Below are positions 1-64,000 of a stretch of 64,000 nucleotides of DNA, one piece after another. This stretch comes from an uncultured Eubacteriales bacterium (GTDB taxonomy: Bacteria > Bacillota > Clostridia > Lachnospirales > CAMVHY01). The notes below the pieces were generated by a model. The model had not been told where the DNA came from, did not search any database, and saw nothing but the letters and a program-made list of their open reading frames with translations. A program made the position numbers and the translations under genes. Location: contig CAOVHW010000004.1 in assembly GCA_948543815.1 (NCBI GenBank), forward strand, positions 10,079-74,078, given 5' to 3'. Position 1 is the first letter of the stretch. The number at the start of each line of letters is the position of its first letter.

Positions 1-42
1 TTTTTTTATTTTATCTTCTTCTTTTTTTATTTTATCTTCTTC
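1..42 (-). repeat. In-frame 21-nt tandem repeat, 2 identical copies at the window edge, encoding EEDKIKK
   Basis: Positions 1-21 and 22-42 are both tttttttattttatcttcttc. The array may continue beyond the window. Confidence 0.8.
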
Positions 43-1689
43 TATTCTTATTTTTTCATTTTCACTTTCAATTTTATCAACTGGTGTTCTTTCTATATTT
101 AATTGTTTAAAATTGTTTATAATTGTTTCTAAATTTTTCTTATGGTTTTCTAAATTTTTTTTAGATTTTTTTAAATCATTTTTACGAATATCTTGCTCTA
201 TTTTAAGTTTTTCTATTTCATTTCTCTTACCTTCGTATTTTTTAAATGAGCACAAATAAAATAATGTTTTTATAGGAACTTGCAAACAAAGACAAATATA
301 AATATTTTTTATATTATTTTTTTCATCATTTTCATACATGAATTTTAACAATTCTATAATTCTTTGTTTTTCATCCGTTGAAGCTTTTGTTTCGAAATAT
401 TCGAATATTTTCTTAAAATCGTTTTCTTGAAATTCATTATTATTGTTTAAAAAAACAAATATATTTTTAAAATAAGAATTAAATATTTCATTATTTAAAT
501 TAAGATAAAAAGATGTAGTAAAAAAAATGTTTTTTAAAGAAATTAATTTTTTTTCAAAATTTGATTCTTCATTTTCTTCTTCTTCATTTTCTTCTTCTTC
601 ATTTTCTTCTTCTTCATTTTCTTCTTCTTCATTAATAAACTTTTCAAAATTTTGAATTGAAAATAAATTGATTAATTTTGATGCGTTTTTATCATTTATC
701 TTTAAAAATTTTTTTGATAATATAAATCCTAGCCTTTTATTACTATCAGAAAAGGATTCAGGAAGATTGAATACACTAAAATTTTTTTCCATAATTTTAT
801 CAAAAGCAGATAAATTTAGAAAATCAAATGAAAATAATTCATAAAAATCTTTGTGATTAAAAATATCATTCCATTGTTTTTCTGAAAAATTAATTTCTTT
901 ATTTTTATCTAAATAATTAATCAAACGCTTTAATTCTTCTAATGGTGTTGTTAATATAGAAATTTTTATTATCGATTTTTTTAAACTTTCGTCATCATTT
1001 ACAAAATAGTTAAAAATATTTGTTGGCGTTAATTCAATTTCAATTTTTTCTGTTAAGTTAATTACGTGTAAATAATATTCATATAATGATTTTTCTTTAC
1101 AATAGTCTAAAATAGTTGATAGTAATAAGTTATTCTCTAAAGTTTTATTTGAATTATCAGGAACTATATGCATTTGTTTAATTATGTTTAAAATATCATT
1201 ATTGTTTAATAATTCATCAGAATGTTTATTAATAAATTCAAGAAAAATTGTAATTAAATCATTTAATTTAATTTGACTTGAATGCTCATCTTTGCATGAT
1301 TTAAATAAATCTGCAAAATACGAAAAATTATCTTTGATATTTAAATTTTTTATTAAACATTCTTTTATTTCTAATAATGGGTTTTGAGATGTAAAATCGA
1401 ATATTTTACAAATAAATAATAATTTTTCTAAATTTGACGCATTATAATTTATTGTAGCTAAAATCAATAATTGCTTAAATTTTGTGTTTGGTCTTTCGGT
1501 AATTAAAGCGTTTTGTATGAAATTTTTAGAATTGGGTAATTCAGATTCAGATATATCTGCTTCCAAAAATTTAGACAAAAAGTTTTTAAATAGTCGATTT
1601 TTATAATCATTTTTAGTTGGGCCCTTTAAAATTATTTTTTTAAATTGATTCCAAGGAAATTTTAGTAAAAAATCAGTTTTTTTTTTGCG
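1..1689 (-). CDS. C-terminal continuation of giant paralog A. Partial: it runs off the left edge and is reachable from ORF 1662..4853 only by a -1 shift or an extra A.
   Basis: The minus-strand frame with codons at 3k-2..3k is open from 1689 to position 1 (about 560 codons, no stop) in very A+T-rich DNA. My hand translation reads FPWNQFKKIILKGPTKNDYKNRLFKNFLSKFLEADISE...FINEEEENEEEENEEEENEEEENEE...KIRIEEDKIKKEEDKIKK. The first in-frame ATG is about 160 codons in (1173..1171), and I see no Shine-Dalgarno-like run near the 5' end. It is missing from the ORF track because it has no stop inside the window. Confidence 0.6.
571..630 (-). repeat. In-frame 15-nt tandem repeat, 4 perfect copies, encoding (EEEEN)n
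   Basis: The plus-strand unit attttcttcttcttc occurs at 571-585, 586-600, 601-615 and 616-630. It lies inside the open minus-strand frame. Confidence 0.9.
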
Positions 1690-4600
1690 TTAATTGCAAT
1701 TCTTCCTTCATTTGTTGCATTAGGAATATTTAAATTTTTAAATTCATGATCAGGAAATTCCTCAATTCTCATTAATATAAAACTATATGTATTACCATCT
1801 TTATCATTTAATCCAAAATCATTAATTTGTTCTTTTGTAAAAAGATAAATATTTTTATCCATCATATTAGTGAAATCTTCAAAACCTTCAGCATCATTAG
1901 ATTTATCAGGATAAAGTTTTTTTAGTTCTTTCATATCAATCTTATTAATATAATCTTTATATAAATTTTTTGGTGCATATGAAAGTATAATTAATATTTT
2001 TTCATAATTTATATCATTTTCAAAAAAAGTTTTAATTTCTTTTTTGATATTTTCAGTTGTATCGTAAGTAAGTTCAATTTCATTAACATAAAATATTTTT
2101 ATTAAATTATTGCAAGAAAGTTCTTTCAAATTTTTTATGTTTAATAATTGTTGTAAAGAAAATTTTATTTTATGAGTTTCATTTTCTAATTTTTCTTTAA
2201 TTTTTTCTGATTTAATAAAAAACAAATTGATTATATTATTTAAGGCATTAATGGATAATATACTTGTATCAAATAATGCTATTAATTCCGGTAAATTATT
2301 TTCATTAAATATTTCATCAAACCCAATAAATTCTCTAATTTCATTTTCAAATAAATCATTTATGAAATCTGAGAAATTATTACTATGTTCTAAAATATAT
2401 TTAAACCCATTTAAACATCTTGCAATATTTTCTTCTGAATTGTTTTGGTTTATTAAAATTTCGGGCAAAAGATTTTTTTGTTCTATCGCGTAATTGTTGA
2501 TTTTAAAAACATCCAAATAAATATTGTTAAGGTTTCCCGCAGAACTTTCATTTAGTTTTTTTATAAATTCTATTTTTAATTCGTTTTTATTTTTAAAATC
2601 TTTATTAATGTTTACAATTATTAATTGTTCGATAGTAAATTTATCTAAATTTTTTTCAAAAAAAGTTAGATATTTATCAAATTTTTTTTCTTCGATTAAT
2701 TTTGTTTTTAAAGCTGTTATATTAATTTCTTTAATGAAGTCATTGCTTAAATCGAAATATGAATTTATTAAAGCTATTAAAATTTCCATTGAAATTTTTT
2801 GTGCTATATTAGGGCCTAATGAAGAAATTTGAGATTGAGTAAGTAAGAATTCATTTTTGCTGTCCATTAATTTTTCTTGCAAAATTTTTAAACAATATTC
2901 TTCTTTTATCTCATTTAATCTGATTTTTTTAAAATTGTTGTCGTCAATTAAATCAAATTTTGTATGCAATAAGTTTTCAATTAAATTATTTGTTAAAAAA
3001 CTGAAATCTAAAATTTTTATTTGCTTATGTGTAAAATGTGGAATTAAATTAATAATTATTTTTTCAAATCCTTCAAAATTAGAATTTAACATAAAACATG
3101 CTTGTAAATTTGCTATAGCCATAGGATTTATATAGGATGCAAATGAATAGCTATTTTTTATTTGTGCAGTTCCATTATAGTTTGTTAATAATGTAAAATG
3201 ATCTCCTTCATCCATATCTTTAATATTTTGTATTGTTAATTCTTCAAACTTTGACATAGGAATAAAAGCTAATTTATGAACATCTTTTTTTATCCAATCA
3301 AAATGTGCATTAAACAAATTAAGTAATGCTTGTTGGGAAAGATCAGGATAAGAATTAGCCTCTAACTGATTAAATTGGTCTTCATTTTTAAAAGTTTTAT
3401 TGTTTTCAAGTGCATTATTAATGTTTTCTAAGTTTGCATTTCTTGGTATATATTTATCGTCAAATGTTAAACATTCACATAGAAAATCTAATGATATACC
3501 TACGCCATAATTTGTAGGAACTTTGTAAGCGTTATTTATTTTTTGAGCTCCAAAAATTTCTGTTCTACTATCTTCTGTATCAGTTAAATCTGTATCTGTT
3601 AATTTCTGAGTTATGTTACACTCAATTTTTTCTAACGTTTCTATAATTTCATTAATGCTAAGATTTGAATTGGATCCAATGTAATCAGTAAGATAATCTA
3701 GTAAACATTTTTTTATCACAGATGTTAAAGGTAAGTAAAAAAATAAATTTTTTCCTATAAAACCGTCTCCAAATGTTCTATCTTTTTTATCAAAATAATT
3801 AATAATAATTTGTGTTTCATGATCAATTTCTATAAATGAATTAAAAATACTTTCTATTAAATCAATTATTTGCTTTACGAATTCTGCACTTAATTCAATG
3901 TTTGTACTTTGATAAATTGAATTTATAAGAAAAATATATATTTGTTTATAATTTCCTGGAGAATCTAATGAAATATTAAGCAAATCGCTGTGATTATTTT
4001 TTATATCTTCCTTTAAGTTTAAAAAATTTCGAAGCATTGTCGTTCTTATATTTATTGGTGAATTTAAATTCATTAAAGCAATTGTATGCATAGTAGATTG
4101 TAGTATATAACTGCCATGCCAAAGTGTTTTTGCATCATTTATGCTTGGATTGAATTTTGCTTTAAATCTATTATTTATTATATCTGCTTCTGTGTTGCCA
4201 GTAGTATTAGGATGATTAATCCAAGTTTTAAGTGTTACAGAACCGTCTATATGAGCAGAACGAGTTATTGGATTACGACAATTCAAATTTATACCAGTGT
4301 CACGAATAAATAGTGATACGAGATCTGAGTTTGGATCTATTATTATTTGCCAATCGTCGTAATCTTTATAACCAACTGAATTAAGAGCCAAAGTTTTATT
4401 TTTAGATGAAATTTTTTCAATAGCAGAAAAAACATTACGTTCAGGCATAATAATGTTTTCTACGGGTACATCTTTGGATATACCTTGGGATTTAACTTGA
4501 TAATATTTGTTAAAAATATCACTAATATCTTTCATTACATTTATAATTTTTATTTCATCTTCAGAGAAATTATTTTTACTGCTTTCAAAATAACGTATAT

Positions 4601-4853
4601 ATGTATTAAATAAGTCTATATAACTTATGTTAGGAGCATCTTTTCTATGACAGCCAACATTAATTGCAGTTCTTGATTGACAAGTATTTACTTGAGACAT
4701 ACAAATAATTTTATCATTAGATTGAGAAAGAATTTTTAATTGAACTATTGGGATAATAAATAAAGTCCCAACGTCTCCATTTTTTTGTTTCATCATTATA
4801 TTTGTACAAAATGTTTTTGGATTTAAACTGTTTAAATTTATTCTTTCACTCAT
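1662..4853 (-). CDS. Giant-protein paralog A, conserved N-terminal module (1063 aa as it stands). Function unknown.
   Basis: Long ORF. It is collinear with the first ~1050 aa of the 3319-aa ORF. Shared blocks include PIVQL, VNTCQ(S/T)RT, APNxxYIDxxNTYI, DHETQ, DGRTF/DRTF, FIGKNxFxYxPL, FNEIIExxxKxEC, FDWI(K/R)KD and VFKINNY(A/T)IQEKN. RBS GGAAGTGA lies 5 nt before the ATG. There is no N-terminal signal-like hydrophobic stretch. Confidence 0.85.
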   Translation of the reverse strand: MSERINLNSLNPKTFCTNIMMKQKNGDVGTLFIIPIVQLKILSQSNDKIICMSQVNTCQSRTAINVGCHRKDAPNISYIDLFNTYIRYFESSKNNFSEDEIKIINVMKDISDIFNKYYQVKSQGISKDVPVENIIMPERNVFSAIEKISSKNKTLALNSVGYKDYDDWQIIIDPNSDLVSLFIRDTGINLNCRNPITRSAHIDGSVTLKTWINHPNTTGNTEADIINNRFKAKFNPSINDAKTLWHGSYILQSTMHTIALMNLNSPINIRTTMLRNFLNLKEDIKNNHSDLLNISLDSPGNYKQIYIFLINSIYQSTNIELSAEFVKQIIDLIESIFNSFIEIDHETQIIINYFDKKDRTFGDGFIGKNLFFYLPLTSVIKKCLLDYLTDYIGSNSNLSINEIIETLEKIECNITQKLTDTDLTDTEDSRTEIFGAQKINNAYKVPTNYGVGISLDFLCECLTFDDKYIPRNANLENINNALENNKTFKNEDQFNQLEANSYPDLSQQALLNLFNAHFDWIKKDVHKLAFIPMSKFEELTIQNIKDMDEGDHFTLLTNYNGTAQIKNSYSFASYINPMAIANLQACFMLNSNFEGFEKIIINLIPHFTHKQIKILDFSFLTNNLIENLLHTKFDLIDDNNFKKIRLNEIKEEYCLKILQEKLMDSKNEFLLTQSQISSLGPNIAQKISMEILIALINSYFDLSNDFIKEINITALKTKLIEEKKFDKYLTFFEKNLDKFTIEQLIIVNINKDFKNKNELKIEFIKKLNESSAGNLNNIYLDVFKINNYAIEQKNLLPEILINQNNSEENIARCLNGFKYILEHSNNFSDFINDLFENEIREFIGFDEIFNENNLPELIALFDTSILSINALNNIINLFFIKSEKIKEKLENETHKIKFSLQQLLNIKNLKELSCNNLIKIFYVNEIELTYDTTENIKKEIKTFFENDINYEKILIILSYAPKNLYKDYINKIDMKELKKLYPDKSNDAEGFEDFTNMMDKNIYLFTKEQINDFGLNDKDGNTYSFILMRIEEFPDHEFKNLNIPNATNEGRIAINAKKKLIFY

Positions 4854-4996
4854 ACTATCACTTCCAAATTGTGAGTTTATAATTTCTTATTATTAGATTA
4901 TCATAAAAATATAAAAAATACAAGTATAATTTTATTTCACTTTAAATGATATTGATATAATTACTATAATGATATAATAAAAAAAGGTGAATAAAA

Positions 4997-6055
4997 GTGA
5001 ATAAATTTGAACGCGTTAAAAAATTTATGCAGCAAAAAAATATTAACCAAATAATTATAACTGATCCGTTTGATATTTTTTATCTTACGGAACAATTAAT
5101 TGATCCAGGTGAAAGATTTTTCGGTATGTATTTAAATTGTAATGGCACAAAAAAAATTTTAGTGAATGAATTGTTTAAGTTAAAAGATATTGATGATATT
5201 GAAATTTTTTATTATACCGATTCTGATGACCCAATAAAAATTTTAGCGAGTATGTTAAAAAATGAATCACTGTTAGTTGATAAAAATTTTCCTGCAAGAT
5301 TTTTATTGCCACTTATGAATTTTTGTGATGTCAAATATTTTGTTAGCGATGTCTTGGAATATGTACGTTTAATAAAAGATACGGACGAGATAAATTTAAT
5401 GCGGCGTTCTTCATATTTGAGTGATCACGCAATGAATTTACTTGTTGCAAATATTTATGAAGGGCAAAGCGAATTAGAATTGGTAGAAATTTTAAAAGAT
5501 ATAAAGAAAAAATTAGAGCTTGATGCATTTTCATTTGAACCGATAATTGCATTTGGCGGGAATGCGGTAGAGCCTCATCATATTCCAAATAAAACAAAAT
5601 TAAAGCCAGGGGATTGTATCGTAATTGATATCGGTTTTGTAAAAGACAATTATTGTTCAGATATGACGCGGACATTTTTTTATAGATATGCAACGGATTT
5701 TGATAAAAAAATTTATGATATTGTATTGCAAGCAAATTTGGCGGCAATAAATAAAGTTAAGCCGGGCGTAAAATTTTGTGATATAGATTTAGCTGCAAGA
5801 AATTTTATAAAAGATAATGGATATGAAAAAAATTTTATCCATACAACTGGACATTCAATTGGATTACAATGTCATGAATTTGGGACAGTCAGTTTTCGTA
5901 ATCATGACACAATAAAACCGGGTATGATTTTTTCAATCGAACCCGGAATATATTTGAAAAATAAAATTGGCGTACGTATAGAAGATTTGATTTTGGTAAC
6001 TGATAATGGCTACGAAATTTTAAATAATTATCCGAAAAAATTACGAATAATATAA
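4997..6055 (+). CDS. pepP: Xaa-Pro aminopeptidase/dipeptidase, peptidase family M24B
   Basis: 352 aa with the M24 metal-ligand context: DIGFVKDNYCSDMTRTF, HTTGHSIGLQCHE, FSIEPGIY and VRIEDLILVT. GTG start with AAAGGTGA upstream. Confidence 0.85.
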   Translation: MNKFERVKKFMQQKNINQIIITDPFDIFYLTEQLIDPGERFFGMYLNCNGTKKILVNELFKLKDIDDIEIFYYTDSDDPIKILASMLKNESLLVDKNFPARFLLPLMNFCDVKYFVSDVLEYVRLIKDTDEINLMRRSSYLSDHAMNLLVANIYEGQSELELVEILKDIKKKLELDAFSFEPIIAFGGNAVEPHHIPNKTKLKPGDCIVIDIGFVKDNYCSDMTRTFFYRYATDFDKKIYDIVLQANLAAINKVKPGVKFCDIDLAARNFIKDNGYEKNFIHTTGHSIGLQCHEFGTVSFRNHDTIKPGMIFSIEPGIYLKNKIGVRIEDLILVTDNGYEILNNYPKKLRII

Positions 6056-6059
6056 AAAA

Positions 6060-6087
6060 AACGGTGAAACTATCAAGGTTCACCGTT
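6060..6087. terminator. Candidate bidirectional hairpin between the convergent pepP and giant gene B
   Basis: acggtgaa (6061-6068) pairs with ttcaccgt (6079-6086) around a 10-nt loop. An A-run lies upstream and ttttcttttt lies downstream. The hairpin overlaps the last codons of the 3319-aa ORF. Confidence 0.5.
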
Positions 6088-9000
6088 TTCTTTTTGTGTT
6101 TTTGATTTTGTTTCTGAATCGCCAAGTTGTGGAATTTCTTCCTCATTACTAAAATTTTTATTTTCCGTTTTATTGAAAAGAGAAGAACGCTCATTTGAAT
6201 TTTCAGTTGACATTTCATGTTCAGAGTTTTTTACTGAACTTTTTTCTGATTTATTATTTATTATTTTAATTGCAGACGGAGTAATCGAAGCTACAGCAGC
6301 AGCGAAGAAAGTTGAAAGCAAAGAAATTCCAAGAATTTGTCCTATAATAGGGAGCGCAAAAGTTAGTATTGTAATTACAATTGCAGTTATTGCAAATACA
6401 ATTCCTAAAGCTAAAGTAATAAATGGCCAAATAATTTTATTATTTAATTTTTGGTTTTTAAATTTTTGTTTATAATTTATATTTTTTTCATTTGGATCAT
6501 CTGGATTTTTTACAATTTTTTGCTCAGCTTCTTTTTCGGCCATACGTTCGGCTTCTTCTTTAGTTTTGCGTTCAGCTTCTTCTCTAGCTTTGCGTTCGGC
6601 TTCTTCTCTAGTTTTGCGTTCAGCTTCTTCTCTAGCTTTGCGTTCGGCTTCTTCTTTAGTTTTGCGCTCAGCTTCTTCTTTAGCTTTGCGTTCGGCTTCT
6701 TCTTTGGTTTTGCGCTCAGCTTCTTCTTTAGCTTTGCGTTCGGCTTCTTCTTTAGTTTTGCGCTCAGCTTCTTCTTTAGCTTTTTCTTCGATTAATTTTT
6801 TATTTTTAAATTCCTGTGATTTTGAACGCGTTAACTTTTTTGTTTTTGGGATAATTTCGTCAAATAATAGTTTATCTTGAATTTTATATATTTTATTTTT
6901 TAATTCATTAATTCTTTCAGATTTTTGACTCGCGTTTTTAATTGTTTCCGATATTTCGTAAAGAATGTTTAATGAGATATAATTCCTATTTTGTAATATA
7001 GCTTCATAATTATCATCAAGATAACTATTTGCAATATTAATATATTTATCAATATCATTTTCTTCTAATTTTATATTATCACAATAAATCAATAAGAGTA
7101 TTTTTTCATTATAATTATTATTGCTTAAATCGTAATTATTATCATTTGACATAAACATTTTTTCAATATGCAAGTTTTTATAATATTCATCATCAAAAGT
7201 TATAGTTATCTTATTAAATATATAAGAAGACAATTCTTTGAAATCTTTATTATTAATTATATTATTTAACTGAATTTTGGTTAGAAAGAAATCTTCTTTC
7301 TTTCCTTCTCGTTGTTCTTCTTCCTCTTCTTCTCGTTGTTCTTCTTCCTCTTTTTCTTGTTGTTCCTTTTGTTGTTCACAAAACGCGTTAGCAATAATAA
7401 TTGCATTTTCTATAGTTGCAATTGAAAAATTATTTGTATTAAATACTGTCATTAATTTAGAAATGCTATTTTCATCTAAAAATTCAAGGATTTCTTTATT
7501 GACTAAATGTGCTTCTTGTTTTTTATCGTACTCAACTAATTTTATATTGTTAAGATTCAAGAATTCAAATATATTTTTAGAAAAATTTTCGTATGTTAAA
7601 TTATCACTAGAGTTGTCACTTAACGAATTTTTTTTACACGTATAATGAAAAGCATAAAATAAAAAATTAATGATTTGATCTTGATATAATTCCTTTAAAA
7701 TAAAATCAGAACTTTTGCGTTGAATATCTTCATTTTTATTAATAACAAATAAAGCAATTAAATCGCTTAATGTTTTTATATTTTTTAAATTTGAGTGTTC
7801 CTCGGCAAATATTAAAAAATCATTATTAAAAAATTGTCCGAAAAACTGCCTACAATCTTCATTCTTACAATATTTAATGAAATTATTAAAACTTAATTCT
7901 GATAATTGAAATAAAATTTGTTTAAAAAGAATTTTTCTATTATCTGCATAACAAGAATTTTCAAAAAAATCAGAACCAAATAAACTATCAGAAAAATATA
8001 TTTCTTTATTGTAATATTCAATATGTTCTAGTATATATTTTAAACAAAATCTTGATATAAAACAAATTGTGCTAAGTTCAACATTAAAGTAGAGTTCCGA
8101 ATCCGAATCCACAATTTTTTTAAAAATTTCTTCCCAAATGATTTCAAAAAGAGGATCATGACCTTGTCGAAAGTTATAAAAATCGATATAATTTAATTTT
8201 TTAAATTCAGCTGCATATTGATAATTTTCGCCTAGAAATATTATTTCGTTTAAATCATTTTTGAAATTTGGATTTTTTTCAAAAAATAAATGCAAATTTT
8301 TATAAATAGAATCATATGTTCTGCATATAATTTTTATATTGCCATCATTGCCATCTTCAGTATAAGTTTCAAAATAAGTAATTATACCGATATTCTTTAT
8401 TAAATCTTTAGTGAATTCTTCTTCATCAAATGAAAATATGTCATTAATAATGTTAATAACGTTGTAAAATCCTATATTATAGGATTTATTATCAGGTTCA
8501 TCATAGAGTTTATTAATTATATTATAAAAATTATTTATAATATCTTGGGTTAAATTTTTAAGTGGATTAAGTATACTTTTAGAAATAAAAGATTTACGAT
8601 CTTTTTTTAGACGAATACTTTTGGTAATTTTATTTTTTATTTCAAATATTGTTGTTGAAATTTTTTCTCTAATATTTTGTTCCATTTTTTTAGTTAGTAT
8701 TTTGGAAAATGGCAAATAAATTTTATTCTCAATCGTACTTTCATTAATATCATTAGGGAAATAAATTTCTTCTAATTGTTCATTCAAATCTTTATAAACA
8801 TCCGTAAAACAATTATATGAATAAAATTCAGTTAAAAAACATATCATCAAAGTTTGAAGATTAGATGAAAATTTATCTATATTTTCCTCCTTAAACTGGT
8901 TATTTGCAAAAGATAAAATTGCAGAATTAATATTTTCAATTAAACTAATATAATAATTTTTGTTTTTCATATAAAAGTTTATGTTAGTTAAATCAATTTT

Positions 9001-12000
9001 TTCAGAATTTAAACGAATATTTTCTTCAATCATATCAAATAAAGAAATAAATTTTTGTTCTTTATGTAAATAAAATTCGCCAAAAATATATGCCAACTCC
9101 TCGTTTGATATTGAATCGAAATATTTCTTTTTAATTTTTTTAATATCATCGATATTCAAACGATTAATACGAAAGTGGTCATATAATAAAAGTTTTTTTT
9201 CGTAATCCTGAAAATTGGAGATGCCAATAAAATTATCTAAAAATTTATATAAAAAATCGAACAAAACATTTTCGTGAATATTAAAAATATCTTTTTCATT
9301 GTTATAAAATTCTTGAAAAAAAAATCCCAAATTAGCAAATAATTCTTTTGGAGCAGAAACTAATTTTTCTTCTATAAAGTAATTTATTTTTTTAATAAAT
9401 AAATTCATATTTTTTGAATAAAATTTAATAATACCTTTAAGGAGATTACTACCACTCTCAAAATCAATTGCCCAAAGTATTCTTAAAGGTAATTGACAAA
9501 AATAATTTATTTTTTCATCCAAATCTGTAATATCATTGAAAAAAAGGCTTGGTTTTAAATTACACGGCAAATCCATACAATTTAATTTATTTGATAGATC
9601 ATTATTTGTAAAGATTATATTTCCATTATCATTTTTTTTGAAAAGATCAGTAAAAGAAATAATAGAAATTATATTTTCTTTTATTATTTCTTGTATATCA
9701 TTAGAATTCATCTTATTTTGATAGATGAACAACAAATCATTTATATATACTTTATTTATAAATTCATATTTTAAAAGCAAAAATTTTTTGGTAATAAATG
9801 TTTTATGCATATATTGATTATTATGTTTATTCCAATCAAAATAGTCATTAAGAATATTTTTGAATTTATCATTTTTAATTTTTGTTAATTCTGACAAAAG
9901 AATTTCTAACGGTTGCAAATTTAACATAAATAAATTTTTGTTTTTCAATATATAAAATACTTGTTCTTCGTTAAAATTACATAATTTATTTTTTTCGTGA
10001 ATTATTTGCAAAAAATTAAAACTTAAATTTTCTGTATTTAAATAATATAAAAAATGCCAATTGGATTTAAGCGCATGTTTAAAGAATTTACTTGTTTCAT
10101 TATTGAAATTTGGCCATTGAAATTTATTTATAGAGATTATTTTTAACATATTATTTGGGCAATAAAAATTATTCGAATAAATATAATTTATCATTTTAAC
10201 AAAATTTTCTTTATCTAATTCTTGCCTATTTTTATCGGTAATATAAATATTGAAGTCAGTATTACTATCAAATAAATTTGTTAATATATTTATTATATTT
10301 TTATTTTTATTTTTGTTTTCATTTAAATATTCTATTACATTCCAAAAATTATTGTAGAAAAAATTTTTAAATATTTCCTCGGTTTCTGAATTGTTTTGGT
10401 TTTCATCATTAATAATCAATGCAAATAAAGTTTGATTTTTTTGGGGATTATAAAAGTTTTTTTGAAAAGATTTTTCCATTAATATACTATTTATTAAATT
10501 AAAAGGTAATAAATTAACACAATTTATTGTGTAATTTAAATCATACCCTTCTTTTAATTCCAAATTGAATTTGGTATTTTTTTTAATTTCCAAGCTTTTT
10601 ATTTGTTCAAGGTATTTTTTGAGATGTTCATTTTTTAAAATTACTTTGTTAGTTTCGTCAAATTCACAGCTTGCAAAAAGACGGTTTATACAAATTTGTG
10701 TACATTTTTCAAAACTATAAGCTTCAGAAAGTTGCAATATATTAAGATCATTTTCGTGTTTAGAAATAATATTAATAAAAAAAATTTTTCCATCGTATTC
10801 ATTTTTTATAAATGATTTAAATTTAAAAGGTGAATTGCAAAAATCACGAATTTGCCATATATCATTTTTCGAAAATTTATCTAAAAAAAGTCCTAAATAA
10901 AGTAATACTAATTTTTGTTGAATGTAATTATCATTTGAGGGTGAAGCTTCAAAAATATCATAAAAATAGTTTAATTCTTCTATTTTATCATTATTTAAAG
11001 AGCAAAAATGATAAAATTCTTCGATTGATAATAATTGCAATAAATCATTTTTACGCTTAAAGTTTATCAATTCATCTGTGTTGAATTTTGCTTCTGAGAT
11101 TTTTTTAAAATTTTCATTTGATAATTTTTCAATATTTAATTTTATGAAATCATAAAATTGTCCCTGAATTGCATTATTGGAAATATATTCTTTAGGCAAG
11201 TTATGTATAAAATTGTAAAATGATTCAATAAAATAATTAAATTCGCTTTTTTCATAATTGTTTGCTACTGAAATTTTATCAAGATCTTTTATATATATAA
11301 GGAACAATTCACAAATATTATCGTTTATTTTAGAATTAAATATGAATTTTAATAAAATAAATGGTTCAATATTAAGTTTATCAATATCTTTTCTTATTTC
11401 TTGAATATTACTGTTTTGATTGAGAGCAATTAATTTTTCACAAAACGCAATTTTAAGGTTAGCGTAAGTATTTGCTCCCGTCGGAATATATTTAATTATT
11501 TGATGTAAATGATTATATTCTAATTGATCAACCTTTTTATCCTTTAAAATAGTCCATAATTGATTTTCTGAAAATTGAATATCAGTAGATAATTGGTCTA
11601 TTATGTTTTTTAATTTTTCTAATTCTATTGTTTTTATATCGATAATGTTAATTATTGTTTTTATACTTTCGGAATAATTGGAGAAATATTTTAATATTTC
11701 GTTATAGCTACAATTGATTTCAATAGCTCTTATTATTTCAAATATTATATAATTAATATCAAAATCGAATGTTTTATTTTGGTTGAAATAATTCATGAGA
11801 TTAAATAAAAGTTCTTTTATTTTTAATATGTTTTTATTTTTTTTATCGTCAATATTATTATCATTGTTGTTTTTTATTTTTTTGAATTTATTCAAAGATT
11901 CGCTTTTGTTGCTTTCATCTGACAATTCATTTTTTAATTTTTTAATTATAGTTTCGAAAAATTCAAGTAAAATTTTGTGTTTTGAGTCTGATTCTTCTGT

Positions 12001-21133: not shown

Positions 21134-21175
21134 GATTTTAAAGTTATTTGTGTTACAATTTTTCAGGTGAAAATT

Positions 21176-21880
21176 ATGAGTAATGAATTGCTTTTGATTT
21201 TAAATCTTATTTTTTTATACTCATGTGTAATTATTTTTTTCTATCTTTTTGAAAATATTGGCCTATATGTTTGGAGTGCGATTGCAACTATTTTAGCAAA
21301 CATTGAAGTTTTAATAATAGTAAATGCGTTTGGGATGCGGCAGACTTTAGGGAATATTTTATTTGCCACAACTTTTTTAGTTACAGATATTTTAAGTGAG
21401 ACGTACGGGAAAAAATTTGCACAGCGAGCAGTAGATATTGGAATAATTTCATCGTTGATATTTATTTTTATTTCGCAGTCGTGGTTATTTTATAAACCAG
21501 ATACGAATGATTTTGCGGCAGCACATATGAAAATAATTTTTTCGAACACACCACGCTTAATAATTGCAAGTTTTATTGTTTATATTATCGTTCAGAAATT
21601 TGATGTTTGGTTGTATCATAAATTGTGGGAGATAACGTCAAAAGTAAGTGGCGACTCAAAAAAATATTTATGGCTGCGGAATAATTTCGCAACGTTAGTA
21701 TCACAATTTTTAAATGTATTTCTTTATACATTCGCAGCATTTTATGGAATATATAATTTATCAATCATATGGGAATTAATTTTTTCGAGCTACGTAATTT
21801 TTATTTTTACAAGTTTATTAGATACACCAATTTTATATTTCGCACGAAAAATTTATTTTTGTAAGCATTTTAATTCGTAG
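21176..21880 (+). CDS. yhhQ: Queuosine-precursor transporter family protein (YhhQ / DUF165-like)
   Basis: Polytopic membrane protein with blocks I recognise as YhhQ-like: FATTFLVTDILSETYGKKFA, LWLRNNFATLVSQFL and DTPILYFARK. I prefer the ATG at 21176, preceded by CAGGTGA. The ORF-track start at 21005 reads through the repeat element. Confidence 0.7.
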   Translation: MSNELLLILNLIFLYSCVIIFFYLFENIGLYVWSAIATILANIEVLIIVNAFGMRQTLGNILFATTFLVTDILSETYGKKFAQRAVDIGIISSLIFIFISQSWLFYKPDTNDFAAAHMKIIFSNTPRLIIASFIVYIIVQKFDVWLYHKLWEITSKVSGDSKKYLWLRNNFATLVSQFLNVFLYTFAAFYGIYNLSIIWELIFSSYVIFIFTSLLDTPILYFARKIYFCKHFNS

Positions 21881-22206
21881 AAACTAATAGCTAATAGGAA
21901 GAAGCCGAAAATTTTTTTTAATATATCGGCTTCTATTTTTATTGCAATTATTGAGCCAAGTATACTTCCTAAAATTGCAGTAAATATCATACGTAAAAAA
22001 ATTTCCTTATCAATATTTTTATTTTTAATATGAATAATAATTGCACAGAGTGCAGTTGGTATGAAATAAATTAAATTAATCGTTTGAGCAATTTGTTGAG
22101 ATGTACCAAAAAAAATATTTAGTGCGGGAATTAAAATAGTTCCGCCACCAATTCCTATCCCACTAATTATCCCGGATATAAATCCAATAATAAGAAATGT
22201 AATCAT
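21853..22206 (-). CDS. TSUP (TauE/SafE) family permease, half-size, downstream half
   Basis: 117 aa, about 4 TM, with GIGGGTILIPAL near the N-terminus. Its start overlaps the upstream half by ATGA. Confidence 0.7.
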   Translation of the reverse strand: MITFLIIGFISGIISGIGIGGGTILIPALNIFFGTSQQIAQTINLIYFIPTALCAIIIHIKNKNIDKEIFLRMIFTAILGSILGSIIAIKIEADILKKIFGFFLLAISFYELKCLQK

Positions 22207-22556
22207 AAAATCATTTTTATAGCGGCAATTATTATAAAGACGGTAAAAATTTTTTTAAGATTAGAGTTAGATATTTTATTTAAGAAGTTAGCGCCAATAA
22301 ATCCACCGACTATTCCTCCTAAACTTATTAGTATTACCATAGACCAATTAAGTTGAAAATTTTTTATCATAATAAATGAGCTCGAGATACATAATGGGAG
22401 GATAATAGCCGTAGTAGTGGCATGAGATTTTTTTAATTCGGTATTAAAAAATTTTTGAAGTATCGGGATTAAAATCATCCCACCTCCCGCACCAAATAAA
22501 CCATTAATAAAACCAATAATAAAACCGAAAGTAGCAGACTTAATTAATTTTCGCAA
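22203..22556 (-). CDS. TSUP (TauE/SafE) family permease, half-size, upstream half
   Basis: 117 aa, about 4 TM, with GAGGGMILIPIL near the N-terminus. Confidence 0.7.
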   Translation of the reverse strand: MRKLIKSATFGFIIGFINGLFGAGGGMILIPILQKFFNTELKKSHATTTAIILPLCISSSFIMIKNFQLNWSMVILISLGGIVGGFIGANFLNKISNSNLKKIFTVFIIIAAIKMIL

Positions 22557-22701
22557 AGTTTTCGCCTCAAATTTATTATCTCTGTTTTTAAAAAATATAT
22601 TAGTGAGAAAAAATTTTATTTAACTAAAAAATTTGTTTTATCTCCATTTATATTGTATAATTTATAAGAGAGATAATAGATTTTCAAAGAAGGTGAATTT
22701 T

Positions 22702-25700
22702 ATGAGTGAACCTGTTATTAGTGAAAGTGTTGATGTGTTTAGAGAAATACGTCGTTGTTATCGTTTATCTTTAGATTTACAAAAAGAAGCTCAAGCTGCG
22801 GAAGAAAATTATAAAAAAATTATTGAAACTGAAGCTAAAAAGTTTAAAGATCGTAACGAAGAAAATTATAAAAAAGTTATAGAAAACGGATCAGTTATAC
22901 AAAGTAGAAATGAATTAGAAAATGTTATATGTAAATTGATGACATTAAGAGATTATGTATTAATGTTAGAACCAATGATGTTACAGGAAAATTTGACAGA
23001 TGCTGAGAAAAATAATATTAATTTCAACATGGAATGGAATAAATATTGTGCGTTGAAAGATAATGAAAAAGTTAATGAGCGTTGGCAAAAATTAAAATCA
23101 GAAAAAGAGGAAGAAGAGGAAGAAAGTATTAGTGATTTTTTTTCTGATGAAAAAAATGAAGAAACACCAAATGAACAAAAAAATGAGTATGAAGAATTAA
23201 TTTCAGAGTTTGGTAATTTTGAGTGTGATAATTTTTTTGAACTATTAATGAAGCAAGTCAAAGAAAATGAAACAACGGATAACGATGAAGATATTAATGA
23301 GCTGAGGAAAAATTATGGTTCAATTAGTAATTTTAATATTCAAGAGAAAAGAGAATTTTTAAATTCAATATTTGATTTTAAAGTTATTACATCAAAAAAT
23401 GTTTTAGATACATTTAAATTACTATTGGTAAGTAGTAAATGTGGGTTATATTCCAGTAAAGTTTCGCATGGTTATGTTAATTACAATATTGAAGAAAAAA
23501 GTTTAGGCGGCAAAAACAAATTAGATGAAATTGCGGAAGATTTGTTTTTTCCTAAAACTGATTTTAAAGATATACCTTCACAAAATATTGGTTCTTCTAG
23601 AATGGATGGATCTTGTTTACTTGGTGCAATCTTTCCATATTTAACGCAGGAGATAATGGACAAGATTGTAGATTATGTCAAAAAGCATAACATGTCATGT
23701 CCTACAATTACTGTTCTCAATGAAAATTGTAAAAATGAAGTAATTTTTAATTATGATGGTGTAACAACTTTTTTTGACCTTGTAATTAAAAATAGATTTG
23801 ACAGGGATTGGGAAAATAATTTTAATTATATTATGTATATGCGTGCTGCAATTGCCATAATGATGTATAAAAATATATCACAAAATAAAAAAAATGAAAT
23901 TAATAATAATGAAATTGCATACGTTTTAGGTTTTGGAACAAATGAAATAGGTTATATTGAAGCAAATTCATCTGTAATGGATGCTATAGCTAATTTAACT
24001 GGTTACTCGATTGTAGCTATTACAAATCAAACTCCACCTTCGTACTTTCCAAGCTATGCAAATTTATCAAATGAATGTGTAAGACTTAATTATTCTGTAC
24101 CGAATAAACTTAAAAGGAGATGTTATAAAGAAGATATTACAAATTATAATAATGATCATGAAAATTCAGGAGAAATAGAAATAAATCAGGCAAATAGTAG
24201 AGCCAAAATGGCTATAAATGATTTTATGTATACCCTTATAAATGGTAATAAAAATGATAAGGTTGAAGCAATTGCTAAAGGTACAAACTCAGTAATTGAA
24301 CCTGCAAAATATAAAATTGATGAAAATACAGAGCAAAAAATTATTTTTGTTAGAAAAAGTTATCTCCATTATGAACCAGTTCAACCAAATGGTTTTAAGC
24401 CTGGAGCGTTAGGAGAACAAGAATTCAATTCAGTTGAATTACCACAAAAGCAAAAAGATTTTGCTAATTATTTGCGTAATCAAAAAACTATTAAACCTGT
24501 TCCTACAAATGTCAGCCAAGAAATGAGTGATTTATTATTCAGAAAAAATTTACCGATATCTCAAATAGAAAGTGCACAATATTTATTGTATGGCATTAGT
24601 CAAAATCCAGAGTTGGTTAATTATTTTCGACAGGTTACTAAATCAAAATATGAGAAAAAAATAGATGAATTTAAAACAACTTGGGAAAATAAATTAAATG
24701 AAATGCAAAAAAATCTGGAAAAAAAATTTGCTAAATCAAAAGAAGAAGTTTTAAAAGCTAAATTTAAATCTATTGAAAAAAAAGATAGTTTTATAAATAA
24801 TTTACGTGATAATTATATAAATCGAATAATGTTTATTAATTTTTTACGTTATTTTATAATGCAAAAATATTTTTATGAAATGGAGATTGAAAATGAATTT
24901 GAAAAATTCTGTTCAGAGCTTAGTTTAAATCAAGAACAAGAAATAAAATTTAATTTATTAATTAGTGAAAATGAAAATGAATATGGAAATTTTAAAAAAT
25001 CGTTTGATGTTTTAAAAAATGTTATAAAGAAGTTAAAATCAAATGAAATAGACGAAGAAAATAGCGAAATAAAAAAAAGAATCAAAAAGAATTATGAGCA
25101 GTCAATAAGTGAATGTAAAAATATTTGCGATGCAATGAAAATGGATTATGGAATAAAAATTGATGATAATTTAATAAAAAAAAATCAAAGTGTCGGAATA
25201 AGTTCATTTTTCCTTTCAGTTTTATCTTATATTACACCGAAAGAATTTAATTTGATAAGAAAATATGTTGATGAAAAAAATCAAGAGGTTAAAATAAATG
25301 GAAAACAAAGGACAGTTTTGGATTGGCTTAATGATTCAGAGGAAAATCTTTTAACTCCGGAAATTTATTTGCGCGCGTATGTAGTTTTAAAATGTTTAGA
25401 AAGATTTCCAGATGATAATAAACGTGATAAAAATTTGAATAGTAATCTTAGAACAATATTAGGTTGTGAGAGAGATAAAAATATAGATTGGACAAATTTT
25501 GCTTTCTTTAAACTAGTTTCACAAACTTTAGAAAAATCAATTTTAATTGTTAGTCCCGGAACAGATAAAGATAAATCAGGATATTGTTGTGTAAAATCAA
25601 AAAATGAAAAGATTGAGATAGATGAAAGTGCAAAAAAATTATCAGATTTTTCATCAACTGAAATAGTAAATGCAGACAAAAAAATTAATAATACCTGTAA

Positions 25701-27444
25701 TAATTTTAGCGAAAATGGATGTATTTGTATTCATTATTCTGATGAAAATAATTTTGCTCCTATTGGTTATGATTTAGATATTAATAAATTTGGCAGTATG
25801 ATTTTATCTATTGATGATGAAGTTTCAACAAAAAATATAAAATTGTTGGCTAATAATTTTTTGGAAACTTTACATGTGAATTTGAGTTCAAAGTTTTTAA
25901 AAACCACAAAAAATGTAATAGCAATGGCATTGTTGAGTAAAAATTTAAAACAAAATGACATAAGTTTACTAAAAAAATGGTTTACAGATAATAATAATAA
26001 TTTTTTAGAAAATAAATTTGAGAAATTTGCAAATATCATTCTTGAAAATATACGCAATCCTTTCCAAACTTCAAGTTTTAATATTTTAGTTGTAGCAAAT
26101 TTATTTAGTAAAGGGATTCATTTTTCTTCAGATTTGAATTCAAAATTATTTCAGATTGAACCTATAGAAAAATTTTTGCCATCAGATATGTATGATGAAT
26201 TTCTGAATAATTTTCTTAAAATTGATAAAAAATCTCAGGAAAACATAATAAATTTATTAATCGATTATAAAGAAAATACTCAATATGTTTTGCCACTTGT
26301 TTGTGATTTAATAAATAATAAGTCTGATGGAAGCATTTATAAAAATTTAGTTACTTTGCTTGAAGCAAAAGAAAACGTTGATTTTTATATCTCAAATAGA
26401 AAAAGTATTGAAGAAAAAAATTATAAATTGATTTCACGATTAAATATAGATGAAAATTTAAAATCTGATTTTATTAAAAAAATCCATTTTTTAAGTTTAG
26501 AAGAATTAAATTTTTTGGAGAAAATTATTTTAAACTCTGGACAAAATGCAACTGCATTATTAAAATTATCTATTAAAGATTTTCAAGATATTAATGAAAA
26601 ATTTATAGAATGGAAGAATTTTTTACGACTTAATGGATTTAGTGAAAGACAAATTAGAAACATGGAAAATAAATTTATCCATGAAAAATTAAATGTCAAA
26701 AATTTTGATGTAAAAAAATTTTTAATTGAAATACATATGATGCAAAAAAATTATTTATTAATTTCCAGCAAAGATAAAAGAGATTATTATTCAAATCCAA
26801 TTGAATACGTCGAAAATTTTCAAAAGGATTTGAAAAAAATAAAAGAAATGCTTCAAAAGCCAATTGGTAATTTTGAAAAATTGTTTGATTTGTGTGATGA
26901 CAAAGTTTTAGTTGATAAATGTTTAACGGCTTTAGAATCAGAAAAAACAAACGAAAGTATTGATTTTGCAAAAAAACTTAAAGCAATAATTGAAATTAAA
27001 AAAAGTTTATGCAGAGTAAGAAGTTGGCATAGAGATACAGCAAAAGCTTTTATTACAAATGTTTTCAGAAGTTATGTAAGCAACAATCCATTTAATTATG
27101 ATAGTTTTGTAAGTAATTTAGAAGATTTTATTGAGCAATATTGTAAAAATCCTCGAGGCTTTGCTGAAATAATACAAATGCGTAATAGTTTGGGCAGAAT
27201 AAATTATAAAACTTTTCAAGCGCTTTATGATTCAAGCTTAGATTCGATTTCAAAAAAATTTACTGAATTGACGAATGATGAAGCTTTAATTTTGTTTTAT
27301 TTATGTATTAGAACCTTTACAAAGAATGAAGTTCAACAAAAAACAAATTTTGCAGAAAAGATAAATGAAGCAATAAAAAAAGAAAATGATTTACAACCAT
27401 CATTACAAAGTAGTACAGATGAATCACTTACTGAGCATAATTAG
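22702..27444 (+). CDS. Large orphan protein (about 1580 aa) with two tandem OTU-like cysteine-peptidase-like regions
   Basis: Long ORF. I prefer the ATG at 22702 with GAAGGTGA 6 nt upstream over the TTG at 22633. Region 1 motifs are MDGSCLLGAI (Cys codon 23614-23616), FGTNEIGYIE...MDAIANLTGYSIVAI and SYLHYEPV (His 24367-24369). Region 2 motifs are GISSFFLSVL (Ser 25204-25206), DWTNFAFFKLVSQTLEKSILIV and CICIHYSDE (His 25732-25734). Confidence 0.85.
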   Translation: MSEPVISESVDVFREIRRCYRLSLDLQKEAQAAEENYKKIIETEAKKFKDRNEENYKKVIENGSVIQSRNELENVICKLMTLRDYVLMLEPMMLQENLTDAEKNNINFNMEWNKYCALKDNEKVNERWQKLKSEKEEEEEESISDFFSDEKNEETPNEQKNEYEELISEFGNFECDNFFELLMKQVKENETTDNDEDINELRKNYGSISNFNIQEKREFLNSIFDFKVITSKNVLDTFKLLLVSSKCGLYSSKVSHGYVNYNIEEKSLGGKNKLDEIAEDLFFPKTDFKDIPSQNIGSSRMDGSCLLGAIFPYLTQEIMDKIVDYVKKHNMSCPTITVLNENCKNEVIFNYDGVTTFFDLVIKNRFDRDWENNFNYIMYMRAAIAIMMYKNISQNKKNEINNNEIAYVLGFGTNEIGYIEANSSVMDAIANLTGYSIVAITNQTPPSYFPSYANLSNECVRLNYSVPNKLKRRCYKEDITNYNNDHENSGEIEINQANSRAKMAINDFMYTLINGNKNDKVEAIAKGTNSVIEPAKYKIDENTEQKIIFVRKSYLHYEPVQPNGFKPGALGEQEFNSVELPQKQKDFANYLRNQKTIKPVPTNVSQEMSDLLFRKNLPISQIESAQYLLYGISQNPELVNYFRQVTKSKYEKKIDEFKTTWENKLNEMQKNLEKKFAKSKEEVLKAKFKSIEKKDSFINNLRDNYINRIMFINFLRYFIMQKYFYEMEIENEFEKFCSELSLNQEQEIKFNLLISENENEYGNFKKSFDVLKNVIKKLKSNEIDEENSEIKKRIKKNYEQSISECKNICDAMKMDYGIKIDDNLIKKNQSVGISSFFLSVLSYITPKEFNLIRKYVDEKNQEVKINGKQRTVLDWLNDSEENLLTPEIYLRAYVVLKCLERFPDDNKRDKNLNSNLRTILGCERDKNIDWTNFAFFKLVSQTLEKSILIVSPGTDKDKSGYCCVKSKNEKIEIDESAKKLSDFSSTEIVNADKKINNTCNNFSENGCICIHYSDENNFAPIGYDLDINKFGSMILSIDDEVSTKNIKLLANNFLETLHVNLSSKFLKTTKNVIAMALLSKNLKQNDISLLKKWFTDNNNNFLENKFEKFANIILENIRNPFQTSSFNILVVANLFSKGIHFSSDLNSKLFQIEPIEKFLPSDMYDEFLNNFLKIDKKSQENIINLLIDYKENTQYVLPLVCDLINNKSDGSIYKNLVTLLEAKENVDFYISNRKSIEEKNYKLISRLNIDENLKSDFIKKIHFLSLEELNFLEKIILNSGQNATALLKLSIKDFQDINEKFIEWKNFLRLNGFSERQIRNMENKFIHEKLNVKNFDVKKFLIEIHMMQKNYLLISSKDKRDYYSNPIEYVENFQKDLKKIKEMLQKPIGNFEKLFDLCDDKVLVDKCLTALESEKTNESIDFAKKLKAIIEIKKSLCRVRSWHRDTAKAFITNVFRSYVSNNPFNYDSFVSNLEDFIEQYCKNPRGFAEIIQMRNSLGRINYKTFQALYDSSLDSISKKFTELTNDEALILFYLCIRTFTKNEVQQKTNFAEKINEAIKKENDLQPSLQSSTDESLTEHN

Positions 27445-28102
27445 TTTCTGCCTGAGATTTTCGTAAATAAAACGGTAGAAAATTTTCGTATGAAAAAATG
27501 CTTTTGGATTCCGAAAGCATTTTTTTTGCGTATAGCAAAACACTTTTTGCTGATTGTAAATTTAAATTTTCTGGTGCGAGCAAAAAGTTTGTGTCAATCA
27601 ATTTTTCTTTATTAACTTCGACGCCATCGCCCAAAAATATTTTTTCATGTTCAAATTTTTTTGTGCGCTCAATTATTTCATCTATACTGCAATTCAAATA
27701 TTCCGAAATTCTTTGACCGTTTTCATAAATTGCCGAATAAACTTGATTACGACGCGCATCCATTATCGGAATAATTATTTTATCCGGTGCAAATATATTC
27801 ATCGTCATTGCGTCAAGTGTTGGCACATTTATTATTGAAATATTTAGTGCATGTGCAAAAGCTTTTGCAGTTGCCGCACCAATTTTTATACCTGTAAATG
27901 ACCCCGGTCCTGATGAACATGCAACGTAATTTATTTCATTCGGTTGCATGTCTAACATCTTTAGCAAATCTTTTATCATTGGCAATAATGTTTGGGAATG
28001 AGTGTAGCCCGCATTTAAATTTATTTCGCCTAAAATTTTTTCTGAATTTCCAATTGCAACTGCTGCCGTTTTACCCGTTGTTTCTATCGCTAGTATATTC
28101 AT
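27428..28102 (-). CDS. tsaB: tRNA t6A37 biosynthesis protein TsaB (YeaZ family)
   Basis: 224 aa starting MNILAIETTGKTAAVAI, with YVACSSGPGSFTGIKIG. This is the typical TsaB N-terminal ASKHA fold signature. Confidence 0.85.
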   Translation of the reverse strand: MNILAIETTGKTAAVAIGNSEKILGEINLNAGYTHSQTLLPMIKDLLKMLDMQPNEINYVACSSGPGSFTGIKIGAATAKAFAHALNISIINVPTLDAMTMNIFAPDKIIIPIMDARRNQVYSAIYENGQRISEYLNCSIDEIIERTKKFEHEKIFLGDGVEVNKEKLIDTNFLLAPENLNLQSAKSVLLYAKKMLSESKSIFSYENFLPFYLRKSQAETNYAQ

Positions 28103-28241
28103 TGTTTTTCCCTCACTAAAAATTTTTTCGTTAGCTTCTTAATTTTTAACTATTATATGAAAAATGATTTGCCTTTTTCAATTTTATTGATTTAGTTCGC
28201 TTTTTCATTTAAAATTAATAAAAAATAGGGAAGTGGTGTAA

Positions 28242-29561
28242 ATTTTATTCGATAATATTTCTAATAAGTTTCAGGATATTTTTAAAAATTTACGGCGTAA
28301 AGGTACTTTAACTGAAAACGATATTAAGTCCGCAATGCGCGATGTTAAAATCGCACTCTTAGATGCCGATGTTAATTTCAAAGTCGTTAAGCAATTTATT
28401 AATACTGTTTCTGAAAAAGCTTTGGGCAATGAAATTATGCAAAGTCTATCGCCCGGCCAACAAATTATTAAAATTGTTAATGACGAATTGATAAATATTT
28501 TAGGAACGACGCCCGCTCGTTTAACTTTCTCATCTTCTTCATTGACAACTTATATGTTAGTTGGATTACAAGGCGCCGGAAAAACTACAGCCGCTGGAAA
28601 ACTAGCGTTGATGTTAAAAAAACAAGGTAAAAAAGTTTTACTTATTGCTGCTGATACTTATCGGCCTGCCGCAATTAAACAACTACAAGTTTTTGGTGAA
28701 AAAAATTCTGTGGACGTATTTGCATTGGAAGATAAAAATTCGCCCGTTAAAATTGCTGCGGACGGAATTTCTTATGCATTGACAAATAATTTCAATGTTG
28801 CTATAATAGACACCGCTGGACGTTTGAATTTCGATGAACAATTAATGAATGAATTACTCGAAATGAAAAAAGCTGCGCGCCCTCAGGAAATTTTATTGGT
28901 TTTGGATTCAATGATTGGTCAGGAAGCCGTTAATATCGCTCAAAGTTTTAATGACCAAATCGGTATCGATGGTATCATTATGACTAAACTCGATAGTGAT
29001 ACGCGTGGTGGCGCAATGCTTTCCGTTCGTGCTGTTACTCAAAAACCTATAAAATTTATTGGTGTTGGTGAAAAGCCTGAGGATTTAGAACAGTTCTATC
29101 CCGATCGTATTGCTTCACGAATTTTAGGTATGGGTGATATCTTATCCGTTATCGAAAAAGCTCAAGCTTCTTTCGATGACGATATGGAAGATGTACAAAA
29201 AAAATTCTTGACAAATGAATTTGATCTCCAGGATTTCTATAAGCAATTGAAAAATGTGAAAAAGTTAGGTCCCGCAAAAAATTTGTTGAAAATGATTCCT
29301 GGTTTATCAAATTTGAATTTGGATAACTTAGAGCCTGATGAAAAAATTTACGCTAGAATTGAGTCAATAATTTTATCCATGACTCCTCAAGAACGTAAAA
29401 ATCCGCAAATTATTAATGGTTCGCGGAAAAAACGTATCGCTAACGGCTCCGGTCGTACTATAAATGACGTTAATGTTTTACTGAAACGCTTCAGTGATAC
29501 TAAAAAAATGATTAAAATGCTTACTTCTAATAAAAAATCTCTCTTCAATTTCTTTAAATAA
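28242..29561 (+). CDS. ffh: Signal recognition particle protein Ffh
   Basis: G domain GLQGAGKTT, DTAGR and TKLDSDTRGG, plus a Met-rich M domain. The ORF track starts at ATG 28335, but the frame is open back to 28242. The extra 31 codons (LFDNISNKFQDIFKNLRRKGTLTENDIKSA) match the conserved start of the Ffh N domain. The only candidate initiator there is ATT 28242, with GGGAAG 8 nt upstream. Confidence 0.85.
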   Translation: MLFDNISNKFQDIFKNLRRKGTLTENDIKSAMRDVKIALLDADVNFKVVKQFINTVSEKALGNEIMQSLSPGQQIIKIVNDELINILGTTPARLTFSSSSLTTYMLVGLQGAGKTTAAGKLALMLKKQGKKVLLIAADTYRPAAIKQLQVFGEKNSVDVFALEDKNSPVKIAADGISYALTNNFNVAIIDTAGRLNFDEQLMNELLEMKKAARPQEILLVLDSMIGQEAVNIAQSFNDQIGIDGIIMTKLDSDTRGGAMLSVRAVTQKPIKFIGVGEKPEDLEQFYPDRIASRILGMGDILSVIEKAQASFDDDMEDVQKKFLTNEFDLQDFYKQLKNVKKLGPAKNLLKMIPGLSNLNLDNLEPDEKIYARIESIILSMTPQERKNPQIINGSRKKRIANGSGRTINDVNVLLKRFSDTKKMIKMLTSNKKSLFNFFK

Positions 29562-29581
29562 TTTAAAGGAGGTGAAGTTTA

Positions 29582-29824
29582 TTGTCTGTTAAAATTAGAT
29601 TGCGTAGAGTTGGCGCTAAAAAAAATCCTTCCTATAAAATCGTTGTCGCTGATTCCCGTACCCCTCGTAATGGTAAAATTATCGCTCAAATCGGTTTCTA
29701 TAACCCTATGCCTAATCCCGCTGTTATCTCTATTAATTCAAATGATGCCCATTATTGGCTCAGTAAAGGTGCTTTGCCTACTGACTCCGTTCAAAAATTA
29801 TTTAATACTGCCGGTGTAAATTAA
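29582..29824 (+). CDS. rpsP: 30S ribosomal protein S16
   Basis: SVKIRLRRVGAKKNPSYKIVVADSR. TTG start after AAAGGAGGTGA. Confidence 0.95.
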   Translation: MSVKIRLRRVGAKKNPSYKIVVADSRTPRNGKIIAQIGFYNPMPNPAVISINSNDAHYWLSKGALPTDSVQKLFNTAGVN

Positions 29825-29842
29825 TCTTAGGAGGAATTTCTT

Positions 29843-30076
29843 ATGAAAGATTTATTAGAAACTTTAGTTAAAAGCTTGGTCGATTATCCTGATAAAATCT
29901 CGGTTAATGAAATTAATGGCGAACAAACTACTATCTTAGAATTAAAAGTTTTACCTGAAGATATGGGGAAAGTTATCGGTAAAGAAGGCCGTATCGCTAA
30001 ATCTATCCGTACTATTATAAAAGCTGCTGCTATGCATAACGGTAAAAGAGTTACTATCGAAATTATTCAAGCTTAG
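29843..30076 (+). CDS. khpA: KH-domain RNA-binding protein (YlqC/KhpA)
   Basis: 77 aa with the KH motif VIGKEGRIAKSIRTI. It lies directly after rpsP, as in other Bacillota. Confidence 0.85.
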   Translation: MKDLLETLVKSLVDYPDKISVNEINGEQTTILELKVLPEDMGKVIGKEGRIAKSIRTIIKAAAMHNGKRVTIEIIQA

Positions 30077-30086
30077 TCATAAAACC

Positions 30087-30206
30087 GTTCTTTTTTTTGT
30101 AAAAAAAAGAACCCAAAAGAACTTTAACAAAAAAATCTTTGTGTGCAGGCACACAAAGATTTTTTTGTTAAAGTTCTTTTGTTTACTTTTCTTTCAAGAA
30201 AAGTAA
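30087..30206 (+). repeat. Composite palindromic intergenic element, copy 2. It probably also acts as a bidirectional terminator for khpA and tRNA-Trp.
   Basis: D2 at 30087-30112 is GTTCTTTTTTTT-GT-AAAAAAAAGAAC. A perfect 32-bp inverted repeat pairs 30115-30146 with 30149-30180. A2 at 30183-30206 is TTACTTTTC/GAAAAGTAA. Confidence 0.8.
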
Positions 30207-30222
30207 AGGTTTTAAAAAAAAA

Positions 30223-30295
30223 CAGGAGCAGTAGGACTCGAACCCACGACATTCGGTTTTGGAGACCGACGTTCTACCAACTGAACTATGCTCCT
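30223..30295 (-). tRNA. trnW: tRNA-Trp (anticodon CCA)
   Basis: The reverse complement folds as a cloverleaf: acceptor AGGAGCA/TGCTCCT, D stem GTTC/GAAC, anticodon stem TCGGT/ACCGA with loop CTCCAAA, and T stem GTGGG/CCTAC with loop TTCGAGT. It is 73 nt and the 3' CCA is not encoded. Confidence 0.95.
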
Positions 30296-30398
30296 ACCGC
30301 AAATAATTATATATTTGGAATAAAAATAAGTCAAGAAATTTCTGATGAAAATTGCCCGACAATAATATATAATCAAGAAAAAATATTGGAGGGCAATT

Positions 30399-33300
30399 AT
30401 GAATATTTATGCCGTAGCAATTTTTTTAGCGGTTATGTTTCTACTAATTTATATTTGTGATACACGCAAAATTTTTCATGTGCTTTGTAATCCATATCTT
30501 GTAATAATTTTTTTCGGGATAATGACACGCATATTTTTTTTGCAAAAATATGGATATGATACGGACGTAAATTGTTTTATGTCGTGGTCAAAGAATTTAT
30601 ACAAACATGGTTTGCAAAATTTTTATTCGCTTAAAATTTTTAAAGATTATCCACCGGGTTATATGTATATTTTGTACGTTTTAGGTGCGCTTAAAGATTT
30701 TTTAAATCTTTCGCGTGAAGAATTTTTGTGTTTGATAAAAATTCCAGCCGTAATTGCTGATATAATTTCTGCTATTTTGATTTATAAATTTTCGTGCAAA
30801 AAATTAGGTTATAAATGGTCACTTTTGTTAAGTTTATCGTACGCGATAAATCCTGCAATTATTTTTGATTCAACAGTATGGGGACAAGTTGATTCGATTT
30901 ATACACTTTTTCTTTTGGCCGCAATTTATTTTGTAACCGAAAAAAAATATCTTTACGGTTTCATAACTTATACATTGGCAATTTTAGTTAAGCCGCAAGC
31001 ATTTATATTTGCGCCGATTTTTTTGTATGCGCTATATGAAATTTTTGTGGAGAACAAATCTTTTTATTTGCCGTTGCAATATGTATTGTGTTCGGCTTTA
31101 ATTTTTATTGCGCTTTTAGTTCCGTTTACGCAAAATTTTAATTTTATCCCGATTATTAATCAATACATAAAAACTTTTTCTGAGTACAAATATTTTGTAG
31201 TCAATGCATTTAATTCGTATATGTATCTAAATTTGAATTGGTTTGCTTTGAATGGAATTGCCGTGCAAATAGCGGAAGTTATTTTGTTGATATGTATAAC
31301 TTTATTTGCGTTTTGGTTTTTAGTAAAAAGTCAGTCGAGGTCAAAATATTTTTTTACGGCTGCGATATTGAACGTTTTGGTTTTCGTTTTTACATTTAAA
31401 ATGCACGAGCGCTATTTATATCCGGCAATAATATTTTTTCTGATGGCATTTATTTATCAGACTGATAAAAAATATTTGCTATTTTACGGTGGATTTTCAT
31501 TTACATTATTTATAAATTGTTTTATGGTTTATCATGAAAAAATGGCGAATGGGAACGTAAATGTTTTTTCGGAGGCAGCACAAATTTTTTCATTGGCAAA
31601 TGTTTTTTTGACATTACTTATGATTTATTTTGCAAAAAATATTTTTGCGAAAGGTAATGAAAAAATTTTAGATATTGAAAAGAAAACTTTACCGAATTTT
31701 AAAATACAGCCCGCGGAAAAAATTGAACCTTCGCAAAAACTTGCAGGCTTAACTAAAAAAGATTGGCTTATGGTTTTATTAATTACGTTTTCGTATTCAT
31801 TAATTGCATTTTTTTATTTGGGTAATACGAAATCACCGCAATCTTTTTTCCACGCAAATAAAAATGATTTTGTCATTGTAGATTTTAAATCTGTCAAAAA
31901 TATTGGTCGTATGCAAATTTTTAACGGAATTCGGCCTGATAAAAAAATTGAAGTATTTCGTTTTAATAAACATGTTTGGGAAAAATGTTCACAAATTGAT
32001 ATCGATGGCGTAAGTTCCGTTTTCAAATGGCATGAGAAAAATTTAAATACAAAAACTCGATTTCTAAAGCTAAAATTTTTGACAGATGATACTTATATTC
32101 AAGAGATTGCGTTTCGTGACAAACATGATAAAATTTTACCGTTGAGAGTGCTTTCTAAAAATTGTCGTCAACTTTTTGATGAACAATATCTTGTGCCAAA
32201 ACATTCGGATTATATGAATAGTATGTATTTTGATGAAGTTTATCATGCAAGAACGGGCTATGAATTTTTACATAAATTAAAAGTTTACGAGACAACGCAT
32301 CCGCCGCTTGGTAAAAATTTTATTGCGTTGGGAATAAAAATTTTTGGGATGACACCATTTGGCTGGAGGTTTTTTGGGACGCTTTTTGGAGTTTTGATGC
32401 TGCCAATATTTTATTTGCTGGCGAAAAAAATTTTTTCGTATACAACTTGGGCAACGTTTGCGACAATTTTATTTTCGCTTGAATTTATGCATTTTGAACA
32501 GACGCGAATTGCGACAGTAGATTCATATACAGTTTTTTTCATAATTTTGATGTATCTTGCGATGTATATTTATTACAGTACAAATTTTTTTGACACCAAA
32601 TTTTTTAAAACACTCATACCATTATTTTTTTGTGCAGTTTTTTCGGGATTAGCATGTGCGACAAAATGGCAAGGATTTTATGCATTAGCCGGACTTATTA
32701 TTATTTTTTTTGCTACTATTTTTTTTCGGTATAAAGAATATTTGTACGCCGTAAAATTTGGCGATGAAACAGTAAAAAATAAATTTGCGCCACTATTTTC
32801 TTCGACATTTAATTTTTGTATCATTTTTATATTTTTGATATTGATTCCAATTTATTTTTCAACTTATTTCTTGTATTTAAAAACAGAGGGCGTAAAAAAT
32901 TTTGCGGACGTAATTAAAAATCAAAATTTTATGTTTAACTATCATGCATATTTGAATGGGACACATTCTTTTGGTTCAAAGTGGTGGCAATGGATTTTAA
33001 ATTTACGCCCAATTTTATTTTACAGTCATTCCTATTCAGAAAATTTAAAAGCTGGAATTAGTTGTTTTGCTAATCCAATAATTTGTTACGGTGGTTTGAT
33101 TTCATTTTTTTATTGTTTGGCAAAATTATCACGTAAGTTTGACAAAATCGCTTTCTTTTTATTAATTGGATATTTAGCGCAAATTGTTCCATGGATTTTT
33201 ATTAAGCGTGTAACTTTTGAATATCATTATTTCCCATGTATACCTTTTTTAATTTTGATGTTAACTTATTTTGTTAAAGATTATGCTTATCCCAAATTTG

Positions 33301-33440
33301 GTAAGAAAATTTTGTTCGCTATTATCGCTGCTACCGCTATCTTGTTTTTTATGTTCTATCCTGTAATTTCTGGTATGCCTGTCTCAAAATTTTATGTTGA
33401 TTTATTCCTGAAATGGTTTGCCTCTTGGCAGTTATATTAA
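30399..33440 (+). CDS. 1013-aa polytopic GT-C glycosyltransferase. It has an N-terminal GT-C-like module, a central soluble beta-rich insert, and a C-terminal PMT/GT39-like module.
   Basis: GGAGGG RBS. The N-terminal half carries DYPPGYMYILY and many TM segments. The C-terminal half carries MYFDEVYHARTGYEF (DE at 32232-32237), HPPLGK and a long multi-TM tail, as in dolichyl/polyprenyl-phosphate-mannose protein mannosyltransferase-like enzymes. Confidence 0.7.
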   Translation: MNIYAVAIFLAVMFLLIYICDTRKIFHVLCNPYLVIIFFGIMTRIFFLQKYGYDTDVNCFMSWSKNLYKHGLQNFYSLKIFKDYPPGYMYILYVLGALKDFLNLSREEFLCLIKIPAVIADIISAILIYKFSCKKLGYKWSLLLSLSYAINPAIIFDSTVWGQVDSIYTLFLLAAIYFVTEKKYLYGFITYTLAILVKPQAFIFAPIFLYALYEIFVENKSFYLPLQYVLCSALIFIALLVPFTQNFNFIPIINQYIKTFSEYKYFVVNAFNSYMYLNLNWFALNGIAVQIAEVILLICITLFAFWFLVKSQSRSKYFFTAAILNVLVFVFTFKMHERYLYPAIIFFLMAFIYQTDKKYLLFYGGFSFTLFINCFMVYHEKMANGNVNVFSEAAQIFSLANVFLTLLMIYFAKNIFAKGNEKILDIEKKTLPNFKIQPAEKIEPSQKLAGLTKKDWLMVLLITFSYSLIAFFYLGNTKSPQSFFHANKNDFVIVDFKSVKNIGRMQIFNGIRPDKKIEVFRFNKHVWEKCSQIDIDGVSSVFKWHEKNLNTKTRFLKLKFLTDDTYIQEIAFRDKHDKILPLRVLSKNCRQLFDEQYLVPKHSDYMNSMYFDEVYHARTGYEFLHKLKVYETTHPPLGKNFIALGIKIFGMTPFGWRFFGTLFGVLMLPIFYLLAKKIFSYTTWATFATILFSLEFMHFEQTRIATVDSYTVFFIILMYLAMYIYYSTNFFDTKFFKTLIPLFFCAVFSGLACATKWQGFYALAGLIIIFFATIFFRYKEYLYAVKFGDETVKNKFAPLFSSTFNFCIIFIFLILIPIYFSTYFLYLKTEGVKNFADVIKNQNFMFNYHAYLNGTHSFGSKWWQWILNLRPILFYSHSYSENLKAGISCFANPIICYGGLISFFYCLAKLSRKFDKIAFFLLIGYLAQIVPWIFIKRVTFEYHYFPCIPFLILMLTYFVKDYAYPKFGKKILFAIIAATAILFFMFYPVISGMPVSKFYVDLFLKWFASWQLY

Positions 33441-33455
33441 TTATGGAGGTTTAAT

Positions 33456-33974
33456 ATGATTCTTTCTGGGCTTGAAATTAAAAAACATTTGGGTAATGAT
33501 ATTATTATTGAACCATTTAATGAAAACTCTCTCAATCCTAATAGTTATAATCTAAGATTGGCTGATGAATTATTGGTCTATGATGAGGAAATTTTAGATA
33601 TGCGTAATAAAAATAAGTTCCATAAAATTAAAATCCCTCATGATGGTTTAATTATTTATCCGGGAAAATTATATCTCGGGCAAACTATTGAATTTACTCA
33701 AACTAATAATTTTATTCCAATGCTTGAAGGACGTTCGTCAATTGGTCGTTTAGGTATGTTTGTTCATGTTACAGCAGGCTTTGGTGACGTTGGCTTTAAA
33801 GGTTTTTGGACGCTCGAAATCCATTGCATCCAACCGATAAAAATTTATGCGGGTATTGAAATTTGCCAAATCTATTATCATACAATTCAAGGTAATTACG
33901 AAAATTATTGCTCTGGGAAATATCAAAATAATTTGGGTGTGCAGCCAAGTTTCTTATATAAAGATTTTAATTAA
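33456..33974 (+). CDS. dcd: dCTP deaminase
   Basis: 172 aa: MILSGLEIKK...IEPF...NPNSYNLRL, GRSSIGRLG, and TLEI followed by P-I. Confidence 0.85.
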   Translation: MILSGLEIKKHLGNDIIIEPFNENSLNPNSYNLRLADELLVYDEEILDMRNKNKFHKIKIPHDGLIIYPGKLYLGQTIEFTQTNNFIPMLEGRSSIGRLGMFVHVTAGFGDVGFKGFWTLEIHCIQPIKIYAGIEICQIYYHTIQGNYENYCSGKYQNNLGVQPSFLYKDFN

Positions 33975-34000
33975 AAGCTTCGGAGATTATCCGAAGCTTT
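33974..34000 (+). terminator. Hairpin after dcd (weak T tail)
   Basis: aaagcttcgg (33974-33983) pairs with ccgaagcttt (33991-34000) around a 7-nt loop. Only 3 T are included at the 3' side. Confidence 0.4.
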
Positions 34001-34062
34001 ACAATTTGTTGAAAAAATATTATAATATATAAAAAGAGGTTTCGCAGTGAGGTGAAACTATT

Positions 34063-36033
34063 ATGGAAGATATGGAAGAAATTACTTTCGCAGGACAAAA
34101 ATATTATTTTACAGAGGAACTAGTAAAGTTGTGGCAAAAAAGGTTAGTTTTAGAAATTTTTAAGCAAAATGCTACTCCTGAAAAACAGAAATATTTGAAA
34201 TTTGAGTTTGAATATGGAGATACAAAATATACTAAGTGTATTAGTGGTTTAACTGATAATATGATTAATGAAATAATTAAAAATGACAGGAATTATGTTG
34301 AAAATTTTGTAAAAAAAAACTTAAATATAAGTCAACAAAAAATTATATTTTTACTTAATAATTTTGAATTTAGTTTTGTGATAGATGATAATTTAAAAAA
34401 TTATTTAACCAATCAATTAGTTAATTATTTTTTAAAACGATTTTTTCTAGAAACTGAAGAAGATTTTGAGTTCTTGAGTGAATTTATTCCGTCCATTTTA
34501 TTTTATGGATTAAATGAAAGATTGAGTAGATTAAGAGAATTAAAATGTTCAAAGGAAGAAGAAAATATTATTCAAAATGAAGTTGTTTTTTACATAAAAA
34601 AGTTAAACATCTTAGAACGATTTAGTGTTAATGAATTTAAATTTGCTCAATTAGAATTAGATTTACAGATAAAATTTTTAGCTTTAATGTCTATTTATAA
34701 AAAGCCTGAACAAATTAATTCAATAATTAATTTTTTTAATAGTGATTTATTCACAGAAGCTGAAAGAAATAATTTTATGAAAATAATTTTGAATAAATTT
34801 TTGGAAGAACGTGCAGATAAAGATTTTGGTTTAAAATCTAAAGTAGTAGGTCAAATTGGAATAAATCAAACAACAAATGAAGCTATGTTTGATGTTATTA
34901 AGGATAAATTATTTTTGTTTAAAACGAATAAAAGAAAGTTTAAATTTGAATTAAGCAATTTAAAAGAAAAATTTAGTAAAAATGAAAATTCAAATTTGAG
35001 TTTTGAAAATAAGGATTATCTTGAAAAAAATTCACCAATGCGTGAAGTATATATAAAATGTTCTCCAGTAGAAATGATAAATTTAGTATTATTTGTTTAT
35101 GAACACTCTCCAGATACTTTAAAAACAAGTAAGACTTATGAAAAGTTGAAAGAAAATGTTGAAAAAAATGATACTCTAACAATTGAGATTTTATCTAAAC
35201 AAATGGTTAATACATTTGAAAATTGTATGAATTTAAATCAAGACAAAGATATAGAAACGTTGAAAAAAATTATTTTTAGAAAAGAAAAGGAAATAGAAAA
35301 TTATATTTATGAAGAAGTTAATTTAAAAGATAGAGTAAAACATATAACGGCTTTAGATAAAGCAGTTATTATTATTAATAAAAAAATTGATTATGAATAT
35401 AAAATTGAATTAATGGCAAAAAATTTAACAGAAATTTTATTAAAAGGAACGGAATCGGAAAAAATTTTGCAACAAAAAGAACAAATTATTTTGGCAAATG
35501 CACGAGAAATTTTTTATGATGTTTATAATGTTAAAATGGGAGATGATGAAAGAAAAAAATATAGAAAAGCGCTTGCTAAAGCAATGGATTTGGCTGAAGC
35601 AAAAATTCATACTGAATATTTTATTAATGCTTTTCGAAAATATACAAGTAAAAGATGGTGGCAACGTGAGAAAACGATGGAAGAAAAATTAAAAATTGTT
35701 AATGATATTTATACGAATTCAGTTGAAGGAATGAGTGAAGTGCAAATTGAAGTGTTAACTCAAGCAAAAAGAATTGTAACAAATGAATTATTAAGTAAAG
35801 AATATGAACGATTAAATGAAGAAACAAATGAATTTGCAATGAATAATTCGCAAACATCAGAAGAAATTTTTGATTTGGGCGAAAAATTAAAGAAAGACAT
35901 AAATTCTAGTAGTCAACCTGAAAATGTAAAAAAGAGTTTGCTTGAAAAAGTAAATGATATCGGACGGAAAAAATTTGAAAATATTCCACTTCAACAAATT
36001 AATTCTGATTTTAAATTTTTCTCCAATCATTAA
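34063..36033 (+). CDS. Orphan 656-aa helical protein with no TM segment. Function unknown.
   Basis: Long ORF in A+T-rich DNA with GAGGTGA upstream. I recognise no motifs. Confidence 0.85.
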   Translation: MEDMEEITFAGQKYYFTEELVKLWQKRLVLEIFKQNATPEKQKYLKFEFEYGDTKYTKCISGLTDNMINEIIKNDRNYVENFVKKNLNISQQKIIFLLNNFEFSFVIDDNLKNYLTNQLVNYFLKRFFLETEEDFEFLSEFIPSILFYGLNERLSRLRELKCSKEEENIIQNEVVFYIKKLNILERFSVNEFKFAQLELDLQIKFLALMSIYKKPEQINSIINFFNSDLFTEAERNNFMKIILNKFLEERADKDFGLKSKVVGQIGINQTTNEAMFDVIKDKLFLFKTNKRKFKFELSNLKEKFSKNENSNLSFENKDYLEKNSPMREVYIKCSPVEMINLVLFVYEHSPDTLKTSKTYEKLKENVEKNDTLTIEILSKQMVNTFENCMNLNQDKDIETLKKIIFRKEKEIENYIYEEVNLKDRVKHITALDKAVIIINKKIDYEYKIELMAKNLTEILLKGTESEKILQQKEQIILANAREIFYDVYNVKMGDDERKKYRKALAKAMDLAEAKIHTEYFINAFRKYTSKRWWQREKTMEEKLKIVNDIYTNSVEGMSEVQIEVLTQAKRIVTNELLSKEYERLNEETNEFAMNNSQTSEEIFDLGEKLKKDINSSSQPENVKKSLLEKVNDIGRKKFENIPLQQINSDFKFFSNH

Positions 36034-36043
36034 TTAAATTTTG

Positions 36044-36079
36044 TTTACATAAGTTAAATGGCTTATGTAAATTTTTTTT
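36044..36079 (+). terminator. Rho-independent terminator after the 656-aa orphan
   Basis: tttacataag (36044-36053) pairs with cttatgtaaa (36062-36071) around an 8-nt loop. A T8 run follows at 36072-36079. Confidence 0.7.
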
Positions 36080-36080
36080 A

Positions 36081-36089
36081 TGCTATAAT
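36081..36089 (+). promoter_or_regulatory. Candidate extended -10 (TGcTATAAT) for the uppS operon
   Basis: tgctataat lies 27 nt upstream of the uppS TTG start. There is no good -35. Chance matches are common in DNA this A+T-rich. Confidence 0.35.
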
Positions 36090-36115
36090 TCAAAATTAAG
36101 AGGGAGGCAATTAGT

Positions 36116-36823
36116 TTGGAAAGTTTAAATGTTCCGCAACATATTGCTATTATTATGGATGGGAATGGGCGTTGGGCAAAAAATAAAAATTTAAGCGTGA
36201 AGTTTGGTCATAAAGCCGGTGCAGATGCTCTGGAAAAAATTTTGCGTACCGCACATAATTTTGGTGTAAAATATCTTAGCGTTTATGCGTTTTCAACAGA
36301 AAATTGGAAGCGTTCTGATAGTGAAGTAAAAGATTTGATGCAGCTTTTTAGTAATTATTTTGATGCGCTCACAAAAAATTGTGGCAAAAATGATGTAAAG
36401 GTAAAATGTATTGGAAATATTTTTGGGCTGTCGGAAGATTTACAAAAAAAAATTTCAAAAATTGAAGAAATGACAAAAGATAAAGATGGTATGACTTTTA
36501 TTATTGCTATAAATTATGGTGCGCATGATGAAATTTTGCGTGCCGTTAAAAATATTTGTAATCAAGTTTTGACAAGTAAACTTTTACCGTCACAATTAAC
36601 TGAGGATTTTTTTGCAAGTTTTCTTGATACGAAAAATATTCCTGATCCAGATTTATTAATTAGAACGGCTGGCGAAATGCGTTTGAGTAATTTTTTACTT
36701 TGGCAGCTTGCTTATTCAGAATTTTATTTTTCAGATAAATTTTGGCCCGATTTTAGTGAACAAGATTTTTTGGATGCAATTAAAAATTTTTCCGCACGTA
36801 AAAGACGTTTTGGCACTCGATAA
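36116..36823 (+). CDS. uppS: Undecaprenyl diphosphate synthase
   Basis: HIAIIMDGNGRWAK, AFSTENWKR and RTAGEMRLSNFLLWQLAYSEFYF. TTG start after GAGGGAGG. Confidence 0.95.
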   Translation: MESLNVPQHIAIIMDGNGRWAKNKNLSVKFGHKAGADALEKILRTAHNFGVKYLSVYAFSTENWKRSDSEVKDLMQLFSNYFDALTKNCGKNDVKVKCIGNIFGLSEDLQKKISKIEEMTKDKDGMTFIIAINYGAHDEILRAVKNICNQVLTSKLLPSQLTEDFFASFLDTKNIPDPDLLIRTAGEMRLSNFLLWQLAYSEFYFSDKFWPDFSEQDFLDAIKNFSARKRRFGTR

Positions 36824-36839
36824 ATGTAGGAGGTTTTCA

Positions 36840-37652
36840 ATGCTTAACAGAATTTTAACGGCGCTAGTTGGTTTGCCATTTATAATTTTTTTGATTCATA
36901 TTGGTAAATGGCCACTTCAATTAGCGGTTTTTATTTGTTCGATGATTGGCCTGAGTGAAATTTATCATGCTTTATCAAAGAAAAATTATGCGCTACATAT
37001 TTTGGGGTACTTACTTTCTGGCGCTTATATGTTAATTTTGAACGATTTTTCGTTTAATAAATTTGTCATTATTTTTAGCGCATTTATTATTTCATTAATG
37101 ATATCTCTCATTTTTAGCAATTCAGATATTATTGATTGCTTGATAACTTTTTTTGGATTTTGCTACGTAACATTTTTAATGTCGTTCATCATTCTTGTTC
37201 GTAGACAATTTTATGGTGAATTTTTTGTTTGGCTAATTTTTATTTCTGCATGGGGCTGCGATACTTTTGCATATTTCTTTGGACGTTTATTTGGCAAAAA
37301 TAAATTAAGTCCAAAATTAAGTCCGAAAAAAACTATTGAAGGAGCGGTTGGGGGAGTATTATGTGCAACAGCGCTCGGCTTTGCTTATTCATTTTTTTTT
37401 GCTCCAATATTTAACATTAATTATTGTGGATTAAATTTTTTTTGTGCTATAATTTGTTTTGTTGGTGCAATCTTTGCACAATTTGGTGATTTATCAGCTT
37501 CCGCTATCAAACGTTATGGCAATTTAAAAGATTACGGAAGTATTTTACCGGGACACGGTGGATTTTTAGACCGATTCGATAGCGTTTTATTTACTGCGCC
37601 TTTGGTTTATATGTTCATATATTTTATCCGAAAGTTTGGAGGTTTTTGTTGA
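36840..37652 (+). CDS. cdsA: Phosphatidate cytidylyltransferase
   Basis: C-terminal signature SAIKRYGNLKDYGSILPGHGGFLDRFDS. ATG at 36840 follows TAGGAGG. The ORF-track start at 36708 overlaps uppS. Confidence 0.9.
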   Translation: MLNRILTALVGLPFIIFLIHIGKWPLQLAVFICSMIGLSEIYHALSKKNYALHILGYLLSGAYMLILNDFSFNKFVIIFSAFIISLMISLIFSNSDIIDCLITFFGFCYVTFLMSFIILVRRQFYGEFFVWLIFISAWGCDTFAYFFGRLFGKNKLSPKLSPKKTIEGAVGGVLCATALGFAYSFFFAPIFNINYCGLNFFCAIICFVGAIFAQFGDLSASAIKRYGNLKDYGSILPGHGGFLDRFDSVLFTAPLVYMFIYFIRKFGGFC

Positions 37653-38782
37653 TGGAAATTTCAATTTTGGGTTCAACAGGTTCAATTGGCTCTCAAACTT
37701 TGGACGTTATAAGAAATTTAAACCAAAATGGCTATAAAATTAAAGTTAAAGCTTTATCTGCCAACAAAAATATTTCTCTTTTGCAAAAACAAATTGACGA
37801 ATTTAATCCTGAATTGGTTTGTGTTTGCGATGAAATTTTTGCTGATGAACTTCAAAAAAATTTGCCTGATATTGAAATTTTAAAAGGTCAGGATGGTTTG
37901 ATTCAAATAGCTCATGAAAAAGTGAGTATATTAGTTAATGCGATTGTTGGATTTAGCGGATTAAAGCCAACGCTCGAAGCAATTTATGCAAAAAATAATA
38001 TTGCTTTAGCGAATAAGGAATCGTTGGTTATAGCGGGGCAAATTGTAATGTCGGCAGCAAAGAAAAATAACGTTAAAATTATTCCGATTGATAGTGAGCA
38101 TTCAGCGATATTTCAAGCTCTACAGGGTAATAATGCAAATGAAATTGATAAGATTTATTTGACTGCCTCAGGCGGTCCTTTTCATAAATATGAAAATTTT
38201 GACAACGTAACGGTTTCACAGACAATTACCCATCCAACGTGGAATATGGGGCCAAAAATTTCTGTTGATTCGGCGACAATGATAAACAAAGGTTTTGAGA
38301 TTATCGAAGCGTTTTGGCTTTTTAATGTACCGTTGAAAAATATAAAAGTTTTGGTTCATCCACAAAGTTTAATTCATTCGATGGTACAATATAAAGATGG
38401 TTCGATTATTGCACAACTTGGACCATCGGATATGCGTTTGCCAATTCAATATGCTTTGACATTTCCATCACGTGTTGAAAATAATTTTGAGCGTTTAAAT
38501 TTTGAAAAATCAAATATTTTAACTTTTGATGTGCCAAATAAAAATTTGATTGGCATGGATTTATGTCGTGAAGCGCTCGAAATTGGTGGGACGATGCCGG
38601 CAGCTTTATGTATTGCAAATGATTTTGCTGTCGAAAGATTTTTACGCCATGAATATTCTTTTACCGATATTTATAAATTTATAAAGTATGTTATGCGTGA
38701 GCATCAGCCAATTTTTGATTATGGCTTAGAAGAAATTTTTGAGTTATATGATTGGATTCAAAATTTAAGTTATGAGGTGTAG
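37652..38782 (+). CDS. dxr: 1-deoxy-D-xylulose-5-phosphate reductoisomerase
   Basis: ILGSTGSIGSQTLDV, LANKESLV, IPIDSEHSAIFQ and HPTWNMGPKISVDSATMINKG. The ATG overlaps the cdsA stop (TGATG). Confidence 0.95.
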   Translation: MEISILGSTGSIGSQTLDVIRNLNQNGYKIKVKALSANKNISLLQKQIDEFNPELVCVCDEIFADELQKNLPDIEILKGQDGLIQIAHEKVSILVNAIVGFSGLKPTLEAIYAKNNIALANKESLVIAGQIVMSAAKKNNVKIIPIDSEHSAIFQALQGNNANEIDKIYLTASGGPFHKYENFDNVTVSQTITHPTWNMGPKISVDSATMINKGFEIIEAFWLFNVPLKNIKVLVHPQSLIHSMVQYKDGSIIAQLGPSDMRLPIQYALTFPSRVENNFERLNFEKSNILTFDVPNKNLIGMDLCREALEIGGTMPAALCIANDFAVERFLRHEYSFTDIYKFIKYVMREHQPIFDYGLEEIFELYDWIQNLSYEV

Positions 38783-38785
38783 GCT

Positions 38786-39841
38786 TTGTCAATTATTGTT
38801 TCTATTTTTATTTTTAGTGTGATTGTTATAATACATGAATTTGGGCATTTTATCGCCGCTAAAAAAAATAATGTAATGGTTGAAGAATTCGCAATTGGTA
38901 TGGGCCCCAAAATTTTTTCAGCTAAAAAAGGTGAAACAATTTATTCATTACGTCTATTTCCAATCGGTGGATTTTGTCAAATGCTTGGCGAAGATTCTGT
39001 AAATTCAAGTGAACGTTCGTTTGGCAATAAGTCCGTTTTGCAAAAAATAATTATTGTAAGTGCGGGTGCCGCCATGAATTTTTTACTCGCATTTATTATT
39101 TTTATATTACTTGTTGCATTTAGTGGCACTAGTACGCCACGTGTTAACAAAGTTTTTGATGGATATCCAGCTAAAAAAGTCGGTATTTTACCAGGAGATT
39201 ACATACGTTCTGTAAACGGTAACAAAATTAATATTGCACAAGATTTAAGCTTTTACATTTCTGATTCAGGTGCCAAAGAAATTGAATTAGGAATTAAACG
39301 CGACGGAAAATTTTTAAACTTTTTGATCACGCCCGTTAAAAGTGAAGATGGCCGATATATTTTAGGATTTGAGAAGGATATTGTTTCAGGTTTGTTCTCA
39401 AAAATTGATGGAGTACGTAAAATAAATTTGCTCGAAATATTTTTAAATGCATTTTTTATGATTTTATTTTATATCAAATTGACTTTTATCGGTTTGTTTA
39501 GGTTGCTATCATTTAAACTTTCAATAAGTGAAATGTCGGGGCCAATTGGCATTGTAAAAATTATTGGCGATACTTATAATTTATCGATAGCGGCAGGTTT
39601 TATTTACGCGCTTGAGTCGATTGCAAATTTTATGGCGATACTTAGTGCGAATATCGGAATATTTAATTTGTTGCCGATACCGGCATTAGATGGTGGTCGA
39701 TTATTTTTTTTGTTGATAGAAGCATTTAGACGTAAACCAATTAATGTTGAGAAAGAAGGCCTTGTACATCTCGTTGGTTTTATTATTTTAATGATTTTCG
39801 CTGTTATTATTGCGGTCAGTGATATTATAAAAATTATTTGA
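38786..39841 (+). CDS. rseP: Site-2 protease, RseP/RasP family (M50)
   Basis: HEFGHF near the N-terminus, a PDZ-like middle region, and a C-terminal NLLPIPALDGG. Confidence 0.9.
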   Translation: MSIIVSIFIFSVIVIIHEFGHFIAAKKNNVMVEEFAIGMGPKIFSAKKGETIYSLRLFPIGGFCQMLGEDSVNSSERSFGNKSVLQKIIIVSAGAAMNFLLAFIIFILLVAFSGTSTPRVNKVFDGYPAKKVGILPGDYIRSVNGNKINIAQDLSFYISDSGAKEIELGIKRDGKFLNFLITPVKSEDGRYILGFEKDIVSGLFSKIDGVRKINLLEIFLNAFFMILFYIKLTFIGLFRLLSFKLSISEMSGPIGIVKIIGDTYNLSIAAGFIYALESIANFMAILSANIGIFNLLPIPALDGGRLFFLLIEAFRRKPINVEKEGLVHLVGFIILMIFAVIIAVSDIIKII

Positions 39842-39850
39842 GGTGTCATT

Positions 39851-41239
39851 ATGCGAAAAATAAGTGAAGGTTTAACATTTGACGATGTTTTGATTTTACC
39901 GTCAAAATTATCTGTCAATTATGATGATATAAGTTTAACGACGAAGCTTACTCGTTCAATTTCATTAAATACTCCATTAATTAGTGCGGCATTAGAAACG
40001 GTAACGGAATCTAAAATGGCAATAGCAATTTCACGTCAAGGTGGTATTGGTATTATTCATAAAAATATGTCGATTGAGCAGCAAGCTACTGAGGTTGATA
40101 AAGTTAAACGTTCACAACACGGAGTTATAACGGATCCGTTTTTTTTGTCGCCAAATAATTACATATATGAAGCTGATGAACTTATGGCAAAATTTCATAT
40201 ATCAGGTGTACCAGTTTGTGAAAACGGTAAATTGGTTGGAATTATTACTAATCGTGATTTACGCTTTGAAACTAATCGTGAAAAAAAAATTTATGAGGTA
40301 ATGACTTCAAAAAATTTGATAACTGTGCCAGAAGGAACTACTTTTGATGAAGCTAAAAAAATTTTTGCTAAACATAAAATCGAAAAGCTACCAATAGTTG
40401 ACGGTGATAACAAGCTTAAGGGTTTAATAACTATTAAAGATATCCAAAAGCCGATTAAATATCCAAATTCTTCACGTGATAGCGCTGGTCGACTTTTAGT
40501 TGGTGCAGCTGTTGGATGCGATGATGATGATGTTTTGCGCGTTGAAAAACTTATTGAAGCAAAAGTTGATGTTGTTGTTGTCGAAGAAATTTATGGCTAT
40601 TCTGATAAAGTTATTGCGACAGTAAAATTATTAAAACAAAAATTTCCGTCGTTGCAAATTATTGCGGGAAATGTTGTTACGGTTGAAGCTGTACATGAAT
40701 TAATTGATGCCGGTGCAGACGCAATAAAAGTTGGATTTGGGACTTCTTCAGTTTCTGCCGCACATATTGTTTCGGGAGTTGGTATGCCACAACTTACGGC
40801 TATTTTTAATTGTGCAGAAGTTGCAAAAAAATATGACATACCAATAATTTCTGATGGCGGTATAAAATATTCCGGTGATATTACAAAAGCGATTGCTGCT
40901 GGAGCAAATGTTTGTATGATTGGCAATATGTTTGCAAGTTGTGATGAAAGCCCAGGTGATATTGAACTTTATCATGGTAGAAAATATAAAACTCATAAAG
41001 GATTTGTTGAGAATAATTTAGAAAATGTTGAGGGGCGTGTTGTATATACTGGTAAACTTTCTGATATGGCGAAGCATTTACTAAATGGTTTAAAATCTGG
41101 GATGTATTATTGTGGGGTAAAAACTATCGAAGATTTACAACAAGCTAATTTTATAAAAATAACAGAAGCAGGAATGCGTGAAAGTCATCCTCATGATATT
41201 CAAATTACCAAAGAAACTTATAATTATTCTGAACAATAA
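39851..41239 (+). CDS. IMP dehydrogenase homolog with a CBS pair but lacking the catalytic Cys loop and flap. Probable pseudoenzyme.
   Basis: Strongly GuaB-like throughout (GLTFDDVLILP, GGIGIIHKNMSIEQQ, CBS pair, ESHPHDIQITKE). Four regions differ. GIGPGSICTTR is GFGTSSVSAAH (Ser 40754-40756 in the Cys position). IDTAHGHS is VEEIYGYS. MDTVTE is LETVTE. The YRGMGS...RY flap is shortened to HKGFVENNLENVEGR. Confidence 0.8.
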   Translation: MRKISEGLTFDDVLILPSKLSVNYDDISLTTKLTRSISLNTPLISAALETVTESKMAIAISRQGGIGIIHKNMSIEQQATEVDKVKRSQHGVITDPFFLSPNNYIYEADELMAKFHISGVPVCENGKLVGIITNRDLRFETNREKKIYEVMTSKNLITVPEGTTFDEAKKIFAKHKIEKLPIVDGDNKLKGLITIKDIQKPIKYPNSSRDSAGRLLVGAAVGCDDDDVLRVEKLIEAKVDVVVVEEIYGYSDKVIATVKLLKQKFPSLQIIAGNVVTVEAVHELIDAGADAIKVGFGTSSVSAAHIVSGVGMPQLTAIFNCAEVAKKYDIPIISDGGIKYSGDITKAIAAGANVCMIGNMFASCDESPGDIELYHGRKYKTHKGFVENNLENVEGRVVYTGKLSDMAKHLLNGLKSGMYYCGVKTIEDLQQANFIKITEAGMRESHPHDIQITKETYNYSEQ

Positions 41240-41286
41240 AAAAATACAGTTTAAATTATTTTTATAAAAATAATAATATGAGAAAA

Positions 41287-41607
41287 CTAACTATTTTTTG
41301 CCGCGCCATGCCAATGCTTAACTTCGGACGGAATATTTACGATATCCTCCGCTTTAAGTGGTTGCGCATTTTTCCCCCACTCTTGATAATATCCACGACC
41401 ACCAGTTACAAGCAAAATTTGTCCACCTTTATGATGAATATGCCAATTATTTCGACAACCCGGCTCAAAAGTTACATTACAAATCGCAATACCTTCAGTT
41501 GTCAACATATTAAGATAACTTTGGCCGATAAAATATTTTGCGTACGCGGTATTTTTTTCACCGATTGGAAACACTGCTCCGCCGCCCAAACTTGTTTCTC
41601 TGTCCAT
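41287..41607 (-). CDS. Cupin-domain protein
   Basis: 106 aa with FEPGCRNNWHIHHKGGQILLVTGGRG and HWHGA, which is the cupin two-motif pattern. Confidence 0.7.
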   Translation of the reverse strand: MDRETSLGGGAVFPIGEKNTAYAKYFIGQSYLNMLTTEGIAICNVTFEPGCRNNWHIHHKGGQILLVTGGRGYYQEWGKNAQPLKAEDIVNIPSEVKHWHGAAKNS

Positions 41608-41684
41608 AACGAATCCCTCCTAATTTATTGCGTATTTTTTATCGTAACTTTTATTTTTTTTATTATTGTAACTGATTTTTAATA

Positions 41685-41915
41685 TTAGATCAAGAAATCT
41701 TGTAAAATTTTTTTTGCATCGTCAAAAATTTTTTCATTATGAATATTCATCTGAATATCTTTTGAAAGATCAAGACTAAGGACGCCCATAATTGATTTTG
41801 CATTTACAACATATCGGCCAGATATCAAATCAATTTCACTATCAAGATTTGAAACAATACCGACAAAATTTTTTATTTTATCGAGTGAGCTCAATGATAT
41901 ATTTAAACTTTTCAT
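41685..41915 (-). CDS. HPr-like small protein lacking the His15 phosphorylation motif
   Basis: 76 aa. VNAKSIMGVLSLDL matches the HPr/Crh Ser46 region. There is no GxHARPA-type N-terminal motif. Confidence 0.45.
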   Translation of the reverse strand: MKSLNISLSSLDKIKNFVGIVSNLDSEIDLISGRYVVNAKSIMGVLSLDLSKDIQMNIHNEKIFDDAKKILQDFLI

Positions 41916-42029
41916 GTTTAATCTCCTTTAACTTTTTAATAAATATTTTAGCATAACTCAAAAAAATTTGCGGCGATTTACAAAATTTATTATAATGAAC
42001 AAATTAAGTTTGCAAAGGAGATTTTTACT

Positions 42030-44387
42030 ATGCCCTATAATTTTTCTGAAATCGAAAAAAAATGGCGTACGTTTTGGAAAAATAACAAACCGCCAAAAAA
42101 TACTGACAAACCAAAATTTTATTGCCTAGATATGTTCCCTTATCCATCCGCTAGTGGTTTGCATGTTGGTCATTGGCGTGGGTACGTTTTAAGCGATGTT
42201 TTATGCCGCTACAAAATTTTGCAAGGCTTTGAAATTTTACATCCAATGGGTTGGGACGCATTTGGTCTGCCCGCAGAAAATTATGCTATAAAAATGAAAA
42301 CGCATCCGCGTATAAGCACTAATGAAAGTATAAATAATGTGCGTCGTCAGCTGAAAGAAATTAGTGCCGTTTATAATTGGGACCGCGAAATTAATACGAC
42401 TGACCCAAATTATTATAAGTGGACACAGTGGATTTTTTTGCAAATGTTTAAAAAAGGTTTGGCATACGAAAAAAAAATGCCACTTAATTGGTGCCCAAAT
42501 TGTAAAGCAGTATTGGCAAACGAAGAAGCAACTAACGGTGTTTGTGATAGATGTGGCTCACACGTTACAAAAAAAATGCTGCGGCAATGGATGTTAAAAA
42601 TTACTGACTACGCTGAAAGATTACTCGATGATTTGAAATTGTTAGATTGGCCGAAAAAAGTTAAAAAAATGCAAGAAGATTGGATTGGAAAAAGTTTTGG
42701 CGCATCAGTTGATTTCAAAATCGCCAATAAAAATTTGACAATCAAAGTTTTTACAACACGTCCTGATACTTTGTACGGCGCAACTTTTTTAGTTCTCGCA
42801 CCCGAGCACGAATTAATTGAACAATTAACTTTATCAAATCAAAAAAATTTAGTGGACGAATATATAAAGTCGGCGGCTGCAAAATCTTACGTCAATCGCA
42901 TGTCCGACAAAGAAAAAACCGGCGTATTCACCGGAAGTTTTGCCATCAATCCACTTACGAACAAAAAAATTCCTGTTTGGATTTCAGATTACGTTCTCGC
43001 TGACTACGGAACCGGCGCAATAATGTGCGTACCGGCACACGATGAACGCGATTTTGATTTCGCAAAAAAATTTGATTTGTCAATTATTCCTGTCATTGAA
43101 AATGATGTTATGATAAATTCTGATGAATTTAACGGTTTAAATTGTGATGATGCTAAAGAAAAAATTACTCAAAAACTTGAACAGCTCGGTATTGGAAAAC
43201 GAACTGTAAATTATAAATTGCGTGATTGGATTTTTTCACGCCAAAGATATTGGGGCGAACCTATTCCAATTATTCATTGTCCAAAATGTGGATTAGTTCC
43301 AGTCAACGAAAAAGATTTGCCGGTAATTTTACCTGACGTTGAAAATTATCAACCAACTGAAACCGGCGAATCACCGCTCGCTGCAATAGATGATTGGGTT
43401 AATGTTAAATGTCCAAAATGCGACGCAGCAGCTAAACGCGAAACAAATACTATGCCGCAATGGGCAGGCTCTTCTTGGTATTTTCTTCGCTATGCCGATC
43501 CTCATAATGATTCGTGCTTAGCAGGTACAAAACTTTTAAAAAAGTGGTTGCCCGTAGATTATTATGTAGGAGGAATTGAACATGCCGTTTTACATTTACT
43601 TTACGCCAGATTTTACACAAAATTTTTGTATGATATCGGCGTTGTCGATTTCAATGAACCATTTTTAAAATTGTTCAATCAAGGCATGATTAACAAAAAT
43701 AAAACCAAAATGAGTAAGTCAAAAGGAAATGTTGTTTCGCCGGACGAATTAGTAAAAAAATATGGATGCGATTCATTACGAATGTATGAATTATTTGTCG
43801 GCCCACCAGAATTAGATTGCGAATGGAATGACAATGGAATCGACGGCGTATTACGATTCCTAAATAAATTTTGGAATTTCATTTGCGAATATAAAGACAA
43901 AATTATCGAACCAACAAAAAAATTGACAATAATGCGCAATAAAATGATTTTTGAAATTACGAATCGCATTGAAAATTTATCATTGAATACGGTCGTCAGC
44001 GGATTTATGGAATTTACAAATAATTTTATTGAGATTTGTAAAAATGAAAATGGAATTGATTCACAAACACTTTCAGCGATTATAATTATGCTCGCACCTT
44101 TTGCTCCACATTTAAGTGAAGAATTATGGCAAATAATCGGCAATAATAAATCTATTTTCGAAGAAAAATGGCCGACATATGACAAAAATAATATGCAAGA
44201 TGAAACTGTTAATATCGTTTTGCAAATAAACGGCAAATTACGTTCAAATATTAATGTTGATATAAATTTACCAAAAGATGAAATAATTTCATTAGCAAAA
44301 GAAAATTTAAAAACACGTCTTGATGACAAAACTATCGTAAAAGAAATTTATGTTCCGAATAAAATTGTAAACTTTGTTGTAAAATAA
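42030..44387 (+). CDS. leuS: Leucyl-tRNA synthetase
   Basis: 785 aa with the HIGH-type motif GLHVGHWRGY, KMSKSKGN and a CP1 editing insert. Confidence 0.95.
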   Translation: MPYNFSEIEKKWRTFWKNNKPPKNTDKPKFYCLDMFPYPSASGLHVGHWRGYVLSDVLCRYKILQGFEILHPMGWDAFGLPAENYAIKMKTHPRISTNESINNVRRQLKEISAVYNWDREINTTDPNYYKWTQWIFLQMFKKGLAYEKKMPLNWCPNCKAVLANEEATNGVCDRCGSHVTKKMLRQWMLKITDYAERLLDDLKLLDWPKKVKKMQEDWIGKSFGASVDFKIANKNLTIKVFTTRPDTLYGATFLVLAPEHELIEQLTLSNQKNLVDEYIKSAAAKSYVNRMSDKEKTGVFTGSFAINPLTNKKIPVWISDYVLADYGTGAIMCVPAHDERDFDFAKKFDLSIIPVIENDVMINSDEFNGLNCDDAKEKITQKLEQLGIGKRTVNYKLRDWIFSRQRYWGEPIPIIHCPKCGLVPVNEKDLPVILPDVENYQPTETGESPLAAIDDWVNVKCPKCDAAAKRETNTMPQWAGSSWYFLRYADPHNDSCLAGTKLLKKWLPVDYYVGGIEHAVLHLLYARFYTKFLYDIGVVDFNEPFLKLFNQGMINKNKTKMSKSKGNVVSPDELVKKYGCDSLRMYELFVGPPELDCEWNDNGIDGVLRFLNKFWNFICEYKDKIIEPTKKLTIMRNKMIFEITNRIENLSLNTVVSGFMEFTNNFIEICKNENGIDSQTLSAIIIMLAPFAPHLSEELWQIIGNNKSIFEEKWPTYDKNNMQDETVNIVLQINGKLRSNINVDINLPKDEIISLAKENLKTRLDDKTIVKEIYVPNKIVNFVVK

Positions 44388-44413
44388 AAAAATCCGCTTA
44401 TGCGGATTTTTTT
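44386..44413. terminator. Bidirectional rho-independent terminator between leuS and the 472-aa orphan
   Basis: aaaaaatccgc-ttat-gcggattttttt. An A-run and a T-run flank a 6-bp GC-containing core. Confidence 0.75.
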
Positions 44414-44416
44414 ATT

Positions 44417-45817
44417 TTAAAAGTTTTTCATCAAAGAAGCCAAACCTGCCAATTTCATTTTCGTCGCAAAATCTTTACATTGTCCAAAACTACTTTTAAG
44501 TTGTTGCTGCGCTTTTTTGTTTAAATTTTTTATAAAAATTTTTTGTTGCTCGGACTTGAGCGCAATTAACAAATTATTTATGTAATCAAAATTAACGCTG
44601 CCATCGTCTTTTGAAACTTTATCTTTTAAATCATCAACGTTTTGCGATTGTAAAACTTTTTGTGCAGTTCCGCCACCAAAATTAAAATACAAATTCAAAT
44701 GAATTGCTAATGCCTCATTTGGATCAATTAATTTTGTATTTTGATGTTCGGAAAAATAATTTTCATATTGATCAACAAGAAAATTCACTGCATCGATATC
44801 GCTCAATTTTGAAATATCTAACAAAAATTGATTTGTACTTTCATTTTTATTGATGATATCAAAATAAGAATTTATTTTTTGCAAATCGCGGCCATTTTTT
44901 TGCGCATATTTTATCAAATTTGCTATAACTTCCGGCTTTGATTTATCCGATGCTAAAATTTCTTTAATATTATCTTGCGCAAATTCATAAAATTGCGGGC
45001 AAACTTTAATTATTTCTGCTAAAGATTCTGGCGTTTTATATTTGCACAAAATTTTGTACATATCTTCGGACAAATTTTCTTTTAGCAAATCATTTACATT
45101 TTCTTCTGTCACATAATCAAACAAAATTTTCAAATAATGTTCACTTTTATTTCGTAGATTTTCCAATTCAACAAATGGATCGTTTTCCAAAAATATAAAA
45201 TCAAGGACTTGTTGCTCATCAACCATGTTAAAAGATATTTTCAATTCATTGAGCATACGTTTTGCGAGTTTCGCATCAATTGCATATTTCAATGCCAACG
45301 ATTTTGTTTTTTCAAATCCTTCTTCATCATGCTCACGTTTAAAAACAATATCAAACGCATCCATAAACTCTTGCTGTTTGCCGAGCCACATTATTTGTGA
45401 ATCTGAAATATAAACAAAATTATTGCTAAGTGTTTCGCGGACATCATTAAAATTTTCTGGCGGCTCAGTTTCTTTTTCTTTCTGTTCAAATGATTTCCCA
45501 ATATACCAAACAATTACGGCCAATGCAGTTTCAAATTCTTTTGGCACATTTTTAAAATTATCGAAAATAAATTTCCACTCTAAAGCGCGTGGATAATAAA
45601 TTGTATTGTAATAAGTATGATTTTGGAAAAATCCGAACGGAATCAAATTTTTCGTATTAACTTGCTCAATATTATATTTCACAACTTCGGGGAAAAAAAC
45701 ATTCATTGCGCGCTCAGCAAAACCTTCAAAAGTTGGAGGTTTTGAGCACATCGCATTTAATTCGATGTCAGCATCATTTAACGTACTTGCCAAATAAGTT
45801 TTTATTTGTTTTTCCAT
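44417..45817 (-). CDS. Orphan protein of about 466 aa, helical, no TM segment. Function unknown.
   Basis: Long ORF. The ATG at 45817 (MEKQIKTYL) lies 11 nt after AGGTGAGGG. The ORF-track GTG at 45835 sits inside that RBS. Confidence 0.8.
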   Translation of the reverse strand: MEKQIKTYLASTLNDADIELNAMCSKPPTFEGFAERAMNVFFPEVVKYNIEQVNTKNLIPFGFFQNHTYYNTIYYPRALEWKFIFDNFKNVPKEFETALAVIVWYIGKSFEQKEKETEPPENFNDVRETLSNNFVYISDSQIMWLGKQQEFMDAFDIVFKREHDEEGFEKTKSLALKYAIDAKLAKRMLNELKISFNMVDEQQVLDFIFLENDPFVELENLRNKSEHYLKILFDYVTEENVNDLLKENLSEDMYKILCKYKTPESLAEIIKVCPQFYEFAQDNIKEILASDKSKPEVIANLIKYAQKNGRDLQKINSYFDIINKNESTNQFLLDISKLSDIDAVNFLVDQYENYFSEHQNTKLIDPNEALAIHLNLYFNFGGGTAQKVLQSQNVDDLKDKVSKDDGSVNFDYINNLLIALKSEQQKIFIKNLNKKAQQQLKSSFGQCKDFATKMKLAGLASLMKNF

Positions 45818-45971
45818 AATAACAACGTCCCTCACCTAATTTTTTATTTATTTTATCATTATGCGAAAAAATTTTCATTAAAATTTTAATGGAAATCAAT
45901 TAAATTTTTCATGAAAAATTTTTTAAAAATTACCGCCATATTTGATATAATTGTAAAAAATTTTTTTGGGG

Positions 45972-46658
45972 ATGAAAAGTTTGGCCTATAAAATTTTAAT
46001 TGTCGACGATGAAAAATTAATTGTCAAAGGAATTAAATTCAGTCTTCAACAAGATAATATGATAGTTGATACCGCTTTTGACGGCGAAGAAGCTATCAAC
46101 ATGATTAAAAATAATAATTACGATTTGCTCATACTCGACTTAATGCTGCCAAAAATTAGCGGCCTTGATGTTTGCCAGCAATGTCGAGAATTTTCTCACG
46201 TTCCAATAATTATGCTTACGGCAAAAGGTGAAGATATGGACAAAATTATTGGACTCGAATATGGCGCCGATGATTATATGACAAAACCATTTAACATTTT
46301 AGAATTAAAAGCACGAATAAAAGCAATTTTACGTCGCAGTAAAAATGAACAGCCATCAAATTTATTAAAATTTCGTGAGATTGAAATCGATACCGATACG
46401 AAAAGAGTTTTTGTCAATGGCAAAGAAAAAAAATTAACGGTAAAAGAATTTATTTTGCTAGAAATTTTGATGTCTAACCCTCAAAAAATTTATAGTCGTG
46501 AAAATTTATTGAAAATGGTTTGGGGAAAAGATTATCCGGGCGATGAACGAACAGTTGATGTCCATATAAGACGATTACGTGAAAAAATTGAGCCAAATCC
46601 AAGTATGCCTGACTATATCCAAACAAAATGGGGAGTTGGTTACTATTTCAAAAAATAG
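45972..46658 (+). CDS. OmpR/PhoB-family response regulator
   Basis: Receiver domain ILIVDDE...LLILDLMLPKISG...MLTAK, plus a winged-helix output domain (TVDVHIRRLREKIE, GVGYYF). The start could be TTG 45966 or ATG 45972. Confidence 0.9.
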   Translation: MKSLAYKILIVDDEKLIVKGIKFSLQQDNMIVDTAFDGEEAINMIKNNNYDLLILDLMLPKISGLDVCQQCREFSHVPIIMLTAKGEDMDKIIGLEYGADDYMTKPFNILELKARIKAILRRSKNEQPSNLLKFREIEIDTDTKRVFVNGKEKKLTVKEFILLEILMSNPQKIYSRENLLKMVWGKDYPGDERTVDVHIRRLREKIEPNPSMPDYIQTKWGVGYYFKK

Positions 46659-48051
46659 ACTCAGCTTACAATCAAAATTAATTTTGAGTCATATCCTCAT
46701 CAGTTTTGTCCCACTATTTATTTTTTCATTTCTCATGACAAATTTAATGGAAAATTATTTTAGAAAGGACCGCAGTAAAATTTTATTGACCGACGCCAAT
46801 ATTATTGCAACCAACATTGCAAACTATATGGATGATAAAAACAAGTTTGACTACGAAATTGAAAAAAAAAGTGAGGAAGGCGGATATCGCATAATTGTTT
46901 TCGACACTATGGGAACAGTCATAAACGATTCAAATAAAAGTGATATCGGCAAAATTTATATCATTCCCGAAGTTATCGACACACTTAAAAAAAAAGACCA
47001 TACCGTTTTACGTAAAAAGGAACGTAGATTCTACAGCTGCGCTTCAATTTTAAATCAAAAATCTGAAAAAATTGGTGCAGTATTAATCGTTTCATCGGCT
47101 GAAGAAATATTTTCGGTGTTAGATGAAATACGCAAAAAATTATTTTTAATCACAATTTTTACATGCGCCATTATTTTTGTTCTCGCATTTTTCATTGCAA
47201 ATTTAATAATGGAACCATTGAAAAAAATATTGGCGGTATTAGAAAAAATATCGGCAGGCCAACTCGACCAGCGCATCGAAATTAAAAATAAAAATGAATT
47301 TGCACAACTCGCATCTTCATTCAATAAAATGACAAATAAACTAGCGCAAATTGAAAATACGCGTGAAGAATTTGTCTCAAATGTTTCACATGAATTAAAA
47401 ACGCCACTAAGTGCGATAAAAGTTTTGACAGAATCAATGCTCAATGAAAAAGATATTCCACTCGATATTTATCGAGAGTTTTTAAGCGATATAAATTCTG
47501 AAATCGACCGCATGACAAATATCGTTAACGATTTACTCACGCTCGTAAAACTTGATAAAAAACGCTTTCCGTTAAATATATCTGACACAAATTTAAATAA
47601 TATGCTCGAAAATATAATTAAACGTTTGACACCATTGGCCGACAAAAAAAATATTGAACTCGAATTTACTTGCAACAAAAATATAATGCTGCAAGCTGAT
47701 GAAATGAAACTCAGTCTTGCAATTTCAAATTTAATTGACAACGGAATAAAATACACGCCATCTGGCGGCAAAGTTAAAATCAATATTGACAGCGATGAAA
47801 ATTTCGCTTACATAACTGTCCAAGACAACGGGATAGGAATAAATGAAAGCGAACAGGAAAAAATATTTGAACGATTCTATCGCATTGATAAAACTCGCGA
47901 CCGTGAGACTGGCGGCACCGGTTTAGGTCTTTCCATTACAAATTCCACAATTATTATGCACAATGGAAATATAAAATTAACAAGCGATGAAGGATTGGGC
48001 ACAACATTTGTTATCACAATCCCACTTAAGTGTGCAAAACAAAATATGTAA
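46579..48051 (+). CDS. Sensor histidine kinase (2 TM, HAMP, HisKA, HATPase_c)
   Basis: H-box FVSNVSHELKTPL, N-box NLIDNGIKYTP, and G-boxes DNGIGI and GGTGLGLSI. The start is uncertain. The ORF-track start overlaps the regulator by 80 nt. Confidence 0.85.
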   Translation: MKKLSQIQVCLTISKQNGELVTISKNRLSLQSKLILSHILISFVPLFIFSFLMTNLMENYFRKDRSKILLTDANIIATNIANYMDDKNKFDYEIEKKSEEGGYRIIVFDTMGTVINDSNKSDIGKIYIIPEVIDTLKKKDHTVLRKKERRFYSCASILNQKSEKIGAVLIVSSAEEIFSVLDEIRKKLFLITIFTCAIIFVLAFFIANLIMEPLKKILAVLEKISAGQLDQRIEIKNKNEFAQLASSFNKMTNKLAQIENTREEFVSNVSHELKTPLSAIKVLTESMLNEKDIPLDIYREFLSDINSEIDRMTNIVNDLLTLVKLDKKRFPLNISDTNLNNMLENIIKRLTPLADKKNIELEFTCNKNIMLQADEMKLSLAISNLIDNGIKYTPSGGKVKINIDSDENFAYITVQDNGIGINESEQEKIFERFYRIDKTRDRETGGTGLGLSITNSTIIMHNGNIKLTSDEGLGTTFVITIPLKCAKQNM

Positions 48052-48106
48052 TAAAAAATGATGGCTTGTCATAAAATTTATCAACCAATAAAGAAGGTGA
48101 TAAATT

Positions 48107-49015
48107 TTGCGGCAAACCATTGAAAATTCTTTATGCGTTGACGTAAGAAATCTTTTCCAAAAATTTGTAAGCGATGATTTTTTCAATAATATCGAAGAAA
48201 TTCGTTTGCGTATTGAAAAGCCAATAATAATCAAAAATAAAAAAAACGAATGGTCAATAACTAATGACACTCTCACAAAAAATATTTTATCGGGCTACGT
48301 TGTAACAAAAAAAAATTTATACGAAACTTTTGAACTCATTACAAATTATTCGGCATACGCTTTTGAAAATGAAATCAAAAACGGATTCATAACAATAGCC
48401 GGCGGCCATCGAATTGGTTTGGCTGGAAAAATTGTAAGCGAAGCTGGAAAAATAAAAACTATCAACAATATAAGCTCTCTTAATTTTCGTATCGCCCACG
48501 AAATAAAAAATTGTGCACAATCAATTATAAAATATGTATCAAATCCGTTGACCAATACAATAATTATTTCTCCACCTGGTTGCGGCAAAACAACTCTTTT
48601 ACGCGATTTAATTCGCATTTTGAGCGAATATTACACAATTTCCGTAATCGATGAACGTTCAGAAATTGGAAGCTGTTATCTTGGAATTGCGCAAAATGAT
48701 TTAGGATTGCACACTGACATTTTAGATTCTTGCCCAAAAACTGAAGGAATGCTTATGGCGTTAAGAACAATGAGTCCGCAAATCATTGCCGTCGATGAAA
48801 TTGGAACACTTGATGACGCACGAGCAATAAAAAATATTACAAACTCCGGTGTAAAAATAATTTGTACACTTCACGGAAAAAATTTATCCGATATAAAAAA
48901 TCGTGAATTTATTAAATCAATGGTAAATGAAAAAATTTTTGAGCGCTATATTTTTTTACAAGAAATCGGAAAAATATCAAATATTTATGACGAAAATTTG
49001 GAAAAAATTTTATGA
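48107..49015 (+). CDS. spoIIIAA: Stage III sporulation protein AA (ATPase)
   Basis: Walker A SPPGCGKTTLLRDL and Walker B IAVDEIG. It is followed by AB, AC and AD homologs. TTG start after GAAGGTGA. Confidence 0.85.
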   Translation: MRQTIENSLCVDVRNLFQKFVSDDFFNNIEEIRLRIEKPIIIKNKKNEWSITNDTLTKNILSGYVVTKKNLYETFELITNYSAYAFENEIKNGFITIAGGHRIGLAGKIVSEAGKIKTINNISSLNFRIAHEIKNCAQSIIKYVSNPLTNTIIISPPGCGKTTLLRDLIRILSEYYTISVIDERSEIGSCYLGIAQNDLGLHTDILDSCPKTEGMLMALRTMSPQIIAVDEIGTLDDARAIKNITNSGVKIICTLHGKNLSDIKNREFIKSMVNEKIFERYIFLQEIGKISNIYDENLEKIL

Positions 49016-49524
49016 AAATCATTGGCGCAATTTTAGTTTTTATTTCATCAGCACTCTTAGGATTACAGACCGCGTTGAAAATAAAATTTCATATTAATAA
49101 TTTGAAAAAAATTTGTATGGCTCTAAACATTTTAGAGTCAGAAATAGAATTTGGTGTATTAACTTTATATGAAGCTGCAAAAAATATTTCTGGAAACTCG
49201 AACTCATTCGTCCGTGAAATATTCTCGCAAATTGCAAAACAACTTGAAAAAAAATCAAACTGTGCAAAAAATATTTGGCTCGATTCAATAAATTCCGTAT
49301 CGCAAAATATTTACATTGACAGCGATGATATTGCAACGTTAAATTCTTTTGCCAATGTAATTTCAAATATCGACCGTCAATTGCAATTAAAAAGTTTGCA
49401 AACAATAATTTATCAATTAGAAAAAAAAATTGCGCTGCTCGAAACAAAATATCAAAATGAAAAAAAATTGCATTGTAATCTCGGAATTTTATTCGGAATT
49501 TTAATCGTAATTATATTTATTTGA
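49012..49524 (+). CDS. spoIIIAB: Stage III sporulation protein AB
   Basis: 170 aa with an N-terminal TM segment. Its position and size match SpoIIIAB. It overlaps spoIIIAA by ATGA. Confidence 0.7.
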   Translation: MKIIGAILVFISSALLGLQTALKIKFHINNLKKICMALNILESEIEFGVLTLYEAAKNISGNSNSFVREIFSQIAKQLEKKSNCAKNIWLDSINSVSQNIYIDSDDIATLNSFANVISNIDRQLQLKSLQTIIYQLEKKIALLETKYQNEKKLHCNLGILFGILIVIIFI

Positions 49525-49533
49525 GGTGAGAAA

Positions 49534-49728
49534 ATGGACATCAATATCATTTTTCAAATTGCGGCCGTCGGAATTTTAGTTTCAGTCCTAAATCAAGTTT
49601 TGATACGGGCTGGCCGTGAAGAACAAGCTATGCTTACAACTTTGGCAGGTTTAGTTGTCGTTTTGTTCTCCGTCATTACTCATATAAACAATTTATTTTT
49701 GACAGTACGCGAATTATTTAATCTTTAG
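49534..49728 (+). CDS. spoIIIAC: Stage III sporulation protein AC
   Basis: 64 aa, 2 TM: IFQIAAVGILVSVLNQVLIRAGREEQAMLTTLAGLVVVL. This is the characteristic SpoIIIAC sequence. Confidence 0.85.
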   Translation: MDINIIFQIAAVGILVSVLNQVLIRAGREEQAMLTTLAGLVVVLFSVITHINNLFLTVRELFNL

Positions 49729-49736
49729 GTGAGAAA

Positions 49737-50120
49737 ATGCTCATAGCAAAAATTTCGGCATTCGGAATAATAATCGCAATCGTAATAATTTTATTACGGC
49801 ATGAAAATAAAGAACTTGCAATTGTTTTAAGTTTAATGTCAGGAATTTTTATTTTTTCTCTTACCATTCTTGAATTAAATAACGTATTAATTGAAATAAA
49901 AAGTATAACGCAAAATTTTCATATCAATCCTATTTATCCAACAATATTATTTAAAATAATTGGTATCGCTTATATCTGTGAATTCGCATCACAAATTTGT
50001 ATCGATGCCGGTGAAAAATCTATCGCAGATAAAATTGAAGTTGGCGGTAAAATTTTAATTATGTCCGCATCAATTCCAATTCTAAATGATTTATTAGAAA
50101 TAATATTAAATATGATTTAA
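49737..50120 (+). CDS. spoIIIAD: Stage III sporulation protein AD
   Basis: 127 aa polytopic protein in the SpoIIIAD position, containing ICEFASQICIDAGEKSIADKIE. Confidence 0.75.
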   Translation: MLIAKISAFGIIIAIVIILLRHENKELAIVLSLMSGIFIFSLTILELNNVLIEIKSITQNFHINPIYPTILFKIIGIAYICEFASQICIDAGEKSIADKIEVGGKILIMSASIPILNDLLEIILNMI

Positions 50121-50195
50121 AAATATATTTACTTCACAAATATAATTATTACTAATTATATTTTTATTAAATTGAATTTATATTCAATAAAATTA

Positions 50196-51293
50196 TTATG
50201 ATTCAGATGCATCTGAATTTTCAATATAAATTTGAGGAGATTCGGTAGTTTCATCTTCTTTTATTGTATCTTTTAAACCAAACTTTCTATACAAATAAAC
50301 TCGAATTTCTTTTACATCATTATCTATTTTAAAATTTCGTGAATAGCTATTAAAATCTTCTTTCTCAACTTTTAAACTATGTTCGCCGTAATTTAATAAT
50401 ATTGGTTCAGAAGCGGAAGATTTTTTATCATCGATATAAACTGTACAATCATCTTCATTTATTTTTAATTTAAGTATTCCGAATTTGAATTGTACGTTTG
50501 ACAAATCTAATTCAACTTTACTATTGTCGTTTATAAAAAAATCTTTGTTATATGTTTCGATATTGTCGCCGGTAATTGAAATATTGTGATGGCCTTCAGG
50601 TAATTCCAAAGTTTTTGTATCGATGAGGAGCATTGGCGATTTTGAATCAACTTTCAAAATTCCACCAACTATTTTATCGGCGTTTAAAAAATTTACAGTT
50701 CCATAGCCTTTATTAATTTCTATCGCGCAAATATTTTCATCGATACCGCAAATTGTAATAACGCTAAGAGGATTTATTTGTCTAATGTCATACAAATTAT
50801 CTTTATACATTACGAGGATATTTTCACCGAATGAATATTTTTTACCGTCGTAGTAAAAATAATTTGAATTATAATCGAATTTAAAATTATTTACGTGGCT
50901 TTTTTTCCATGAATTTTTATTTATAGTTAAAGATTTTATTTTGGAATTATCGGAAACGGCGTCAACAATCATACCGATAGAAAGTTTTGAGCGTGGTATT
51001 GTAAAATTATCTTTATCATAAATTTCTACGTTGTCACTAATTTTTATAAAACTTTCTGTATTCATGTTAAAAATTTTTATCGAATCGTTATCAATTTTAT
51101 TTATAACTGCTGTAAATTTATTTATTGTTGGAAGAGTTGGAGCGGCTTGTTGAGTTTCAGGCGTAGTAGAAAAAAAATTAAATGCAAAATAAAATGACCC
51201 ACAGAAAATAAATATTCCAATCCCAAGCGTTATTAAATAAAAAATTATAGGGTTACTTCTTTCTCGTTTTTCTTTTCGCATTTTTTTCACCAA
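50196..51293 (-). CDS. Membrane-anchored protein with PEGA-like beta domains
   Basis: An N-terminal basic stretch plus a TM segment (NPIIFYLITLGIGIFIFCGSFYFAF). The C-terminal repeats end in PEGA-like segments (LELPEGHHNISITG, LLNYGEHSLKVEKEDFNSY). Confidence 0.6.
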   Translation of the reverse strand: MVKKMRKEKRERSNPIIFYLITLGIGIFIFCGSFYFAFNFFSTTPETQQAAPTLPTINKFTAVINKIDNDSIKIFNMNTESFIKISDNVEIYDKDNFTIPRSKLSIGMIVDAVSDNSKIKSLTINKNSWKKSHVNNFKFDYNSNYFYYDGKKYSFGENILVMYKDNLYDIRQINPLSVITICGIDENICAIEINKGYGTVNFLNADKIVGGILKVDSKSPMLLIDTKTLELPEGHHNISITGDNIETYNKDFFINDNSKVELDLSNVQFKFGILKLKINEDDCTVYIDDKKSSASEPILLNYGEHSLKVEKEDFNSYSRNFKIDNDVKEIRVYLYRKFGLKDTIKEDETTESPQIYIENSDASES

Positions 51294-51384
51294 AAATTTT
51301 TTTTTAATATGTTATTGCAAAAAAAATCCTCAGTCAAGTTTTTACATTTTTATGATATAATTTTATCGTAAAAGGAGATTTTAA

Positions 51385-52092
51385 ATGAGATTACAAAAAT
51401 TTTTATCTGCTGCCGGTATCGCTTCACGTAGAAAATCTGAGGAATTAATAAAAAATGGATTGGTAAAAGTTAATGGCAAAATCGTTACCGAATTAGGAAT
51501 AAAAATTTCCCCATATGATAGTATCTCTTATCGTGGTAAACAATTAAAATTGCAAAAACATATTTACATTATGCTCAATAAACCTGTGGGATATGTTACA
51601 ACTTTACACGATGAGTTTAATCGTCCAAATATTTTACAGCTTGTGAAAATTCCGCAGCGAATATTTCCAGTAGGTCGCCTCGATTATAATACTTCGGGGC
51701 TTTTATTATTAACAAATGATGGTGAATTGACGTACAAATTAACGCACCCTAAGCATAATATAAATAAGACATACGTGGCGAAAATTAAAGGTGAAATTAA
51801 AAAAAATGAGTGCAATCAATTCGAAAACGGATTGATTATCAATGGACGTAAGACTGCTCCGGCACAAATTAAAATTATTAACTCAAACAAATTTTATTCT
51901 GTCGTGCAAATAAAAATTCATGAAGGCCGTAATCGTCAAATTAGAAAAATGTGTGTGGCTATCAATCATCCTGTGATTGAATTGAAACGAACTCGCATTG
52001 GCAAATTAAAATTGGATGTCAATAGTGGTTGTTACAGAATTTTAACGGGAAATGAAATCGATTATCTCAAATCTTTAGAAGGTGAGAAATAG
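51385..52092 (+). CDS. rluB: Pseudouridine synthase, RsuA/RluB family, with an S4 domain
   Basis: S4 domain MRLQKFLSAAGIASRRKSEELIKNGLVKVNG. Catalytic motif VGRLDYNTSGLLLLTNDG. Confidence 0.85.
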   Translation: MRLQKFLSAAGIASRRKSEELIKNGLVKVNGKIVTELGIKISPYDSISYRGKQLKLQKHIYIMLNKPVGYVTTLHDEFNRPNILQLVKIPQRIFPVGRLDYNTSGLLLLTNDGELTYKLTHPKHNINKTYVAKIKGEIKKNECNQFENGLIINGRKTAPAQIKIINSNKFYSVVQIKIHEGRNRQIRKMCVAINHPVIELKRTRIGKLKLDVNSGCYRILTGNEIDYLKSLEGEK

Positions 52093-53331
52093 ATGCGAAA
52101 AATTTCGCTGGCAAAAAAAATTTTCATCGCGCTTATTCTTGGTTGTGTGTGTGGAATAATTTTTAATCTTGTGCCAAAAAATTTTGATATTTTACTTGAA
52201 ATTATAAATTTAATCGGACAAATTTTTACGAATTTAATTAAGTCAATGGTTGTGCCATTAGTTTTTGTAAGCATTGCACTTGGTATTGCATTGATTGGAG
52301 ATTTAAAAAAGTTGGGGAGTGTCGGTTCAAAAATTATTGCGTTTTATTTTGGGACGACAGCTTTAGCAGTAAGTTTCGCAATTTTTTTTGCCAAGCTTAT
52401 AAATCCTGATACGAGTTTTTATATTAAAAATGTTCCGGAAATTTCGGCAGATATTCATGAAAAAATAAGTGTGTCGAAAATTATTTTGGACATAATTCCG
52501 ACAAATCCTATTGAAGCTTTGGCAAAGGGAAGTATGTTGCAAATTATTTTTTTTGCGATATTGATAGGGATTGGGATAACGCTTGCAAATGAAAAAGGTA
52601 CGCCGGTAAAAAAATTATTTGAGTCACTCAACGAAATTAATTTAAAACTTGTAGCAATGATAATGAATTTTGCGCCGATCGGTGTTTTCGCATTGATTAC
52701 TTATTCTTTCGCAAGCTTTGGATTAGATATTATCCCATCGATTTCAAAATATTTGTTTGTAACGTATTTGGCACTGTTTTTTCACGCAGTCGTTATTTAT
52801 AATTTAATGCTAAAGATTTGGACGAAGCTTGATATTAAAAAATTTTGGAAGAAATTTTGGCCGGTAGCAGGTGTAGCTTTTTCAACTTCATCGTCAAATG
52901 CAGCATTGCCGATTTCAATTGAAGCAGCAGATAAGATGGGAGTTTCGCGTGATATTTCATCGTTTACATTATCGCTCGGTTCGACAATAAATATGAATGG
53001 AACAGCAATTATGCATGGAATAACGGTAATTTTTTTGGCGAATGTCTATCATATAGATTTAAATATTTCAGATTTAATTAAAGTTGTTTTGATGTCGACA
53101 CTAGCATCTGTTGGAACGGCAGGGGTTCCTGGAGTTGGAATGTTAATGCTGGCAATGGTTTTGGAACTCGCAAATATTCCTGTTAGTGCAATAGGTTTAG
53201 TACTTGGTATCGATAGGATTCTTGATGCGGGTAGGACCGTAGTAAATGTTATGGGAGATTGCGTTTGTACTCTTATTGTTGCGGTAATGGAAAATGATTT
53301 AGATGAAAAAAAATTTAATGCAGATGCATAA
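52093..53331 (+). CDS. Dicarboxylate/amino acid:cation symporter (DAACS family)
   Basis: 412 aa polytopic protein with AFSTSSSNAALP, GTAGVPG and DRILDAGRTVVNVMGD. The ATG directly abuts the rluB stop. Confidence 0.85.
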   Translation: MRKISLAKKIFIALILGCVCGIIFNLVPKNFDILLEIINLIGQIFTNLIKSMVVPLVFVSIALGIALIGDLKKLGSVGSKIIAFYFGTTALAVSFAIFFAKLINPDTSFYIKNVPEISADIHEKISVSKIILDIIPTNPIEALAKGSMLQIIFFAILIGIGITLANEKGTPVKKLFESLNEINLKLVAMIMNFAPIGVFALITYSFASFGLDIIPSISKYLFVTYLALFFHAVVIYNLMLKIWTKLDIKKFWKKFWPVAGVAFSTSSSNAALPISIEAADKMGVSRDISSFTLSLGSTINMNGTAIMHGITVIFLANVYHIDLNISDLIKVVLMSTLASVGTAGVPGVGMLMLAMVLELANIPVSAIGLVLGIDRILDAGRTVVNVMGDCVCTLIVAVMENDLDEKKFNADA

Positions 53332-53424
53332 AAAAATTTTTGTGCGCAATAATATTTATCGTAGAGATAAAAATCCTCTATGTTTTTAGTTCGCACTTTA
53401 TTGAGCGAAGGGAGGTTAATTATT

Positions 53425-53499
53425 ATGAACGATAATAAAAATGATAAGTATACTGAAGAAGCAAATTCTTCTGACAAAAAAAATAAAAATAGTAAATAA
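53425..53499 (+). CDS. Candidate 24-aa hydrophilic micro-protein (MNDNKNDKYTEEANSSDKKNKNSK)
   Basis: A strong RBS GAAGGGAGG lies 9 nt before the ATG. The stop is followed 4 nt later by a 15-bp terminator stem. It is too short to validate by composition. Confidence 0.35.
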   Translation: MNDNKNDKYTEEANSSDKKNKNSK

Positions 53500-53503
53500 T
53501 AAA

Positions 53504-53541
53504 AAGGAATGCAAACTTATGGAGCTAAGTTTGCATTCCTT
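53504..53541. terminator. Bidirectional terminator hairpin (15-bp stem)
   Basis: aaggaatgcaaactt (53504-53518) pairs with aagtttgcattcctt (53527-53541) around an 8-nt loop. It lies between the micro-ORF (+) and the 706-aa orphan (-). Confidence 0.75.
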
Positions 53542-53548
53542 ATTTCTT

Positions 53549-55660
53549 TTATATATCTGAATATTTTTCTGTTCTTTCTGAATATTTATATTGATTTGGT
53601 TTACCGTTGCCTTTATAAATTTCATTCGTTTGTTTAGTTTTATCTGATTTATTTTTTTCTGTGGAAATTTTCTTTTTTGATAAATTATGCAGATTTTTTC
53701 TTGATTGCAAATATTCATTAATGAATAGCCAACCAAAAGCAATACCGGCACCGATAGTTAAAATTAATCCTGCAGCAATAGATGACAATATTTCAAGTCC
53801 AAGCAATACAAACGGTGGAAAAAATAATGATATTAAGAGTGCTAATGATATTGCAGCTATTATAAATGCTATAGGTGATATTACTAAAAATATTTTGCTT
53901 CTTTTAGTTTCTTCTCTTTTTTTTAGAATTTTATATTCACATTTTTTCATAGAATCATAAGCATCAAATGTTTCTTGGTTATTTGCAAAAGCATTTGATA
54001 TAGAATCTACAATATTATCTAATTCTTCAGGATATTGTTGAAAAACAGAAGCAATAAAATTTAGTTTTTCCAAATCAAGCTCATCTAAAGAATTTTTTAA
54101 AAAATCTTCTTGTTCTTGTGAGAAATTATGATTGTTGCTTGATACTACTAATGAGCAAATTCCTTTTGCAATTTCTTTTTTGTCATAATTTTTAGTATGA
54201 TAATTAAAATTTGATGAATTAAGATTAGCAATATAATCAAATTTAGAATTATCATCCTGACTTATTGCTATTTCAATCAATAATTTATTGCTTAGTAAAA
54301 GTTTATCAATTTCATTTTCTTTTGTTGGATTTATTTTAGAAAAAAATTTCACTAATGAATAACAATGTTTTCTTGTGGCATTTCCAAAATTTTCAAAATA
54401 AACATAAGGTTTGTAATCCAAATAATTTGTGAACATAAATTTATCAATTCGCATTATAGCTGAGTAATATTTTGAAATTTTTATGTTGGAAATTAATTGT
54501 TCGTAATCGTTGCAATCAGCAAATTCATTTGGCATGAATATAAAAGCAAATAGTAAATCATTTATTTTTTCCGGATTTTCTAAGACGTAGCGTTTAAATT
54601 CATCTGAACGAAATTTTTCTCTAGCTTTGTTATAAATTGGTGAATTTGAATTTAGGTGGAAACGCATAAGATTTTGCAGAATAATCGAATTTTCAAGCCA
54701 AATTTTCATATAAAAATTTTTTGTTAATTCATTAGGTTGCTCATTACTTTCAAAAAAAATTCTATCAAAATGACAAGTTATAAATCTTGATTCCAAATAA
54801 TTTGTAGCGTAATAAAAATCTTCAAAGTACTCATGTTCAGAACTAATGAATTCAAAAAGACTAAATGTTTGTTCTATATTATCTTCAGTGTATTTTTTTT
54901 CAAGAATTTCTCTCTTGGAAATTTCTTCTTCAATACTAAGTGTTCCGTGAGCTGTAAAGTTGTCTTTTGTTTGAACATATATAATAGAAAATTTTTCAAA
55001 ATCAATATCTCTTGACATTTCTTTAATATTTTTTCCCTTACTTGATAAATAATAAGATCCTTGAGAGGTTTGTGGGAAACAATCATTTATGTAAGGAATT
55101 TTTTCTATTTCGGTATTCCAGAATTCCAAATACTTTTTTTTAAATTCTTCAAGCATTGGTATATATTTTTCATTTTTTTTGAGATTTTTTATATAAGTTT
55201 CAGGATTTCTAGAAGTAAACATTTCTTGTACTAATTTATTAAAATCATTAACTTTTTCATTATCAATATAAAATGATAAATTGAAATGTAAATAATCAAG
55301 TATACTTATATTTATAGAAATATTCATAACTTCAAATCGGAAATAGAAAAATTCATTTAGCATATCCTTCATATTTTTTTGGTTTAAGATTCGATTAATT
55401 TTTTTAAAATTATCTGAAGAAGGATTTGCAAAAATAGGTCTAAGTACATCAACAAGAAAATGTAGATCAAATTTTTCATCTTTTTTGAATATAGAGAAAT
55501 TTTTATCCAAACAATCTACCAAATAAAATATTGTTCTCATGAAAAGCCACTCAGCATCTTTGATTTGTTTGTCGATTTGTTCATATTCAGATGTATTTTG
55601 TTGCATGTTTTTCCGGCATTGTACCAAATCAAAAAAATCAATATTTTGTGGCTCATTCAT
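53549..55660 (-). CDS. Orphan tail-anchored protein of about 703 aa. Function unknown.
   Basis: Long ORF. I prefer the ATG at 55660 (MNEPQNIDFF), 9 nt after GGAG, which itself directly follows the cysS stop. A 57-aa hydrophobic block (about 53723..53893, IFLVISPIAFIIAAISLALLISLFFPPFVLLGLEILSSIAAGLILTIGAGIAFGWLF) is followed by a 57-aa Lys-rich tail. Confidence 0.85.
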   Translation of the reverse strand: MNEPQNIDFFDLVQCRKNMQQNTSEYEQIDKQIKDAEWLFMRTIFYLVDCLDKNFSIFKKDEKFDLHFLVDVLRPIFANPSSDNFKKINRILNQKNMKDMLNEFFYFRFEVMNISINISILDYLHFNLSFYIDNEKVNDFNKLVQEMFTSRNPETYIKNLKKNEKYIPMLEEFKKKYLEFWNTEIEKIPYINDCFPQTSQGSYYLSSKGKNIKEMSRDIDFEKFSIIYVQTKDNFTAHGTLSIEEEISKREILEKKYTEDNIEQTFSLFEFISSEHEYFEDFYYATNYLESRFITCHFDRIFFESNEQPNELTKNFYMKIWLENSIILQNLMRFHLNSNSPIYNKAREKFRSDEFKRYVLENPEKINDLLFAFIFMPNEFADCNDYEQLISNIKISKYYSAIMRIDKFMFTNYLDYKPYVYFENFGNATRKHCYSLVKFFSKINPTKENEIDKLLLSNKLLIEIAISQDDNSKFDYIANLNSSNFNYHTKNYDKKEIAKGICSLVVSSNNHNFSQEQEDFLKNSLDELDLEKLNFIASVFQQYPEELDNIVDSISNAFANNQETFDAYDSMKKCEYKILKKREETKRSKIFLVISPIAFIIAAISLALLISLFFPPFVLLGLEILSSIAAGLILTIGAGIAFGWLFINEYLQSRKNLHNLSKKKISTEKNKSDKTKQTNEIYKGNGKPNQYKYSERTEKYSDI

Positions 55661-55672
55661 GATCAACATCTC

Positions 55673-57058
55673 CTATTGATTTATTTTTTTCCAACGTGTT
55701 CCATTCGGAGTATCCTCCAAAATAATTCCCATTGCCGACAATTTATTTCGTATTTCATCGGCGAGTTGCCAATTTTTATTTTTCTTAGCTTTTGTACGTT
55801 CATCTATTAAATTTATTATATCAAAATTTTCATTATTTTTGAAATCAAATTCCAAGCCAAGAATTTTACAAAGCAAAATAATTTTGTTAGAAACGTAGAG
55901 CGCAAATTTTTTTGAAGATTTTTGATTTATATTTGAGTTTGCAAAACGTACCAAATCAAAAATTATACCGATAGCTCCGGCGGTATTAAAATCGTCATCC
56001 ATATTTTTTTCAAAAAGTTCAACATATTTGTTGCATTGCTTATACAAATCATTTTGTGGCTCATCATTTAAATTTTCGAGCATAAAATTTATGTTAAACA
56101 AACATGTCTTTATACGTTCGAGAGAAGTTTTTGCGGCCTCTAATTGTTCATCAGAAAAATTTATTGGATTACGATAGTGAACGCTTAAAATAAAAAATCG
56201 GATTACGTCATACGAAAATTTTTCAGCAATTTGACGAATAGTGAAAAAATTTCCTTTTGACTTTGACATTTTTTCATTGTCAACATTTATAAATCCATTA
56301 TGTAGCCAATAGTTTACAAATTTTTCACCGCTATATGCTTCGCTTTGGGCAATTTCATTTTCATGATGTGGGAAAATTAAATCTTCACCGCCAGCATGAA
56401 TATCAATTTTTGTTCCCAAATATTTTTTTACAATTGCACAGCATTCAGTATGCCAACCGGGCCGCCCAAATCCCCATGGTGATTCCCATTTTGGTTCGCC
56501 AATTTTGTATGGTTTCCACAAAACAAAATCGGTAGGATTTTTTTTATTTTCATCCTGTGAAATTCGATTGCCAGCAATTAAATCATCAATGTTTTTTCGT
56601 GAAAGTTCACCGTAATTTTTAAATTTGTTTGTATCAAAATAAACTGTACCGCTTTTTTCGTACGCATAACCTTTTGCAATAAGAGTTGAAATTAACTCAA
56701 TCATTTCGGGGATTACTGCCGTCGCACGCGGATTTATTGATGGTTCAATATTTAAATTTTTAGCATCAATTAATGCTTCTTTGATAAATTTTTCGGCAAT
56801 CTCACTCGTAGTTTTGTCCTCAGATTTTGCGCGTGCAATTATTTTGTCATCTATGTCGGTGAAATTTTGCACGTATGTAACTTCAAATCCTTTGTATTCC
56901 AAATAGCGACGAATCGTATCAAAAACTACATATGGGCGCGCATTACCGATATGTAAATAATCATAGACGGTCGGTCCACAAACATACATTGAAATTTTAT
57001 TAGGAACAATCGGTGTAAAAATTTCTTTTCGGCGCGTTAATGTGTTGTAAACTTTCAT
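55673..57058 (-). CDS. cysS: Cysteinyl-tRNA synthetase
   Basis: MKVYNTLTRRKE, HIGNARP and KMSKSKGN. The ATG at 57058 follows AAAGGAG. The ORF-track start at 57091 is an upstream extension. Confidence 0.95.
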   Translation of the reverse strand: MKVYNTLTRRKEIFTPIVPNKISMYVCGPTVYDYLHIGNARPYVVFDTIRRYLEYKGFEVTYVQNFTDIDDKIIARAKSEDKTTSEIAEKFIKEALIDAKNLNIEPSINPRATAVIPEMIELISTLIAKGYAYEKSGTVYFDTNKFKNYGELSRKNIDDLIAGNRISQDENKKNPTDFVLWKPYKIGEPKWESPWGFGRPGWHTECCAIVKKYLGTKIDIHAGGEDLIFPHHENEIAQSEAYSGEKFVNYWLHNGFINVDNEKMSKSKGNFFTIRQIAEKFSYDVIRFFILSVHYRNPINFSDEQLEAAKTSLERIKTCLFNINFMLENLNDEPQNDLYKQCNKYVELFEKNMDDDFNTAGAIGIIFDLVRFANSNINQKSSKKFALYVSNKIILLCKILGLEFDFKNNENFDIINLIDERTKAKKNKNWQLADEIRNKLSAMGIILEDTPNGTRWKKINQ

Positions 57059-57093
57059 TGTTAAATCTCCTTTATAATTTTTGTCAAACAAAT

Positions 57094-58074
57094 TTATATT
57101 AAACCGATTTTTCTTTTAACTTTTTGTAATTTTTTATGTGCGATTTCGGAAGCTCTTTGTTTTCCTGTTAAAATTAATTTGTCGATATAATCTTTTTCAT
57201 TTTGTAGCTCGACAAATTTTTTTTGTATTGGTTCTAGCAATTCGATAACTGCTTCGCCAACGTATGTTTTTAATTGTCCATAATTTTTGTCGGAAAAAAA
57301 TTTTTCTGCTTGCTCTATTGATATTTTTTTCGCGCTGCTATATATTTTTAATAAATTTGTAATGCCAGGCTTGTCAGGCGAGCAATAAATTTTGCTATCG
57401 GAATCGGTTACAGCTCGTTTGATTTTATTCATAATTAAATTTGGTTCGTCAAATAAAAATATTACGCCGGTGTCATCAGATTTAGACATTTTTTTTTCTG
57501 GTTGTTGTAGATTCATTATTTTCGCGCCGCTTTCATTTATTAATGGTTCTGGAACGGTGAATGTATCACCATATATTTGATTGAAACGATTGGCAATATC
57601 GCGGCAAATTTCTACATGTTGTTTTTGGTCGGCGCCGGTTGGAACATATTCTGCGTCATATAACAAAATATCTGCGGCCATTAAAACCGGATAGGTAAAT
57701 AATCCTGCATTTATATTGTCACTATGTTTTTGCGATTTGTCTTTAAATTGTGTCATACGATTTAATTCACCCATATATGTGTAACAATTTAATATCCATG
57801 CAAGTTCACAATGTTCATGTACATGAGATTGAAAATAAATAATATTTTTTTCGGGATCGAGTCCAATTGCTAAAAGTAATAGAAACATATCGCGCGAATA
57901 TTTACGAAGTTGAGATGGCTCACGACGTACTGTTAATGAATGCAAATCGGCTATGCTAAATATGCAATTATATTCATTTTGCATATCAACCCAATTTTTT
58001 ATTGCACCTAAATAATTTCCTAATGACGGAATGCCCGAAGATTGAATTGCACTGTAAACATTTTTTTTCTCCAT
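57094..58074 (-). CDS. trpS: Tryptophanyl-tRNA synthetase
   Basis: 326 aa with GIPSLGNYLGA (HIGH-like region), GADQKQH and KMSKS. Confidence 0.95.
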   Translation of the reverse strand: MEKKNVYSAIQSSGIPSLGNYLGAIKNWVDMQNEYNCIFSIADLHSLTVRREPSQLRKYSRDMFLLLLAIGLDPEKNIIYFQSHVHEHCELAWILNCYTYMGELNRMTQFKDKSQKHSDNINAGLFTYPVLMAADILLYDAEYVPTGADQKQHVEICRDIANRFNQIYGDTFTVPEPLINESGAKIMNLQQPEKKMSKSDDTGVIFLFDEPNLIMNKIKRAVTDSDSKIYCSPDKPGITNLLKIYSSAKKISIEQAEKFFSDKNYGQLKTYVGEAVIELLEPIQKKFVELQNEKDYIDKLILTGKQRASEIAHKKLQKVKRKIGLI

Positions 58075-58213
58075 TTTTTATCATCTCCATTTTTTTGAAA
58101 TTATATCAGAAAATATGTTGCCAAAAAATTAATGAAAATTTTTGTGATTCTTGTTAAAAAAGTATATAATATATATAAGTTATAAAATTGATGAAAGTAG
58201 GTGAAAAAATACT

Positions 58214-64000: not shown

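Follow-up and report, generated by a model that had tools for sequence, protein, structure and literature searches.

A length-polymorphic A10 tract at a frame break in a giant accessory gene of an uncultured Clostridia lineage

Contingency loci, among them surface genes of Campylobacter, Haemophilus, Neisseria, Helicobacter, and Mycoplasma, undergo phase variation through changes in homopolymer length. In Blochmannia and Buchnera, poly(A)/poly(T) indels have left genes frameshifted in a manner that is ambiguous between recent erosion and slippage-corrected expression (PMC3017870 and its references 14-16). In Citrobacter rodentium tssM1, where an A11 tract precedes the stop by 28 nt, RNA polymerase slippage restores the frame at a rate of about 20%; about 20% full-length protein was shown experimentally, both forms are required, and a similar Yersinia case has been reported (PMC4256274). 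Programmed -1 ribosomal frameshifting of the dnaX/IS3-family type has been reviewed (PMC5009743). Here, we describe a frame break at an A10 tract in a giant gene (gene A) of an uncultured, gut-type, low-GC Clostridia bacterium, in a 64-kb window, meaning the whole stretch of DNA that was analyzed (64,000 nucleotides).

Gene A resembles the endosymbiont cases in its single-base indel in an A/T run of at least 9 nt, within a very A+T-rich coding region that is otherwise open, and it shares their ambiguity between very recent erosion and slippage-corrected expression. Unlike those obligate endosymbionts, the host here is a free-living-type, spore-former-like Clostridia metagenome-assembled genome (MAG) with SpoIIR, FtsX, and EnvC genes nearby; gene A is accessory, giant, and restricted to its lineage where theirs are conserved housekeeping genes, its frameshifted state varies (A9 or A10) rather than being conserved, and it has a second break. 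As in tssM1, the poly(A) tract lies a few codons before a premature stop, the frame would be restored by one additional A in the mRNA, a large membrane-associated protein has its C-terminal part encoded in the downstream frame, and the site has neither RNA structure nor a nearby Shine-Dalgarno sequence; unlike in tssM1, the tract varies in length, and the second frameshift blocks a full-length product. It shares with contingency loci an intragenic homopolymer that differs in length between otherwise identical strains and changes which form is made of a large protein that evolves fast and is probably anchored to the envelope, but only OFF lengths are seen (in assembly consensus), and the nearest relative has not conserved the tract. 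An A_AAA_AAA heptamer in the 0 frame with the downstream open reading frame (ORF) in -1 recalls the dnaX/IS3 type, whereas the site lacks a stimulatory hairpin or pseudoknot, is not conserved, and in this gene of 19% GC is simply a Lys-Lys-Lys run.

The frame break and its tract

On the minus strand, the 1063-aa ORF that forms the N-terminal conserved module of gene A (A_up; 1662..4853) reads GCA AAA AAA AAA CTG ATT TTT TAC TAA at its end, with the TAA at 1664-1662. Ten A residues (T10 on the plus strand) make up the homopolymer at 1677..1686, and the stop lies 13 nt past its end. The -1 frame is closed on its 5' side by a TAA at 1692-1690 and is open from 1689 to base 1 (A_down, 1..1689, minus strand; 563 codons, no stops), where it runs off the window, with ~6.8 kb more in assembly L083. 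The two frames overlap by 28 nt, and the homopolymer is inside the overlap. The letters, the positions within the window, and the overlap had been claimed in an earlier sequence-only reading and were borne out when the sequence was re-read, as was its proposal that one extra A fuses the frames, which gives a conceptual ORF of 1618 stop-free codons reading ..INAKKKTDFLLKFPWNQ.. across the join. The fused product would yield the junction peptide INAKKKTDFLLK or INAKKKLIFLLK, and the variable tract is flanked by ATTGCAATTAACGC and CTGATTTTTTAC. Within the overlap, a T6 run (1667..1672, minus strand) is an alternative site for the 1-nt deletion, because T7 in its place restores the frame equally well (AKKKLIFLLKFP); the residues of relatives at this site are K-L-F-S-K-F-P. 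The break maps to these homopolymers, where a change of 1 nt in length restores a single ORF. No other homopolymer reaches 10 nt in the 64 kb, in which 16 runs of 9 occur.

A frame of 563 codons would stay open by chance with a probability of about 1e-27 (at a stop frequency of ~0.10 per codon), and the remaining two frames over A_down have 58 and 94 stops. The codon-position composition of A_down equals that of A_up and of the intact paralog B (G, 0.20 at the first position and 0.05 at each of the other two). No start with a ribosome-binding site was found for A_down, in agreement with the earlier reading, and its TTG codons 38, 42, and 75 have no Shine-Dalgarno sequence; a long gap without ATG is indeed present, but the first ATG is codon 173 and not, as had been estimated, about codon 160. 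A_down holds two tandem repeats on the minus strand, one of 15 nt encoding (EEEEN)x4 (565..633), where short-read contigs break, and one of 21 nt encoding (EDKIKKE)n (1..54), which adjoins a 100-N scaffold gap of the NCBI MAG. The layout of A_down had been likened to the C terminus of paralog B; this likeness proved to be compositional only (best local match, E 0.02). Gene A has its truly B-like C terminus, a transmembrane anchor sharing 64% identity with the anchor of B (E 3e-22), about 7 kb past A_down, outside the window.

In the same strain, gene A extends beyond the window to a length of about 11.6 kb. Farther along, 2.3 kb past the first break, an A7T6 run carries a second -1 break (L083, positions 15448-15469; one assembly only), and an internal repeat unit of ~137 aa reads continuously through the position homologous to this break. 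The A7T6 run is too short for efficient slippage, and rescue at A10 alone therefore could not yield a full-length protein. L083 includes three 100-N gaps of CAOPUI010000004.1: one, at 7971-8070, is in paralog B and is filled by the window sequence, and the other two, at 14887-14986 and 20816-20915, are in gene A and hide the frame relations of its other segments.

Tract length and relatives

The A10 allele is present in at least four independent assemblies (NCBI MAG GCA_948506575.1, ENA ERZ17912809, Logan SRR10593864, and Logan SRR25373264), and A9 is present in at least four other assemblies or runs (Logan SRR34342996, three samples; Logan SRR7227843); among the loci compared, L081 and L082 have A9, whereas the window, L083, L084, L085, and L086 have A10. 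Assemblies with A9 and A10 are otherwise 99.96-100% identical over 5.6 kb, and tract length is the sole indel among independent assemblies, with 0-1 mismatch over 4.4-14 kb. Neither A9 nor A10 brings the two frames together: the A10 product ends in ..INAKKKLIFY (1063 aa) and the A9 product in ..INAKKN (1059 aa, TGA stop). An in-frame allele (A11 or A8) was found in none of about eight assemblies, which are consensus sequences and could conceal minority alleles of the populations. The protein cluster likewise has only 1059-aa and 1063-aa members, although its index omits partial products of short contigs and would miss fused alleles there. A protein-based scan of JGI metagenome contigs returned no match, and neither did a second scan of them with a DNA pattern of variable tract length. 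Word-indexed protein searches with fused A and with the A3+A4 segment returned their own cluster or nothing, an absence of little weight where low-complexity candidates crowd the list. The earlier suggestion of a recent or phase-variable frameshift held in that the change is real and length-polymorphic and that the intact homologue of a close relative reads through the site; the strains sampled, all of them nearly identical, do not allow the frameshift to be dated.

The same locus was fetched from relatives via the pepQ-like M24 peptidase gene (4997..6055, plus strand) that lies between A and B. In the close relative L094 (pepQ, 97% identical), the giant gene is intact and runs uninterrupted in one frame for at least 2,850 codons, and its product matches the conceptual fusion in a single frame (73% identity, residues 328-1106), with a local alignment across the junction at E 1e-5 and no long homopolymer at the homologous site. 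This homologue does not terminate at the break. The sister species L087 has a decayed remnant with stops and deletions, yet one frame runs across the site; a gap of 10 nt relative to the window is not a multiple of 3. In L109, pepQ adjoins folC, and there is no giant gene at the locus. From these comparisons, ancestral gene A was a single ORF. Because close relatives hold an intact, recombined, or almost deleted copy, the gene is dispensable and probably in early decay. A recombination joint was considered as the cause of the frameshift, since nucleotide homology to relatives stops at window position 1722, and was rejected because protein homology runs ~47 residues beyond the junction in the shifted frame.

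Explanations for the split gene

We consider it probable, though well short of certain, that the break is a heritable slipped-strand frameshift in a hypermutable A10.T6 tract of a formerly continuous accessory gene that is in early decay. The ancestral gene had roughly 3,900 codons: an N-terminal module of about 1,050 aa common to B was followed by a middle part that varies, by tandem repeats rich in charge, and by a transmembrane hairpin at the C terminus. Loss of one base, either A11 to A10 or T7 to T6, would have shifted the frame and placed a TAA after 1063 aa; the tract would later have varied again to A9, with a TGA after 1059 aa. The second -1 break at A7T6 marks a gene gathering disabling indels while paralog B stays intact. 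On this account, the unanchored N-terminal module (1059 or 1063 aa) would be the only product made efficiently, and RNA polymerase slippage on A10 would probably add minority A11 transcripts whose product extends to the second break only. As a counterpoint to decay, about 2,800 downstream codons are still free of stops, which also fits use through slippage or phase switching. The kind of event is most likely ordinary and requires no new mechanism; what is unusual is the giant-gene family, which changes fast.

Adaptive phase variation, in which in-frame A11 or A8 would give an anchored giant protein and A9 or A10 a free N-terminal module, with the tract kept by selection, is in our judgment unlikely. 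It agrees with the occurrence of A9 and A10 in otherwise identical genomes from different samples, with a family that is hypervariable among close relatives, as expected of surface or interaction proteins, and with the intact downstream codons; the break also falls directly after the conserved N-terminal module, so that the OFF state still yields a complete module. However, in-frame alleles are missing from about eight assemblies, the A7T6 break would hold the gene in the OFF state at any length of the A tract, and lysine runs in a gene of 19% GC yield such tracts without selection. The tract is, moreover, absent from the intact homologue of the closest relative, and there is therefore no conserved switch. 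A fuller version, in which the A tract is a working switch (heritable A9/A10/A11 plus RNA polymerase slippage) that sets the ratio of a free, enzymatic N-terminal module, possibly SidC-like, to the membrane-anchored form of a roughly 3,900-aa tail-anchored protein, seems to us quite unlikely. Were the tract a switch, an uncultured Clostridia lineage would supply a rare documented case of a poly(A) contingency locus, and a working one would place either a contingency locus or a two-form system like that of tssM1 in a new protein family, at a locus remodeled between strains.

Functional recoding would make a fused form regularly beside the 1063-aa form, through slippage on A10 that adds an A or through -1 ribosomal slippage on A_AAA_AAA. 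The A10 ends 13 nt upstream of the stop, the slippery heptamer stands in the 0 frame at (GC)A AAA AAA, the downstream frame has no independent start, and precedents exist in tssM1 (PMC4256274) and in endosymbionts (PMC3017870). We nonetheless regard recoding as improbable: the frameshifted state shows no conservation, the corrections that A9 and A10 require are opposite, and the tract is missing from the relative. No stimulatory RNA structure was detected at the junction (141-nt fold, z 0.19), and the Shine-Dalgarno-like motif about 15 nt upstream (AAGGAAG) is weak. The A7T6 break would end a fused product about 800 codons later, and the gene is an accessory one, lost in relatives, unlike essential genes with maintained rescue. 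An Rfam search found tRNA only and no element at the junction; no terminator was found, and promoter-like matches were at chance level. An alternative genetic code was rejected separately, as ORFs are long under table 11 and the only tRNA-Trp found in the window has the anticodon CCA; if the TGA of the A9 allele were read through, a TAA would follow ten codons later.

Gene fission, tolerated or functional, with the N-terminal module and the anchored remainder as separate polypeptides, is in our view very improbable. The A9 allele opens its downstream frame 18 codons ahead of the tract, with ATG, ATG, and TTG codons in frame, and the downstream ORF would begin at an ATG located 33 nt before the tract (MQQMKEELQLTQKKTDFLL). 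The distant homologue L110 has a 783-aa N-module ORF that overlaps by 8 nt an anchored 1675-aa ORF ending in a transmembrane hairpin; it is naturally split (or also broken), and a split form may therefore be functional. Another family member, of 1138 aa, may stand alone: its gene call on a 3.9-kb contig is complete and includes a stop, past which the contig runs for only 85 nt. Set against this, neither allele of gene A has a convincing Shine-Dalgarno sequence at a usable distance, the A10 allele has no start for 37 codons, the remainder is split again by the second break, and the close relative L094 retains one ORF.

A sequencing or assembly error, also offered by the sequence-only reading, in which the true tract is in frame and A10 and A9 are homopolymer miscalls, is scarcely credible, even though the tract is the longest homopolymer in the window and a Logan contig of paralog B (L092) has contractions from T7 to T5 and from A6 to A5, so that such errors, or alleles, exist in Logan data: A10 recurs from three assemblers or sources (at least 4 runs) and A9 from at least 4 runs, neither in frame, no other indel occurs in 4.4-14 kb despite many A7-A9 runs, the window genes checked against Pfam/NCBIfam match at full length (including leuS and a histidine kinase, each with A9 runs), and the second break is at A7T6, a run type that is not error-prone. 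The frame break is not an assembly accident. In annotation, gene A should be marked as frameshifted, neither entered as a 1063-aa gene plus orphan ORFs nor silently corrected, and a homopolymer "error" in a MAG can turn out to be a genuine allele that varies from sample to sample.

The giant-gene family

Of more interest than the frameshift is its wider context, a family of tail-anchored proteins of 3,300-3,900 aa with an uncharacterized conserved N-terminal module. Within about 3-9% sequence divergence, the family is found intact, recombined, frameshifted, or nearly deleted, which indicates strong turnover of an accessory function. Paralog B (6073..16032, minus strand) is an intact 3319-aa ORF that shares the N-terminal module, carries KEEAERK-type repeats at 6522-6784, and has a transmembrane hairpin at its C terminus; residues 13-1031 of A_up align with residues 15-1061 of B at 34% identity (E 2e-118), and an exact look-up of paralog B found no record. 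The N-terminal module had no sequence match in PDB or Pfam. Its predicted model is of low confidence (pLDDT 56), and the top four PDB matches to it are chains of the SidC N-terminal domain (E 0.013; TM 0.35), by which the module is possibly a SidC-like (SNL) ubiquitin-ligase domain, as a lead only. Candidates for the Cys and His of the Cys-His-Asp triad that goes with such a domain are Cys58, shared by all four sequences that cover its column, and His345, invariant in the five aligned sequences.

Frame break and tract alleles

The 3' end of A_up (1,063-aa upstream ORF of the giant gene A; 4853-1662, minus strand) reads GCA AAA AAA AAA CTG ATT TTT TAC TAA, with the A10 run at 1686-1677 (minus strand; read from the sequence) and the TAA stop at 1664-1662. 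The -1 frame, closed on its 5' side by a TAA (1692-1690, minus strand), is open from 1689 to base 1 (A_down; 563 open codons, minus strand). These frames, the run, both stops, and the openness of the -1 frame were all as the sequence-only reading had them when the sequence was re-read. That reading saw no ribosome-binding site for the downstream frame, and the TTG codons (38, 42, and 75) indeed have no Shine-Dalgarno sequence; its estimate of about 160 codons without an ATG was off, the first being codon 173.

Apart from the A10 run, no homopolymer in the window is 10 nt long; 16 are 9 nt long. Addition of one A in silico gave a 1,618-codon stop-free conceptual ORF (..INAKKKTDFLLKFPWNQ..); a T6 run (1672-1667) also lies inside the 28-nt overlap, where an extra T restores the frame too, giving AKKKLIFLLKFP. 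Over the downstream stretch, the A_down frame had no stops, versus 58 and 94 for the two alternative frames, and its G content by codon position (0.20 at position 1, 0.05 at positions 2 and 3) was like that of A_up and of paralog B (intact 3,319-aa ORF), so A_down is a real coding frame rather than a chance coincidence.

The exact 1,063-aa product (A10) was found in the NCBI MAG, ENA ERZ17912809 (from SRR10593849), Logan SRR10593864 (two samples), and SRR25373264, and a 1,059-aa product ending in AKKN (A9) was found in Logan contigs from SRR34342996 (three samples) and SRR7227843. Contigs with A10 had zero indels against the window across 4.4 to 14 kb; those with A9 had one gap (A9 for A10) and 0 to 1 mismatch over 5.6 kb. 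A8 or A11 would join the frames, and A9 and A10 do not. In the A9 allele, A_up ends at a TGA within the tract region and the downstream frame is open 18 codons earlier, with in-frame ATG, ATG, and TTG codons (MQQMKEELQLTQKKTDFLL), none with a well-placed ribosome-binding site. The break is a 1-nt frameshift in a hypermutable, length-polymorphic tract and not an assembly accident. The window genes tested against Pfam and NCBIfam, among them leuS and a histidine kinase with A9 runs of their own, matched full-length; homopolymer damage is therefore not general in this assembly.

Ancestral continuity and locus turnover

An exhaustive profile search with the A/B N-terminal module as the query matched six proteins in all; two of these, P0004 and P0006, are short ORF pieces left from an A ortholog that has decayed in a sister species. 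At that locus (L087; flanking folC, 87.6% nucleotide identity), the A remnant has stops and large deletions, a single frame crosses the homologous junction (..KKLNIPENFNDVNLAIKIGNSNDRIKLFSKFPLKEFLKIKI..), and the nucleotide alignment to the window contains a 10-nt gap, no multiple of three. The locus of a closer relative (L094; GCA_948632375.1), fetched with pepQ as the anchor (97%), carries a giant gene that stays open in one frame for 2,850 codons or more before a scaffold gap and then a 527-codon end. Its product matched the conceptual fused A in one frame (73% identity, residues 328-1106), with a junction-spanning local alignment (E = 1e-5), and the homologous site lacks a long homopolymer (..AACAATAAAATAAAATTATTTTCAAAATTTCC..). 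This one-frame reading in both relatives shows that A_up and A_down were formerly a single ORF, and the tract and frameshift are derived in the lineage of the window. Termination of orthologs at this point, which the sequence-only reading had named as a refutation, was checked and not found.

The junction residues are K-L-F-S-K-F-P in the relatives, K-L-I-F-L-L-K-F-P after T7 restoration, and K-T-D-F-L-L-K-F-P after A11 restoration; the relatives are slightly closer to the T7 version, which hints that the lost base may have been a T. Nucleotide homology of A to both loci ends at 1722, 36 nt 5' of the A tract, beyond which protein similarity runs for ~47 more residues at ~32% identity, which means that divergence shifts abruptly close to the frameshift or that an old recombination event left its boundary there.

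The frames of gene A run for ~11.6 kb in L083 (10001-21640; contig CAOPUI010000004.1 of GCA_948506575.1, 100% identical to the window across all overlap). There, ~600 nt past window base 1 and in the same strain, a second -1 break, known from this one assembly, lies at an A7T6 run (15448-15469; ..TAC AAA AAA ATT TTT TGA.., CAAAAAAATTTTTTGA), its TGA overlapping a next-frame TTG (TTGA). A ~137-aa tandem repeat unit is continuous at the homologous position (..EANFEIFTSENSQILLNFPIKVILNLCS.. versus ..ETNFDVLKRFTNEQYKK and, across the break, (N/IF)FLKFPIKIILKLCS..) and the repeat-anchor spacing differs by 11 nt, so here too an ORF that was ancestrally continuous has undergone a true frameshift. Frame relations at two further junctions of gene A are masked by two 100-N gaps. 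Directly 3' of each break is the protein motif K-K-x-F-L-x-F-P, a site that the breaks share because it is encoded as an A-run plus a T-run in a 19% GC gene.

In L094, a single intact giant gene (11080-21058) occupies the position of B. Its N terminus is A-type (nucleotide identity of 90% to window 2193-3875 and 84% to window 1722-2196), its 3' end is B-type (92.5%), and the A position there, as in L104 (another relative's locus), is taken up by three unrelated ORFs. L087 retains giant-gene remnants only (9259-11240), and in the more distant L109 (6920-9302; pepQ, 72%) pepQ adjoins folC-envC-ftsX and the giant gene is absent. The gene is dispensable in these relatives, and the giant genes are accessory and fast-changing.

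Probable early decay and its alternatives

Early non-adaptive decay, the truncation of a redundant paralog, is the explanation we favor as moderately probable. Replication slippage would have shortened A11 to A10 (or T7 to T6) and later A10 to A9, and the product made efficiently would be a 1,063-aa or 1,059-aa N-module without the anchor. Some A11 transcripts probably arise by RNA polymerase slippage on A10, and their translation would reach the second break and no further. The break works in the manner of the homopolymer frameshifts with which genes begin to erode in A+T-rich genomes, and is a fresh instance of an already known event type. Frame restoration has been described for Citrobacter rodentium tssM1 (A11 tract, ~20%; PMC4256274), and slippage cases have been described in endosymbionts (PMC3017870); the likeness of the gene A tract to contingency loci and to the tssM1 type of transcriptional frameshifting is confined to anatomy.

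Adaptive phase variation at the polymorphic tract is unlikely, as no ON allele was found in the available data. Functional recoding by slippage is more doubtful still: the tract is not conserved, and no stimulator of programmed frameshifting was found at the junction (RNA fold z score, 0.19; no terminator; no Rfam element). Tolerated fission of the gene, which we regard as improbable, finds a parallel in L110 (10001-17372), a distant homologue (ENA ERZ1048766) with a separate 783-aa N-module ORF and a 1,675-aa ORF ending in a transmembrane hairpin; these ORFs share 8 nt (ATGAATAG) and lie in different frames, with no homopolymer, which makes the locus either one more broken copy or a form of the family that is naturally encoded by two genes. 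Sequencing or assembly error, an option in the sequence-only reading, is the least credible, since A10 and A9 each recur across several sources and the tested genes are full-length.

One Logan contig of B (SRR27871427; window 12345-15206) is identical to the window except for T7 to T5 (~13398) and A6 to A5 (~12643), and is called as two ORFs (606 and 264 aa). It reflects either error-prone reads or a strain with B frameshifted as well, so homopolymer errors, or further alleles, do occur in this type of source; it has several homopolymer differences in 2.9 kb, versus only one in the A9 contigs.

Protein family and host locus

The gene family is more unusual than the frameshift itself. Residues 13-1031 of A and 15-1061 of B form a common N-terminal module (34% identity, E = 2e-118), and neither A_up nor B matched Pfam at family curated score cutoffs. 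The C-terminal region of A (L083 20456-21640) has charged 23-aa repeats (69-nt period) and then a two-helix membrane hairpin with 64% identity to the C terminus of B (E = 3e-22). In the C-terminal region of B (6073-7200, minus strand), charged repeats, 11 copies of a KEEAERK-type unit (6522-6784), likewise accompany a two-helix transmembrane hairpin. With its N-module, variable middle, repeats, and anchor, A is a full paralog of B, and both are predicted to be tail-anchored giant proteins.

The N-terminal ~460 aa of A (3460-4853) and B (14560-16032; both minus strand) are common to three distant proteins (P0005, P0007, and P0008), with motifs VNTCQxRTA (Cys58), DHxTQ (His345), and DGFIGKNxYFYxP; Cys58 is conserved and His345, Asp355, and Asp363 are invariant. 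A low-confidence AlphaFold model (pLDDT, 56) had its best match, a weak one, in the N-terminal ubiquitin-ligase domain of Legionella SidC (Foldseek E = 0.013; TM, 0.35), with no sequence match in PDB or Pfam.

The window comes from a low-GC (19 to 38%) Clostridia MAG and contains complete leuS, ffh, folC, ftsX, envC-like, dxr, and IMPDH genes; its LeuRS shares 97% identity with the LeuRS of an "uncultured Clostridia" MAG and ~67% with those of Anaerotignaceae and Lachnospiraceae. GC content is 19 to 20% in the giant genes (window 1-16032) versus 27 to 35% in the flanks and 27 to 38% in the flanking housekeeping genes, a contrast compatible with acquisition specific to the lineage or with evolution that is relaxed and AT biased. 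Four further large ORFs, 22633-27444 (+), 34063-36033 (+), 53549-55669 (-), and 58214-60601 (+) (1,603, 656, 706, and 795 aa), had no significant Pfam or NCBIfam match, and the 1,603-aa ORF had no similarity to gene A. A spurious 100-N gap in the 24-nt repeats of B (L083 7971-8070; window 6729-6783) is closed by the window, on which its flanks overlap by 55 nt.
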